The notes beneath the pieces were generated by a model. That model saw nothing but the letters and a program-made list of their open reading frames with translations, searched no databases and was not told where the DNA came from. Made by a program: the position numbers and the translations under genes. From Clostridium aciditolerans (GTDB taxonomy: Bacteria; Bacillota; Clostridia; Clostridiales; Clostridiaceae): a DNA stretch of 32,000 bases. Below, one piece after another: positions 1 through 32,000 of the stretch (within the stretch, counting starts at the first letter, position 1; every line of letters starts with the position of its first letter). The stretch is taken from contig NZ_JAEEGB010000035.1 of the NCBI RefSeq assembly GCF_016316925.1, forward strand, positions 167,063 to 199,062, given 5' to 3'.

Positions 1-1452
1 CAAAAATATGCTTTAAATTTTAGAAATTTTATAGCTCATAATAAGATTGTTGAGGATGATGTTTTTTTAAAGTATAAATCTGGTATTGAGCAAATTAATA
101 AAGATTTAATTGAAAAATATATTAGTAATAGTAATTTTGGTTTTTTAGAATTAACTGAAGAAAATATAGTAAACAGTACTTTATTTTTAATAGATATAGA
201 AATTAATAATTACGAAGATGCAAAGATGTTTTTTATGAAGTTACTTTTAGAATATGGTGTAATACCTGCTGAAATAAGAGATATAGATAGACAAACTACT
301 ATAAATAATGAAGATGATAAGAGTGATAATTATGCTTTATTAGTAGAAAATGAAATGTACAAAGCACTTTTCTATAAGCTAGAGGAAACTGAAAAAACAT
401 ATACATTTTATATGAATGTTAAAAATAATGATTTAAAGAAAAGGATTGCAAATAGATTATCAAGCGTTATGGATTTTTTAAACAACAATCAAATTATATA
501 TGTTTTCGATTTTTCATCATTTAAGTATAATAATGCATTATATAAATATTTCAATTATTTTGAGAATACACTACGAGCATATTTATCTATAATAGAAATA
601 AATAAAGAGAGAATTTTCACAAAAGATAATGGAGAAAATTTAGAAACTAAGAATAATGCAAATAGTTATAAAGATATAGATAATAGAGATAAAGCTAGAG
701 TATTTTTAAAGCCCAATAATGGAAATTCTTCAAATTTAATTAATAACCAATTTTTTGACAAGCCAACTAGTGATTTGAAAAAATACTTAGTAAATCCAAT
801 AGATTTTGAAAACAATTCATCAAACAATATTAAAAGTCTAATTAATTCATATTTAAATTCTAAAAATGAGAGTAGTTTATTAAAGAAAATATTCACGATA
901 ATAGAATGGGATGAAGGTTTGCAATTGATAAATAATGATTGGGAATTTATTGAGGGTTATAGGAATATAGTTGCCCATGAGAATATTATATTTCATGATG
1001 AATATATTGAAGTTAAAAATAAAATGGAAGAAGTAAAAAATATTTTAATAAATTCCATTTTGAAACTGCTTGATGAATTTTATTGTGTGAAAACTAACTT
1101 TGAGTTTAATGAAAAAGGCTTGAAGCTAAGTTATAGCGGTAAAAACTTAAACATTACTTTCGATGACTTGAGGGTTGAAATAGATGATTGTTTATATTGT
1201 AAGTTTATTTATTTTATAAACAATGTTTCAGATATTAATTTGTATACGGATGTAATATTTCTAAATGATGAAACCGTTAAAAATATCTTATCATCAAGTT
1301 ATGTTGAAGGTAAAGTAAATAGAGAATTAATAAATAATGTGTTTAATAGTAATCAATTGTTAATTATAGAAGGAAAGAACAATAGATATTATATTGAAAA
1401 ACTTATTAATGAAAATATGGATAAAATAGAAAAATACACTGAAAATGAATAA
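1..1452 (+). CDS. Hypothetical protein with two HEPN-like RNxxAH motifs (5' end cut by window edge)
   Basis: Frame 1 has no stop between nt 1 and the listed ORF 226..1452, so the gene enters from upstream. RNFIAH is encoded at 22-39 and RNIVAH at 961-978 (~313 codons apart). Both fit the Rx4-6H HEPN signature with Asn after Arg. The rest is N/K/I-rich with no other motif I recognise. Confidence 0.6.
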   Translation, partial: QKYALNFRNFIAHNKIVEDDVFLKYKSGIEQINKDLIEKYISNSNFGFLELTEENIVNSTLFLIDIEINNYEDAKMFFMKLLLEYGVIPAEIRDIDRQTTINNEDDKSDNYALLVENEMYKALFYKLEETEKTYTFYMNVKNNDLKKRIANRLSSVMDFLNNNQIIYVFDFSSFKYNNALYKYFNYFENTLRAYLSIIEINKERIFTKDNGENLETKNNANSYKDIDNRDKARVFLKPNNGNSSNLINNQFFDKPTSDLKKYLVNPIDFENNSSNNIKSLINSYLNSKNESSLLKKIFTIIEWDEGLQLINNDWEFIEGYRNIVAHENIIFHDEYIEVKNKMEEVKNILINSILKLLDEFYCVKTNFEFNEKGLKLSYSGKNLNITFDDLRVEIDDCLYCKFIYFINNVSDINLYTDVIFLNDETVKNILSSSYVEGKVNRELINNVFNSNQLLIIEGKNNRYYIEKLINENMDKIEKYTENE

Positions 1453-1619
1453 ATATCTAAATTATTCAATTATCGCTATTAAAATGGATATAGAATAAAG
1501 AAGTTTTAAAGTCATTATGATTTATGTGAATCGAAGAATTGCGAAAATTTTTAAAGTTAAGTATTTGTAGTCAACATAGAAGGACAAGTTATTAGAAAGT
1601 TTGAGTCTAGTATAGAAGG

Positions 1620-2819
1620 TTAATAATTAATAATACAATAGAACAGTTCTTCTATTGTATTATTAAATTTATTTAAACTTAATCTAATGAATTGACTGCT
1701 TTTATCATTATATTTTATTTCAGTAATAATATACGAAGGTTCCCCAATTCCACAAGCAGACCCCGAAGAAATAGCAAATCTATCAGCTATATCCTTAATA
1801 AACATCTCATTAACAATCCCAGGAATAAGCATACCAATAACTCCAGGAATATGATTATCTGGATCTCCTAAAAATTCAACTCCAGGATATTTTTCAGTAA
1901 GCATTTTCTTAGTTTCAATTTCTAATTCAGAAATCTTTTTAATATATTCATTCATATCCTTCTTAGCAATTTCACAAGCCTTACCGAAGCCTACAATATT
2001 ATGAACAGCAGAAGTTCCAGCTCTATAGCCACTTTCTTGAAGTCCACCGTGTATTAATGAAGTCATTTTAAAATCTGATAAACCATTTTGCCTTATAAAA
2101 GCAGCTCCAACACCTTTAGGACCATAGATTTTATGTGCAGACATTGAAAGAAAATCTACTGAAAGTTTATTTACATCAATATTTATCTTTCCTAAAACCT
2201 GAGTAGCATCTGAATGAAATAAGATTCCTTTTTCTTTAGCAATAGAGCATAAGCCTTCAATATCATTTAGTGAACCAATTTCATTATTACCCCATATAAA
2301 TGATGCAAGTATAGTATTATCTTTAATTGAATTTTTGAAAGTATCTTTTTCAACTTGTGCATATTGGTTTACTGGAAGAAAAGTAACTTCATAGCCTCTA
2401 TCAATCTTTTTTGTAGTAGATTTTTTCTTTAGAAATTGATTTGCTACTGATTTTTCTGATTTATTCCAGAATACATCACCATTTAAAAACTTGCAGGTTT
2501 GAAGTACTGATTTATGTTCAACTGTTGATGTAATTATATGATTTCCGCTTTCTTCGTAGTGCTTTTTATAATCAGCTACACCTTTTATGATGAAGTTATT
2601 GCTTTCAGAAGCACCACCAGTAAATATTATTTCTTTAGGCATAGCGTTTATTAAAGCTGCAACTTGTTCTCTAGCTTTTTCTACAGCTTTATTAGCATTT
2701 ACAGCTAGAGTATAATATCTACTAGAGGGGTTACCATATTCCTCTTTTAAATATGGTAACATTGCATCTAATACTTCAGGATCAATAGGAGTAGTTGCGC
2801 TGTTATCTAAATATATCAT
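1620..2819 (-). CDS. dndA: Cysteine desulfurase DndA (NifS/IscS-type PLP enzyme)
   Basis: N-terminus MIYLDNSATTP. PLP-lysine motif SMSAHKIYGPKG. Active-site loop SSGSACG. The start overlaps the dndE stop by 4 nt (2816-2819), at the end of a dndBCDE-A operon. Confidence 0.9.
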   Translation of the reverse strand: MIYLDNSATTPIDPEVLDAMLPYLKEEYGNPSSRYYTLAVNANKAVEKAREQVAALINAMPKEIIFTGGASESNNFIIKGVADYKKHYEESGNHIITSTVEHKSVLQTCKFLNGDVFWNKSEKSVANQFLKKKSTTKKIDRGYEVTFLPVNQYAQVEKDTFKNSIKDNTILASFIWGNNEIGSLNDIEGLCSIAKEKGILFHSDATQVLGKINIDVNKLSVDFLSMSAHKIYGPKGVGAAFIRQNGLSDFKMTSLIHGGLQESGYRAGTSAVHNIVGFGKACEIAKKDMNEYIKKISELEIETKKMLTEKYPGVEFLGDPDNHIPGVIGMLIPGIVNEMFIKDIADRFAISSGSACGIGEPSYIITEIKYNDKSSQFIRLSLNKFNNTIEELFYCIINY

Positions 2820-3205
2820 AAATTAACATCTCCTTTATTTAAGGCATTTCTTAAGAATTTCTCTAAATTACCACCTGAATATTTATATTGATTTAGTAAA
2901 AGCTCTGCGCCTCTATCCATGTGAAGTTTCATATAATGTGGATAGTATTCATCCTCACTAATATTACGTTTAAGATTAACTTCAATAAGAGCTTTAAATA
3001 TTGTATCAAATTCTCCAGTAACTGTTGATCTTTGAAGCTCAAGTCCATTTGTATCATCATTTTTATAATTATCAATGGAAGTTTTATCTTTTAATGACAG
3101 AGAAATTGCTATTTTACTTAAAGCAAATGGTTTTAGGTTTGAACTTTTGCTTATTTCTTCAAATATTTCTTTTGTCTTTTTTGATGTTTTTAATCTAAAT
3201 CCCAT
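2816..3205 (-). CDS. dndE: DNA sulfur modification protein DndE
   Basis: 129 aa, the expected size and position directly after dndD (2-nt gap). The N-terminal segment FRLKTSKKTKE...LKPFALSKIAISLSL resembles DndE. The call rests mainly on synteny. Confidence 0.75.
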   Translation of the reverse strand: MGFRLKTSKKTKEIFEEISKSSNLKPFALSKIAISLSLKDKTSIDNYKNDDTNGLELQRSTVTGEFDTIFKALIEVNLKRNISEDEYYPHYMKLHMDRGAELLLNQYKYSGGNLEKFLRNALNKGDVNL

Positions 3206-3207
3206 AA

Positions 3208-5367
3208 TTACACCTCAAAATATCCATTTTTAACTTCAGTCTTACGTAATTCTGCATTGTATAGCAGTAGGTATTCATCACATACATAAGGCTTTACAAC
3301 ATTATATAATTCACTATCAATTTCTTTATTGGTTGAAAGGATAATTACTTGCTTACTTATATTTGGTAAATAAGTAGTAGTTAATGAATTTCTATGGGTT
3401 TCATCAATACGAGCATAAGGTGTATCTATTATAAACGGTATTTCAACTCCAGAGCTTTTAATTATAGCCCATATTAGGCAAAGTATATAAATTTGCTTTT
3501 CACCATTAGAAAAATCATTTATATTGATTTTAGTACTTAAACTGATATAGTTAAATGGATTATCGTTAGCTACCTCTGATTCTAGTTCTTGGTTTGTTTC
3601 TACATTATAATGTTTTAATAAATCCTGTAAAAAGTTATGACCATATTTTTTTTCTAAAGCATCAAATCCAAGATTTTTAATTACATTTAAAATTTCATTG
3701 CTATTATAATCTTTGTTTATATATAAGGTAGTGTTGAAGTTATCATCAATTACAATGCTATTTACATAGTTTTCTTTTCTAATTATAGTGCTGAATATAT
3801 TTAAAAACTCATCTTCAATTAATTTAATTTTATCTTTAGTTAAATTAGTAAGCAGCTCATTTAAATATTCAATAAGTTGTGAGGACATATCTAGAACATT
3901 AATATTTTGAAGTAAAGTAGTATATTCATTTCTTGCTCTAGTAAGATGATATTCTTTATTCTGCAATTCACTCTGTCTTGAATCTATAGAGGATTTTTTA
4001 ACAGCGATATTGCTCTGAACATTATTTATGTCTTCATTGATTGAATGTATATTTTCTAAATAGCTATTTAATATATCCTCAGAAATTGAAGAGGTTAATT
4101 TATCTTTTAAATCCTTTAATTTAGCTCCTATTTTAGAAATTCTATCATATTTTTGAATTAATCCTCTAGTTAATTTATTTCTTCTGGTTAGAATATTATC
4201 AACAGTATGGTTTATATTGTTCTTCTGTTCAGTCGATAACTCTAATATCGTTGCTACATTTTTCAATTCAGATGTATTGAACATATTATTTAATAAATCA
4301 ACTGCAATTTCAGCATATGTATTTGGATTAACAGTAGTATTTATATGCTTGCTAAGAGAACTTTTTACAATATCTCCAGATAATTTTTCTTTTACAGAAT
4401 TATAAGAGTTTAGTGAATCCTCTTTTTCAATCTGAATTTTTGTTTCCTCTAAAAGGTCTGTAACTAATAAGAATGGGAGGGTATCATTACAAAAATCTTT
4501 TATATCTTGATTTAAATTAGCTCTCTCAGCTTCAAGTTTAACCATTTCTGAATTTATGGCAGATTTCTCTTCTTCCAAAAGTCCACCACTATTTTTAAAG
4601 CTTTCTTCTATTTGACTTCTTTTAACTAATAAGTCATCTAAATGTTTTTCATCTAAAGTTAATGAATTTTTTAATTCTTCAATTTCATTTTTAAGCTCTT
4701 TTACAGTAGAAGAAAGTTCATCATAATTATTTTGAACTTCTTCAAGCTTTGCATTAGATTTTGATTTAGCTCTTTGATAGGTCAATAATTGCTTTTTTAA
4801 TACTTCAAAAGTATCATAATTAAATAATTCAAGTATTGATTCTTTTAAATTGGAATTTGCATTTTTTCCAGTAAAGAAATCACTTAATTCTTCGCCATCA
4901 AAAAAGAAAAAATCAAACAAAGATGGTGGAAGTACAGATTTTAAATATTTATCGAAATATAATTTATCTTCATCATTCAATTCAGAATTATTTAGATAAA
5001 CTTCAAATTCTTCATGTATTTTTTGATTTATATATTTCCAGGAACGTTTTAGATAGTAGTTTTTTATTTCAGTACCATCTTTAAAAGAAAGACTTAGACC
5101 TAAAAAACATTCTATGTTTTCATTTTTAAAGGCATTATCATTTATGTTGTTTTTAATTTTAGTTTGATAATTATGATTTTGACCAAGATATCCATAAGTA
5201 ATAGGGCCATAAATACACAATTTAATTGCTTCAAATAATGTTGATTTCCCAGCTCCGTTTTCTCCACCAATTAAAACAATATTCTTAGTATCTTTAGGAG
5301 TAAAGGAGAAAGTAGTCTCATCTTCATAAGATCTAAAGTTTTTTAATGTTATGCTATTAATTATCAT
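3208..5367 (-). CDS. dndD: DNA sulfur modification protein DndD (SMC/ABC-like ATPase)
   Basis: N-terminal ITLKNFRSY...GGENGAGKSTLFEAIKLCIYG (Walker A), a long central coiled-coil and C-terminal FIIDTPYARIDETHR (Walker B/D-loop). It overlaps dndC by 11 nt. Confidence 0.9.
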   Translation of the reverse strand: MIINSITLKNFRSYEDETTFSFTPKDTKNIVLIGGENGAGKSTLFEAIKLCIYGPITYGYLGQNHNYQTKIKNNINDNAFKNENIECFLGLSLSFKDGTEIKNYYLKRSWKYINQKIHEEFEVYLNNSELNDEDKLYFDKYLKSVLPPSLFDFFFFDGEELSDFFTGKNANSNLKESILELFNYDTFEVLKKQLLTYQRAKSKSNAKLEEVQNNYDELSSTVKELKNEIEELKNSLTLDEKHLDDLLVKRSQIEESFKNSGGLLEEEKSAINSEMVKLEAERANLNQDIKDFCNDTLPFLLVTDLLEETKIQIEKEDSLNSYNSVKEKLSGDIVKSSLSKHINTTVNPNTYAEIAVDLLNNMFNTSELKNVATILELSTEQKNNINHTVDNILTRRNKLTRGLIQKYDRISKIGAKLKDLKDKLTSSISEDILNSYLENIHSINEDINNVQSNIAVKKSSIDSRQSELQNKEYHLTRARNEYTTLLQNINVLDMSSQLIEYLNELLTNLTKDKIKLIEDEFLNIFSTIIRKENYVNSIVIDDNFNTTLYINKDYNSNEILNVIKNLGFDALEKKYGHNFLQDLLKHYNVETNQELESEVANDNPFNYISLSTKININDFSNGEKQIYILCLIWAIIKSSGVEIPFIIDTPYARIDETHRNSLTTTYLPNISKQVIILSTNKEIDSELYNVVKPYVCDEYLLLYNAELRKTEVKNGYFEV

Positions 5368-6985
5368 TTTCTATCTCCTCAAAAATTGCTTTATGTAAAT
5401 GTCTTTGATTAAGAATCTTATTAATTGATTTATCTAAAACAGATCTATTAGTAAAGTGCTTATATTTATTTGTATCAATTAATAGTCTATTAATTAAATC
5501 TTGATCAATATTGTGTTTATCACATAAATTTGATATTTCATCAATGGTTTTTTTATCAAACATAGGCTTTTTATAGTCATCCCATGGAAGTCTTTCACCC
5601 ATAACTTCATGATATAAATCAACTAAGGTTCTGTGAGTTAAATCCTCTTCATCATCCCAAATCTTATCTATAGCTTCTAATTCTTCTTTAGAAATAAGAT
5701 CAATTTCATACTCTTCATTAATTAGTTTTTGTAATTCTAAAAGTTTTTTTAGAATCTCTTGTCTAGCTATAAAATTAAAAGGCCCATATCCAAGTACATT
5801 TATAAATTCACCTTTATCATCTTTTTGAACTTTAGATTTATCTAAAATGACATTATTAGAATTATTGATATTAAAAAGTGGAAGTAATTCTAAATAAATT
5901 TTATCCTTCTCTTCAGAAGTATATTTGTTTCCTTTGTCTATTTCCGATTGACAATTTTTTAAATCAATATATCCCTCACCATCACCATTAGCAAAAAGAT
6001 AGTCTGAATTTATAACATAGTTATCTAATAAAGGCAATTTATCTAAGTATAATTTTTTATAATAGTGATTTCCATCTCTTCTATACTGCATTCTATATTC
6101 ATGCTTGTTACGAATGCCGACTATCCATTGTCGAAAATCAAGCAAAGGTTGAAGCCAGGTTTCACCATTTTCAATAAATCCGGTTAAAGATTTATCTTTA
6201 GTTACAACTGTACAAATCCAACAACCAAGCCTAGAGTTGCCACAAGTTGGTGTTTCTTTATCATTAGTAGTAGTAAAAGGACATTCGCCGCCATCAGCAC
6301 CCATATATAATGTAAATAAATCATTATTACTAGCACCCCATGGATTATTGCCATTATTAGAAAGCAAAAATCCCCATACGTCATCTGTAGTCAAATTAAC
6401 TATAGGATTATATACATAAGTACTATCAAGAGAACCATGAGGAGTCAAAAGATATCCATCAATTTCTCTGTTTTTAATTCTTATACTTCTAGCAATACTT
6501 TCAGCTTTTCTAACCCCTAAAAGAATAACTACTTCACCATTTTCTTTTACTTTTTCTTCAATAAATGTATTAGATGGTTTAATTTTAAGCTTTTCAGTAC
6601 ACCATCTAAATCTAATGGAAGTAGGAGTAGGGAGCCCTTTGCCAATTATGTTAGTCCAGTATGTATTATCATAATTAGGGTGAACCATATGAGTATACAG
6701 TGGAATATTTGCTTTTTTTGCGCCTTCATTTATTAGGGCTGAATTATGTTTTAAATATCCTAAAACAAGAGGGTTTTCTATAAGAGTATCAGAAGATACT
6801 ACATAAACAGCCTTATGTCTTTCTTCTAGTGGTAACTGCATAAGCATAGTAAATACTAATTGAACAACAGTAGTACTATCTTTACCTCCACTATAGCCAA
6901 TAACCCAAGGTCTTGAGTCGTTTTTATATACTCTTTTCATTTCTTCTAATATATCATCAATTTTTGATTGTATTTCGCTGTTCAT
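5357..6985 (-). CDS. dndC: DNA phosphorothioation protein DndC (PAPS reductase/PP-loop ATP pyrophosphatase family)
   Basis: PP-loop GYSGGKDSTT and the Cys cluster CGNSRLGCWICT typical of DndC. Located between dndB and dndD. Confidence 0.9.
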   Translation of the reverse strand: MNSEIQSKIDDILEEMKRVYKNDSRPWVIGYSGGKDSTTVVQLVFTMLMQLPLEERHKAVYVVSSDTLIENPLVLGYLKHNSALINEGAKKANIPLYTHMVHPNYDNTYWTNIIGKGLPTPTSIRFRWCTEKLKIKPSNTFIEEKVKENGEVVILLGVRKAESIARSIRIKNREIDGYLLTPHGSLDSTYVYNPIVNLTTDDVWGFLLSNNGNNPWGASNNDLFTLYMGADGGECPFTTTNDKETPTCGNSRLGCWICTVVTKDKSLTGFIENGETWLQPLLDFRQWIVGIRNKHEYRMQYRRDGNHYYKKLYLDKLPLLDNYVINSDYLFANGDGEGYIDLKNCQSEIDKGNKYTSEEKDKIYLELLPLFNINNSNNVILDKSKVQKDDKGEFINVLGYGPFNFIARQEILKKLLELQKLINEEYEIDLISKEELEAIDKIWDDEEDLTHRTLVDLYHEVMGERLPWDDYKKPMFDKKTIDEISNLCDKHNIDQDLINRLLIDTNKYKHFTNRSVLDKSINKILNQRHLHKAIFEEIENDN

Positions 6986-6987
6986 AA

Positions 6988-8073
6988 TTAATCCTCCATT
7001 TTGCAGTCATTTTCTAATTTAAGTTCGTCCTTAGCCAAAGGAAGATTTAACTTAATTTTTATAAGATTGCAAGTCAATCTTACATATGTAGCACTTTTAA
7101 CAATTCTACCTGTTGGGCCAATTACTCTGCCTTGCCAATCATTTAAATTTGATCTGTGCCAATCTATATCTTTAATTTTTGAAAGGATCTCTTTCCAATC
7201 ATTTGGATTATTCTTATATAAATAATTAGCAACAAGTCCTAGTGCTTCAAGAACAACAGCATTAGAACTTATGTAGTCACTTCTGAAAAGGGTTGGACTT
7301 GTATGCTTATTAAATACAAATTGCCATTCTTTCATATTCTCACAAAGTAGATCCCAAAACTCATAAACAAAAGTAGTAGTTTGAGAATCGTTGATATTTA
7401 GCTTGTTAATTAATTTTTTATTTGTTTCGTTTAAACTGCTGAGAGTAAAAAGTTTTGGTGAAAATTTAGATAAAGAAGGATTTTCTTTATCAGTATAATT
7501 TTTCAAGTAAGCATTTTCTTCAAGCAGTCCTTTAGTAAGCATAGCTATTGGATCTCTAGAGTCATATAAAATTCCAATTGATTTTGATACATTAACAGCA
7601 TGCTTATTCAAATCAGCAAAAATTTGCTGACTACGCTTTAAACCTTCATCTATAAATAGAACAACAGAAATTGTTTCATCCTCAAGTTCAGGGGAAGCTT
7701 TTAATGCTTCTTCAATAGCAGCCCGTCGATGTTGGCCATCATTAATAAGTAATCTGCTGTCCATAGATACCCTTAGTACTCCAATTTTTTCATCAAAATC
7801 TTTGTTTATAGGTGTAAAATCAAATTCACCATCTATTGAAGCTGTCACAGATGAAAAAACATAATCATTTGGATTGTTAAGTATATAAGATGCCATTTCA
7901 GGAATTCTAGCTTTATTTAGAATTCTTTGAGCTCTATGCTCAGGTGGCAAATCATCTTCATTAAAAAGAAACAATTTAGATAAAATTGATAATGGACACA
8001 TTATCACAAAAAAATCTCTATTTGCTTGTTTGCCTTTTACAGCTGGAAAAGTGTAATAAAAGTTACTTTTCAT
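6988..8073 (-). CDS. dndB: DndB (DGQHR-domain regulator of phosphorothioation)
   Basis: Contains the diagnostic INDGQHRRAAIEE (DGQHR) motif. It is the first gene of the operon, with RBS AGGAGG 5 nt upstream of the ATG (8077-8082). Confidence 0.85.
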   Translation of the reverse strand: MKSNFYYTFPAVKGKQANRDFFVIMCPLSILSKLFLFNEDDLPPEHRAQRILNKARIPEMASYILNNPNDYVFSSVTASIDGEFDFTPINKDFDEKIGVLRVSMDSRLLINDGQHRRAAIEEALKASPELEDETISVVLFIDEGLKRSQQIFADLNKHAVNVSKSIGILYDSRDPIAMLTKGLLEENAYLKNYTDKENPSLSKFSPKLFTLSSLNETNKKLINKLNINDSQTTTFVYEFWDLLCENMKEWQFVFNKHTSPTLFRSDYISSNAVVLEALGLVANYLYKNNPNDWKEILSKIKDIDWHRSNLNDWQGRVIGPTGRIVKSATYVRLTCNLIKIKLNLPLAKDELKLENDCKMED

Positions 8074-8082
8074 GATTCCTCC

Positions 8083-8124
8083 TACGTACGTATAAGTCTA
8101 TAATTTGATTATATTACGTACGTA
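8083..8124. promoter_or_regulatory. Twin TACGTACGTA palindromes over the dndB promoter/5' UTR (candidate operator)
   Basis: Perfect 10-bp palindrome TACGTACGTA at 8083-8092 and again at 8115-8124. The 22 bp between them contain TATAAT-like hexamers on both strands, and the first copy starts 10 nt upstream of the dndB ATG. Confidence 0.45.
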
Positions 8125-8926
8125 AAGAAAAGTAAAGAGATTTAGAACAAAAGTTCGAAAGTCACATGAATTTTTTGTTTTTTGGGGAAAAATAATCAAA
8201 TTATGGCTTGACTATAATTTTAATATGGAATATTATTTTGGAAAGGGAGGAATAAAGTGCTAACAACTTTGATAAAATCAATTTGTGATTATAATAATCA
8301 AATGTATAGTAGCTAAAAACTAGTAATATTCTGGTTAAATCCAAAATTAGTTGTAAAAAGAAAGTTAATTTTCTGGTGATTTTGAAGATTATAATTAGGC
8401 TTAAGGGTATTAATTTTAATTAAAGAATATAAAATAGTCAATTATAGTTTGCATATTAGAAAAACGAATTGTTATTTGGAAAAAATTTAAAAAGTGTATG
8501 TATATGATTAAATATAATTTTTATTTAAAAATAAAAAAATGAAGCCTAAAACAAGGTTGCAGCCTTGCATAGCCCCATTTAAAATTAATGTAATCATATA
8601 GTGACTACTTAATAAAATCTTCTGTTGTAGTTTAACATAAACTTAATTTTTTTTCAAGTTCAAACTATTTCTGGCTATATTTTTGCAGAGATATAGTTGG
8701 AAATCAAATTAAATTTAGAAAGGAGTATATTTTATAATAACAATTATTTTCAATGTTATTGATTGCATAATAAAACAGAATTGTATGCAGTGAGATGCAT
8801 AAGTGTAAAATTGAATTTAAGTCGATAGTTATATATTTTTTTTATTAATAATCAGAATTTGATTGATAATGAGGTTTTAGGACAATTTCACCCCTAAAAT
8901 ATGATAAATAGAGGTGAAGATATTTT

Positions 8927-9808
8927 ATGGAAAAATCAAAATATATAAAACAAAACGGGGTTATTGATATAATAGATGCAAACGACGTTAATAATAGACT
9001 TTATGAGGAAGTTTATAAAGGGAATTTGTTTTGCGAAGAAGAAGGATGTATGGCCGAAGTTATATTCTATGAAAAACAAAAAGGAGGTTTTAAAAGAATA
9101 TTTAAAACTAAGGCTAGAAGTGAACATAAACCTGGATGTGTTAATGAAATTTTTCATGATGGAACAAAGGGTAAAACCGTAAAATTAACTGGAGAAGATG
9201 TGAATGTTTCACAAAAGCATATTGACGATGTTTTAAATGATTCATTTAGATCTTTCTATAAAAAGGTGCACAATATAAAAGATGAAAATAAAGGAAAATT
9301 AACAAAAAAAGGTAAAAAGAAATCGCAAAAAATTTCAACTGATGATAAGAAAAATATAAGTTATATTTATAGTTCAAGCCCAACTACAAATGGCGAAGGT
9401 ATTGCGGTTGAGGGGAAAAAAGAGCCATATATTTATAAAAGAGAAGTATCTGAGATTAGAGATGAAGATGATAACTCATATAAGGAAGTTCATGGCATAT
9501 TAGATCAGATAAGATTTTATAAAGAAGAAGTGTTTATGGACTTAAAAGGAATAGGTGGAGGAAACATTAGCGTATATATTGGAAAACCATTTAAATCTTC
9601 TCATGAACAGGAATTTAAATTGCTGAAAAACTATAAAACTTATTTAGACCTTCAAAAAGAAAATGGCAATTTAGTTATTTGTAATTGTGTCGGTGAAATA
9701 ATAAAAATAAATAAAGAGAGAGCAGTTCAGGTTTATAGTTATAGAGATGTCAAGTTGGATAATACTGGATTACTAAAAATTACTAATATGCTATCAGAAA
9801 ATAAATAA
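8927..9808 (+). CDS. Hypothetical protein with an N-terminal Cys/His cluster (possible Zn ribbon) and a Lys-rich linker
   Basis: 293-aa ORF with RBS GAGGTGAAG upstream. Contains CEEEGC...x28...HKPGC and the linker KGKLTKKGKKKSQK. I recognise no family. Confidence 0.6.
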   Translation: MEKSKYIKQNGVIDIIDANDVNNRLYEEVYKGNLFCEEEGCMAEVIFYEKQKGGFKRIFKTKARSEHKPGCVNEIFHDGTKGKTVKLTGEDVNVSQKHIDDVLNDSFRSFYKKVHNIKDENKGKLTKKGKKKSQKISTDDKKNISYIYSSSPTTNGEGIAVEGKKEPYIYKREVSEIRDEDDNSYKEVHGILDQIRFYKEEVFMDLKGIGGGNISVYIGKPFKSSHEQEFKLLKNYKTYLDLQKENGNLVICNCVGEIIKINKERAVQVYSYRDVKLDNTGLLKITNMLSENK

Positions 9809-9985
9809 ATTTTTTAAAATAGCAAATTCTACATGTTCATTAGTATTCCTGGGAGATATAAATAAATTGTTAATGTATAGTTTTTGAAACATATAAATAA
9901 TTAGGTAGGATAATAAAAAAATGAAATTTATAAAAGTAAAATGTGATTAAATTTTATTAAGAGAATATTAAATGGAGGGGTAAGT

Positions 9986-10726
9986 GTGAGTAATATTACA
10001 TTTCTAATAGCGAATGCTTATAAAAATTTTGAAAATCATACTAGTGATTTTAATAATAGGACAAACAATGCGAATTCAAATAAGAAGAAACAAGTTACTA
10101 TAGATGGAATAAAGGATTTATTAAAAAGAAATAAAATACTTGTGTTATTATTAACAGTGTTTATCATAAGTATTTTAACTTTTGGATTATCACTTGTTTT
10201 AAGATGGAATGACATTGTAATTGGTGGGTCTATTATTATTTATGGTATATGTATGCTTGCTATAATACCAATTGTAGATAAAAGCGATATAAAGAATTAT
10301 TACAAATATAAAGATGACTACTATAATAAAATAAAGAAATTTAAAGAAGAAAAGTTAGAAAAGGAATTCTTAATAACTAGTAAATCTAAATTAGAGCAGT
10401 TAATAAAAGAATGTGATGTTACGAGTAATGAATTAAAGGAAAGTAGTAAGATAATAAAAAATAGTTCAGAGTTATGGAAAAATATTATATTACCAATAGT
10501 TACATTCGGCATAGGCACAGTTATTAAACTTGATTCCATATCTAAACTTATAACTTGGAAAATAGTTGCACAAGGTATTGTATTAGCAATCTTATTTTTA
10601 TTTATGTGTATAGGTGCTTATATGATTATAAAACCAATATTAGACATTATATTTAATGATTATAGCAATAGAGTAGAAAAACTCAAAAGTGTTTTAAATG
10701 ATATTTACTTAATATACTATATTTAA
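9986..10726 (+). CDS. Hypothetical membrane protein (2 TM - coiled coil - 2 TM)
   Basis: GTG start preceded by GGAGGGG. Hydrophobic stretches ILVLLLTVFIISILTFGLSLVL, IIIYGICMLAIIPIV, IILPIVTFGIGTVI and IVLAILFLFMCIGAYMII flank a charged helical middle. Confidence 0.6.
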   Translation: MSNITFLIANAYKNFENHTSDFNNRTNNANSNKKKQVTIDGIKDLLKRNKILVLLLTVFIISILTFGLSLVLRWNDIVIGGSIIIYGICMLAIIPIVDKSDIKNYYKYKDDYYNKIKKFKEEKLEKEFLITSKSKLEQLIKECDVTSNELKESSKIIKNSSELWKNIILPIVTFGIGTVIKLDSISKLITWKIVAQGIVLAILFLFMCIGAYMIIKPILDIIFNDYSNRVEKLKSVLNDIYLIYYI

Positions 10727-11087
10727 TTTAAAAAGAAATATATGATAAATGTATGTAAACAACATAGAATATTTATAGGAACCTATGAGTTTATAATTAT
10801 ATATGTAAAAAAAACATAATTAATTTGAATTAGCACTATTAGCAAATTTGATACGTTCATTTTTATCAGGTGAAGTTTGGAAGCATGCCCTTGCTAAGGG
10901 ATCAGGCACAAGCTCAGACAGCAAGAATGTCCTCGCTAGGATGTTAAACATCTCTCGAAATTTGTAAATATTTAGTGTAGCTCGATCAGTAAATGTTAAT
11001 TATTATCTTAGTAGTGATAATAGAAAATGATTGCAATTTGTATTTTATGGATTAAGTAAGGATAACAATTTTAAAAATGAATTGGAG

Positions 11088-11147
11088 ATAAGGTTTAAAC
11101 TCTATCCATTAGATTTTTAGAGTTTAAACCTTATTTCTATTTTTTTA
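11088..11147 (+). terminator. Strong hairpin plus T-run (intrinsic terminator, possibly bidirectional)
   Basis: 16-bp perfect stem ATAAGGTTTAAACTCT (11088-11103) / AGAGTTTAAACCTTAT (11119-11134), followed by TTCTATTTTTTT. Confidence 0.6.
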
Positions 11148-11369
11148 CTGTAAAAAATAATTTATGTGTCATAAAATGGTAGTATCATTTGAAATTTTAT
11201 GTCAAATAAGTTATTAATATGAATAACATAAATATATTTTGCAAATAGTTTAAATTATGTAAGGTAGATCAGATGAATGGGTAGGGATTAACTCTTTCAG
11301 GTAAAAACATTGAAAGTAGTATTGTGAATAAAAAAACATATAGAACGACAAAAATGAGAGGTAGTAATT

Positions 11370-13492
11370 TTGAATATTGAAAAGAACCTTATTCTTATAA
11401 AGAATGAAGATAAAACAGAAGAGGTTACATATTGTAAAAGGTCTAATCAAAAGTGTGACATTACTTTTAAAAATAATAAAACTTATACATATAGCAATTA
11501 CAATGTTGTGTGGAGTACCAATTTTATAGAAATTGATACACAAACAGTTATTGCCTACGAAAATAAAATTCCAATATCAGGTATAATTAAGATTATTAAA
11601 TTCCAAGAGCATAATTATATTAGATTAATATTTAAAACTGGATATCATAAGTTATATCATGTATCAGAGATAACTATAGAAAAGAATGCTTTAGAAAATT
11701 CAGCCTCTAAGAATTGCTTTACATATTTAAAGGAGCTTGCAAGTAATATTGATTTTGAAAATGATAATGATTTTATTAGTAAACAGTTTGAAGCTATGAC
11801 TGCCATTAGTCCAACCAGTGTTTTAGCTAACTATTTGAATCCAAAAACAATAAGACATTTAAAAAATAATAAACAAATAATATTTCCTTTTGGATTTAAT
11901 ATAAGTCAAAAAGAAGCTGCAGAAAAAGCTTTGAATAATCAAATTAGCATTATTGAAGGGCCACCGGGAATTGGAAAAACTCAGACCATACTAAACATTA
12001 TTGCAAATGCTATTATAGATAATAAAACAGTAGCTGTTGTTTCAAATAATAATTCTGCTACTTTGAATGTTTTTGAAAAACTTAAGAAATATATACATTA
12101 TATAAAAGATTTAATAAAAGTAAAAACAGAACGATTTTTGATGAAAATGCATTGTGGAAAAAATTTAGTAATTTCATTAACGAATATCCTATAATACTTA
12201 GTACAACTCATTCTTTAAGAAAATGTGCAAGTAGGAATTATTTGTTTGACTATGTTATCATAGATGAATCTTCCCAGATTGATATAGTTACTGGGGCTTT
12301 GGCTTTTTCCTGTGCTAAAAATGTTGTTATTGTAGGAGATTTAAAACAGTTGCCTAATGTAGTTACTAAAGAAAATAAAGATATTAGTAATAGTATTTAT
12401 GATAGATATAAGTTAAATGAAGCCTATAAATATTCAGAGAATAGTCTGCTATCTTCAATAAGCATGCTATATAGTGAGGTACCTAAGACATTACTCAGGG
12501 AGCACTATAGATGTCATCCTAAAATAATAGATTTTTGCAATAAGAAATTTTATGATGATCAACTGATTATTTTAACGGATGAAAGTTCCTGTGATAAACC
12601 TTTAGAAGTGTATAAAACAGTAAAAGGTAATCATGAAAGAAACCACTATAATCAAAGACAAATAGATGTAATATTAAAAGAAATAATTCCAAAATTAAAA
12701 GAAAATAAATCTGTAGGAATAGCGTCACCTTATAGAAATCAGATAAAGGAATTAAAAGATGTTATTAGTAGTGAAGATATTGAAATTGATACAGTACATA
12801 AATATCAAGGAAGGGAAAAAGAAATAATGATCCTTTCAACGGTTTCAAATGAAGCAAATGATTTTATGGATAATGCTAATCTTCTAAATGTAGCCATATC
12901 AAGAGCGGAGAATAAATTAATTATCGTTGTTTCTGACAATGAAGAATTACTGAATAGCAGTAATATTGGAGATTTAATTAGATATATACAATATAACAAC
13001 CTGGAAATCATAAATAGTAGTATATATTCTATATTTGACTTGCTATATAGTTCATATTCAGAACAATTGCTGGAGTTTATTAAAAAGAATAAAAAAGTTT
13101 CTAAGTATAATTCTGAAAATTTAATGAATTCGTTAATAGAAAAAGTATTAGCTTGTGAAGAATTCAAGTCATTAGGTAAGGTTTTACACTACCAACTTAA
13201 TATGCTTATTCGTGATACTTCGAAATTAGATGAAAAAGAATTAAAATATGTAACAAATCCATTAACTCATGCTGATTTTTTTATATTTAGAAAGATAGAC
13301 AAAATGCCTGTTTTAGTGGTAGAGGTAGATGGATATGCCTTTCATTTGAATAATCCAGAGCAATTGGAACGGGATAAGATGAAAGATAGAATTTTAGCGA
13401 AATATAATATACCAATATTAAGATTACCTACTAATGGAAGTGAGGAAGAAAAGAAGCTTAAAGAGAAACTAATTGAGGTATTGAATATTTAA
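11370..13492 (+). pseudogene. Disrupted SF1 (Upf1/DNA2-like) helicase with a C-terminal DUF2726/Vsr-like nuclease domain
   Basis: ORF 11370..12194 carries Walker A GPPGIGKTQT. ORF 12152..13492, in a different frame that is open from 12086, carries motif II VIIDESSQ, REHYRCHP, VHKYQGREKE and the C-terminal VVEVDGYAFH...RDKMKDRIL nuclease-like module. The frame switch lies at about 12086-12110. The I-to-II spacing looks short, so an internal deletion is likely. Confidence 0.7.
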
Positions 13493-13511
13493 CTACAGTA
13501 ATTCCCATATC

Positions 13512-13554
13512 AGTCCCTTCAGTACAAATATAATCTGAAGGGACTTTTATTTTC
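13512..13554 (+). terminator. Intrinsic terminator after the helicase gene
   Basis: Stem AGTCCCTTCAG (13512-13522) / CTGAAGGGACT (13535-13545), followed by TTTTATTTT. Confidence 0.7.
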
Positions 13555-13808
13555 ATTTAGCTATATATAAAAGTTTCTTCACATTAAAAATAATCGATTA
13601 GGAAAGTAAAAAGATATGAACCTTTTTCAGATATTAGGAAAAAGTATTTTAGAGATTCCAGATGAAATAATATGAGATAAACTGAATTGGCAGATAAAAT
13701 AGAAGTATTAAAACAGGTTGTAAATAAAATAGTTAAGGATCAAAAGGCCATATGAACTAGTATTGTTTAGCTACCTAAGTAAAAATATTGTAATGATTTG
13801 TAATATTT

Positions 13809-15002
13809 ATGAATAGTATTATATTGATATCAATAATATTAGAGATGATAAAAATAAATAATAATTTAATTTCTATGGAGCCATATAAAGATATTTTCAT
13901 TAACATACTGACAAGGGATATCGATTTTAAAGATGCAATTTTAGATTTAGTAGACAACTCAATTGATGCTGCTAAGAAAACTAAAAAAACAAACGATTTA
14001 ACAAACTTTGAAATTAAAATAACAATTGATAAAAGCAAATTTGTAATAAATGATAACTGTGGAGGCATTAGTATAGATACTGCTACAAAGTCTGCATTTA
14101 GATTTGGCAATGATAAGACAAGCAGTCATGATGATCAATCAGTAGGAAGATTCGGCATTGGTATGAAAAGAGCTATTTTTAAAATAGGAAATATGATAAC
14201 AGTTGAGGCAGCAACAGAAAAGGAATATTTTAAGGTAATAATTGATGTGCTTGATTGGCAAAAACAGAAAGATTGGGATATTAAGTTCAAGCAGGTAATA
14301 GAGAATAAAAATAAAATGGTTGGGACAACCATTAAAGTAACCAATCTTAAAGAAGATACAACAAGGAAATTTACCCAAGGTACTTTTATAGTAGCTCTTG
14401 AAGAATCAATAAGAGAAAAGCATAGTGATGCCTTAGAGAATGGTATAAGAATTACATTAAATAACTTTGTTATCGATCCATTACCTAAAGAAAAACAGGT
14501 AAAAGTTACTGAACTAAAAATAAAGGAGAAGGGATTTACAGGTTCCATTTCTGTATATAAAGCTGAATGTAATAAAAAACTAGCCGGATGGTATATAAAA
14601 TTTAATAATCGTGTAATTATAAAAGCTGATAAGTCACAGCTAACAGGTTGGGGACTTTCGAAGATAAGAGATAAAATGAAGACGGGGGAATTTGAAGAAA
14701 GGTTTTCTTCTTTTAGAGGATATGTAGACTTAAAGGATACTAAATTTAGAATGTTACCTTTTAATACAACAAAGAATTCAGTTAATACAGACTCCGAGGA
14801 GTATGAGAAAATACTAGATTATATGGTTGAAGCTATGAATAAATCTATGCAGCATTTTCGTGATTTAGGATTAAGATGCATTTCATATAAGAGACCTGTT
14901 GAGCAGGTGACAAAACTTATGAAGTTATTAGATTTTAAATATGCTAAGGACGTTGGGGAGTATACTTACGATCAATATATAAAACACAACAATATTAAAT
15001 AA
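13809..15002 (+). CDS. GHKL (Bergerat-fold, MORC/MutL-like HATPase_c_3-type) ATPase
   Basis: Motif I LDLVDNSIDA, motif II INDNCGGI (DxGxG) and G2 box GRFGIGMKRA. The true start is uncertain (ATG at 13809, 13845 or 13875; none has a strong RBS). Confidence 0.75.
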   Translation: MNSIILISIILEMIKINNNLISMEPYKDIFINILTRDIDFKDAILDLVDNSIDAAKKTKKTNDLTNFEIKITIDKSKFVINDNCGGISIDTATKSAFRFGNDKTSSHDDQSVGRFGIGMKRAIFKIGNMITVEAATEKEYFKVIIDVLDWQKQKDWDIKFKQVIENKNKMVGTTIKVTNLKEDTTRKFTQGTFIVALEESIREKHSDALENGIRITLNNFVIDPLPKEKQVKVTELKIKEKGFTGSISVYKAECNKKLAGWYIKFNNRVIIKADKSQLTGWGLSKIRDKMKTGEFEERFSSFRGYVDLKDTKFRMLPFNTTKNSVNTDSEEYEKILDYMVEAMNKSMQHFRDLGLRCISYKRPVEQVTKLMKLLDFKYAKDVGEYTYDQYIKHNNIK

Positions 15003-15124
15003 GAACAAATGTTTGTGCAATTACTGGTAAAGTAAACCATACTATATCTATAAGTATTGGAGGGATATAGTATGGTTTATTCGTTTGTTGAAAAGAACTC
15101 TATTATGAAACTTTAATAAAAGAA
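14612..15124. repeat. Direct repeat copy 1 (~513 bp): 3' end of the GHKL gene, the intergenic region and the first codons of an Rpn gene
   Basis: Aligns base-for-base with 21087-21597. I count ~20 substitutions in the first ~480 nt. Similarity decays after 15094/21569. Confidence 0.9.
15072..15116 (+). pseudogene. 14-codon stub of an Rpn-family gene (MVYSFVEKNSIMKL*)
   Basis: Same RBS (GGAGGGATATAGT-ATG) and first 8 codons as the intact gene at 21547, then a premature stop. Scattered residual similarity continues to about 15200. Confidence 0.55.
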
Positions 15125-15244
15125 AAAGTCAAAGCTAAGGAATAGATAAAATCTGTAAATGTGTGAGATATTATGATGTTAATTTACATTTTTTAATATT
15201 AAAGTTAATTTTATGGGAGGAAAATAATTTATTTTATCGAATTA

Positions 15245-15274
15245 TATACAAATAACTATAAATTATTTGGAGGT
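15245..15274 (+). repeat. Left copy of the inverted 26-nt leader/RBS repeat (candidate recombination core site)
   Basis: CAAATAACTATAAATTATTTGGAGGT at 15249-15274 ends 6 nt before the ATG at 15281. Internal palindrome CAAATAA-CTATAAA-TTATTTG. The outer arm is TATACAAATAA (15245-15255). Confidence 0.85.
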
Positions 15275-15280
15275 CACTGT

Positions 15281-17731
15281 ATGCTAACTTTAAAACAGCA
15301 TGGAATTTACTCAGAAATAGAAAAAATAATATCAGTTAATAGTAATACTGATTATATTTATTTTGAGGGCCCAACAGGAAGTGGAAAATCAAAAATAATC
15401 CTAGATTTTATTTCAAATGTTTTAAGCCAATTCGAGAATTGGTCTTTTTATTACATAGAAGGTAAAGACCCCTTTGTAGAATCATATGCCACCATTACAC
15501 TTTCGAATTCAGATAAGACTAAGTCAAATAAATATCAGTTATCAAATGTAAATTTTAATTTGGGGTTTAGTATACCTGCAATAATGAGTTTGGGTATTAC
15601 AACTAGTTTTAAAAAGAATAGCATATTTGACGATAAAACAAATTCTGTATTAGTTGAACTAAATAAGCATGAAAATGAGAACATTGTAATAGTAGCAGAT
15701 AGTTTTCAACTATGGGATTCTGCTTCTCAAGAATTATTAAATACTATTATTAATTATCCTAATGTAATAAAAGGCAAAAGAGTGATAATTTTAATTATAG
15801 CTGATGAAGATGATCCTATTATAGAAAAATGTGATTATATTAATAGGTTTAAGAAAAAAAGTCATAATATAAAAATCAAAATGCTTGACAGAGATGAATT
15901 GAAAGAAATTTCAAAGGTTTTAGGCTATACCATTGGTCTGAGTAATGAACTAAAAGATATTATTATGTCGATAACAGGTGGAAATATTAGTTTTATAAAA
16001 ATGTTTCTTGAAGAATATACAGATTCAAAATCAGATAATTTTATATTAAATTATAATAATATAGATATTATGAATTTATTAGATAACCGCATGGAGCAGT
16101 TTGGAGAAAAAAAAGCTGATTTCATGGAGGTTTTGGAAGTATCTTCAATTCCTAAAGGTGCATTTAATTCAACTGAAATACAATATCTTTATAATAAAGA
16201 TGTAGTTGATGTGGAGAATGTTTTAGACGAATCGCAAAAAGCATCTATTTTAAAAGGTGAAATAGAATTTATGTTTTCTAATTATTTAGTTAGAAACTTA
16301 TTTTATAAAAAACTAAACGGAAAAAGTAAAATATTTCATAAAAAGTATGCTGAGTATTTAAAGAAATACAAACCTGAAAATTATATCAGTAGAGCATATC
16401 ATTTGAAATTATCGAATTTAAACGATACTATTGAAATAATTAATTTACTATCAATAGCTTATTGTAGAAGTTTAGAAAACAATAACAATTTCTCTGAATC
16501 AAATTCAATTTTAATGCAAATTGAAAAATTGAAAGATGAATCGTCAAATGATAGAGAAGTAATGAATTTATATGATAATTTTATTAATTTAAAATCTGCA
16601 TACGAAAGTTATTACCAAGAAAAGTATGATGAAGCTAATGATGAATTATTAAAAATTCCAGCAATAGGCCCTTTTCTATTTACAGCAGAAGTAGCCAGAT
16701 TTCATCTTATTGTAAAATCATTACTAGATATGGATACTGAAAATATATATGAAGCAGCTAAGGTTTTAAATGAAAAAATGAATGATTTATATATAGATGA
16801 AAGAGATGAATGGTGTCGATGTGCATTGGTACTCTTTTCTACCTATGCTAATAAATTAAATGATTGTAATTCTAGTAAAGAAGTTTATACTCAATTAGGA
16901 AAATTAATATCTAAATCTTATAATAATAGCAGTCTTCAGTATTTGAAGAATATAATATATAGAAAAGCTTGCATCTTTCAAACACCAGTAGAAGCTGAGA
17001 GGAGTACTTCTGAAAGTATAAAGTACTTTTATGAAAATGGAGATATATATCAATATTATATGTCATGTTGTAATCACTCTGGAAATTTAATTATTTTAGG
17101 TAAGTATGATGAAGCAATATATTCTTTATATGCTTGTCTAAATTCAATTAGAAAATATAAATTTATTAAATTCCCGACACAGCAAAAAATATATAATAAT
17201 CTATATTTGGCCTATTTCTTACGAAATTATCATAGTGATACTATTTCAAAAGAATATATAATTAAAATGAAAAGGAAGTTTGAAAAATTAATAAATGACC
17301 AATATAACGAGAGCAATGCAATCATACATATAAATTTGATTAATATCTGCGCTATTCTAGGAGAATATAATGAATGTTTTATAAAACTCAATACTCTTGA
17401 AAATGATATATTGGATAATAATGATGATGAATTTTACAAATATTATTTGTATAATATAAAGTTTGCACTAAATTCATTAACCCAAAATTGGGACGAAGCA
17501 GCTAAGAATTTAAATGATTTAAATAACTCTTTTCCTAATTATTTTACAAAGATAAAACGAAAAATAAATAACCGTAACAAATCTCTCCAACTTTTACTGG
17601 ACGATAAAATAACTTTATCACCAAAAGAATTGGATAAATGGATATATAAAAATTCAAAAAAGGACGATTGCTCTTGCAACTTTTTCTGTAGGTTATTTCT
17701 TTTTTCAGATTTACAATTTACTTCATTATAA
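15281..17731 (+). CDS. P-loop NTPase with a long TPR-like helical repeat region (STAND/AAA_16-like architecture, no recognisable effector domain)
   Basis: Walker A FEGPTGSGKSKI near the N-terminus and Walker B-like NIVIVADSFQLWD. About 450 aa of helical repeats follow (e.g. AYESYYQEKYDEANDEL, GKYDEAIYSLYACL). Strong RBS GGAGG. Confidence 0.7.
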   Translation: MLTLKQHGIYSEIEKIISVNSNTDYIYFEGPTGSGKSKIILDFISNVLSQFENWSFYYIEGKDPFVESYATITLSNSDKTKSNKYQLSNVNFNLGFSIPAIMSLGITTSFKKNSIFDDKTNSVLVELNKHENENIVIVADSFQLWDSASQELLNTIINYPNVIKGKRVIILIIADEDDPIIEKCDYINRFKKKSHNIKIKMLDRDELKEISKVLGYTIGLSNELKDIIMSITGGNISFIKMFLEEYTDSKSDNFILNYNNIDIMNLLDNRMEQFGEKKADFMEVLEVSSIPKGAFNSTEIQYLYNKDVVDVENVLDESQKASILKGEIEFMFSNYLVRNLFYKKLNGKSKIFHKKYAEYLKKYKPENYISRAYHLKLSNLNDTIEIINLLSIAYCRSLENNNNFSESNSILMQIEKLKDESSNDREVMNLYDNFINLKSAYESYYQEKYDEANDELLKIPAIGPFLFTAEVARFHLIVKSLLDMDTENIYEAAKVLNEKMNDLYIDERDEWCRCALVLFSTYANKLNDCNSSKEVYTQLGKLISKSYNNSSLQYLKNIIYRKACIFQTPVEAERSTSESIKYFYENGDIYQYYMSCCNHSGNLIILGKYDEAIYSLYACLNSIRKYKFIKFPTQQKIYNNLYLAYFLRNYHSDTISKEYIIKMKRKFEKLINDQYNESNAIIHINLINICAILGEYNECFIKLNTLENDILDNNDDEFYKYYLYNIKFALNSLTQNWDEAAKNLNDLNNSFPNYFTKIKRKINNRNKSLQLLLDDKITLSPKELDKWIYKNSKKDDCSCNFFCRLFLFSDLQFTSL

Positions 17732-18814
17732 TGAATTCAATAGATTCTTATATCTTAAGTAAGTCATACCGATTATGGTTGAGTAAATTTCATTATACGG
17801 AATACATAAATTTTCAAATGCAAAAGCAAAAGAACTATGTTTTGTTGTGTATGGAGTTGAAGCAATATCAATTAAATAGGGGTTGCCAAAATTATCAATT
17901 CTAAAGTCAATTCTACCATAATTTTGTAATCCAATAATTTTACCTATTTTTGCTGATAATTCTTGAATAAATAAACATTGTTTTTTGTTTATTACCTCGG
18001 ATAAGTTATAAAAATTATAATCATCCTCAAATGAACGTTCATAAGTTAAAATTTCTGTGCTTAGATTAGGATTATTGTTAATTGATATACCTACAGGAGA
18101 CATAGTATGTACTTTATCAGAGATTATAAGTGGAACTTCGCATTCAAATCCAGATATAAATTCTTGTACAAACAGAGCTTCTTTTCTATTAATAAATATA
18201 TTTTCTAAAAAATCTAAAGAATTTTTATTGAAAGTATTAATTGAGTTATTGTCCATACCTATACTTGCGGATTCAGACATAGACTTTACAATAATTTGTG
18301 TTCCTATAGTAGGTTTAGAATCATTAAGCCATTTATTTTGGCCAATATATATCCAACTTTTAGGTATAGGTATACCATGCGCTTCTAAATATTTGGAATA
18401 TGTATATTTAGCTCTGCATAATGAAATTACAAATGCATTTGAGCCAGTATATGGTACTGTTATGAGGTCACAAAATGATGGAATGAGAGATTTTTTTCCT
18501 GGCTTTTTACCGTTTCTTGCTAAATTATAAACAATCTTGTTTTCAATGTTAAATTTTTTGTTTAATATATCAGACATAAAATTTATTTCATTAAAAAAAG
18601 CATGTACATAAAATTCTGAAGTCTGGATACCATCTAAAATTTCTGAATATTCTTCATCAGTAAAAAACTCATTTTCATCTGAATATTGTATTTCCATATT
18701 TTCAATAATCTTTGTTTTTGAACGAGAATTACTAATTAGAGCAATTTCAACTTCTTGATTAATGTTTGAAGTTGCTTTAAGTATTCTGTCAATAGTATTT
18801 TTTATTTCATTCAT
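17726..18814 (-). CDS. ATP-grasp enzyme of the D-alanine--D-alanine ligase family
   Basis: PYTGSNAFVISLCRAKYTYSKYLEAHGIPIP, IVKSMSESASIGM and GRIDFRIDNFGNPYLIDIASTPY match the Ddl-type ATP-grasp layout. I place the start at ATG 18814 (MNEIKN; GGAGG 6 nt upstream) rather than the track's 18859. The stop overlaps the convergent 816-aa gene by 6 nt. Confidence 0.75.
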   Translation of the reverse strand: MNEIKNTIDRILKATSNINQEVEIALISNSRSKTKIIENMEIQYSDENEFFTDEEYSEILDGIQTSEFYVHAFFNEINFMSDILNKKFNIENKIVYNLARNGKKPGKKSLIPSFCDLITVPYTGSNAFVISLCRAKYTYSKYLEAHGIPIPKSWIYIGQNKWLNDSKPTIGTQIIVKSMSESASIGMDNNSINTFNKNSLDFLENIFINRKEALFVQEFISGFECEVPLIISDKVHTMSPVGISINNNPNLSTEILTYERSFEDDYNFYNLSEVINKKQCLFIQELSAKIGKIIGLQNYGRIDFRIDNFGNPYLIDIASTPYTTKHSSFAFAFENLCIPYNEIYSTIIGMTYLRYKNLLNSL

Positions 18815-18820
18815 AATAAA

Positions 18821-18850
18821 ACCTCCAAATAATTTATAGTTATTTGGAGG
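18821..18850 (-). repeat. Right copy of the inverted 26-nt repeat, extended to an 11-7-11 palindrome
   Basis: 18821-18846 is the exact reverse complement of 15249-15274. The arms are CCTCCAAATAA (18822-18832) and TTATTTGGAGG (18840-18850), with spacer TTTATAG. It lies 15 nt from the recombinase stop codon (18866-18868). Confidence 0.85.
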
Positions 18851-18865
18851 TATTAGCATAAAAAA

Positions 18866-19804
18866 TTAAATCTTTAAAAGATTCCTAGCATTAAATTTTA
18901 ATAAAACCTGTTTCTTCCTTTCAGTAGATACCTCTGTATATATCTGAGTAGTAGTAATACTAGAATGGCCTAGTATTTCCTGTACAGATCTAATATCCGC
19001 CCCATTATTTAAAAGTTGAGTTGCGAAAGTATGTCTAAGATAATGAGGAGTAGATTTTGTATCAATTCCTGCTAGCTGTCTGTATTTTTCATATATATTT
19101 TCAATTGAATATATAGAAAGCTTGTCACCATATTTATTGATAAAGAGAGCATCGCATTTTGGGTTTAAATTTTCTCTTTCTATAATCCAAGTATTGAGGA
19201 TATTTATAACATCGGTACTGGATATAAATAGAAGTCTATCTTTTCTTCCTTTACCGTGAATCAAAAGGGTTTGTTCTTCTAAGGTTATATCATTTAATTC
19301 AATGTTAACAAGTTCACCTATCCTTATACCTACACAATACAATAATTCAATTATTGCTGCATTTCTTATGCTAATAGTCTTTCTGAATTCTGTCTGAATA
19401 TCTTTTAATTCTTCAATTGGTGATTTTAAAAGTTTTATTATATCTTGAGAGGGTAAAGTTTTAGGAAGTTTTTTTGAAGTTTTAAAGGAAATTCTCATAT
19501 TATCAAAAGGTGACTTACTTATAATATAATTATTGACTAAATATTTAAAAAAGGATTTTAAGGAAACATATTTTCTTTTTATTGATGTATCTTTCATTTC
19601 TTTGATATTTTGTAGCCAAAAAATATATGAGTTTATGGTGCTAATATTTATAGTGTTAATTGAGTTTTCTTTCAGCCACCTCAAAAAGCTTGATAAATCC
19701 GAATAGTAAGCTTTAGTGCTTTTTTCAGTGAGATTTCTTTCTATTTTAAGAGTACTTATATAATTATTAATGTTATCACTCATAATTTTTACATTACATT
19801 CCAT
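18866..19804 (-). CDS. Tyrosine recombinase, XerC/XerD-like
   Basis: The full catalytic set is present: GIRIGELVNI (Arg), HGKGRKDR (Lys), HYLRHTFAT (His-x-x-Arg) and LGHSSITTTQIYT (His...Tyr). An N-terminal SAM-like domain is also present (LTEKSTKAYYSDLSSFLRWL). The start is placed at ATG 19804 (GGAGGA 5 nt upstream); the track's 19828 is a TTG. Confidence 0.9.
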   Translation of the reverse strand: MECNVKIMSDNINNYISTLKIERNLTEKSTKAYYSDLSSFLRWLKENSINTINISTINSYIFWLQNIKEMKDTSIKRKYVSLKSFFKYLVNNYIISKSPFDNMRISFKTSKKLPKTLPSQDIIKLLKSPIEELKDIQTEFRKTISIRNAAIIELLYCVGIRIGELVNIELNDITLEEQTLLIHGKGRKDRLLFISSTDVINILNTWIIERENLNPKCDALFINKYGDKLSIYSIENIYEKYRQLAGIDTKSTPHYLRHTFATQLLNNGADIRSVQEILGHSSITTTQIYTEVSTERKKQVLLKFNARNLLKI

Positions 19805-19854
19805 AGTCTTCCTCCAATTCTTCTGCAATAATATTATAAATAAATTACAGAATT

Positions 19855-20343
19855 ATGTCGATATGTGAAAGACAAATAGATAAAAAAAGCTTAAATAATG
19901 AAGAGCTTACTAATGAGGAAATATTGGGTCTTACGTTTATACCATTAATGAAAGGAAAATTAACTAGAACGGAAAGAACCATAAAAAGTATAGAATTAGC
20001 AAATAAGATAGAAACAGGAGAAAAAAAGATAAAGTGTCTTACAATGCTATATGCACTTTTAGAGAAGTTTGGAGATGAAGAAAGTAAGAAAAAATTCAAG
20101 GAGGTATTTAATATGACTGAGATAGGTAAAATGATATTGGAAGATGGAATGGCAAAAGGGATGGAAAAAGGAAGAGCTGAAGGAAAAGTAGAGCTTTTGC
20201 TTAAGCAATTAACTAAAAAATTCAAAAAAATACCGGAAGAATATAAAAAAAAGATAAAAGAATTGCCAGATGAAACACTTGAAATAATAGGGTTAGAGAT
20301 ATTTGATATAGAAGATATTAAAGAGCTGGAGAAATATTTTTAA
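19855..20343 (+). pseudogene. C-terminal fragment of an Rpn-family (YhgA-like PD-(D/E)XK) recombination-promoting nuclease/putative transposase
   Basis: Only the C-terminal half is present (LTMLYALLEKF...ILEDGMAKGMEKGRAEGKVELLLKQL, the GxEKGxxxG tail typical of Rpn proteins). The N-terminal nuclease core is absent. Confidence 0.6.
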
Positions 20344-20525
20344 TTTATAAATTTGGAGTAGAAGCTATTGTCATATAACAACTGGTGGTGCTCCAATAGA
20401 TATAGTTAAAGTTGATAGTTTAGCATTAATAAATAAAGAAAATTGAAATGGTAAAGACACCTGGAATCAAATTCTTGAGGAAAGCTTTGTATATTAATTA
20501 TGAGAATAAGGTAGGAGGTACACAA

Positions 20526-20705
20526 ATGAAATGGGAGGATGTAAGAAAGCAATATCCTAATATTTTTGTAAAGTTTGAGATAGTTGAATCTCATATTGAA
20601 GAGGATAAGGAAATAGTAGACGAAGTTGCTTTTATTAAGGCTATTAAAGACGGAAAAGAAGCTATGGTGGAACATTTAAAATGTAAAAATAGTCAGTATG
20701 TATAT
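20526..20705 (+). pseudogene. 3'-truncated small ORF (MKWEDVRKQYPN...) running into the antisense of the SRP RNA
   Basis: Strong RBS AGGTAGGAGG before ATG 20526. From about 20703 the reading frame is simply the antisense of ffs, so the listed 140-aa product (20448..20870) is not credible as a whole. Confidence 0.45.
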
Positions 20706-20948
20706 CGTGCACCCACTGTTGACCTAGTTAGCTCAAACCAGGTTGTTCCACGGCACTTAAAAGTGATCACTTACCGCTGCTTCCTTCCGGATCTGACGGA
20801 GTTCATGAGTTTCTGCTGCATGGGACCCAGTTCTCAATACCACTTTGACCAGGCAGGCCCAACAGACTAAAGTCTATAGGGGGAATTCAATCCTGCTGTA
20901 GCGGATTGCAGGTTACAGGGCACCGCTGGCTCCCCATCTAGCACGAAT
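20703..20948 (-). ncRNA. ffs: Signal recognition particle RNA, long Bacillus/Clostridium type (scRNA/4.5S homologue with Alu domain)
   Basis: The minus strand reads GTCAGATCCGGAAGGAAGCAGCGGTAAG (conserved domain IV) and GCGGTGCCCTGTAACCTGCAATCCGCTACAGCAGG (Alu domain, near-identical to B. subtilis scRNA as I recall it). The 5' TCGTGC pairs with the 3' GCACGA. A GC-rich island in AT-rich DNA. Ends are accurate to +/-5 nt. Confidence 0.88.
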
Positions 20949-20985
20949 TCTATCTTTAAGTTAGTCATCCTCTTGCTGTGAAAAT

Positions 20986-21014
20986 ATAATAACATAATTT
21001 AAATCCTTATTCAA
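20986..21014 (-). promoter_or_regulatory. Sigma-A-type promoter for ffs
   Basis: The minus strand has TTGAAT (21014-21009), a 17-nt spacer and TATTAT (20991-20986), about 40 nt upstream of the mature 5' end. This is consistent with a processed precursor. Confidence 0.5.
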
Positions 21015-21086
21015 GAATATATAAATAGTAATTATTACCTAATATTAAGATTACTTATTTAGGATGGATTAATAATTGAACTAACA

Positions 21087-21597
21087 TGTAATTATAAAAG
21101 CTGATAAGTCACAGCTAACAGGTTGGGGGCTTTCGAAGATAAGAGATAAAATGAAGACTGAGGAATTTGAGGAAAGGTTCTCTTCTTTTAGAGGATATGT
21201 AGACTTAAAGGATACTAAATCTAGAATGTTACCTTTTAATACAACAAAGAATTCAGTTAACACAGACTCCGAGGAGTATGAGAAAATACTAGATTATATG
21301 GTTGAGGCTATGAATAAATCTATGCAGCATTTTCGTGATTTAGGATTAAGATGCATTTCATATAAGAGACCTGTAGAGCAAGTGACAAAACTTATGAAGT
21401 TATTAGATTTAAAATATGCTAAGGATGTTGGTGAGTATACTTATGATCAATATATAAAAAACAACAATATCAAATAAGAACAAATGTTTGTATAATTACT
21501 GGTAAAGTAAACCATACTATATCTATAAGTATTGGAGGGATATAGTATGATTTATTCGTGTGTTGAAAAGGATTATTTTATAGCTTTAATAAAAGAA
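21087..21597. repeat. Direct repeat copy 2 (~511 bp)
   Basis: See copy 1 (14612-15124). The offset between copies is 6475 bp. Confidence 0.9.
21088..21477 (+). pseudogene. Orphan 3' fragment (about 129 codons) of a GHKL ATPase gene
   Basis: The translation is about 95% identical to the C-terminus of the 13809..15002 product. A stop lies immediately upstream (21082-21084), and there is no N-terminal ATPase domain. Confidence 0.85.
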
Positions 21598-22641
21598 GAA
21601 AACAATAATTATGGAGGGAAGAAGAGAAAAAATCATATTCAGATGGATAAAATTTTAAAGCGTTTATTTACACTAAAAAACACTATACCAATTATAGATT
21701 TTCTTAACGCAGCCTATAATGACGATATATCTTATGAAGCTAAACTATATTATGCAGATAAGGAAATTAATAATTTTGAAAAGAAAAGTAGCCGCTACAT
21801 AAGTTATTATGCTGATATGTATATAAAGGTTATAGATAAGAAAAACGTTTATGAATATGAAATAGAATTTCAAACAATTTATGAAAATAGTATGGTTATA
21901 AGAATGTTTAGATATGGTTTTGAGAGAGCAGTAAATATCTCATACTACAATAGTATAAAGGAAGGTAGATTAAGAATAAAATTACCAGAACCATATCTTA
22001 TAGTGTTAGAAGAAGATAAGAATGTACCTAACAGTATATACTTAGAAATAGAGATTCCAAAGCAAGATACAATTACATATAGTTGTAAAGTATTGAAGTA
22101 TTTTAGCTATGATATTGATAAACTATTAAAGGAAAATATGTATCTACTGCTGCCACTGCAGGTATTTAGATTAAGAAAGAAAATGTATCAAATAAGTATT
22201 AGTAATCTACTCTTTGAAGAAAAGAAAAGTAAAATGATCGACGTGTATAATGAATTGAAAATAGTTATAGAAGATACTTTAAAAGCTATAGATTTATCGT
22301 ATAATGGTAATAAGATAACTTTAGAAGATTATGATGAAATGACATCTACTATAGAAAACATTAACTCATATTTTTTAGGCATGTATGGAAAATATACAGA
22401 TTTTGATGAGGAGGTTAGGGAAATGGTGAAGAGCTTTTATGATCCTAAGGTTGAAGAAAGAGGAATAGAAAAAGGAATAGAGAGAGGAAAGATACAAGGT
22501 AAGATTGAGGAAAAAATTGAAACAGCAACAGAGATGATTAAAGATGGAGAGCCTATAGAAAAAATCAAAAAGTATACAAAGCTAGATGAAAATAAGATTT
22601 TGGAATTAATAAAACAAATAGGAACTGAAAAAGTTCAATGA
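21547..22641 (+). CDS. Rpn-family recombination-promoting nuclease/putative transposase (PD-(D/E)XK)
   Basis: YADMYIKV...YEYEIEFQT matches the D...ExQ nuclease core. The C-terminal tail is ERGIEKGIERGKIQGKIEEKIE. The start is placed at ATG 21547 (GGAGGG 7 nt upstream) rather than 21532. Confidence 0.75.
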   Translation: MIYSCVEKDYFIALIKEENNNYGGKKRKNHIQMDKILKRLFTLKNTIPIIDFLNAAYNDDISYEAKLYYADKEINNFEKKSSRYISYYADMYIKVIDKKNVYEYEIEFQTIYENSMVIRMFRYGFERAVNISYYNSIKEGRLRIKLPEPYLIVLEEDKNVPNSIYLEIEIPKQDTITYSCKVLKYFSYDIDKLLKENMYLLLPLQVFRLRKKMYQISISNLLFEEKKSKMIDVYNELKIVIEDTLKAIDLSYNGNKITLEDYDEMTSTIENINSYFLGMYGKYTDFDEEVREMVKSFYDPKVEERGIEKGIERGKIQGKIEEKIETATEMIKDGEPIEKIKKYTKLDENKILELIKQIGTEKVQ

Positions 22642-22677
22642 CAAGAAAAAAGATATGTAGACTAAGGGGGAAATAAA

Positions 22678-23007
22678 ATGGATGATACAGAAATGACAAT
22701 AGATGAGATAAGGAAGAAAATTGTTTCATTTTCAAAAGAGCGTGGCTGGGACAAAGGAGAAAGTGCTAAAGATTTAGTTATGGCTTTATCAATTGAAGCC
22801 TCTGAACTTATGGAAATTTTTCAGTGGTTACATTCAGATAAAGCCGATAGCGTAAAAGATAATGCTAATGAATTCCAACATTTAAAAGAAGAAATTGCAG
22901 ATGTGTTTTGGTATTTGATAAGAATTTGTGAACATTTTCAAATTGATTTAACCAAGGCTGTTGAAGATAAAACTGTGAAAAATGCAATAAAATATCCCAT
23001 TGATTAA
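22678..23007 (+). CDS. MazG-like nucleotide pyrophosphohydrolase (dCTPase/DCTPP1-like small form)
   Basis: LVMALSIEASELMEIFQW and EEIADVFWYLIRICEHF match the paired EExx(E/D) helices of all-alpha NTP pyrophosphatases. Ends in NAIKYP. Confidence 0.8.
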   Translation: MDDTEMTIDEIRKKIVSFSKERGWDKGESAKDLVMALSIEASELMEIFQWLHSDKADSVKDNANEFQHLKEEIADVFWYLIRICEHFQIDLTKAVEDKTVKNAIKYPID

Positions 23008-23023
23008 GAAGGTGTGAAAAGGT

Positions 23024-23515
23024 ATGAAAAAAATTTTTATGCAGAAAATTTGTTTTGTTTTTCTTTCCTTGTTTATTACAATAAGTTTATTAGGATGTTC
23101 ATCAACAAATAAAAATATTGTGAATGAAAAACAAAATATAAAAACAGATTCTACAAAAAATGAAGCTGTAAAAAATAAAAAAATAATTAACGATTTTCAA
23201 GGAGTAGCTGATTATATTCATAAAAATGGACGCCTTCCTGATAACTTTATAACCAAAGAACAGGCAGCAAAGCTTGGATGGACCCCGGGTAAAGACCTTG
23301 ACCAAGTGGCACCTGGTAAAAGCATAGGTGGAGATATTTTTACGAATGCAGAAAAATCATTACCAGATGCTCCTAAAAGAGTTTGGCGTGAGTGTGATAT
23401 CAATTATAATGGAGGGAAAAGAGGAGCTGACAGAATACTTTATTCTAATGATGGATTGATTTATTCAACTTCAGACCATTATAAGACATTCAAGCTCTTA
23501 TATAATGGAAAATAA
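23024..23515 (+). CDS. Barnase-family secreted ribonuclease (lipoprotein signal)
   Basis: VADYIHKNGRLPDNFITKEQAAKLGW...APGKSIGGDIFTN...WRECDINY...RGADRILYSNDGLIYSTSDHYKTF aligns almost motif-for-motif with Bacillus barnase. The N-terminus has the lipobox LLGC. Confidence 0.9.
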   Translation: MKKIFMQKICFVFLSLFITISLLGCSSTNKNIVNEKQNIKTDSTKNEAVKNKKIINDFQGVADYIHKNGRLPDNFITKEQAAKLGWTPGKDLDQVAPGKSIGGDIFTNAEKSLPDAPKRVWRECDINYNGGKRGADRILYSNDGLIYSTSDHYKTFKLLYNGK

Positions 23516-23528
23516 TTTTTAAAATGAG

Positions 23529-23813
23529 GTGGATACTTTGAATAAAGTAATTTTGGAAGGAAGTAAATTTACAGATAAAGAGACTTTACATGAAAATTTG
23601 AAGAGAGAGCTAAAGCTTCCTGATTATTATGGAAAAAACTTAGATGCGCTCTGGGATTGCTTAACTACAGATGTAAAACTACCGATTACAATTGAATGGC
23701 TAGATTTCCAAATTAGTAGGAAGCTTTTGGGGGACTATGCAGAAAGCACATTAGGAGTCTTTCGTGATGCTGAAAAGTATACAGAAGGAAGATTGCAAAT
23801 ACATATGAAGTGA
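23529..23813 (+). CDS. Barstar (barnase inhibitor)
   Basis: [23 protein letters not shown]...ITIEW matches barstar ([20 protein letters not shown]). The start could be GTG 23529 or TTG 23538. Confidence 0.9.
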   Translation: [94 protein letters not shown]

Positions 23814-23822
23814 AACTTGAAT

Positions 23823-23862
23823 CAGATGGGAGTATTAGGGCGGGTAGTCATCGGATAAAATA
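23823..23862 (+). repeat. ~40-nt GC-rich motif, copy A (core TTAGGGCGGGTAGTCATCGGATAAA at 23835-23859)
   Basis: 21/25 identical in the core to 26516-26540, with extra similarity upstream (CAGA...TGGG). Both copies sit just upstream of a terminator hairpin. Confidence 0.6.
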
Positions 23863-23868
23863 GGTACA

Positions 23869-23900
23869 AAGCCAATGCTTAACAACTAAGCATTGGCTTG
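23869..23900. terminator. Bidirectional terminator hairpin between barstar and the RNase H gene
   Basis: Stem GCCAATGCTTA (23871-23881) / TAAGCATTGGC (23887-23897), loop ACAAC, with A/T runs on both sides. Confidence 0.7.
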
Positions 23901-23933
23901 AAATTTCTAACGTAAAATGCCTAAGAAGTTTTT

Positions 23934-24725
23934 TCAATTCCCAGCGGCATCTCTTGCATACATATCACAAAGAGAGTTTTCAAAATGGTTGGAGTGTCCC
24001 TTTACCCATTGAAATTCAATATATTTCCCGTTACAGACGGTATCAAAGAGAAGCCAGTTCTCAATATTTTTAACAGACTCGCCATTTATAGTTTTAAAGT
24101 CATTTAATTTCCAGCAAGGAATCCATTCTGTTAGGCCTTTTCTTACATATTGGCTGTCAGTTACTATTCTTATTTTTTCGATATTCTTTAGTAATTGAAT
24201 AGCTTTTATAACTGCTATAAGTTCAGCTTGGCTGCTGCCTGTTTCCTGAACCTTTTCTGTGTATAGCTTATAATTTCCTTCTAAATCCTCTATTATAAAA
24301 GCAAAACCACCATACTTTTTATTTTCAAAATAGCAAGCATCTGAAAATATCTTATAAATTTTTTCTTCGCCTTTATCTTCATCTATAACATAACTATCAT
24401 TATTATTGTTTCGTTTGTCTAAAACTACTATTTTACTCCTATCATTAAAAGCTGCTACATCTTTATGATATCTTAAAATAAGTTTGACATTGAAACCCAC
24501 ATAATAAGTATCTATACGCTTATTATGAAGCATTTTTCTAAGTTGATATTCGTTAGCCTTAAGACAATCAGTTAAGTTACTATTATGAATAAAATTCAAC
24601 TCTTTTTTATAAGGGTTAAATTCTATCAATGTATCCTCTATATCATTACTTATCTTGATTTTATAATTATTATTTAGGGCATCTATTATTTCCATTTTAA
24701 ATAGCAGCATCTTCATAAGAGGCAC
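23934..24725 (-). CDS. RNase HI-domain protein with an unknown ~130-aa N-terminal domain
   Basis: The C-terminal half has the complete RNase H1 catalytic set: FSDAC (Asp), SSQAELIAV (Glu), VTDSQYVRKG (Asp) and WVKGHSNHFENSLCDMYAR (His, Asp). RBS AAAGGAG. The N-terminal domain does not look like the usual hybrid-binding domain. Confidence 0.8.
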   Translation of the reverse strand: MPLMKMLLFKMEIIDALNNNYKIKISNDIEDTLIEFNPYKKELNFIHNSNLTDCLKANEYQLRKMLHNKRIDTYYVGFNVKLILRYHKDVAAFNDRSKIVVLDKRNNNNDSYVIDEDKGEEKIYKIFSDACYFENKKYGGFAFIIEDLEGNYKLYTEKVQETGSSQAELIAVIKAIQLLKNIEKIRIVTDSQYVRKGLTEWIPCWKLNDFKTINGESVKNIENWLLFDTVCNGKYIEFQWVKGHSNHFENSLCDMYARDAAGN

Positions 24726-24817
24726 TCCTTTGGATATCTCGTGTACATTCCTGCACGCCGATTGATTTTACTTATTAGAAAATTCAACTTCAATAAAGCA
24801 GAGAGGTTTATTAAGTA

Positions 24818-25696
24818 TTAAACATAAATGGCAACAGGTATAACATTAAGTCCTGGTCCATTTACCTTCGTGGTAAAATTATCTGGTACCAATATTCCAT
24901 TACTATTTAGTACCGCTAAGTAAGGGGCTAAAGATTCTAGGAATCTATTATAATAATCGCTTGTAGCTGTTTTTCTTAGTAAATCAAAATAATTATCTAC
25001 ATCTACAATTCTTGAAACCTTCCCCAAAACCCTTAATTCTGAATGTGCTAAATCATATACGTAAGCATTTTTATTTGAAAAGTCATTTAAATTTACAGTT
25101 AATACCACATTAAAACAGTTTATATTTAGTACTATGTCAGTTGTATTATTCATACTTAAAGAATTGCTTAAAAATTTTAATTGGTTTAATATAAATGTAA
25201 TATTAGTTATACCAGCTAATTTTTCTCTTATTAAGTTGTCTAAAATTTTAATATCATAGGACTCTATTACACCTATCAATGTATTAATCGATGACAAAAG
25301 CGATGTTGTTGTCATATTCGCAGTAAATTCCACATATTCACAACACTTTATTTTACTATCAAAAATATCTTTCTCTATTATTTGTTTAATCATATTTTTG
25401 TCAAGCAGCATATCTCTAACGATATTAAATCTAGAGAAATCCGTAAATATTATGTTCGAATTAACATCCTTTAAAAAGTTTATTTCGCCATGAAATTTTC
25501 CAAAATCCTTTTCGTTAGTAACAACGGCTCTTTTTTGTACAGTTTCCTGAAATCTATTCTCTTGTGTTGTTCTAAAATGAGCTTCTACCTCTTCACGATT
25601 CCTAACAGTTCTACTTTGCTCAAATCCGTCACACATTAACGCAGCCAAATCTAATACTAAATCTTGATTTATATAAACTGGTATGCCATTTACCAT
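24818..25696 (-). CDS. Hypothetical protein (292 aa), first gene of a two-gene cassette with the RNase H fusion
   Basis: Clean ORF with RBS AAGGGAG and a 92-nt gap to the downstream gene on the same strand. No catalytic motif recognised. Confidence 0.6.
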   Translation of the reverse strand: MVNGIPVYINQDLVLDLAALMCDGFEQSRTVRNREEVEAHFRTTQENRFQETVQKRAVVTNEKDFGKFHGEINFLKDVNSNIIFTDFSRFNIVRDMLLDKNMIKQIIEKDIFDSKIKCCEYVEFTANMTTTSLLSSINTLIGVIESYDIKILDNLIREKLAGITNITFILNQLKFLSNSLSMNNTTDIVLNINCFNVVLTVNLNDFSNKNAYVYDLAHSELRVLGKVSRIVDVDNYFDLLRKTATSDYYNRFLESLAPYLAVLNSNGILVPDNFTTKVNGPGLNVIPVAIYV

Positions 25697-25853
25697 GTAT
25701 TACTCCCTTAAATTGCTATAATACATAGTATTAACGGCGTAGGGCGGAAGTTACCATTAATCTATCTTTTTAAAGCTATACTTTATCTAAGTTTAGAACT
25801 TATCATGATTCTTTAAGTGCAACTTACATCTTAATCGGTCATTTTAAAAATTC

Positions 25854-26024
25854 TTATTCAATTTGCAAAAAGGTTTTAGATACTCCACTGGCTGTCGCCA
25901 CACTATTAAAATTAATTTTTTCTCCATTAAAGGATAGTTCTCTAATGGCTTTATCAACCTTTTCTAAAGTAATCTTTGTTTTTTCTTCTGCATATTTCTT
26001 TAATCCTTTTGTACTTCCTGCCAT
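25854..26024 (-). pseudogene. 56-codon remnant resembling the small DUF6262-type protein of Tn554-like three-recombinase elements (tentative)
   Basis: The minus strand encodes MAGSTKGLKKYAEEKTKITLEKVDKAIRELSFNGEKINFNSVATASGVSKTFLQIE*. The INFxSVAxxxGVSKxFL helix-turn-helix-like segment matches my recollection of that family, which normally continues for about 60 more residues. Confidence 0.35.
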
Positions 26025-26214
26025 TATAAAATCTAAACAAATCTAAATCCTCAGTATTCTTTTGGTAAAAAATTTTGGAGGTATAAGTAATACTTTTTGC
26101 ATTTTAAATATCTCACTATGGAAAAGTATATCACATTATAATGAGAAAAAACTTGATTTTTTAAGGTTCAGAGTGTTGACATATATCTAAAAGTTAACTC
26201 CTATAAACAGGATT

Positions 26215-26545
26215 CTTGGCTTCAGGTGGAGTTTTAAACTCCATCTGAAGCTTATTAACAGGCTTCTTAGTGTCTTTAGCACTTAGAAGGCGTTATCCTT
26301 TAGGGGAAAACGTTATCCAGGGGCGTAGCGCCACTTATCCCCAACTTTATGAAAAGCAGAGAGCCCAAATCTCTGATTTGGTGCGAATCGCTTTCACAGA
26401 GTGCAAGCAGAGAACCCAAATGTTAAGCAGGCATCCAAAATCTATGATTTTGAGATGATCGCTTACACAGCGTGCTGATTTGGTGTGAATCGTTTTCACA
26501 GAGTACGTTGGGGTGTTAGTGGCGGTAGACATCGGATAAATCTAA
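26215..26545 (+). ncRNA. Candidate structured non-coding RNA/leader with nested 51-nt repeat units
   Basis: GC-rich patch in AT-rich DNA with no credible ORF. Hairpins at 26219-26251 and about 26262-26292, and GTTATCC(N)AGGGG repeats. The 51-nt units at 26354-26404 and 26425-26475 are 39/51 identical. A third unit is split (26405-26421 plus 26476-26506) around the second. It ends in motif copy B followed by a terminator. The strand is inferred from the terminator and the downstream gene. Confidence 0.5.
26497..26543 (+). repeat. ~40-nt GC-rich motif, copy B (core TTAGTGGCGGTAGACATCGGATAAA at 26516-26540)
   Basis: See copy A (23823-23862). Confidence 0.6.
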
Positions 26546-26561
26546 GTAGCAATATACCAGC

Positions 26562-26600
26562 ATAGGTCATATTATAAAATAACATGACCTATATTTGCTT
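26562..26600 (+). terminator. Hairpin plus T-rich tail between the structured region and the kinase-like gene
   Basis: Stem ATAGGTCAT (26562-26570) / ATGACCTAT (26584-26592), followed by ATTTGCTTT. Confidence 0.5.
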
Positions 26601-26635
26601 TAATATAGGTAAAATATTTTATGAAAGGAGTTAAG

Positions 26636-27232
26636 ATGAATAAGGAAATATATAAAAATTATGTTAAAAACTTTAATATTAATCTATTAGACTGCAAATT
26701 TCTTGGTAAAGGTCATAATGGTGTAGTTTACCTCCTTCCTAATGGAAAAGTAATTAAAATTTGCTTTGACCCTAAAAGCTGTAGAAAAGAGTACTTAATA
26801 CTTAAGAAAATAAACAAGAATAAACATTTTCCTCGAGTTTATTGTATGCTAGGAAACTATATGATAAGAGACTATGTTGATGGAATAACGCTAACTAATT
26901 ATATAAAGTTAAATGGTTTGAATAGAGAAGTATCAATCAAAATACTTAATTTGTTTGAAGAGTTTAATAAGTTGAGATTTTTAAAAGAAGATGTAAGATG
27001 TAAAGATATTATGGTTCAACCGGATGGTTCTCTAATGGTAATAGACCCTAAAAAATTTTATTCTAAAAAAAGAGATTTTCCTAGACATTTATCTAAGGGG
27101 CTTGACAAACTTGGTGTACTTGATTCTTTTTTATCTGTAGTTAAAGAGGAAAAACCTGATTTATATAAACTGTGGGATAAAAAAATAAATAACTATTTAG
27201 TAGAAAGACAACTAGAATATGCTCGCAAGTAA
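26636..27232 (+). CDS. Small protein-kinase-like fold protein (Kdo/RIO/ePK-like)
   Basis: Gly-rich loop LGKGHNGVVY, the VAIK-like sequence KVIKI, the hinge MIRDYVDGITL, a catalytic-loop analogue EDVRCKDIMV (compare RDLKPENILV) and VIDP in place of DFG. The start is placed at ATG 26636 (AAAGGAG 5 nt upstream) rather than 26621. Confidence 0.65.
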   Translation: MNKEIYKNYVKNFNINLLDCKFLGKGHNGVVYLLPNGKVIKICFDPKSCRKEYLILKKINKNKHFPRVYCMLGNYMIRDYVDGITLTNYIKLNGLNREVSIKILNLFEEFNKLRFLKEDVRCKDIMVQPDGSLMVIDPKKFYSKKRDFPRHLSKGLDKLGVLDSFLSVVKEEKPDLYKLWDKKINNYLVERQLEYARK

Positions 27233-27303
27233 TTACTTATAGAAAATTTTCAAATTACACTGTCTCAAAAATTTAAAATAGATGAATTTTTTTGATTCAA
27301 AAC

Positions 27304-27351
27304 AAATAATTAGGAAGCCATGCATAAGTTTGAATGGCTTCCTAATTATTT
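27304..27351. terminator. 18-bp perfect hairpin between the convergent kinase-like and primase genes (bidirectional terminator)
   Basis: AAATAATTAGGAAGCCAT (27304-27321) / ATGGCTTCCTAATTATTT (27334-27351). Confidence 0.75.
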
Positions 27352-27352
27352 A

Positions 27353-29626
27353 TTATTCTATCATAAAATCCACATCTATGTTATTCTCCTTCAGATTGTC
27401 CACAACTAGAACTGCAGCTCTAAAGGTCTTTTTGGTACCATTAAAAGTATTAGCAACATGAAAACAGGTAGGCTTGTTATAAAACTTACAGTAGCTCATC
27501 TTGCTTATCTGCTTTTTAAAGCTTCCAAGGGTCAGAACCTCTATGTCCAGATTGTGGTCTTTGCAGTACTTTAGAAATCTATCATAGAAAACAGTGTAGT
27601 TTAATCTAAGTACCTTGTCACCATCAGAATCCTTTGTGCAGTCATAGTCAGCACCCCGTACTAGATTGCCATTTGCAGCCATTCTATTGAAGGCTTCAAG
27701 GCTGATATCCACCACACTTTTACTTTTAGTATTATCTTCTAAAAGTTCTTTTATTACAGAAGCTTTAAGTGCAGTTTCTATATCTTTAGAGGAGTAACCA
27801 GAAGCTTCTTTAAAGTTAAGTCCTAAATTTTCAAATATTTCTAAAAGAAGAGCTAATCCTAAAAGAGCATTTGTTATAGATTGTTTTATTCTCTCATTAT
27901 GTATATTGTCCCCAGAGAATTTCTTGAAAAACATATCATAAGTAGCTTTTAGATTTTCTTCACTCATTTTTAATCCTCCCATCAATAAGCTGTTTCCAAG
28001 TTTGGATAATAACAGGCTGTTTTCTTTAAGATTAGTGAAGTGATTTTTAGTATCTTTGTTTAGGTTAGAGGTAGATAAAAATATTTTAAGACTTCTTTCA
28101 ATATTAGCGGTTTCTGTAATACCCATTTCACCGCAGAGGATTACAGAAGAACGGGGTATGAATTCAATATTTTTACCAAGGTTTTGAGTTCCCTTGATAG
28201 TTTTGTGTGCATCATAAGAGTTTCTCATTATATTTGAAATGAGATTAACTCTGTAAGTTCCAATCTTCTTGGGCTTATATTCATCAATAATCAAAGGAAG
28301 AAAATTGCTGCTGCTTGCAAGCTTGGTAAAGGCAAAGTTGGTGCAGGTGCTGGCATCTAGAATGTTTCCTCTATATCCAAGAAGAGGAGCTGCTATATTC
28401 TCTAGAGTCTGGCTCTTTCCACTGCCGCTTTGACCTTCTATTAAAAGATGGTTGTATTTTATTCCAATATGTTCAAGCTTACCCTTTAGGAATAAGCCGC
28501 AAAGATATGGAATTAATGTAGCAGTTACAGATAAATCATTAAAGTTAAAAAGAGAAGGAGCTAGAATTTGTAATTCTTCTTTTGTAATACAGGAAAATTC
28601 TAATAAATTACTGTGAGCTTCCCTGAAATCTTCAAGAACTATGGCGGAAGAATTATGATAAAGCTCCTCACTTACAGCACTATCGTTGTCAACAAAGAAC
28701 CACTTTTTATTTAGTTTATGAAAGCCTTCATAGGATACACCATTTATAATGTTAGTTGTATCTGAGGATATCTTTGCTTTTATATGCTGCAGGTCTGAAT
28801 TTGAACCATTGAAAACTAAGGCAAAACTATTAACTGCTTTTTTAAAGGACAGTGCATCATTAAAATCCTGTGGAGTAAAAGTCCTTTCTACAACATGATT
28901 GCTGTTACACAGTTTTAGTTCACATTTTATCAGCTCTTCATAAAGAGATATAATTATGTATTTAGCTTCTATTATAAAGTTTGTAATAAAGATTTTTCTG
29001 CCTTTGTAGTTCTTGTAATAGCAGCCATCTTCTACATGAATAGGAGAGTTGTAATTTGTATTTTTTTCAATTAAATCTGCTCCTGTTATTAGATTCTCTA
29101 TAAGTTCTGGTGTTACACCATTATTAATCCACTCTGCAATACTCATGTTTTCCTTTAAATCAGGCAAATTAATAATTCCAATGCTTTTGCAGCAGCTTTT
29201 AAAACTGTTATATACAGTTTTGGAATATTGTTTGCTGTGATTACTATTATTCGGGAAGATTATAAGGTTAGCTCTTTTTATTTGCTGAGCATAGTTTTTG
29301 CTGAATTTATTAAAACTTTTAAGGCCACCAAAGGTTGTAGTTGCAGTAAAGCCCATATTCTTTAGTGCATCTGCAGACTTCTCATCTTCCACATATATAA
29401 TAGTTTCATTGTTTTTTATACTTTTTATTACAGATGGGAGCATATAAAGAACTGGCTCTATGCTTTTAAAATCATTGATCCATTCGCCTTTCTTATCTTT
29501 GCTGTAGCATCGAAAGCTTTTCTTTAGGTTTCCGTCTTGTAACCACTTACAGCTTTCGATTTTGTAAACTACAATGCCATCCTCATTTCTGTAATAGTAT
29601 TGTGATATATTTTTGTTATTTACCAT
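27353..29626 (-). CDS. Mobile-element primase-helicase-like protein (Toprim-like N-terminal region plus P-loop NTPase, DUF927/D5-like layout)
   Basis: The N-terminal IIYVEDEKSADALKNMGFTATTTFGG has the Toprim Glu, but the expected DxD position reads IIFPNNSNHS. Walker A EGQSGSGKSQT and Walker B LPLIIDEYKP. Confidence 0.7.
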   Translation of the reverse strand: MVNNKNISQYYYRNEDGIVVYKIESCKWLQDGNLKKSFRCYSKDKKGEWINDFKSIEPVLYMLPSVIKSIKNNETIIYVEDEKSADALKNMGFTATTTFGGLKSFNKFSKNYAQQIKRANLIIFPNNSNHSKQYSKTVYNSFKSCCKSIGIINLPDLKENMSIAEWINNGVTPELIENLITGADLIEKNTNYNSPIHVEDGCYYKNYKGRKIFITNFIIEAKYIIISLYEELIKCELKLCNSNHVVERTFTPQDFNDALSFKKAVNSFALVFNGSNSDLQHIKAKISSDTTNIINGVSYEGFHKLNKKWFFVDNDSAVSEELYHNSSAIVLEDFREAHSNLLEFSCITKEELQILAPSLFNFNDLSVTATLIPYLCGLFLKGKLEHIGIKYNHLLIEGQSGSGKSQTLENIAAPLLGYRGNILDASTCTNFAFTKLASSSNFLPLIIDEYKPKKIGTYRVNLISNIMRNSYDAHKTIKGTQNLGKNIEFIPRSSVILCGEMGITETANIERSLKIFLSTSNLNKDTKNHFTNLKENSLLLSKLGNSLLMGGLKMSEENLKATYDMFFKKFSGDNIHNERIKQSITNALLGLALLLEIFENLGLNFKEASGYSSKDIETALKASVIKELLEDNTKSKSVVDISLEAFNRMAANGNLVRGADYDCTKDSDGDKVLRLNYTVFYDRFLKYCKDHNLDIEVLTLGSFKKQISKMSYCKFYNKPTCFHVANTFNGTKKTFRAAVLVVDNLKENNIDVDFMIE

Positions 29627-29986
29627 GGTAATTCACCGACCTTAGCTTTAGTTTAGATTACACTTAATATATATGTAAAGTTAAAGAAAATGGGAAAGGA
29701 AAAAGTGTTAATGAATTGTAAACATTACAGTATTACAACTTTTATAAAGTAGATAGAGTAGTAATTTTGTTTTTATGATCCCTGGCTTGTACTATAAAAT
29801 ATACATTTTTGTTATTTTGTAATAGTTGTATTTAGTTAATGGAAAAGCTTTATTTTGAAGGGGTAAGAGGATTACAGACTGTTGTAAGTGTGGAGTAATT
29901 GATGTAATGTTTTGATATAACTAAAATAGGAACGGATGTTTGTGTAAAAGCTGAAAATTGGACCAATACTATAGTTAAGTAAAATT

Positions 29987-29995
29987 TGGTATAAT
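29987..29995 (+). promoter_or_regulatory. Extended -10 promoter element TGGTATAAT upstream of the integrase-like gene
   Basis: TGnTATAAT at 29987-29995, about 50 nt upstream of ATG 30044. No good -35 hexamer. Confidence 0.4.
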
Positions 29996-30043
29996 TAAAC
30001 TAAAAGAATATTTTAATATGAGATTTAATGATGTGAGGAAATA

Positions 30044-31405
30044 ATGAGTTTAATAATTAAGTATAATAGTTATTTATTGAAACAGGGATATAGTGATAAT
30101 ACTCAAAACTTATATATATACTACCTTAAGAAATTTATGTATTGGCATCAGAAAGAAATGAAAAGGTCTTTGGATCATATTAAGCTGGAGAAAAGTACAG
30201 TGACACAATATATACAATATTTATCATCAAAGTATAGTACAAGCTCTGTGAATAGCCATATTAAATTTATAGTAGCATATAATAAATTTCTTATAAATGA
30301 AGGAATACAAGAAACTATGGTTGCTGCTAATAATCTAATAATAGAAATTCCTAAGAAAAAGGTTGAAAAGATAAAAATAAATGAAAGAGATGTTGAAGCT
30401 TTACTTATGGAAGTTTGTTCAAATGACAGTATTAAAAATTCTACAATTCTCTGTCTCATAGCTTATGCAGGCTTAAGGACTAGCGAAGTAGTTGAACTTC
30501 AGTTAAAACATATAGATTTTGATAATAGAAAAATTCATATCAGTGGCAAATATACAAGAGATATACCAATGAATTCATCAGTAGAAAATTCTTTGAAATT
30601 ATATTTAAAAGATGAAGAGATAATAAAAGATTATTTATTTATAAATGAAAGAAATATAAAATACACTAGTGCAGGAATACACTGGATACTTAGAAAGAAT
30701 CTTTCTGACTTTAATATAACCATAAATACTTTGAGAAACTTTTATATGTCAAAACTTAAATCTCAAGGATACAGCGAAAAAGAAATAGATGAGATATGCG
30801 GCTACTCAACTAAAAAGAAGGACTATACAAATAAAAAAATAAAAGAAATGCTTACAGTTAAACAGTTTGCAGAATTAGTTGAAGTAACTCCTGCAACTAT
30901 AGTTAAATGGTGTAATGATAATAAAATTAAAAGTTATAAAGACTATTGGGGACACAGACGAATACCTAGCTTAGAAGCGGAAAGATTAAAAAATGAAAAT
31001 AAATGTCTAGTAGATAAAAAATACATAGAGAATTTTTTAGAAGATTTATTATCAAAGGGAAAAATTAAAGTATCAATAATTCTAATGCTTATAGCTTATG
31101 CTGGATTTAATGAAATTGAAATCTTGGATATTAAAAGAGAGAATGTAAACATAGATAAAAAAGTTATTATAATTGAAGACGGCAAAGAAGTATATATACC
31201 TCAACCTATAATTGAACCTTTAATTCAGTATTTAAGGGAAGTTCCTAGTAATCAAAAGTATTTATTTGTGAATAAATTCGGGGAAAAACATGTAAAACAT
31301 AATATTAAAGATTTATTAAGAGGAAATTGCAAGGATACTAATATAACTTTATTAGTTTTAAAGAAATTTTATCGGTTAAATCTCAGTTATAATAATAGAG
31401 GTTAA
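30044..31405 (+). CDS. Atypical tyrosine-recombinase-like protein: SAM-like N-domain, a partly degenerate catalytic domain, an excisionase/MerR-type HTH and a second degenerate catalytic-like repeat
   Basis: Module 1: LIAYAGLRTSEV (Arg kept), TLRNFYMS (Arg kept; the His usually 3 residues before it is Asn) and CGYS...DYT (His to Tyr). HTH: LTVKQFAELVEVTPATIVKWCNDNKI. Module 2: LIAYAGFNEIEI (Arg lost) and LKKFYRL (Arg to Lys), with no terminal Tyr motif. Confidence 0.65.
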   Translation: MSLIIKYNSYLLKQGYSDNTQNLYIYYLKKFMYWHQKEMKRSLDHIKLEKSTVTQYIQYLSSKYSTSSVNSHIKFIVAYNKFLINEGIQETMVAANNLIIEIPKKKVEKIKINERDVEALLMEVCSNDSIKNSTILCLIAYAGLRTSEVVELQLKHIDFDNRKIHISGKYTRDIPMNSSVENSLKLYLKDEEIIKDYLFINERNIKYTSAGIHWILRKNLSDFNITINTLRNFYMSKLKSQGYSEKEIDEICGYSTKKKDYTNKKIKEMLTVKQFAELVEVTPATIVKWCNDNKIKSYKDYWGHRRIPSLEAERLKNENKCLVDKKYIENFLEDLLSKGKIKVSIILMLIAYAGFNEIEILDIKRENVNIDKKVIIIEDGKEVYIPQPIIEPLIQYLREVPSNQKYLFVNKFGEKHVKHNIKDLLRGNCKDTNITLLVLKKFYRLNLSYNNRG

Positions 31406-31736
31406 AAAGATAGCATGGCGGATTGTCGAAGGTGGCATCTGCCTTTTTATTTGGCACGAAAATTTTTTATTGTTTACAATAGTAATATTATGTCAACTAA
31501 ACTCTAAAGTAAACTAGCTAATTGTGAAAATCTTAAAAAGTGCGTTCTACATAATATTTATGTTTATGTTGATGGAGAAATAGTAGACATTAATGATTTG
31601 ATACATTATTATAGACAATATAAGATGTAAATACTGGTAGGTCTATACTTAAGCTGAAAACAGTTGCTAATATCCTTAGAATAAGCAACGAAGCAGAATG
31701 TAGTATGACAAATATACAATAAAGTGAGTGGAAGAT

Positions 31737-32000
31737 ATGGATGAATTAAAGAAAGCATTAAGCGAAATAATACAAGAAGAAATTATAAAAGTGGTTATCA
31801 GTAATAAAGAGAATAAAGACGTTAAATATAACAAAATAACCTTTACTGCTAAGGAGAACAAGGGTAAGCAATATTATCAGATAGAAAAATTCACTGATAA
31901 ACAAGTTTTTCATGAAAATATTGAAGCAAATATATTAGAAGAAAAACTAATTGAGTATTTACAGGGAAACTTCAAGCAGCTTTCTGCTTGGTCTAATATA
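31737..32000 (+). CDS. N-terminal part of a conserved hypothetical protein (runs off the window)
   Basis: ATG at 31737 is preceded by AGTGAGTGGAAG. The frame stays open for 88 codons to the window end (MDELKKALSEIIQEEIIKVVISNKENKDVKYNKITF...). The listed antisense ORF 31676..31861 is its shadow. Confidence 0.6.
   Translation, partial: MDELKKALSEIIQEEIIKVVISNKENKDVKYNKITFTAKENKGKQYYQIEKFTDKQVFHENIEANILEEKLIEYLQGNFKQLSAWSNI

Follow-up and report, generated by a model that had tools for sequence, protein, structure and literature searches.

The window analysed here is a 32,000-nt stretch of the genome of Clostridium aciditolerans, in which an intact GHKL ATPase gene and an intact Rpn-like gene stand on either side of a mosaic block of about 6 kb, with one copy of a long direct repeat at each end of the block (Table 1). 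These repeats are the one direct-repeat family of the window (300-nt core, 96% identity by a repeat finder). Alignment with MAFFT and our own count reproduced the boundaries given for them in the first-pass annotation, 14612-15124 and 21087-21597, and 486 of 511 positions are identical (95.1%) with one 2-nt indel; the end-to-end alignment reported there is real, but the estimate of about 20 substitutions is slightly low, as 25 are counted (4.9%). Identity is 375/391 in the GHKL 3' end, 69/71 in the intergenic part and 42/49 in the start of the Rpn-like gene, the longest exact stretch common to both copies is 68 nt, and past the boundaries on either side the similarity is not significant in shuffle tests. 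Short att-like repeats, that is, the 3' end of the SRP RNA gene or the core site of the recombinase, were looked for at the block boundaries and none was found.

Table 1. Features of the GHKL-Rpn region, in window positions
Feature	Position	Strand	Evidence or remark
GHKL (MORC/HATPase_c_3-type) ATPase gene, intact, 397 aa	13809..15002	+	PF13589, E 2.8e-17
Repeat copy 1: GHKL 3' end, intergenic part and opening codons of Rpn-like gene	14612..15124	+	
Rpn-like stub: ATG 15072, 14 codons, stop	15072..15116	+	sequence reading, alignment
Mosaic block, 5,962 bp	15125..21086		absent at homologous site of G010 and G008
Three-gene module, 4.67 kb: STAND-like ATPase, ATP-grasp ligase, Xer-type recombinase	15191..19870		
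Inverted-repeat core, arm 1 (AAATAACTATAAATTATTTGGAGGT)	15250..15274	+	covers STAND gene ribosome-binding site
STAND-like P-loop ATPase, 816 aa	15281..17731	+	PF01637, E 7e-10
D-Ala-D-Ala-ligase-like ATP-grasp protein, 362 aa from ATG after repeat core	17726..18814	-	PF07478, E 4e-17
Inverted-repeat core, arm 2	18821..18845	-	between recombinase stop codon and ATP-grasp start codon
XerC/D-like tyrosine recombinase	18866..19828	-	PF00589, E 1.5e-42
C-terminal fragment of second, different Rpn-family gene (DUF4351)	19893..20343	+	PF14261, E 1.3e-15
~57-nt element	20352..20410		82-95% conserved in many clostridial genera
Small ORF, ends early at ~codon 60 of ~80	20526..20705	+	homologues of 79-81 aa in L061, L065
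Accessory SRP RNA paralogue (ffs2 type)	20705..20946	-	RF01854, 162 bits (gathering threshold 60)
Repeat copy 2: orphan GHKL 3' fragment, intergenic part and start of intact Rpn-like gene	21087..21597	+	
Rpn-like gene, intact, 364 aa, ATG 21547	21547..22641	+	divergent Rpn/YhgA-like family member

Copy 1 takes in the final 130 codons of the intact GHKL gene, the orthologue of which in Clostridium sp. OS1-26 (G010) is 95% identical, together with the Rpn-like stub, whose stop codon arises from the 2-nt indel. In copy 2, the corresponding 130 codons are an orphan in frame, without the 5' part (21087-21477), and are followed by the start of the intact Rpn-like gene. This layout had already been described for both copies and is confirmed, for copy 1 by the sequence and the PF13589 match, whereas for copy 2 the arrangement stands but the family assignment of the intact gene, as read from its sequence, is only indirectly supported. 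The 364-aa protein gives 30.8 bits with TIGR01784, below the cut-off of 52.1 and over its C-terminal 53 residues only, and no Pfam match even at E = 5; its homologues, found at E 1e-36 to 1e-44 across 77-96% of the query, bear PF04754, PF14261 or PF27070 and go by the names RpnC/YadD or PD-(D/E)XK transposase. A paralogue with 88% identity is located on contig C75 of the same genome. Exact-sequence look-ups gave no record of either this protein or the GHKL protein.

All the pieces of the block are single-copy in this genome. The largest of them is the three-gene module, which C. beijerinckii (CP014331) and metagenome contigs also carry at 85-88% nucleotide identity, with equal ends but different flanks. 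Only six homologues of the STAND-like ATPase were found, a scan of genome contigs with peptides of this protein gave no match, and PADLOC detected no defence system, with one marginal hit to the STAND-like ATPase and none to the ATP-grasp and recombinase genes. The 362-aa call of the ATP-grasp gene recurs in homologous loci, and the tyrosine recombinase scores 253 bits on TIGR02224, under the equivalog cut-off of 335. Next to the module is the DUF4351 fragment, which has no N-terminal half, is 82-86% identical to the 3' half of genes of about 300 aa in four relatives (G010, G006, G007 and G003) and shows only weak similarity to the 364-aa gene. It was considered whether the stub and this fragment are two halves of one gene, and this was rejected since they are of different Rpn types, the stub matching the 364-aa type only, in copy 2 and, at 81%, in the C75 paralogue, and the fragment belonging to the ~300-aa type. 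The ~57-nt element, single-copy here, is frequently multi-copy or at contig ends in other clostridial genera. The small ORF breaks off against the SRP RNA gene, at the 3' end of the latter, and its nucleotide homology stops at 20705.

The SRP RNA gene reported inside the block is real by its RF01854 match, although the importance attached to it is not sustained. It had been argued that ffs is normally single-copy and essential, so that loss of the block would be counter-selected and the accessory genes locked in place. A check of the full genome, however, gives three SRP RNA genes, the other two being on contigs C65 and C72, and this refutes the locking argument by the criterion that the first-pass annotation itself had set, a second ffs copy elsewhere. 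The canonical ffs lies on contig C65 (15123-15388, 222 bits) in a tadA-tRNA-ffs-dnaX-ybaB-recR context, which is the native neighbourhood that the first-pass annotation had proposed to look for; ffs-dnaX-ybaB-recR is the conserved context of ffs in Firmicutes. The copy in the block has the lowest RF01854 score of the 42 matches in the genomes scored and, in an alignment with ffs2 genes, is whole at both ends but has lost 24 nt internally from the 3' strand of helix 5, the 5' strand being left unpaired. It also stands without the 6S gene which comes next in the ffs2-6S tandem of relatives. Judged by these sequence features, it is a decayed accessory third copy and not the essential ffs of the cell, and a damaged third copy gives the block no protection from loss. 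Relatives in the genus, complete genomes included, have one to four SRP RNA copies, and accessory ffs-6S units amount to up to three extra copies in this Clostridium group; a literature search for the ffs-6S tandem in Clostridium returned nothing relevant. In G007 and G003, the ffs2 unit adjoins the RNase H gene which is found here 3 kb to the right. A conserved promoter-like site is present beside the block copy (21014-20986); as a speculation with a very slim chance of being right, this helix-5-deleted RNA could be expressed and serve as a variant or decoy SRP RNA.

The uninterrupted GHKL-Rpn arrangement was looked for in related genomes, as had been suggested, and it was found in two of them. 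G010 is a close relative, with 96% identity across recR-ybaB-dnaX, and both G010 and a second genome, G008, have an intact GHKL gene and a single GHKL-Rpn junction which matches both repeat copies in a four-way alignment (positions 16409-16948 of the local G010 sequence, and likewise in G008). Window positions 12093-15127 and 21062-24774 align at 94-95% identity with overlapping, contiguous DNA of G010. Therefore, positions 15125-21086 plus one copy of the repeat are an insertion in this lineage. No other genome of the genus bears the block at the GHKL-Rpn site. The GHKL variant itself was found, among the collections searched, only in this genome, G010 and G008, and a metagenome scan with the GHKL protein gave only distant relatives of 33-48% identity.

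The two repeat copies behave as diverged alleles and not as a fresh duplication, as far as their substitutions indicate. In the coding part, 12 differences are synonymous and 4 non-synonymous (binomial P = 4e-5 against a neutral ratio of 1:3), and the orphan GHKL fragment keeps its frame open over 130 codons, with two private changes there, both synonymous. Copy 1 is 92.2% and copy 2 is 95.3% identical to G010; at 20 sites copy 1 alone differs while copy 2 agrees with G010, and the reverse is true of 4 sites. Compared with both G010 and G008, copy 1 has 12-20 private changes and copy 2 has 3-4. Changes private to the window are twice as dense in copy 1 (20 in 511 nt) as in the GHKL sequence just upstream (17 in 912 nt), but similarity to G010 is itself uneven over the island (80-100% identity per 250 nt), and the excess seen in copy 1 therefore has only moderate significance. 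Moreover, the two copies agree with each other against G010 and G008 at 8 sites, which points to a closely related donor rather than a distant one. A donor allele with the private variants of copy 1 was searched for among the GHKL homologues and none was found, the sole close homologue being that of G010. Together with the empty sites, this allele-like divergence supports the structural part of the first-pass annotation, namely that an ancestral GHKL-Rpn junction was split.

We regard the locus as a scar left by recombination within a hypervariable defence island, and the history favoured here, with about an even chance of being correct, is a homology-driven insertion by a Campbell-type crossover with a circular molecule. 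The ancestral order would have been helicase, GHKL ATPase, Rpn-like gene, MazG, barnase/barstar and RNase H. The incoming foreign DNA would have carried its own allele of the 511-bp segment, diverged by about 5%, with some 6 kb of unrelated cargo attached, and a single crossover between the chromosome and this circle of 511-bp segment plus cargo would leave the orphan GHKL 3' fragment and the 14-codon Rpn stub behind. Neither gene is broken by such an event, as the shared segment reaches from the last part of GHKL into the first part of the Rpn-like gene. The cargo would itself be an older patchwork of the mobile module, half an Rpn gene, the short element, the truncated ORF and the decayed SRP RNA gene. 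We infer the circular intermediate, the identity of the incoming copy and the order of events within the block. A particular caveat is that, if copy 1 is the incoming one, the crossover must have taken place within the first ~42 nt of the 511 (about 8% a priori).

The chief competitor, possible but distinctly doubtful, is that a linear fragment of a sister island entered by homology-facilitated illegitimate recombination, which reportedly combines one homologous anchor with one illegitimate join. The resemblance lies in foreign DNA beside a homologous anchor and in one junction at an arbitrary intragenic position; such events, however, usually replace or delete recipient DNA, whereas a 511-bp duplication is seen here and no microhomology is detectable at the 21086/21087 junction. 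In its more attractive polarity, with the homologous anchor in the right flank, the fragment would have brought in GHKL from codon 269 on together with Rpn, MazG, barnase and barstar, while the block and copy 1 were resident. Copy 2 (95.3%) and the right flank (94-100%) are indeed G010-like, the left end of copy 2 lies within a gene as the end of a fragment might, no crossover in the narrow 42-nt window is required, and the SRP RNA copy could be native here in view of the ffs2 gene beside the same RNase H gene in G007 and G003. On the other hand, the left flank is as G010-like as the right, no remnant of the ffs2-RNase H spacer is found around the segment from copy 2 to barstar, and the excess divergence of copy 1 over the adjacent upstream GHKL sequence is left unexplained; with a left-hand anchor instead, the stretch upstream of 14612 should contain donor markers, but it shows none. 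It is unlikely that the duplicated structure is ancestral and that the block was lost separately in G010 and in G008. Repeats of 511 bp can feasibly recombine, and an exchange close to their left end would produce a single copy resembling copy 2, as G010 has, but two independent losses are then needed in place of one gain, the block is present at this site in no other genome of the genus, and the undecayed orphan fragment makes the truncation recent relative to the split of this genome (G000) from G010. An in-situ tandem duplication of the junction, with the cargo inserted later and slow divergence in place, is very unlikely. It would give an equal final layout and would accommodate the 8 sites common to both copies, but the ~6-10 synonymous changes on the copy 1 branch (about 0.07-0.11 per synonymous site) predict ~35-55 changes in the orphan, and this unconstrained copy carries just 3-4 with its frame intact; in addition, the cargo pieces are not found elsewhere in the genome.

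A site-specific origin, in which the block is an island put in by its tyrosine recombinase at the SRP RNA gene, is most improbable, even though some 0.9 kb separate the recombinase (18866-19828) from the 3' end of that gene and a stable-RNA gene with a tyrosine recombinase in a repeat-flanked accessory block recalls the islands of tRNA and tmRNA genes. Unlike in those islands, the repeats on either side consist of 511 bp of protein-coding sequence and not of a short RNA-derived att, the 3' end of the SRP RNA gene is not repeated anywhere in the window, the recombinase is off the boundary, and the RNA gene is apparently a decayed extra copy, with its deletion internal and both ends complete, rather than a target. 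Furthermore, the recombinase is part of the 4.67-kb module (15191-19870), which has ends of its own and comes with no ffs where it is present in other genomes, and the sites conserved for this enzyme are the inverted repeats inside the module. It is hardly credible that the arrangement arose during assembly, through chimeric joining of two strains or of paralogous loci. The genome is in 115 contigs and its nominal contamination value is 5.75%, but complete single-contig genomes of the genus reach equal or higher values, so this figure reflects paralogy, and copies which differ every ~20 nt are easy to assemble. Both junctions are spanned, with 100% identity, by Logan contigs from three sequencing runs, and hence they are not a misassembly confined to this assembly.

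On this reading the locus is an ordinary recombination scar, and Campbell-type integration is its closest known counterpart. Campbell-type integration is insertion-duplication, as when a non-replicating plasmid enters the chromosome through a cloned chromosomal fragment. The present locus shares with it an insert between direct repeats that match one single-copy segment of the empty site, repeat copies that look like different alleles (resident and incoming), a segment of gene end and gene start that leaves both genes intact along with one truncated copy of each, and reversibility, excision of the block by recombination between the repeats being possible in principle; the Logan contigs show the integrated form only. 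It differs from plasmid integration in being a natural event between partners diverged by about 5% and in a cargo which is a defence-island patchwork and not a replicon, the circle being postulated. As a further speculation, with a very slim chance of being right, the 511-bp homology and the cargo could form a homology-addressed cassette, the circle of which, released by recombination between the repeats and passed to another strain, would re-insert at any GHKL-Rpn junction there by a single crossover with the genes undisrupted, and the breaks for such re-insertion could come from neighbouring Rpn-family nucleases.

The general importance of the locus is small. It is a natural example of defence-island remodelling in which diverged alleles of a gene pair recombine and cargo enters while neither gene is broken. 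Its main value is corrective: the idea of an essential RNA that locks accessory genes in place fails because the SRP RNA gene is, by its features, a decayed third copy, and the copy number of SRP RNA genes is not safely taken as one in this Clostridium group.

Within the block, the three-gene module also resembles invertons, shufflons and Xer-like hsdS switches, as a tyrosine recombinase lies beside a segment flanked by inverted repeats. The perfectly conserved inverted repeats hold the translation start regions of two convergent genes, as in invertible switches, but a STAND ATPase and an ATP-grasp protein are no known phase-variable pair. The repeat core is unchanged across all five recombinase-bearing genomes, and the orientation of the STAND/ATP-grasp module is identical in all five assembled copies, unlike that of an invertible switch.

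A single family of direct repeats was detected by a repeat finder between 13000 and 23000 (300-nt core, 96% identity, spacing 6,475 nt), and MAFFT alignment of both regions with their flanks places the copies at 14612-15124 (copy 1) and 21087-21597 (copy 2), the same boundaries as those in the first-pass annotation. The copies are identical at 486 of 511 positions and differ in addition by one 2-nt indel. The boundaries are sharp: past either of them no similarity was found, and in local alignments shuffled sequence scored at least as well as the adjoining outside sequence. The window is matched at 100% identity over 15045-20796, 15045-19067 and 20975-21879 by three Logan contigs, each from a different sequencing run; consequently, both junctions of the intervening block occur outside this assembly. 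As had been described from the sequence alone, copy 1 is made of the final 130 codons of the intact GHKL ATPase gene and a stub of an Rpn gene (ATG at 15072, 14 codons, stop), and copy 2 of the same 130 codons without the 5' part, followed by an intact 364-aa gene from the ATG at 21547. The product of this gene has no Pfam match and falls below the cut-off of the Rpn model TIGR01784. PF04754 or PF14261 is present in its full-length homologues, whose names are RpnC/YadD or PD-(D/E)XK transposase, so that "Rpn-like" is an acceptable family label for this divergent member. Many Rpn-like paralogues in the genus, including one in the same genome (contig C75, 3410-4571, 88%), begin at a common left boundary at about 21472, directly after the GHKL stop codon (region 21472-21546). 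Because of this boundary, the gene and its leader of about 75 nt behave as one unit present in multiple copies, and its position next to GHKL looks secondary.

The window lies at 167063-199062 of contig C45 of its genome (G000), and the GHKL-Rpn region is present in two of the 12 genus genomes searched. In the complete, single-contig genome of Clostridium sp. OS1-26 (G010), which is 96% identical to G000 over recR-ybaB-dnaX and has the closest GHKL protein (95% identical), window 12093-15127 aligns to local 13919-16948 (94.8%) and window 21062-24774 to local 16409-20099 (94.3%), and the two segments overlap by about 540 nt on one unbroken stretch. The order there is GHKL (397 aa), Rpn-like, MazG, barnase and, on the opposite strand, an RNase H gene, with nothing interposed; the genes were listed with a 100-aa ORF cut-off, and the smaller barstar is inside the continuous match to the window. 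In a second relative (G008), the intact GHKL gene also runs directly into the Rpn-like gene, which is degraded further along. The uninterrupted arrangement that the first-pass annotation proposed to look for thus exists in both relatives, its structural reading of an ancestral GHKL-Rpn junction split by insertion is right, and the extra DNA of this lineage consists of 15125-21086 (5,962 bp) and one of the repeat copies. Every piece of this block is single-copy in G000, and the pieces match scattered places in relatives, which shows the block to be no single element but an older patchwork.

Features of the repeats, the block, the recombinase module and the SRP RNA genes (window positions unless a contig (C) or compared locus (L) is named; other G numbers, comparison genomes)
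Feature	Location	Remarks
Intact GHKL ATPase gene	13809-15002	397 aa; PF13589, E 2.8e-17
Repeat, GHKL 3' end		identity 375/391
Repeat, intergenic part		identity 69/71
Repeat, first codons of downstream gene		identity 42/49
Block piece	15125-15190	no match found
Block piece	15191-19870	discrete 4.67-kb module: STAND-like ATPase (PF01637), Ddl-like ATP-grasp protein, XerC/D-like recombinase
Inverted cores of the module	15250-15274 and 18821-18845
Block piece	19893-20343	C-terminal half of another, ~300-aa gene of the Rpn family
Block piece	20352-20410	57-nt element conserved in many genera
Block piece	20526-20705	small ORF, cut at ~codon 60 of ~80
Block piece	20697-21041	ffs2 (accessory SRP RNA) remnant and its predicted promoter
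Block piece	21042-21086	no match found
Recombinase and core	L062 9912-14593; L065 8565-13247
Recombinase and core, G199	C7, C47, C25 (L042, L052, L044)
Recombinase and core, G076	C27, C91 (L043, L045)
SRP RNA, canonical	C65:15123-15388	222 bits
SRP RNA, second	C72:105964-106228	206 bits; 6S RNA gene 13 nt further on
ffs-6S unit, G003 and G007		beside RNase H
ffs-6S unit, G004		upstream of rRNA operon
ffs-6S unit, G000 and G010		between SNF2 helicase and two-component system

The origin of the two copies can be judged from their alignment with G010 and G008. Both copies agree against the two relatives at eight sites, and one copy stands alone against the other three sequences at 12 sites (copy 1) and three sites (copy 2); with G010 as the reference, copy 2 but not copy 1 agrees at 20 sites and copy 1 but not copy 2 at four. 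The coding differences between the copies are 12 synonymous and four non-synonymous (binomial probability 4e-5 against the ratio of about 1:3 expected without selection), and the orphan GHKL fragment of copy 2 keeps its frame open across 130 codons, with two synonymous and no non-synonymous private changes. Had the divergence come about in situ, the branch of copy 1, with its 6-10 synonymous changes, would imply about 0.07-0.11 changes per neutral site, and an unconstrained orphan copy would be expected to carry about 35-55 changes, but 3-4 are observed. This deficit argues that most of the divergence arose in working genes of separate lineages and that the union is recent, and it contradicts an in-situ duplication of the GHKL-Rpn junction. 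An ancestral duplication followed by two independent losses is less parsimonious and is contradicted by the undecayed orphan fragment. Site-specific integration of the block conflicts with what the repeats are and with where the recombinase lies; the locus was tested for the defining features of an integrase-mediated island at an RNA gene and showed none of them.

The favoured model, to which we give an even chance, is a single-crossover (Campbell-type) insertion through a homologous segment spanning the end of GHKL and the start of the Rpn-like gene, which would keep both genes intact and leave one truncated copy of each, matching the observed layout. Copy 1 has 20 window-private changes in 511 nt and the GHKL sequence directly upstream 17 in 912 nt; this twofold density points to copy 1 as the allele that came in, but only modestly, because identity to G010 along the island ranges from 80% to 100% per 250 nt. 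If so, the crossover would lie inside the first ~42 nt of the segment. No donor with the variants of copy 1 was found among the GHKL homologues searched, metagenomes included. A serious, if rather unlikely, rival is a linear fragment held by homology on one side and linked by an illegitimate join on the other, above all with the right-hand segment (GHKL fragment through barstar) incoming. The feature at this locus works like a Campbell-type insertion-duplication or this linear-fragment relative of it.

The first-pass annotation had also supposed that a single-copy, essential SRP RNA gene (ffs) locks the block in place. This fails on the refuting condition that the annotation itself had set, a second ffs copy elsewhere in the genome, because G000 has three RF01854 matches, the canonical one being on C65 and the block copy being damaged. 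The C65 copy lies in the order deaminase (tadA-like), tRNAs, ffs, dnaX, ybaB and recR, which is the conserved ffs context, and a copy of this kind (~215-222 bits) is present in every relative scored. The copy in the window, at 162 bits, is the lowest of 42 matches in 30 genomes scored. Genomes of the genus have 1-4 copies; a nominal 5.75% "contamination" was rejected as the cause of the extra ones, as complete genomes, which show 7-9%, also include two-copy ones. The window copy is 84-92% identical to the accessory ffs2 of G003, G004, G005, G007 and G009, four of which are followed by a 6S gene above the Rfam threshold, and only 83% to the C72 copy of its own genome. It retains the promoter-like region, in which a TTGAAT-17-TATTAT site and its extended -10 motif are conserved across the ffs2 alignment, and lacks 24 nt of the helix 5 3' strand found in the ffs2 of relatives; it stops about 8 nt past the ffs 3' end and has neither a 6S gene nor a terminator. 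These losses mark it as a truncated, internally deleted accessory paralogue. In this Clostridium group, accessory SRP RNA genes number 0-3 extra per genome, have their own predicted promoter and are typically followed by a 6S RNA gene within about 13 nt (C72:105964-106433, that is L002; L024, L029, L030, L031 and others). These ffs-6S units have sharp ends and differing neighbourhoods, and a search of the literature turned up no duplicated or mobile ffs-6S cassette.

The class of event at the repeats is textbook, only this instance being new, and the remainder, apart from the refuted lock, is ordinary island remodelling. More unusual are the multi-copy ffs-6S units of this group and the module that combines a recombinase with invariant inverted repeats. 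This module occurs with the same ends and 85-88% identity in C. beijerinckii CP014331 and in metagenome contigs, and elsewhere adjoins quite different defence genes. The Xer-like recombinase always adjoins a segment bounded on both sides by an inverted core of perfect conservation, (A/T)AATAACTATAAATTATTTGGAGGT, which holds the ribosome-binding sites of two convergent cargo genes and is invariant in five genomes of three genera, amid surroundings that have diverged by 12-24%. Between the cores the cargo varies: the window and C. beijerinckii have STAND and ATP-grasp, and G199 has a TPR-S protein, with caspase-like and TIR genes upstream of it. The G199 segment forms a 2,358-bp contig of its own, whose inverted ends are identical over 39 nt, and the core is a point at which contigs break. 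Recombinase and segment are probably an invertible gene switch; all assembled copies are in one orientation. Furthermore, the ~57-nt element of the block (TTGGAGTA...TGCTCCAA) could fold into a hairpin, has no Rfam match and shows 82-95% conservation in many genera of the family; it occurs once in G000 and in other genomes often in two copies or at contig ends, and may represent one terminus of a mobile element.

Taken as a whole, the window is a composite defence and mobile island. On its left the minus strand carries all of dndA-E, a DNA phosphorothioation cluster (1620-8073), and on its right are a D5/primase-like gene and an HTH-domain integrase of 453 aa (27353-31405). The left part of the island is absent from the G010 locus. 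The SF1 helicase at 11370-13492 (AAA_11/AAA_12, DUF2726 tail; MkoA/MkoC as best PADLOC matches) is broken into two ORFs that overlap. In G010, where an extra ~2.25 kb lies at the equivalent of 12093, it is likewise in pieces, so that this partner of the GHKL ATPase is likely to be inactive in the two genomes. Between barstar and RNase H, the spacer (23820-23933) contains a short GC-rich repeat with 62 blastn matches across the genome, which is also found after the 6S gene in relatives.

What the first reader, a model, noticed from the sequence alone, without database searches (positions are those of the whole stretch)
15232..18863. Identical 26-nt leader/RBS in inverted orientation, with a dif-like palindromic core next to a Xer-type recombinase: candidate invertible translational switch
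Seen directly:
- CAAATAACTATAAATTATTTGGAGGT occurs at 15249-15274 and as its exact reverse complement at 18821-18846.
- Each copy ends exactly 6 nt before the ATG of the gene it faces: 15281 (P-loop/TPR protein) and 18814 (ATP-grasp).
- The repeat is internally palindromic (CAAATAA-CTATAAA-TTATTTG).
- At the right copy the arms extend to 11 bp (CCTCCAAATAA / TTATTTGGAGG, 18822-18850). This 11-7-11 geometry resembles tyrosine-recombinase core sites, and it lies 15 nt from the stop of the recombinase gene.
- Weaker similarity continues outward (TTTTAT..A.TA..T, to 15232/18863).
- The asymmetric 7-nt spacer is oppositely oriented at the two copies. Recombination would therefore invert, not delete, the ~3.6-kb segment holding both genes.

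Inference:
- In the present orientation the ATP-grasp mRNA can pair CCUCC with its own GGAGG. That gives an 11-bp stem followed by UUUUAUU, which would sequester the SD and looks terminator-like.
- The left copy has outer arm TATACAAATAA, so only 7 A/U pairs form and the SD stays free.
- Inversion would swap the outer arms and toggle which gene has an accessible SD.

I know of no described switch of this design.
Basis: partly seen in the sequence, partly recalled or inferred. Interest (0 to 1): 0.85.

Follow-up and report, generated by a model that had tools for sequence, protein, structure and literature searches.

The report
Invertible gene cassette with recombinase
The two identical 26-base leaders are the recombination sites of a neighbouring Xer-like recombinase that flips, and in relatives swaps out, a two-gene cassette; the same dock in other Bacillota carries immune genes such as Thoeris and appears to be undescribed.

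Summary
The 26-mer lies at 15249-15274 (+) and 18821-18846 (-), each copy 6 nt before a start codon. The right copy is a 12-7-12 palindrome about 15 nt from the stop of a XerD-like recombinase.

It is a recombination site, not a common leader:
- The site is identical, or differs by 2 bases in both copies, in modules whose proteins are only 39-55% identical.
- Variant spacers and arms are always shared by both copies of a locus.
- Complete genomes hold exactly two copies.

Inversion is shown in relatives:
- One Paenibacillus isolate assembly holds all four junctions.
- Two Paenibacillus species with collinear flanks carry the interior reversed, with breakpoints at the sites.
- Many contigs end exactly at the site, including one from Clostridium aciditolerans, the window's likely source species.

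At one conserved Paenibacillus locus, unrelated gene pairs replace each other exactly at the sites. Cargo includes STAND ATPase + ATP-grasp, STAND + SHMT-like, Thoeris ThsA/ThsB and TIR proteins.

The expression effect is inferred. The recombinase-side flank gives an SD-hiding hairpin (-19 against -4 kcal/mol). The other flank is promoter-like.

Known analogues are Mycoplasma Xer1/vpma, Acinetobacter dif modules and C. difficile cwpV. I found no description of this system.

The parts
15201..19870 (.). Whole conserved module: X flank, X site, two-gene cassette, Y site, recombinase gene and its promoter.
   Evidence: blastn against L001/L002 (88%) and L005 (85%) aligns window 15191/15201-19777/19870. 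Homology stops there and the surroundings differ between loci.
15201..15244 (+). X flank: conserved non-coding stretch with a promoter-like -10 (TCGAAT 15237-15242; TAGAAT or TATAAT at the same position in relatives). The promoter role is inferred.
   Evidence: Conserved in L001, L005, L009 and L077. A -10-like hexamer ends 8 nt before AATAAC in Clostridium and Enterococcus loci. The window's own scan finds no 9/12 promoter here.
15245..15274 (+). X recombination site: degenerate outer arm TATACAAATAA, spacer CTATAAA, inner arm TTATTTGGAGG(T). The inner arm doubles as the Shine-Dalgarno sequence of the ATPase gene.
15281..17731 (+). Cassette gene 1: 816-aa P-loop ATPase (ATPase_2, STAND-like) with a helical or TPR-like C-terminal part.
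   Evidence: Pfam PF01637, 7e-10. There are 6 homologue clusters, always paired with the ATP-grasp gene and the recombinase. 36% identical over the full length to the Paenibacillus homologue that sits on the Y side.
17726..18814 (-). Cassette gene 2: 362-aa ATP-grasp enzyme (D-Ala-D-Ala-ligase-like). It converges on gene 1 with a 6-nt overlap.
   Evidence: Pfam PF07478, 3.3e-17. NCBIfam Ddl models score far below their cut-offs. The start at 18814 is conserved in all homologues.
18821..18851 (-). Y recombination site: perfect 12-7-12 palindrome ACCTCCAAATAA-CTATAAA-TTATTTGGAGGT. As RNA it forms a hairpin that contains the SD of the ATP-grasp gene, followed by UUUAUUAUG.
   Evidence: the only terminator-like site in the region; -19 kcal/mol.
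18866..19804 (-). XerD-like tyrosine recombinase, 312 aa. It has the catalytic R, K, HxxR, H and Y residues and a family-specific C-terminal tail ERKKQVLLKFNARN.
   Evidence: Pfam Phage_integrase, 1.5e-42. XerC/XerD NCBIfam scores of 253/245 are below the cut-offs of 335/330. PDB 1a0p XerD, 9e-41. The gene ends 8-26 nt before the Y site in 27 loci across Clostridium, Paenibacillus, Brevibacillus-type and metagenome contigs. The Enterococcus L039 homologue is 46% identical. 100% identical to a protein named from Clostridium aciditolerans.
19833..19861 (-). Promoter-like site of the recombinase gene: TCGACA-17-TATAAT.
   Evidence: Best promoter-like match in the region, 11/12. Conserved as TAGACA-17-TATAAT in L001 and L005 (by eye).

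Best explanation
**What it is**
The two 26-mers are the core sites of a dedicated XerD-like tyrosine recombinase encoded next to the right-hand site. Each site has 11-12-bp arms around an asymmetric 7-bp spacer, and the two sites are in inverted orientation.

**Cassette**
Recombination between the sites flips a 3.6-kb cassette. The cassette holds two convergent, overlapping genes with no room for promoters of their own: a STAND-like ATPase and an ATP-grasp enzyme. The inner arm of each site carries GGAGG and serves as the ribosome-binding site of the gene behind it.

**The two flanks stay put and differ**
- The X flank is a short conserved non-coding stretch that probably holds a promoter firing at or into the site. 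The gene docked there gets a short leader with a free SD.
- The Y flank is the end of the recombinase gene followed by CCTCC. Transcripts arriving from the recombinase promoter fold into a 12-bp hairpin that buries the SD. With a U-rich leader, as for the ATP-grasp gene in this window, the hairpin looks like an intrinsic terminator.
- Flipping therefore changes which gene is well expressed and which is attenuated. This gives a mixed population.

**Cassette exchange**
The same pair of sites also bounds exchangeable cassettes. One conserved dock carries unrelated, mostly immunity-type gene pairs in different strains.

**Shown and inferred**
- Shown here: the sites and their conservation, inversion in relatives, replacement boundaries at the sites, and the folding asymmetry.
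- Inferred: that this recombinase is the catalyst, the promoter position, the expression outcome, and the defence role of the window's cargo.
For: **Site rather than leader**
- AATAACTATAAATTATTTGGAGGT is 24/24 identical before both genes in L007, where the ATPase is only 39% identical. Surrounding DNA there aligns at 65% or less, or not at all.
- Variants are always shared by both copies of a locus: spacer CATTAAA in L008, spacer CTATAGA in L073/L074, inner arm GGGGG in L082-84.
- There are exactly two copies in each of three complete Paenibacillus genomes and none in viral contigs.

**Inversion**
- P. taichungensis DSM 19942 (k141 assembly) holds four 257-nt junction contigs. They are 2 outer x 2 inner flanks at 116/116 and 117/117 identity. 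The segment itself is a stand-alone contig.
- L034 against L042 and L066: the flanks are collinear (84-94%), and the interior aligns reversed with breakpoints at the sites.
- Homologous ATPases sit on X in the window and on Y in L034.
- L062 and L063 show the same gene on X or on Y. L059 and L064 show one Y flank joined to two different genes.
- Six isolate draft assemblies hold the segment as a contig bounded exactly by the sites.
- Logan (k=31) and JGI contigs L004, L006, L008 and L074 end at the site.
- L080 encodes a recombinase 100% identical to the window's. It ends exactly at ...GGAGGT.

**Dedicated recombinase**
- Its gene ends 8-26 nt from the Y site in 27 loci.
- It scores below the XerC/XerD cut-offs.
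- The catalytic residues are intact.

**Cassette exchange**
- L034 against L035, L051, L061 and L036: the flanks are homologous up to the sites and the interiors are unrelated.
- Cargo families include Thoeris ThsA (3.7e-100) with ThsB, NB-ARC/TPR + SHMT-like, and a TIR-like + TPR-S protein.

**Expression asymmetry**
- Folding energies are -19 against -4 kcal/mol in the window.
- Across loci the means are -17.2 (33 Y sites) against -6.0 (29 X sites).
- The Y palindrome is the only terminator-like site in the region, and the recombinase promoter scores 11/12.
- A TATAAT or TAGAAT hexamer ends 8 nt before the site in Enterococcus and Clostridium X flanks.
- The leader starts with UUUU in 21/36 small-gene leaders against 1/19 large-gene leaders, p=1e-4.

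**Precedents**
- cwpV: an orientation-dependent terminator (PMC2784873).
- dif modules: the identical-spacer rule (PMC13141974).
Against: - All Clostridium-type and Brevibacillus-type loci recovered (window, L001-L009, L075-L078) have the same orientation. The flipped junction CCTCC+26-mer+CACT was absent from JGI metagenome contigs. Inversion of this particular module therefore rests on contig ends only.
- No convincing promoter is found in the window's X flank. The -10 position reads TCGAAT, and the scan finds nothing at 9/12 or better there. In Paenibacillus the promoter cannot be placed.
- Thoeris needs both ThsA and ThsB. Strict either/or expression would leave the system off in both states, so the Y side must leak, or the switch sets ratios rather than on/off.
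- With a looser terminator criterion the leader asymmetry is not significant (p=0.26), nor is its association with the Y side (p=0.089). The statistics are not corrected for relatedness.
- Replacement at the sites could also arise by homologous recombination in the conserved flanks.
- No expression data or read-level data were available.
Confidence: 0.72

Rival explanations
1. The sites and recombinase are mainly a docking platform for exchanging promoterless two-gene cassettes by double site-specific crossover, as proposed for dif modules. Inversion is an unavoidable by-product of inverted sites. Both genes are expressed in either orientation, one from the X flank and one by read-through from the recombinase promoter, and there is no phase-variable phenotype.
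For: - Cargo is replaced exactly at the sites on a conserved Paenibacillus backbone.
- The same site serves at least 8 unrelated cargo types.
- Two-component systems such as Thoeris need both genes.
- Identical SD-bearing inner arms at both ends make a cassette expressible whichever way it docks.
- The looser terminator criterion shows no significant asymmetry.
Against: - The Y flank has a strong, conserved hairpin over the SD and the X flank does not. A platform meant to express both sides equally would not need this.
- All four junctions occur within one clonal culture, and assemblies often break at the sites. Flipping is therefore frequent, as in phase variation.
- Genes with UUUU leaders sit on the Y side in most assemblies.
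Confidence: 0.22
2. The 26-mer is a shared operator or leader that co-regulates the two genes, for example a palindromic repressor site next to the SD. The DNA never recombines.
For: - The sequence is palindromic and overlaps the translation start region of both genes.
- All Clostridium-type loci recovered have one orientation.
Against: - Four junction contigs in one isolate.
- A reversed interior between collinear flanks.
- Non-palindromic spacer variants are shared by both copies of a locus.
- A recombinase gene always abuts the site.
Confidence: 0.03
3. The right-hand palindrome is the chromosomal dif site and the recombinase is the housekeeping Xer enzyme for chromosome dimer resolution. 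The left copy is a chance or degenerate duplicate.
For: - The recombinase is XerD-like.
- The arms end in ATAA / TTAT next to the spacer, as in dif and pdif sites.
Against: - There are two inverted copies per genome, not one.
- The recombinase scores below the XerC and XerD equivalog cut-offs.
- The module sits in different genomic contexts in different strains.
- The family is rare: about 25 of 185,579 species representatives carry the exact site.
- The spacer is 7 nt and the arms are symmetric.
Confidence: 0.01
4. The inverted repeats are the terminal inverted repeats of a transposon or MITE-like element that carries the two genes.
For: A 43-nt imperfect inverted repeat bounds a gene-carrying segment.
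Against: - There is no transposase inside the segment.
- The flanks, including the recombinase gene, travel with the repeats.
- Cargo changes while the repeats and flanks stay in place.
- Start codons lie at a fixed 3-10 nt from the repeat.
- No copies occur elsewhere in the genomes.
Confidence: 0.02

Closest known systems
Mycoplasma agalactiae / M. bovis Xer1 (Mbr) vpma / vsp switch
   Same: - An Xer-like tyrosine recombinase is encoded beside the locus.
- The recombination sites lie in the conserved 5' untranslated leader, directly before the start codons.
- Inversion places alternative promoterless genes behind a fixed promoter (PMC2268961).
   Different: - There, several paralogous surface-lipoprotein genes compete for one expression site, to give antigenic variation.
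- Here there are two unrelated partner genes of one cassette, a second fixed flank with an SD-sequestering hairpin, and a 29-31-bp site that contains the SD itself.
- Here the cargo is exchangeable and immunity-type, and the hosts are Bacillota with cell walls.
Acinetobacter plasmid dif modules (pdif sites, XerC/XerD)
   Same: - Gene modules are bounded by inversely oriented Xer-type sites.
- Modules invert, and they are replaced on a conserved backbone.
- Partner sites share the same spacer (PMC13141974; PMC6449649).
- The ATAA / TTAT arm ends are similar.
   Different: - pdif sites are 11-6-11 with distinct XerC and XerD arms, use the host's housekeeping XerCD, and sit on Rep_3 plasmids, often in arrays.
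- Here the sites are 11/12-7-11/12 with symmetric arms, and a dedicated recombinase is encoded alongside.
- Here there is one cassette per chromosome, the site supplies the RBS, and expression signals come from the flanks.
Clostridioides difficile cwpV switch (RecV)
   Same: - Inversion is by a tyrosine recombinase in a Clostridium relative.
- The promoter lies outside the invertible DNA.
- An RNA hairpin plus U-tract forms at the junction between the inverted repeat and the inverted region in only one orientation (PMC2784873).
   Different: - The cwpV element is a short non-coding leader segment that controls one downstream gene, and RecV is encoded elsewhere in the genome.
- Here whole genes are flipped, two genes are affected reciprocally, and the hairpin is the recombination site itself.
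Phage Mu G segment / Gin and P1 C segment / Cin
   Same: - The invertible segment carries two oppositely oriented gene sets.
- One fixed outside promoter reads whichever set faces it.
- The invertase gene lies directly beside the segment.
   Different: - The Mu system uses a serine invertase with an enhancer and Fis.
- Its crossover lies inside a coding region, giving a constant N-terminus with variable C-termini of tail-fibre paralogues.
- It is not a cassette-exchange platform.
Integrons
   Same: - A tyrosine recombinase gene lies next to a docking site.
- Compact promoterless cassettes are expressed from platform signals.
- Cassettes often encode anti-phage systems (bioRxiv 10.1101/2024.07.02.601686, listed).
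   Different: - There is no attC hairpin recombination, no attI, and no cassette array.
- The integron-integrase NCBIfam model scores 107 against a cut-off of 265.
- Here cassettes are bounded by two inverted double-strand sites, so they flip rather than excise.

Membership tests
Site-specific invertible (phase-variable) DNA switch | Two sites in inverted orientation flank the segment, with an asymmetric crossover region. | tested here: met
   The 7-nt spacer reads CTATAAA at the left site and TTTATAG at the right site on the + strand.
Site-specific invertible (phase-variable) DNA switch | Both orientations coexist in a clonal population. | tested here: inconclusive
   - Met in a relative: P. 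taichungensis DSM 19942 holds all four junction contigs.
- For the window's likely source species there is only an indirect signal. Contig L080 ends exactly at the k=31 branch point, while L078 and L079 read through in the window's orientation.
- Read-level data are not available with these tools.
Site-specific invertible (phase-variable) DNA switch | A site-specific recombinase is genetically linked and required. | tested here: inconclusive
   - Linkage is met in every locus where the Y flank could be read.
- Requirement cannot be tested in silico.
Site-specific invertible (phase-variable) DNA switch | Orientation changes gene expression. | not testable with these tools
   Only predictions are available: the hairpin energies (-19 against -4 kcal/mol), the terminator-like site, and promoter-like hexamers.
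Canonical XerC/XerD-dif chromosome dimer resolution | The recombinase reaches the XerC or XerD equivalog score. | tested here: not met
   TIGR02224 scores 252.8 against a cut-off of 335.15. TIGR02225 scores 244.5 against 329.6.
Canonical XerC/XerD-dif chromosome dimer resolution | A single 28-bp dif site (11-6-11) per replicon. | tested here: not met
   There are two inverted copies per complete genome. The spacer is 7 nt between symmetric arms.
Acinetobacter-type dif modules | The module is bounded by inversely oriented Xer-type sites, and partner sites share the spacer. | tested here: met
.
Acinetobacter-type dif modules | Sites with separate XerC and XerD arms and a 6-bp spacer, recombined by the host XerCD, on plasmids. 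| tested here: not met
   - The arms are symmetric, the spacer is 7 bp, and the recombinase is dedicated and adjacent.
- The locations are chromosomal (CP014331, CP194938 and others).
- Dependence on host XerCD is not testable.
Acinetobacter-type dif modules | Modules are replaced on a conserved backbone. | tested here: met
   L034 against L035, L051, L061 and L036: the flanks are 77-96% identical up to the sites and the interiors are unrelated.
Integron | An IntI-type integrase, plus attI and attC cassette boundaries. | tested here: not met
   - Integron-integrase models score 107 against 265, and 80 against 435.
- Cassette ends are identical inverted double-strand sites, not attC.
Mycoplasma Xer1/vpma-type expression-site switch | Recombination sites lie in the 5' leader of each switchable gene, with an adjacent Xer-like recombinase. 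| tested here: met
.
Mycoplasma Xer1/vpma-type expression-site switch | Several paralogous surface-protein genes share one promoter. | tested here: not met
   - The cassette genes are non-paralogous cytoplasmic-type enzymes or ATPases, two or three per cassette.
- A single promoter is inferred only.
Known anti-phage defence system (for the window's cargo) | A match to a curated defence-system model. | tested here: not met
   - PADLOC gives only a marginal P-loop hit for the ATPase (mad8, 3.5e-4) and nothing for the ATP-grasp enzyme.
- A sister cassette, L039, is a clear Thoeris (ThsA 3.7e-100, ThsB 1.4e-9).
- The window is a defence island with a dnd cluster.

The most novel reading that the evidence does not exclude
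This may be a previously undescribed class of chromosomal 'flip-and-swap' cassette docks in Bacillota. A dedicated Xer-like recombinase acts on a near-universal 29-31-bp site that is also the ribosome-binding site. The dock phase-varies compact two-gene immune systems and lets them be exchanged. The cargo includes Thoeris, STAND + ATP-grasp, STAND + SHMT-like and TIR proteins. If so, the site and the recombinase would be a search handle for new defence systems, and the STAND + ATP-grasp pair in this window would be one of them.
Probability: 0.5. Interest if true: 0.88.

Novelty: new variant of a known kind. Interest (0 to 1): 0.8.

Why it matters
**Regulation of costly immunity**
- If the model holds, whole two-gene immune systems, including a bona fide Thoeris, are placed under reversible DNA-inversion control by a small portable platform.
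- That would be a bet-hedging layer for costly abortive-infection immunity that has not been described.

**An unusual site design**
- One 24-nt DNA element would act at once as recombinase core site, Shine-Dalgarno sequence and, on one side only, an RNA hairpin.

**A handle for discovery**
- The exact conservation of the site across Clostridium, Paenibacillus, Enterococcus, Brevibacillus and Tepidibacter gives a simple sequence handle.
- It can be used to harvest cargo genes as candidate new defence systems, such as STAND + ATP-grasp, STAND + SHMT-like (+ADH) and methyltransferase pairs.
- It may also yield a compact natural recombinase/site pair for cassette exchange in Gram-positive bacteria.

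**A practical point for genome assembly**
- Draft assemblies of these organisms routinely break at this locus.

Tried and rejected
- **Flipped junction of the Clostridium-type module.** I searched JGI metagenome contigs for CCTCC + 26-mer + CACT and found 0 hits. This state therefore remains unobserved for close relatives of the window.
- **Viral contigs.** The site is absent, so a phage origin is not supported.
- **Literature.**
  - No paper holds the site sequence.
  - Nothing links Thoeris with DNA inversion beyond an unrelated PinQ paper.
  - No paper combines at least four of STAND NTPase, ATP-grasp, tyrosine recombinase, inversion and TPR.
  - The survey of gene-altering programmed inversions does not mention Paenibacillus, Thoeris, ATP-grasp or ribosome-binding sites.
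  - The paper on serine recombinases as defence markers does not cover it.
  - The library lacks most subscription journals, so absence is not proof.
- **Pinning the X-flank promoter.** A simple -35/-10 scoring across 30 X flanks gives a consistent -10 position in Enterococcus and most Clostridium loci. It gives none in Paenibacillus or in the window itself. I left the promoter as inferred.
- **'Terminator completed only by one gene's leader'.** This is significant with the strict UUUU criterion but not with the scan tool's looser criterion. I kept it as a weak point only.
- **Synergistaceae relative of the recombinase (L081).** It shows no recognisable site, so the range beyond Bacillota is open.
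- **PADLOC and NCBIfam.** Neither names the window's two cargo proteins.

Full report
**1.

- The 26-mer CAAATAACTATAAATTATTTGGAGGT is at 15249-15274 (+). Its exact reverse complement is at 18821-18846. No other copy exists at up to 3 mismatches, and none is expected by chance.
- The repeat finder extends the pair to 43 nt at 84%.
- Each copy ends 6 nt before a start codon. ATG 15281 starts an 816-aa ATPase_2/STAND-like protein. ATG 18814 (minus strand) starts a 362-aa ATP-grasp, D-Ala-D-Ala-ligase-like protein.
- The right copy is a perfect 12-7-12 palindrome, ACCTCCAAATAA-CTATAAA-TTATTTGGAGGT, at 18821-18851.
- It lies about 15 nt from the stop codon (18866) of a 312-aa tyrosine recombinase. 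That protein is XerD-like (PDB 1a0p, 9e-41; catalytic residues present) but scores below the XerC and XerD equivalog cut-offs.
- The two cassette genes converge and overlap by 6 nt.

**2. It is a conserved three-gene module**

- The ATPase has only six homologue clusters in the 5.8-billion-protein collection.
- Every contig that is long enough shows the same trio: ATPase, ATP-grasp, recombinase. The surroundings differ: next to Wadjet, next to DUF2357/PDDEXK_7, and so on.
- Homology to the window runs from about 15201 to about 19870. That is from roughly 50 nt left of the left site to just past a strong promoter-like site for the recombinase (TCGACA-17-TATAAT, 19861-19833).
- The recombinase is 100% identical to a protein named from Clostridium aciditolerans. 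This is the likely source species of the window.

**3. The 24-26-mer is under much stronger constraint than its surroundings**

- In L007/L075 (Brevibacillus parabrevis) the ATPase is 39% identical and the recombinase 55%. Even so, AATAACTATAAATTATTTGGAGGT is 24/24 identical before both genes.
- Where the site differs, both copies of the locus carry the same change:
  - spacer CATTAAA in L008;
  - spacer CTATAGA in Tepidibacter L073/L074;
  - inner arm TTATTTGGGGGT in L082-84.
- Identity of the spacer between partner sites is what tyrosine-recombinase strand exchange requires. The same rule is documented for Xer-dependent dif modules (PMC13141974). A repressor operator would not need it.

**4. 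The site is widespread but occurs as a pair, not as a common leader**

- An exact scan of one genome per species found the 24-mer in 48 stretches from about 25 genomes. These are Paenibacillus spp., Enterococcus (termitis, quebecensis, sp. 5H, BWB1-3), Clostridium akagii, an Erysipelotrichaceae bacterium and Bacillota MAGs.
- Each of three complete Paenibacillus genomes holds exactly two copies, in inverted orientation, 1.7-4.4 kb apart (positions).
- JGI metagenomes add 14 stretches. Viral contigs add none.

**5. Inversion is directly visible**

- *All four junctions in one isolate.* In every locus one flank (Y) is the 3' end of the recombinase gene followed by CCTCC(A/T). The other flank (X) is non-coding and ends in ...TATACA...CATACT or ...TAGCCA. 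The P. taichungensis DSM 19942 assembly (k=141) holds four 257-nt contigs with the site in the middle. They are the four combinations of two outer and two inner flanks, at 116/116 and 117/117 identity. The segment is a separate 3870-nt contig bounded by the sites. A 24-nt repeat cannot branch a k=141 graph unless reads support all four junctions.
- *Reversed interior between species.* After orienting loci X-left and Y-right, P. xylanexedens (L034) and Paenibacillus sp. ClWae2A (L042) have collinear flanks (93-94%). Their interiors align reversed, 3536-7110 against 7283-3715 at 86%. L034 against L066 shows the same.
- *Same gene on either flank.* The L034 ATPase is a full-length homologue of the window's (36%). 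It sits on the Y side, whereas the window's sits on X.
- *Assembly breaks at the site.* Six isolate assemblies carry the segment as a contig bounded exactly by the two sites. Metagenome contigs L004, L006, L008 and L074 start or stop at the site.
- *Metagenome pairs.* L062 and L063 show one gene on X or on Y. L059 and L064 show one Y flank joined to two different genes.
- *The window's own element.* Logan contig L080 (SRR28699216) encodes the identical recombinase. It ends exactly at ...CCTCCAAATAACTATAAATTATTTGGAGGT, which is the k=31 branch point expected if both genes follow the Y flank in that sample. L078 and L079 read through in the window's orientation. This is suggestive, not proof.
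- *Not found.* The flipped junction itself was not found in JGI metagenomes.

**6. The same sites bound exchangeable cassettes**

- Within Paenibacillus the flanks stay homologous right up to the sites. The left flank is 92-96% identical and the recombinase side about 80%. The interiors share nothing. For example, in L034 against L035 the alignment ends at 3563 and resumes at 7084, with the sites at 3536-3559 and 7087-7110.
- Enterococcus shows the same X and Y flanks with different cargo.
- Cargo types:
  - P-loop/STAND-TPR ATPase + ATP-grasp, the window's type;
  - NB-ARC/TPR + SHMT-like, sometimes with an added ADH_N gene;
  - Thoeris ThsA (SIR2-STALD, 3.7e-100) + ThsB (TIR) in Enterococcus sp. 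5H;
  - a TIR-like + TPR-S protein;
  - a methyltransferase + an unknown protein;
  - a pentapeptide-repeat protein;
  - by sequence motif only, not confirmed against domain models: other TIR-like, radical-SAM-like and P-loop-kinase-like proteins.
- Cassettes are compact. The convergent genes overlap or abut in the window, L001, L007, L008, L030, L031, L035, L039, L051, L073 and L077.
- Cassette exchange by double site-specific crossover is the simplest reading. However, homologous recombination in the conserved flanks would leave the same pattern, so I rate this step lower than the inversion.

**7. How it probably works (inferred)**

- *Inner arm.* It carries GGAGG 3-10 nt before every cargo start codon, so the site supplies the ribosome-binding site.
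- *Y side.* Transcripts from the recombinase promoter include both arms. The window's Y + ATP-grasp leader folds at -19 kcal/mol (z -6.35). The X + ATPase leader folds at -4. The hypothetical flipped leaders give -18 and -7.3. Across loci, Y sites average -17.2 (n=33) and X sites -6.0 (n=29). In the window the hairpin is followed by UUUAUUAUG and is the only terminator-like site in 5.2 kb.
- *X side.* A TATAAT (Enterococcus) or TAGAAT (most Clostridium loci) hexamer ends 8 nt before AATAAC. This would start transcription at the edge of the site, so the outer arm is not transcribed. The window has TCGAAT there. The promoter could not be placed in Paenibacillus.
- *Leader bias.* Leaders starting with UUUU are found for 21 of 36 distinct small (enzyme) genes but 1 of 19 large (STAND-like) genes (p=1e-4). 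By my tally from the listing, such genes sit on Y in 15 of 17 cases with a known side. With the looser criterion of at least 5 T in 8 nt, the differences are not significant. None of these counts is corrected for relatedness.
- *Proposed outcome.* The gene on X is expressed. The gene on Y is attenuated, or terminated when its leader is U-rich. In the window's present state the ATPase would be on and the ATP-grasp enzyme off or low.
- *Open point.* Thoeris needs both proteins. The Y side must therefore leak, or one orientation is 'armed' and the other 'safe'. This remains open.
- *Precedent.* An orientation-dependent terminator at an inverted-repeat junction is known from cwpV (PMC2784873).

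**8. Comparison with known systems**

- The promoter-swap logic, with sites in the 5' leader and an adjacent Xer-like gene, matches the Mycoplasma Xer1/vpma and vsp switches (PMC2268961).
- The modules between inverted Xer-type sites, with matching spacers, that invert and get replaced match Acinetobacter dif modules.
- The hairpin logic matches cwpV.
- It is not a member of any of these families. The membership table lists the defining features that fail: a dedicated recombinase, symmetric arms, a 7-nt spacer, chromosomal single cassettes, non-paralogous cargo, and no IntI, attI or attC.
- The library searches (listed under what was tried) found no description of this site, of an invertible Thoeris, or of the STAND + ATP-grasp + recombinase trio.

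**9. Verdict**

It needs one addition (cassette exchange) and one correction (partial precedents exist).
- I classify it as a new variant of a known kind, with high interest.
- The main uncertainties are these: inversion in this particular strain, the position of the X promoter, the real expression outcome, and the mechanism of cassette replacement.

Noticed in passing
window 14610-15135 and 21085-21610: A direct repeat of about 525 nt at about 96% identity. It duplicates the 3' end of the HATPase_c_3 gene (13809-15002), the intergenic region and the first codons of the Rpn-like gene. The left copy of the Rpn-like gene is truncated after 14 codons. The right copy (21532-22641) is whole. The repeat brackets 6.47 kb that holds the invertible module, a DUF4351 fragment and the SRP RNA gene. 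It looks like a single-crossover insertion or a duplication.
   Followed up: partly
window 20705-20946 (-): A bacterial large SRP RNA gene (Rfam RF01854, 162 bits). It is overlapped by a mechanical ORF, 20448-20870. Residues 27-87 of that ORF (about 20526-20708) match PADLOC candidate PDC-M08A at 3.5e-20. The part of the ORF over the RNA gene is probably not coding.
   Followed up: partly
window 1620-8073 (-): A DNA phosphorothioation (dnd) cluster. It comprises a cysteine-desulfurase-like DndA, DndE, an SMC-like DndD, a PAPS-reductase-like DndC and DndB. This places the module in a defence island.
   Followed up: partly
window 11370-13492 (+): A superfamily-1 helicase with a C-terminal DUF2726 domain, matching the Mokosh MkoC/MkoA PADLOC models. 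It is split into two overlapping ORFs (11370-12194 and 12152-13492). This is probably a frameshift or a pseudogene.
   Followed up: no
window 27353-31405: A second tyrosine integrase with an HTH_17 domain (30044-31405) lies next to a 757-aa protein with a weak Pox_D5-like match (27353-29626). This may be an integrated mobile element, unrelated to the switch.
   Followed up: no
window 26373-26504: Three copies of a 30-nt repeat, CTGATTTGGTGCGAATCGCTTTCACAGAGT, at 73-100% identity and irregular spacing (71 and 31 nt) in a region without long ORFs. No Rfam or tRNA hit.
   Followed up: no
X flanks of L013, L025, L034, L036, L041, L042, L048, L051, L061, L066 (about 60-75 nt before the site); also L039, L065, L067, L072: A conserved motif, (A)TGTGTCGAATA / TTATCGAAT / ATTCGACA, recurs upstream of the X site across genera. 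It resembles the -35 region of the recombinase promoter (ATATCGACATAAT in the window). In the window, TATCGAAT lies directly next to the X site (15235-15242). It could be an accessory recombinase site or a regulator site. It is unexplained.
   Followed up: no
L039 4074-6212 (Enterococcus sp. 5H, NZ_AMDP01000014.1): A complete type I Thoeris pair lies inside the invertible cassette, with thsA on the X side and thsB on the Y side. The genes are arranged tail to tail rather than as the usual co-directional operon.
   Followed up: partly
L014, L039, L043, L056 (Enterococcus Y flanks): By eye, the recombinase reading frame in Enterococcus seems to run into the outer arm of the Y site and to stop at the TAA of CCAAATAA (...DVKTSK*). 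If so, the recombinase gene and its own site overlap there. This was not verified further.
   Followed up: no
L081 (Synergistaceae MAG, JAISRP010000117.1) 4337-6129: A 51%-identical recombinase is followed, after 245 nt of GC-rich spacer, by a ThsB-like TIR gene. No recognisable copy of the site is present. This may be a diverged version of the platform outside Bacillota.
   Followed up: partly

Follow-up and report, generated by a model that had tools for sequence, protein, structure and literature searches.

Do an ATPase, an ATP-grasp enzyme and a tyrosine recombinase, encoded side by side, form a functional unit and, if so, of what kind? The question is raised by a 32,000-nucleotide stretch of Clostridium aciditolerans DNA (the window; contig NZ_JAEEGB010000035.1), where the three genes were originally predicted to make up one inserted module. 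The genes, and the 6 nt convergent overlap between two of them, were confirmed at the predicted positions (Table 1). Note that, within the overlap, the TAA stop codon of either gene covers the last codons of its partner. Tail-to-tail overlaps, of between 4 and 55 nt, occur in approximately 30 of 57 homologous cassettes. A terminator scan agrees with the prediction that no terminator intervenes between the convergent genes. The full open reading frames encode 377 amino acids for the ATP-grasp protein (17726-18859, minus strand) and 320 for the recombinase (18866-19828, minus strand). Most likely, translation starts at the ATG codons at 18814 and 19804, giving 362 and 312 amino acids respectively. 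The sequence GGAGG is found 7 nt upstream of the former, and also upstream of the latter; the homologues have these same lengths.

Table 1. Coordinates of features within the window.
Feature	Position	Strand	Basis or remark
520-bp direct repeat, left copy: HATPase_c_3 gene 3' end, spacer and first ~25 Rpn codons (debris from 15057)	14612..15132	+	~96% identical to 21087-21605
Transferable module: 48-nt distal flank, distal site, ATPase, ATP-grasp, proximal site, recombinase and recombinase promoter region	15201..19870		blastn
Recombinase-distal recombination site	15249..15274	+	26-nt perfect inverted repeat with 18821-18846
STAND/AAA+-like NTPase, 816 aa	15281..17731	+	ORF scan; Pfam ATPase_2
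ATPase/ATP-grasp tail-to-tail overlap, 6 nt	17726..17731		palindrome TTATAA
Ddl-fold ATP-grasp enzyme, likely 362 aa	17726..18814	-	Pfam Dala_Dala_lig_C
Recombinase-proximal site, full palindrome ACCTCCAAATAA-CTATAAA-TTATTTGGAGGT	18821..18851	-	26-nt core 18821-18846 common to both sites
Xer-like tyrosine recombinase, likely 312 aa; putative cassette invertase	18866..19804	-	Phage_integrase + SAM-like N domain
Recombinase promoter-like site, TCGACA-17-TATAAT, 11/12	19833..19861	-	consensus match only; number of matches in AT-rich DNA equals chance expectation
520-bp direct repeat, right copy: HATPase gene 3' fragment and start of intact Rpn gene 21532-22641	21087..21605	+	repeat comparison

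The ATPase had been described as a STAND-like protein with a TPR-like array and no effector. Searches with Pfam, PADLOC and Foldseek bear this out, and detected no effector domain in the 816 residues. Residues 12-241 match Pfam ATPase_2 (E 7e-10) and include a Walker A motif (GPTGSGKS, residues 30-37), of which K36 is invariant across 20 homologues. There follow a helical/winged-helix region (~260-345), a TPR-like superhelix (~350-800) and, at the C terminus, a conserved tail ending in SDLQF. The AF2 model has a pLDDT of 81, and Foldseek matches are SAMD9, Apaf-1, Avs3, 2fna, ORC/Cdc6, NLRs and the LGN TPR. PADLOC holds no model for the ATPase or the ATP-grasp protein. The recombinase matches Phage_integrase (E 1.5e-42), and its translation shows the catalytic motifs GIRIGE, HYLR, GHS and IYT. 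Scores of 252.8 bits for XerC (cutoff 335) and 244.5 bits for XerD are both below cutoff, and other Xer-like genes in the genome are just 33-37% identical to it.

The inverted sites at the cassette ends had been overlooked previously. Copies of a 26-nt repeat lie directly upstream of the ATPase and ATP-grasp starts, with inner arms that carry the Shine-Dalgarno sequences. The dyad pattern occurs exactly twice in the 5.26-Mb genome, both times here, and gave 0 control hits. At the distal site, CAAATAA (15249-15255), the spacer CTATAAA (15256-15262) and TTATTTG (15263-15269) are followed by GAGGT; the inner arm plus GGAGG constitutes the ATPase gene Shine-Dalgarno, and the outer arm is degenerate past AAATAA. 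Brevibacillus, Paenibacillus and Enterococcus share exactly this core. A search of the distal flank, here and in three relatives, revealed no conserved strong sigma-70-like promoter. At the proximal site, an extra outer arm, CCTCC (18847-18851), is complementary to the Shine-Dalgarno of the ATP-grasp gene. The resulting RNA hairpin (-19 kcal/mol, z -5.7) sequesters GGAGG, while the value for the distal leader is -3.3. The leaders in 9/9 loci of this clade show the same asymmetry (proximal -16 to -29, distal -3 to -8), irrespective of which gene occupies the proximal position. The terminator scan also flags the proximal site, as a 12-bp stem and then TTTATTAT. Co-transcription of the ATP-grasp and recombinase genes, as originally envisaged, is doubtful, since this hairpin and U-run, which also bury the Shine-Dalgarno, separate the two. 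The full proximal palindrome could, alternatively, act at the DNA level, as a binding site, and not through RNA structure.

We surveyed 80 loci from other, named genomes, in several phyla. The convergent pair is present in essentially all of them, flanked by inverted dyad sites whose arms co-vary by clade (AATAA..TTATT or GATAA..TTATC). Recombinases belonging to a single family (E values of 1e-88 to 1e-136 in jackhmmer) adjoin the pair in 33 of the 37 loci that show 1.5 kb or more on either side, where adjacency was scored (20 on the ATP-grasp side, 13 on the ATPase side); such locus counts, and a Wilcoxon test on the hairpins, overstate independence because the loci are phylogenetically related. 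Hence, the trio is conserved and co-localised elsewhere. Furthermore, the cassette is found in both orientations, with identical flanks, in one species. Between Brevibacillus parabrevis GCA_031324325 and GCA_022701015, the flanks are 99.5-100% identical and the 3595-bp cassette is inverted. The breakpoints fall within a 28-bp repeat; outer arms remain with the flanks and inner arms move with the cassette. The swap is also seen in Paenibacillus (L025/L026) and Streptococcus (L091-L100 compared with L102). On a 37-tip ATP-grasp tree, orientation states are randomly spread, with at least 12 changes, compared to 11.5 for shuffled labels. Many assemblies break precisely at the sites, leaving contigs of 3.4-4.0 kb with the cassette alone, and one contig (L040) has the recombinase flank at both ends. 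Inversion presumably occurs within clonal populations.

We consider it highly probable that a 3.6-kb cassette, made up of the ATPase and ATP-grasp genes, is inverted by the adjacent recombinase at two lox/dif-like sites; it would act as a reversible either/or or ratio switch. The recombinase, the likely catalyst, is best interpreted as an invertase that exchanges the genes between the two flanks, and very probably flips the segment between the inverted sites. Thus, the original prediction stands with respect to a conserved trio module, but missed what appears to be the essential biology: programmed inversion, to which the sites and both orientations point. Each cassette end would be a tyrosine-recombinase core site, with two 7-nt inverted arms and a 7-nt asymmetric spacer. 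Because the sites point in opposite directions, the recombinase should invert the segment rather than excise it. Inversion would trade the genes between recombinase-proximal and recombinase-distal positions, with the flanks fixed. In this clade, the inner site arm doubles as the Shine-Dalgarno of its gene, and the proximal flank supplies the CCTCC arm for the 12-bp hairpin burying it; the distal flank does not. With a hairpin on the proximal side only, we infer that, in either orientation state, the distal gene (here the ATPase) would be translatable and the proximal gene (here ATP-grasp) insulated or repressed. In addition, the 3' ends of the convergent genes overlap and no terminator separates the two, so expression of either should drive antisense transcription through its partner. 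Overall, the cell would toggle, reversibly and heritably, between a STAND-like sensor NTPase and a Ddl-fold ligase, either exclusively or as a shift in their ratio. Note that this either/or scheme may not apply everywhere, because clades with a divergent recombinase (Streptococcus) have -10-like boxes on both flanks and no hairpin asymmetry.

The module is a horizontally mobile accessory element, often among defence genes. An inserted unit of ~4.6 kb had been proposed, and this holds: blastn against C. beijerinckii CP014331 identified a 4.67-kb block of homology (87.9%, 4676 columns) that ends at the module boundaries, with different flanks. The module is also on two plasmids; none of 400 genomes sampled from the phylum carried it. 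Its context varies from genome to genome, and known defence genes are often next to it: neighbours across loci include Wadjet, McrBC-like, AIPR, Kiwa, Lamassu, Thoeris, AbiE and PARIS genes. These neighbourhoods are heterogeneous and also hold many metabolic genes. Since the module is horizontally transferred, accessory and often in defence islands, a role in conflict or defence would be its most likely purpose.

The occurrence of the module as a unit, in several chromosomal contexts and on plasmids, fits with an earlier reading, in which the recombinase mainly acts as integrase for a 4.67-kb integrative island and the inverted repeats are incidental. The module is also rare and scattered over phyla, and the recombinase travels along. 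We nonetheless regard this as unlikely. There are no direct repeats or att-like sites at either module end, and the only dyad sites in the genome, two inverted copies within the module, bracket just the two-gene cassette. Inverted sites lead to inversion, not excision. Relatives hold the cassette both ways with flanks unchanged, and genomes of the same species differ by inversion at the sites with the module still in place. The 520-bp direct repeats around a 6.5-kb block point to homologous, rather than site-specific, insertion. The location of the repeats, exactly in 5' leaders and including the Shine-Dalgarno, might instead indicate a shared operator or leader (a regulator-binding palindrome plus Shine-Dalgarno) that co-regulates both genes. 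Palindromes are typical of operator sites, and inversions would then be rare accidents of homologous recombination, which 24-30 nt of identity could occasionally allow via RecA. This is very unlikely. The arm-spacer-arm arrangement is the anatomy of a tyrosine-recombinase site, and the two copies retain the asymmetric spacer, inverted relative to each other. It is a dedicated recombinase, and not a conserved regulator gene, that adjoins the pair in the 33 of 37 loci. In other clades the site is further upstream and excludes the Shine-Dalgarno, yet the architecture is kept. Moreover, orientation is as random as shuffled labels, even between identical proteins, and such a frequency is far above that expected of accidents over 24-nt repeats.

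A different objection is that the two enzymes are not partners, the ATP-grasp protein being a routine D-Ala-D-X ligase of cell-wall synthesis, either of Van type or an alternative Ddl, and the ATPase unrelated neighbouring cargo. The best sequence and fold matches are, indeed, D-Ala-D-Ala and D-Ala-D-Lac ligases: the protein matches Pfam Dala_Dala_lig_C (E 4e-17), and the top Foldseek matches (AF2 model, pLDDT 90) are Ddl, with TM 0.71-0.85 and 13-19% identity. However, it scores far under every Ddl/Van cutoff (80.7 bits for NCBIfam Ddl, cutoff 243). Aligned to the Ddl of its own genome, it keeps the ATP-binding residues but not the Ddl substrate and omega-loop residues; the omega-loop Lys-Tyr and Mg-ligand Asn are replaced family-wide. 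A canonical ddl is present elsewhere in the genome, there are no conserved van or mur neighbours, and the STAND-like ATPase is always the partner. Hence, the enzyme is not a housekeeping Ddl, a concern attached to the original prediction, and we judge the objection extremely improbable.

Our preferred reading, an invertible two-gene cassette, has parallels, although a literature search found no published description of this widespread gene switch. In Acinetobacter plasmids, pdif (dif) modules carry resistance or toxin-antitoxin genes and depend on host XerC/XerD. They too are gene modules between inverted Xer-type arm-spacer-arm sites, in either orientation and varied contexts. Here, in contrast, a dedicated recombinase travels with the cassette and the sites differ from dif. 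Xer-like recombinases also switch surface-protein gene expression sites in the mycoplasmas M. agalactiae (vpma/Xer1) and M. pulmonis (vsa/HvsR). As at our locus, a dedicated Xer-like tyrosine recombinase adjoins, and short conserved sites are in the 5' untranslated leaders. Reversible, heritable inversion puts another gene in the active position, as we propose here. Those systems are multi-gene arrays of paralogous lipoproteins, with one promoter, for antigenic variation; the cassette described here has exactly two unrelated cytoplasmic enzymes, in a compact convergent arrangement, and a site that doubles as Shine-Dalgarno. Other invertible segments are G of phage Mu (Gin), C of P1 (Cin) and P of e14 (Pin). 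A PinQ case is described in PMC12529663. The likeness lies in a multi-kb segment, with opposed gene sets between inverted repeats and an adjacent invertase gene, where fixed outside signals express one set or the other, as in the proposed switch. However, Gin, Cin and Pin are serine invertases, with an enhancer and Fis, and what they switch are alternative C-termini of tail fibres, joined to a part that stays constant, rather than complete non-phage-structural genes. Phase-variable type I R-M hsdS invertons do use tyrosine recombinases (PMC7672463, PMC4948785). These resemble our locus in that the recombinase adjoins a defence-type locus and programmed inversion yields, or at our locus would yield, population heterogeneity. 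Their repeats, within coding sequences, reshuffle specificity domains, whereas ours are in leaders and leave coding sequences unaltered. The ATPase itself resembles Avs STAND antiviral NTPases, with a P-loop STAND/AAA+ module, helical/winged-helix region and TPR-like sensor array; the fold matches include Avs3, and the locus occurs in defence islands. Unlike Avs, there is no fused effector, no PADLOC Avs match, and a constant Ddl-fold ATP-grasp partner in an invertible cassette.

The module lies between remnants of Rpn genes. On the left, where such debris was predicted, positions 15057-15132 share 96% identity with the beginning of the intact Rpn gene (at 21532), and the similarity is gone by ~15200. 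The piece on the right (19855-20343) matches DUF4351 (E 1.3e-15) and stems from a different Rpn paralogue; in a relative, its counterpart is a 139-aa ORF that stands by itself at a different site. The 520-bp direct repeats bracket a 6.5-kb block, and one relative (G010) has a single repeat copy without the block. The window also contains an SRP RNA gene (20705-20946) which, like the 520-bp repeat, had been overlooked.

Open reading frames for the ATPase, the ATP-grasp protein and the Xer-like recombinase were recovered just as the original prediction described them, including the convergent overlap between the first two. All coordinates are collected in the table below. The window has a composition of ~25% G+C and comes from a genome of 5.26 Mb, placed in the Clostridium beijerinckii group because its closest homologues carry that species name. 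We refer to the convergent gene pair, between its flanking inverted sites, as the cassette, and to the cassette plus both sites and the recombinase gene as the module. Cassette genes are termed proximal or distal according to their position relative to the recombinase gene. The overlapping 3' ends share the palindrome TTATAA, and a terminator-free convergent overlap recurs in ~30 of 57 cassettes. Such an arrangement would cause the ATPase and ATP-grasp genes to antagonise each other at the RNA level.

Features of the module and its surroundings (window coordinates; starts placed using the RBS and homologue lengths)
Feature	Position	Strand	Remarks
Helicase-like ORFs	11370-12194 and 12152-13492	+	overlapping
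HATPase_c_3 gene	13809-15002	+	
Direct repeat	14612-15132 and 21087-21605		520 bp, ~96% identical; HATPase_c_3 3' end, spacer and first ~25 Rpn codons
Module	15201-19870		
Perfect site cores	15249-15274 and 18821-18846		26 nt each, inverted
ATPase ORF	15281-17731	+	816 aa
Conserved ATPase tail	17660-17728	+	last ~20 residues
ORF overlap	17726-17731		TTATAA
ATP-grasp ORF	17726-18859	-	start placed at 18814, 362 aa
Recombinase ORF	18866-19828	-	start placed at 19804, 312 aa
DUF4351 ORF	19855-20343	+	162 aa
ORF overlapping SRP RNA gene	20448-20870		3' part probably spurious
SRP RNA	20705-20946	-	RF01854

A repeat search identified a 43-nt inverted repeat, containing the perfect cores, that abuts both cassette start codons upstream. 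Each core reads CAAATAA-CTATAAA-TTATTTG-GAGGT; 7-nt inverted arms surround a 7-nt asymmetric spacer. This is the anatomy of a tyrosine-recombinase core site. The inner arm of each site continues into the GGAGG Shine-Dalgarno sequence of the adjacent gene. Across the genome, the 21-nt site pattern occurs exactly twice, in inverted orientation, and a control pattern was not found. Site cores from Clostridium and Brevibacillus are identical, despite ~53% protein identity, and elsewhere the arms co-vary by clade (AATAA..TTATT, GGATAAT..ATTATCC, GTGATAA..TTATCGG). Because the sites are inverted, recombination between them would invert the segment instead of deleting it, and the two genes would swap proximal and distal places.

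The recombinase matches PF00589 (E 1.5e-42) and PF02899, a SAM-like N-terminal domain (E 7.4e-13). Its translation contains visible Arg, HxxR, His and Tyr catalytic motifs. Scores are below the NCBIfam equivalog cutoffs for both XerC (252.8 versus 335.15 bits) and XerD (244.5 versus 329.6). The cassette recombinase is a dedicated paralogue; the two other Xer-like proteins of the genome are just 33-37% identical to it. Directly upstream of its gene is an 11-of-12 promoter match, from a consensus scan in which match counts equal chance for AT-rich DNA.

With an alignment of 21 ATP-grasp homologues as the query, we fetched 80 loci from named genomes. Among the sources are Paenibacillus, many Clostridia, Lachnospiraceae, Oscillospiraceae, Streptococcus, Enterococcus, Acholeplasmataceae, Gordonibacter and Ruegeria, plus one Cryomorphaceae and one Thermoanaerobaculia metagenome-assembled genome. 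Iterated profile searches of the ORFs placed the ATPase gene convergent with the ATP-grasp gene in every sufficiently long contig, with inverted dyad sites on both sides of the pair. Of the 37 loci that show 1.5 kb or more on each side, 33 have a member of the same recombinase family adjoining the cassette. It lies on the ATP-grasp side in 20 and on the ATPase side in 13. The trio is thus co-localised in other genomes.

Both orientations of the cassette can be found against constant flanks. The ATP-grasp/ATPase pair of Brevibacillus parabrevis assembly GCA_031324325 (L020) is inverted relative to that of GCA_022701015 (L021). The two assemblies share their flanks: Wadjet JetD/JetC at one end, and at the other the recombinase together with a MerR gene and a Big_2 protein. 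Blastn maps the breakpoints to within a perfectly matched inverted repeat of 28 bp, and the 3595-bp segment enclosed is 99.9% identical between the assemblies. Inner arms travel with the cassette and outer arms remain at the flanks. Comparable flank swaps are apparent between Paenibacillus loci L025 and L026, and between Streptococcus loci L091-L100 and L102. Furthermore, the contigs of numerous ATP-grasp homologues measure 3.55-3.70 kb, as does the segment between the repeats. L022 (3576 bp) is an example; it carries the two genes alone and terminates within the site. Note that contigs breaking at the sites will conceal cassettes in metagenome assemblies. On a 37-tip maximum-likelihood ATP-grasp tree, orientation needs at least 12 changes, compared with a mean of 11.5 for shuffled labels. 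Because the changes match shuffled labels, orientation does not follow the phylogeny, which is what a fast reversible switch should produce.

The locus hence shares these features with tyrosine-recombinase inversion switches: inverted arm-spacer-arm sites, an adjacent recombinase and both orientations with constant flanks, the last seen within one species (L020 versus L021) and again in two other lineages. We conclude that inversion of the ATPase/ATP-grasp cassette is strongly supported by these sequence comparisons. Separately, in locus L040 (CAVKUW010000095.1, 5960 bp), the 3' end of the recombinase gene flanks the cassette on both sides, with at least 195 nt of it duplicated in inverse orientation. 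Most simply, this is an assembly of a population containing both orientations.

In the original prediction, the three genes were one inserted unit, bordered by Rpn debris. This reading is partly supported. The module is indeed a conserved and discrete unit. Homology to C. beijerinckii CP014331 spans the whole module, at 88%, and stops at both ends. The flanks differ, with NERD, PDDEXK, McrBC-like and AIPR genes in CP014331, and helicase, HATPase_c_3 and Rpn genes in the window. Two plasmids also carry the module, the genes of the plasmid copy being labelled 'hypothetical protein', 'ATP-binding protein' and 'tyrosine-type recombinase/integrase' in RefSeq. The module matched none of 50,697 phage records and none of 400 genomes sampled from the phylum (E 1e-40). 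As for the enzyme, integration of the tRNA/att type was rejected: the window has no tRNA gene, and the ends of the module lack direct repeats. The recombinase instead reads as an invertase of the two-gene cassette. Nor are the two Rpn pieces halves of one interrupted gene, since the right piece comes from another paralogue and is itself free-standing elsewhere. The module lies, with the DUF4351 ORF, a small ORF and the third SRP RNA gene of the genome, in a 6.5-kb block bracketed by the two direct-repeat copies. In two relatives' genomes (G010 and G008), the HATPase and Rpn genes are adjacent, with a single repeat copy, and in G010 the block is missing. This fits gain or loss of the block by homologous recombination.

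HMM and structure searches were run for both cassette proteins. The ATP-grasp protein matches Pfam Dala_Dala_lig_C (E 4e-17), and its AF2 model (pLDDT 90) aligns in Foldseek with Ddl structures across all three domains (TM 0.71-0.85, 13-19% identity). An alignment with the genome's own Ddl, encoded on contig C1, indicates that the family retains the ATP-binding lysines, the Glu-x-Glu motif and the Arg/Asp pair; the columns of Ddl K95, K136, E179, R246 and D248 are invariant. The protein is probably an active ligase, though not one that makes D-Ala-D-Ala. We considered the possibility that it is the housekeeping Ddl. The fold and retained residues are those of Ddl. However, scores are well below the Ddl cutoffs (NCBIfam NF002378/TIGR01205; 80.7 bits versus 243, and 80.5 versus 245.65) and far under cutoff for all Van-type models. 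The Ddl ELN motif, which supplies the Glu-x-Asn metal ligands, is D-[IV]-[AS] in every aligned family member. The omega-loop segment is unconserved and its Lys-Tyr is missing; the corresponding E. coli DdlB residues are K215/Y216 for the omega-loop and E270/N272 for Mg binding. With a separate Ddl present in the genome, we rejected the housekeeping identity.

In some loci, a third cassette gene lies between those for ATP-grasp and ATPase. This usually encodes a GNAT-type acetyltransferase of 140-165 aa and can face in either direction. Additional cargo is present at L047, L050, L055, L057, L078, L082, L083, L086, L088, L094 and L099. The L078 and L083 cassettes also hold a guanylate-kinase-like P-loop protein and a methyltransferase, and that of L073 has a Cys-rich 156-aa protein in place of the GNAT gene. 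Such cargo hints at small-molecule chemistry around the ATP-grasp protein.

The ATPase matches Pfam ATPase_2 over residues 12-241 (E 7e-10). Its AF2 model (pLDDT 81) comprises an N-terminal P-loop domain, a helical/winged-helix region and a long TPR-like superhelix, consistent with a STAND-like NTPase. Walker A spans residues 30-37, and K36 is invariant in homologues. Foldseek matches include SAMD9, Apaf-1, Avs3, the archaeal ATPase_2 protein 2fna, ORC/Cdc6, plant NLRs and LGN-type TPRs, at TM values of 0.16-0.30 on the query, low values being expected for a multi-domain protein. The layout of P-loop NTPase, helical/winged-helix region and repeat sensor is that of Avs-type STAND NTPases. Unlike those proteins, the ATPase has neither a fused effector nor an Avs model match. 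Consistent with the first description, Pfam and the AF2 model detect only the NTPase and repeats; Walker A already begins at residue 30. A known defence system was also considered and rejected. PADLOC-DB v2.0.0 returned no family for the ATP-grasp protein; the sole hit of the ATPase was mad8, matched weakly through the P-loop (E 3.5e-4, 46 residues). The last residues of the ATPase are conserved in distant homologues (D.SW.F.GRGF..SDLQF), and their codons coincide with the region of overlap with the ATP-grasp 3' end. The SDLQF tail could be a binding or modification tail.

How might inversion alter expression? In this clade, the full proximal palindrome is ACCTCCAAATAA-CTATAAA-TTATTTGGAGGT, a 12-bp palindrome completed by CCTCC from the flank. 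The proximal leader RNA is predicted to fold (-19 kcal/mol, z -5.7) with the Shine-Dalgarno sequence buried. In the window, the hairpin is followed by a U-run and was flagged by a terminator scan. The distal leader is unstructured (-3.3 kcal/mol). This asymmetry is present in 9 of 9 loci of this clade, regardless of which gene is proximal, and in 25 of 37 loci overall (p 0.0016, a value overstated since the loci are related). Because other clades have arms of just ~7 nt, the CCTCC extension is dispensable for recombination. Therefore, a role at the RNA level is favoured. We infer that the distal gene, here encoding the ATPase, would be translatable, and that the proximal gene, here encoding the ATP-grasp protein, would be insulated from the recombinase transcript. 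Consensus scans of the window, L018 (C. beijerinckii CP014331), L020 and L025 revealed no consistent promoter in the distal flank, and counts of promoter-like sequences equal chance in this AT-rich DNA. In the three contexts examined, the distal cassette gene and the outside gene on that side point the same way, so read-through into the distal gene is possible.

Tentatively, and with a little less than even confidence, we propose that the dedicated Xer-like recombinase, by flipping the cassette, makes the cell express either an NLR-like STAND sensor or a small-molecule/peptide ligase, never the two together. The RBS-embedded site would gate translation, generating alternative immune or conflict states as a form of bet-hedging, and the cassettes would represent a widespread and undescribed class of switch. 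They occur in Clostridium, Paenibacillus, Streptococcus, gut Lachnospiraceae, Actinomycetota, Bacteroidota and Pseudomonadota. Should the either/or logic hold, this would be a natural case of DNA orientation gating translation and a new regulatory principle for immune-type genes. The compact recombinase and 31-nt site could then also serve as a genetic tool.

Variation of surface antigens, fimbriae, tail fibres and restriction specificities is a known outcome of programmed inversion. The nearest analogues of the cassette are mycoplasma expression-site switches, which run on Xer-like recombinases, the Mu G segment and its relatives, which use serine invertases with tail-fibre genes as cargo, and pdif modules. 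So too are hsdS invertons (PMC7672463, PMC4948785). However, none of these has the cargo of the cassette or a site fused to the Shine-Dalgarno sequence. The full-text literature searched, including a systematic inversion survey (PMC9881135), contains no description of the cassette; the one paper in which 'invertible', 'STAND' and 'ATP-grasp' all occur deals with a Bacteroides capsule operon. Hence, in the literature searched, a switch alternating two complete and unrelated cytoplasmic enzymes, one an NLR-like STAND NTPase, is undescribed.

Nearest neighbours at 40 loci include JetD, KwaA/B, LmuA/B, ThsA, AbiE, AriA, AbiL, type I methyltransferases and AAA_21/AAA_15 ATPases, and likewise ordinary metabolic genes. 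This is suggestive of a link between the module and defence islands, and we infer a defence role. Note that 'integrase' genes within such islands may be invertases, which calls for caution in annotation.

Several nearby genes merit comment. The DUF4351 ORF bears an Rpn C-terminal motif, and genome G006 of a relative has an 86%-identical, 139-aa ORF elsewhere, between the equivalents of window positions 29916 and 29989. Instead of debris, this may be a mobile Rpn-related gene of small size. The SRP RNA in the variable block is a full-length bacterial large SRP RNA (162 bits); the other two genomic copies are on contigs C65 (222 bits) and C72 (206 bits). Extra copies, ~90% identical, are also present in variable regions of several genomes of the genus, and may represent island-associated duplicates or targets of integration. 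The overlapping ORFs upstream resemble a split SF1 helicase (AAA_11/AAA_12, with a DUF2726 C-terminus), for which PADLOC matches are strong for MkoC/MkoA and weaker for Hhe and PLuB helicases; this may be a frameshifted defence gene. The HATPase_c_3 gene encodes a GHKL ATPase weakly similar to MzaB and topoisomerase VI-B. It is paired with an Rpn gene in relatives, perhaps as a conserved two-gene unit.
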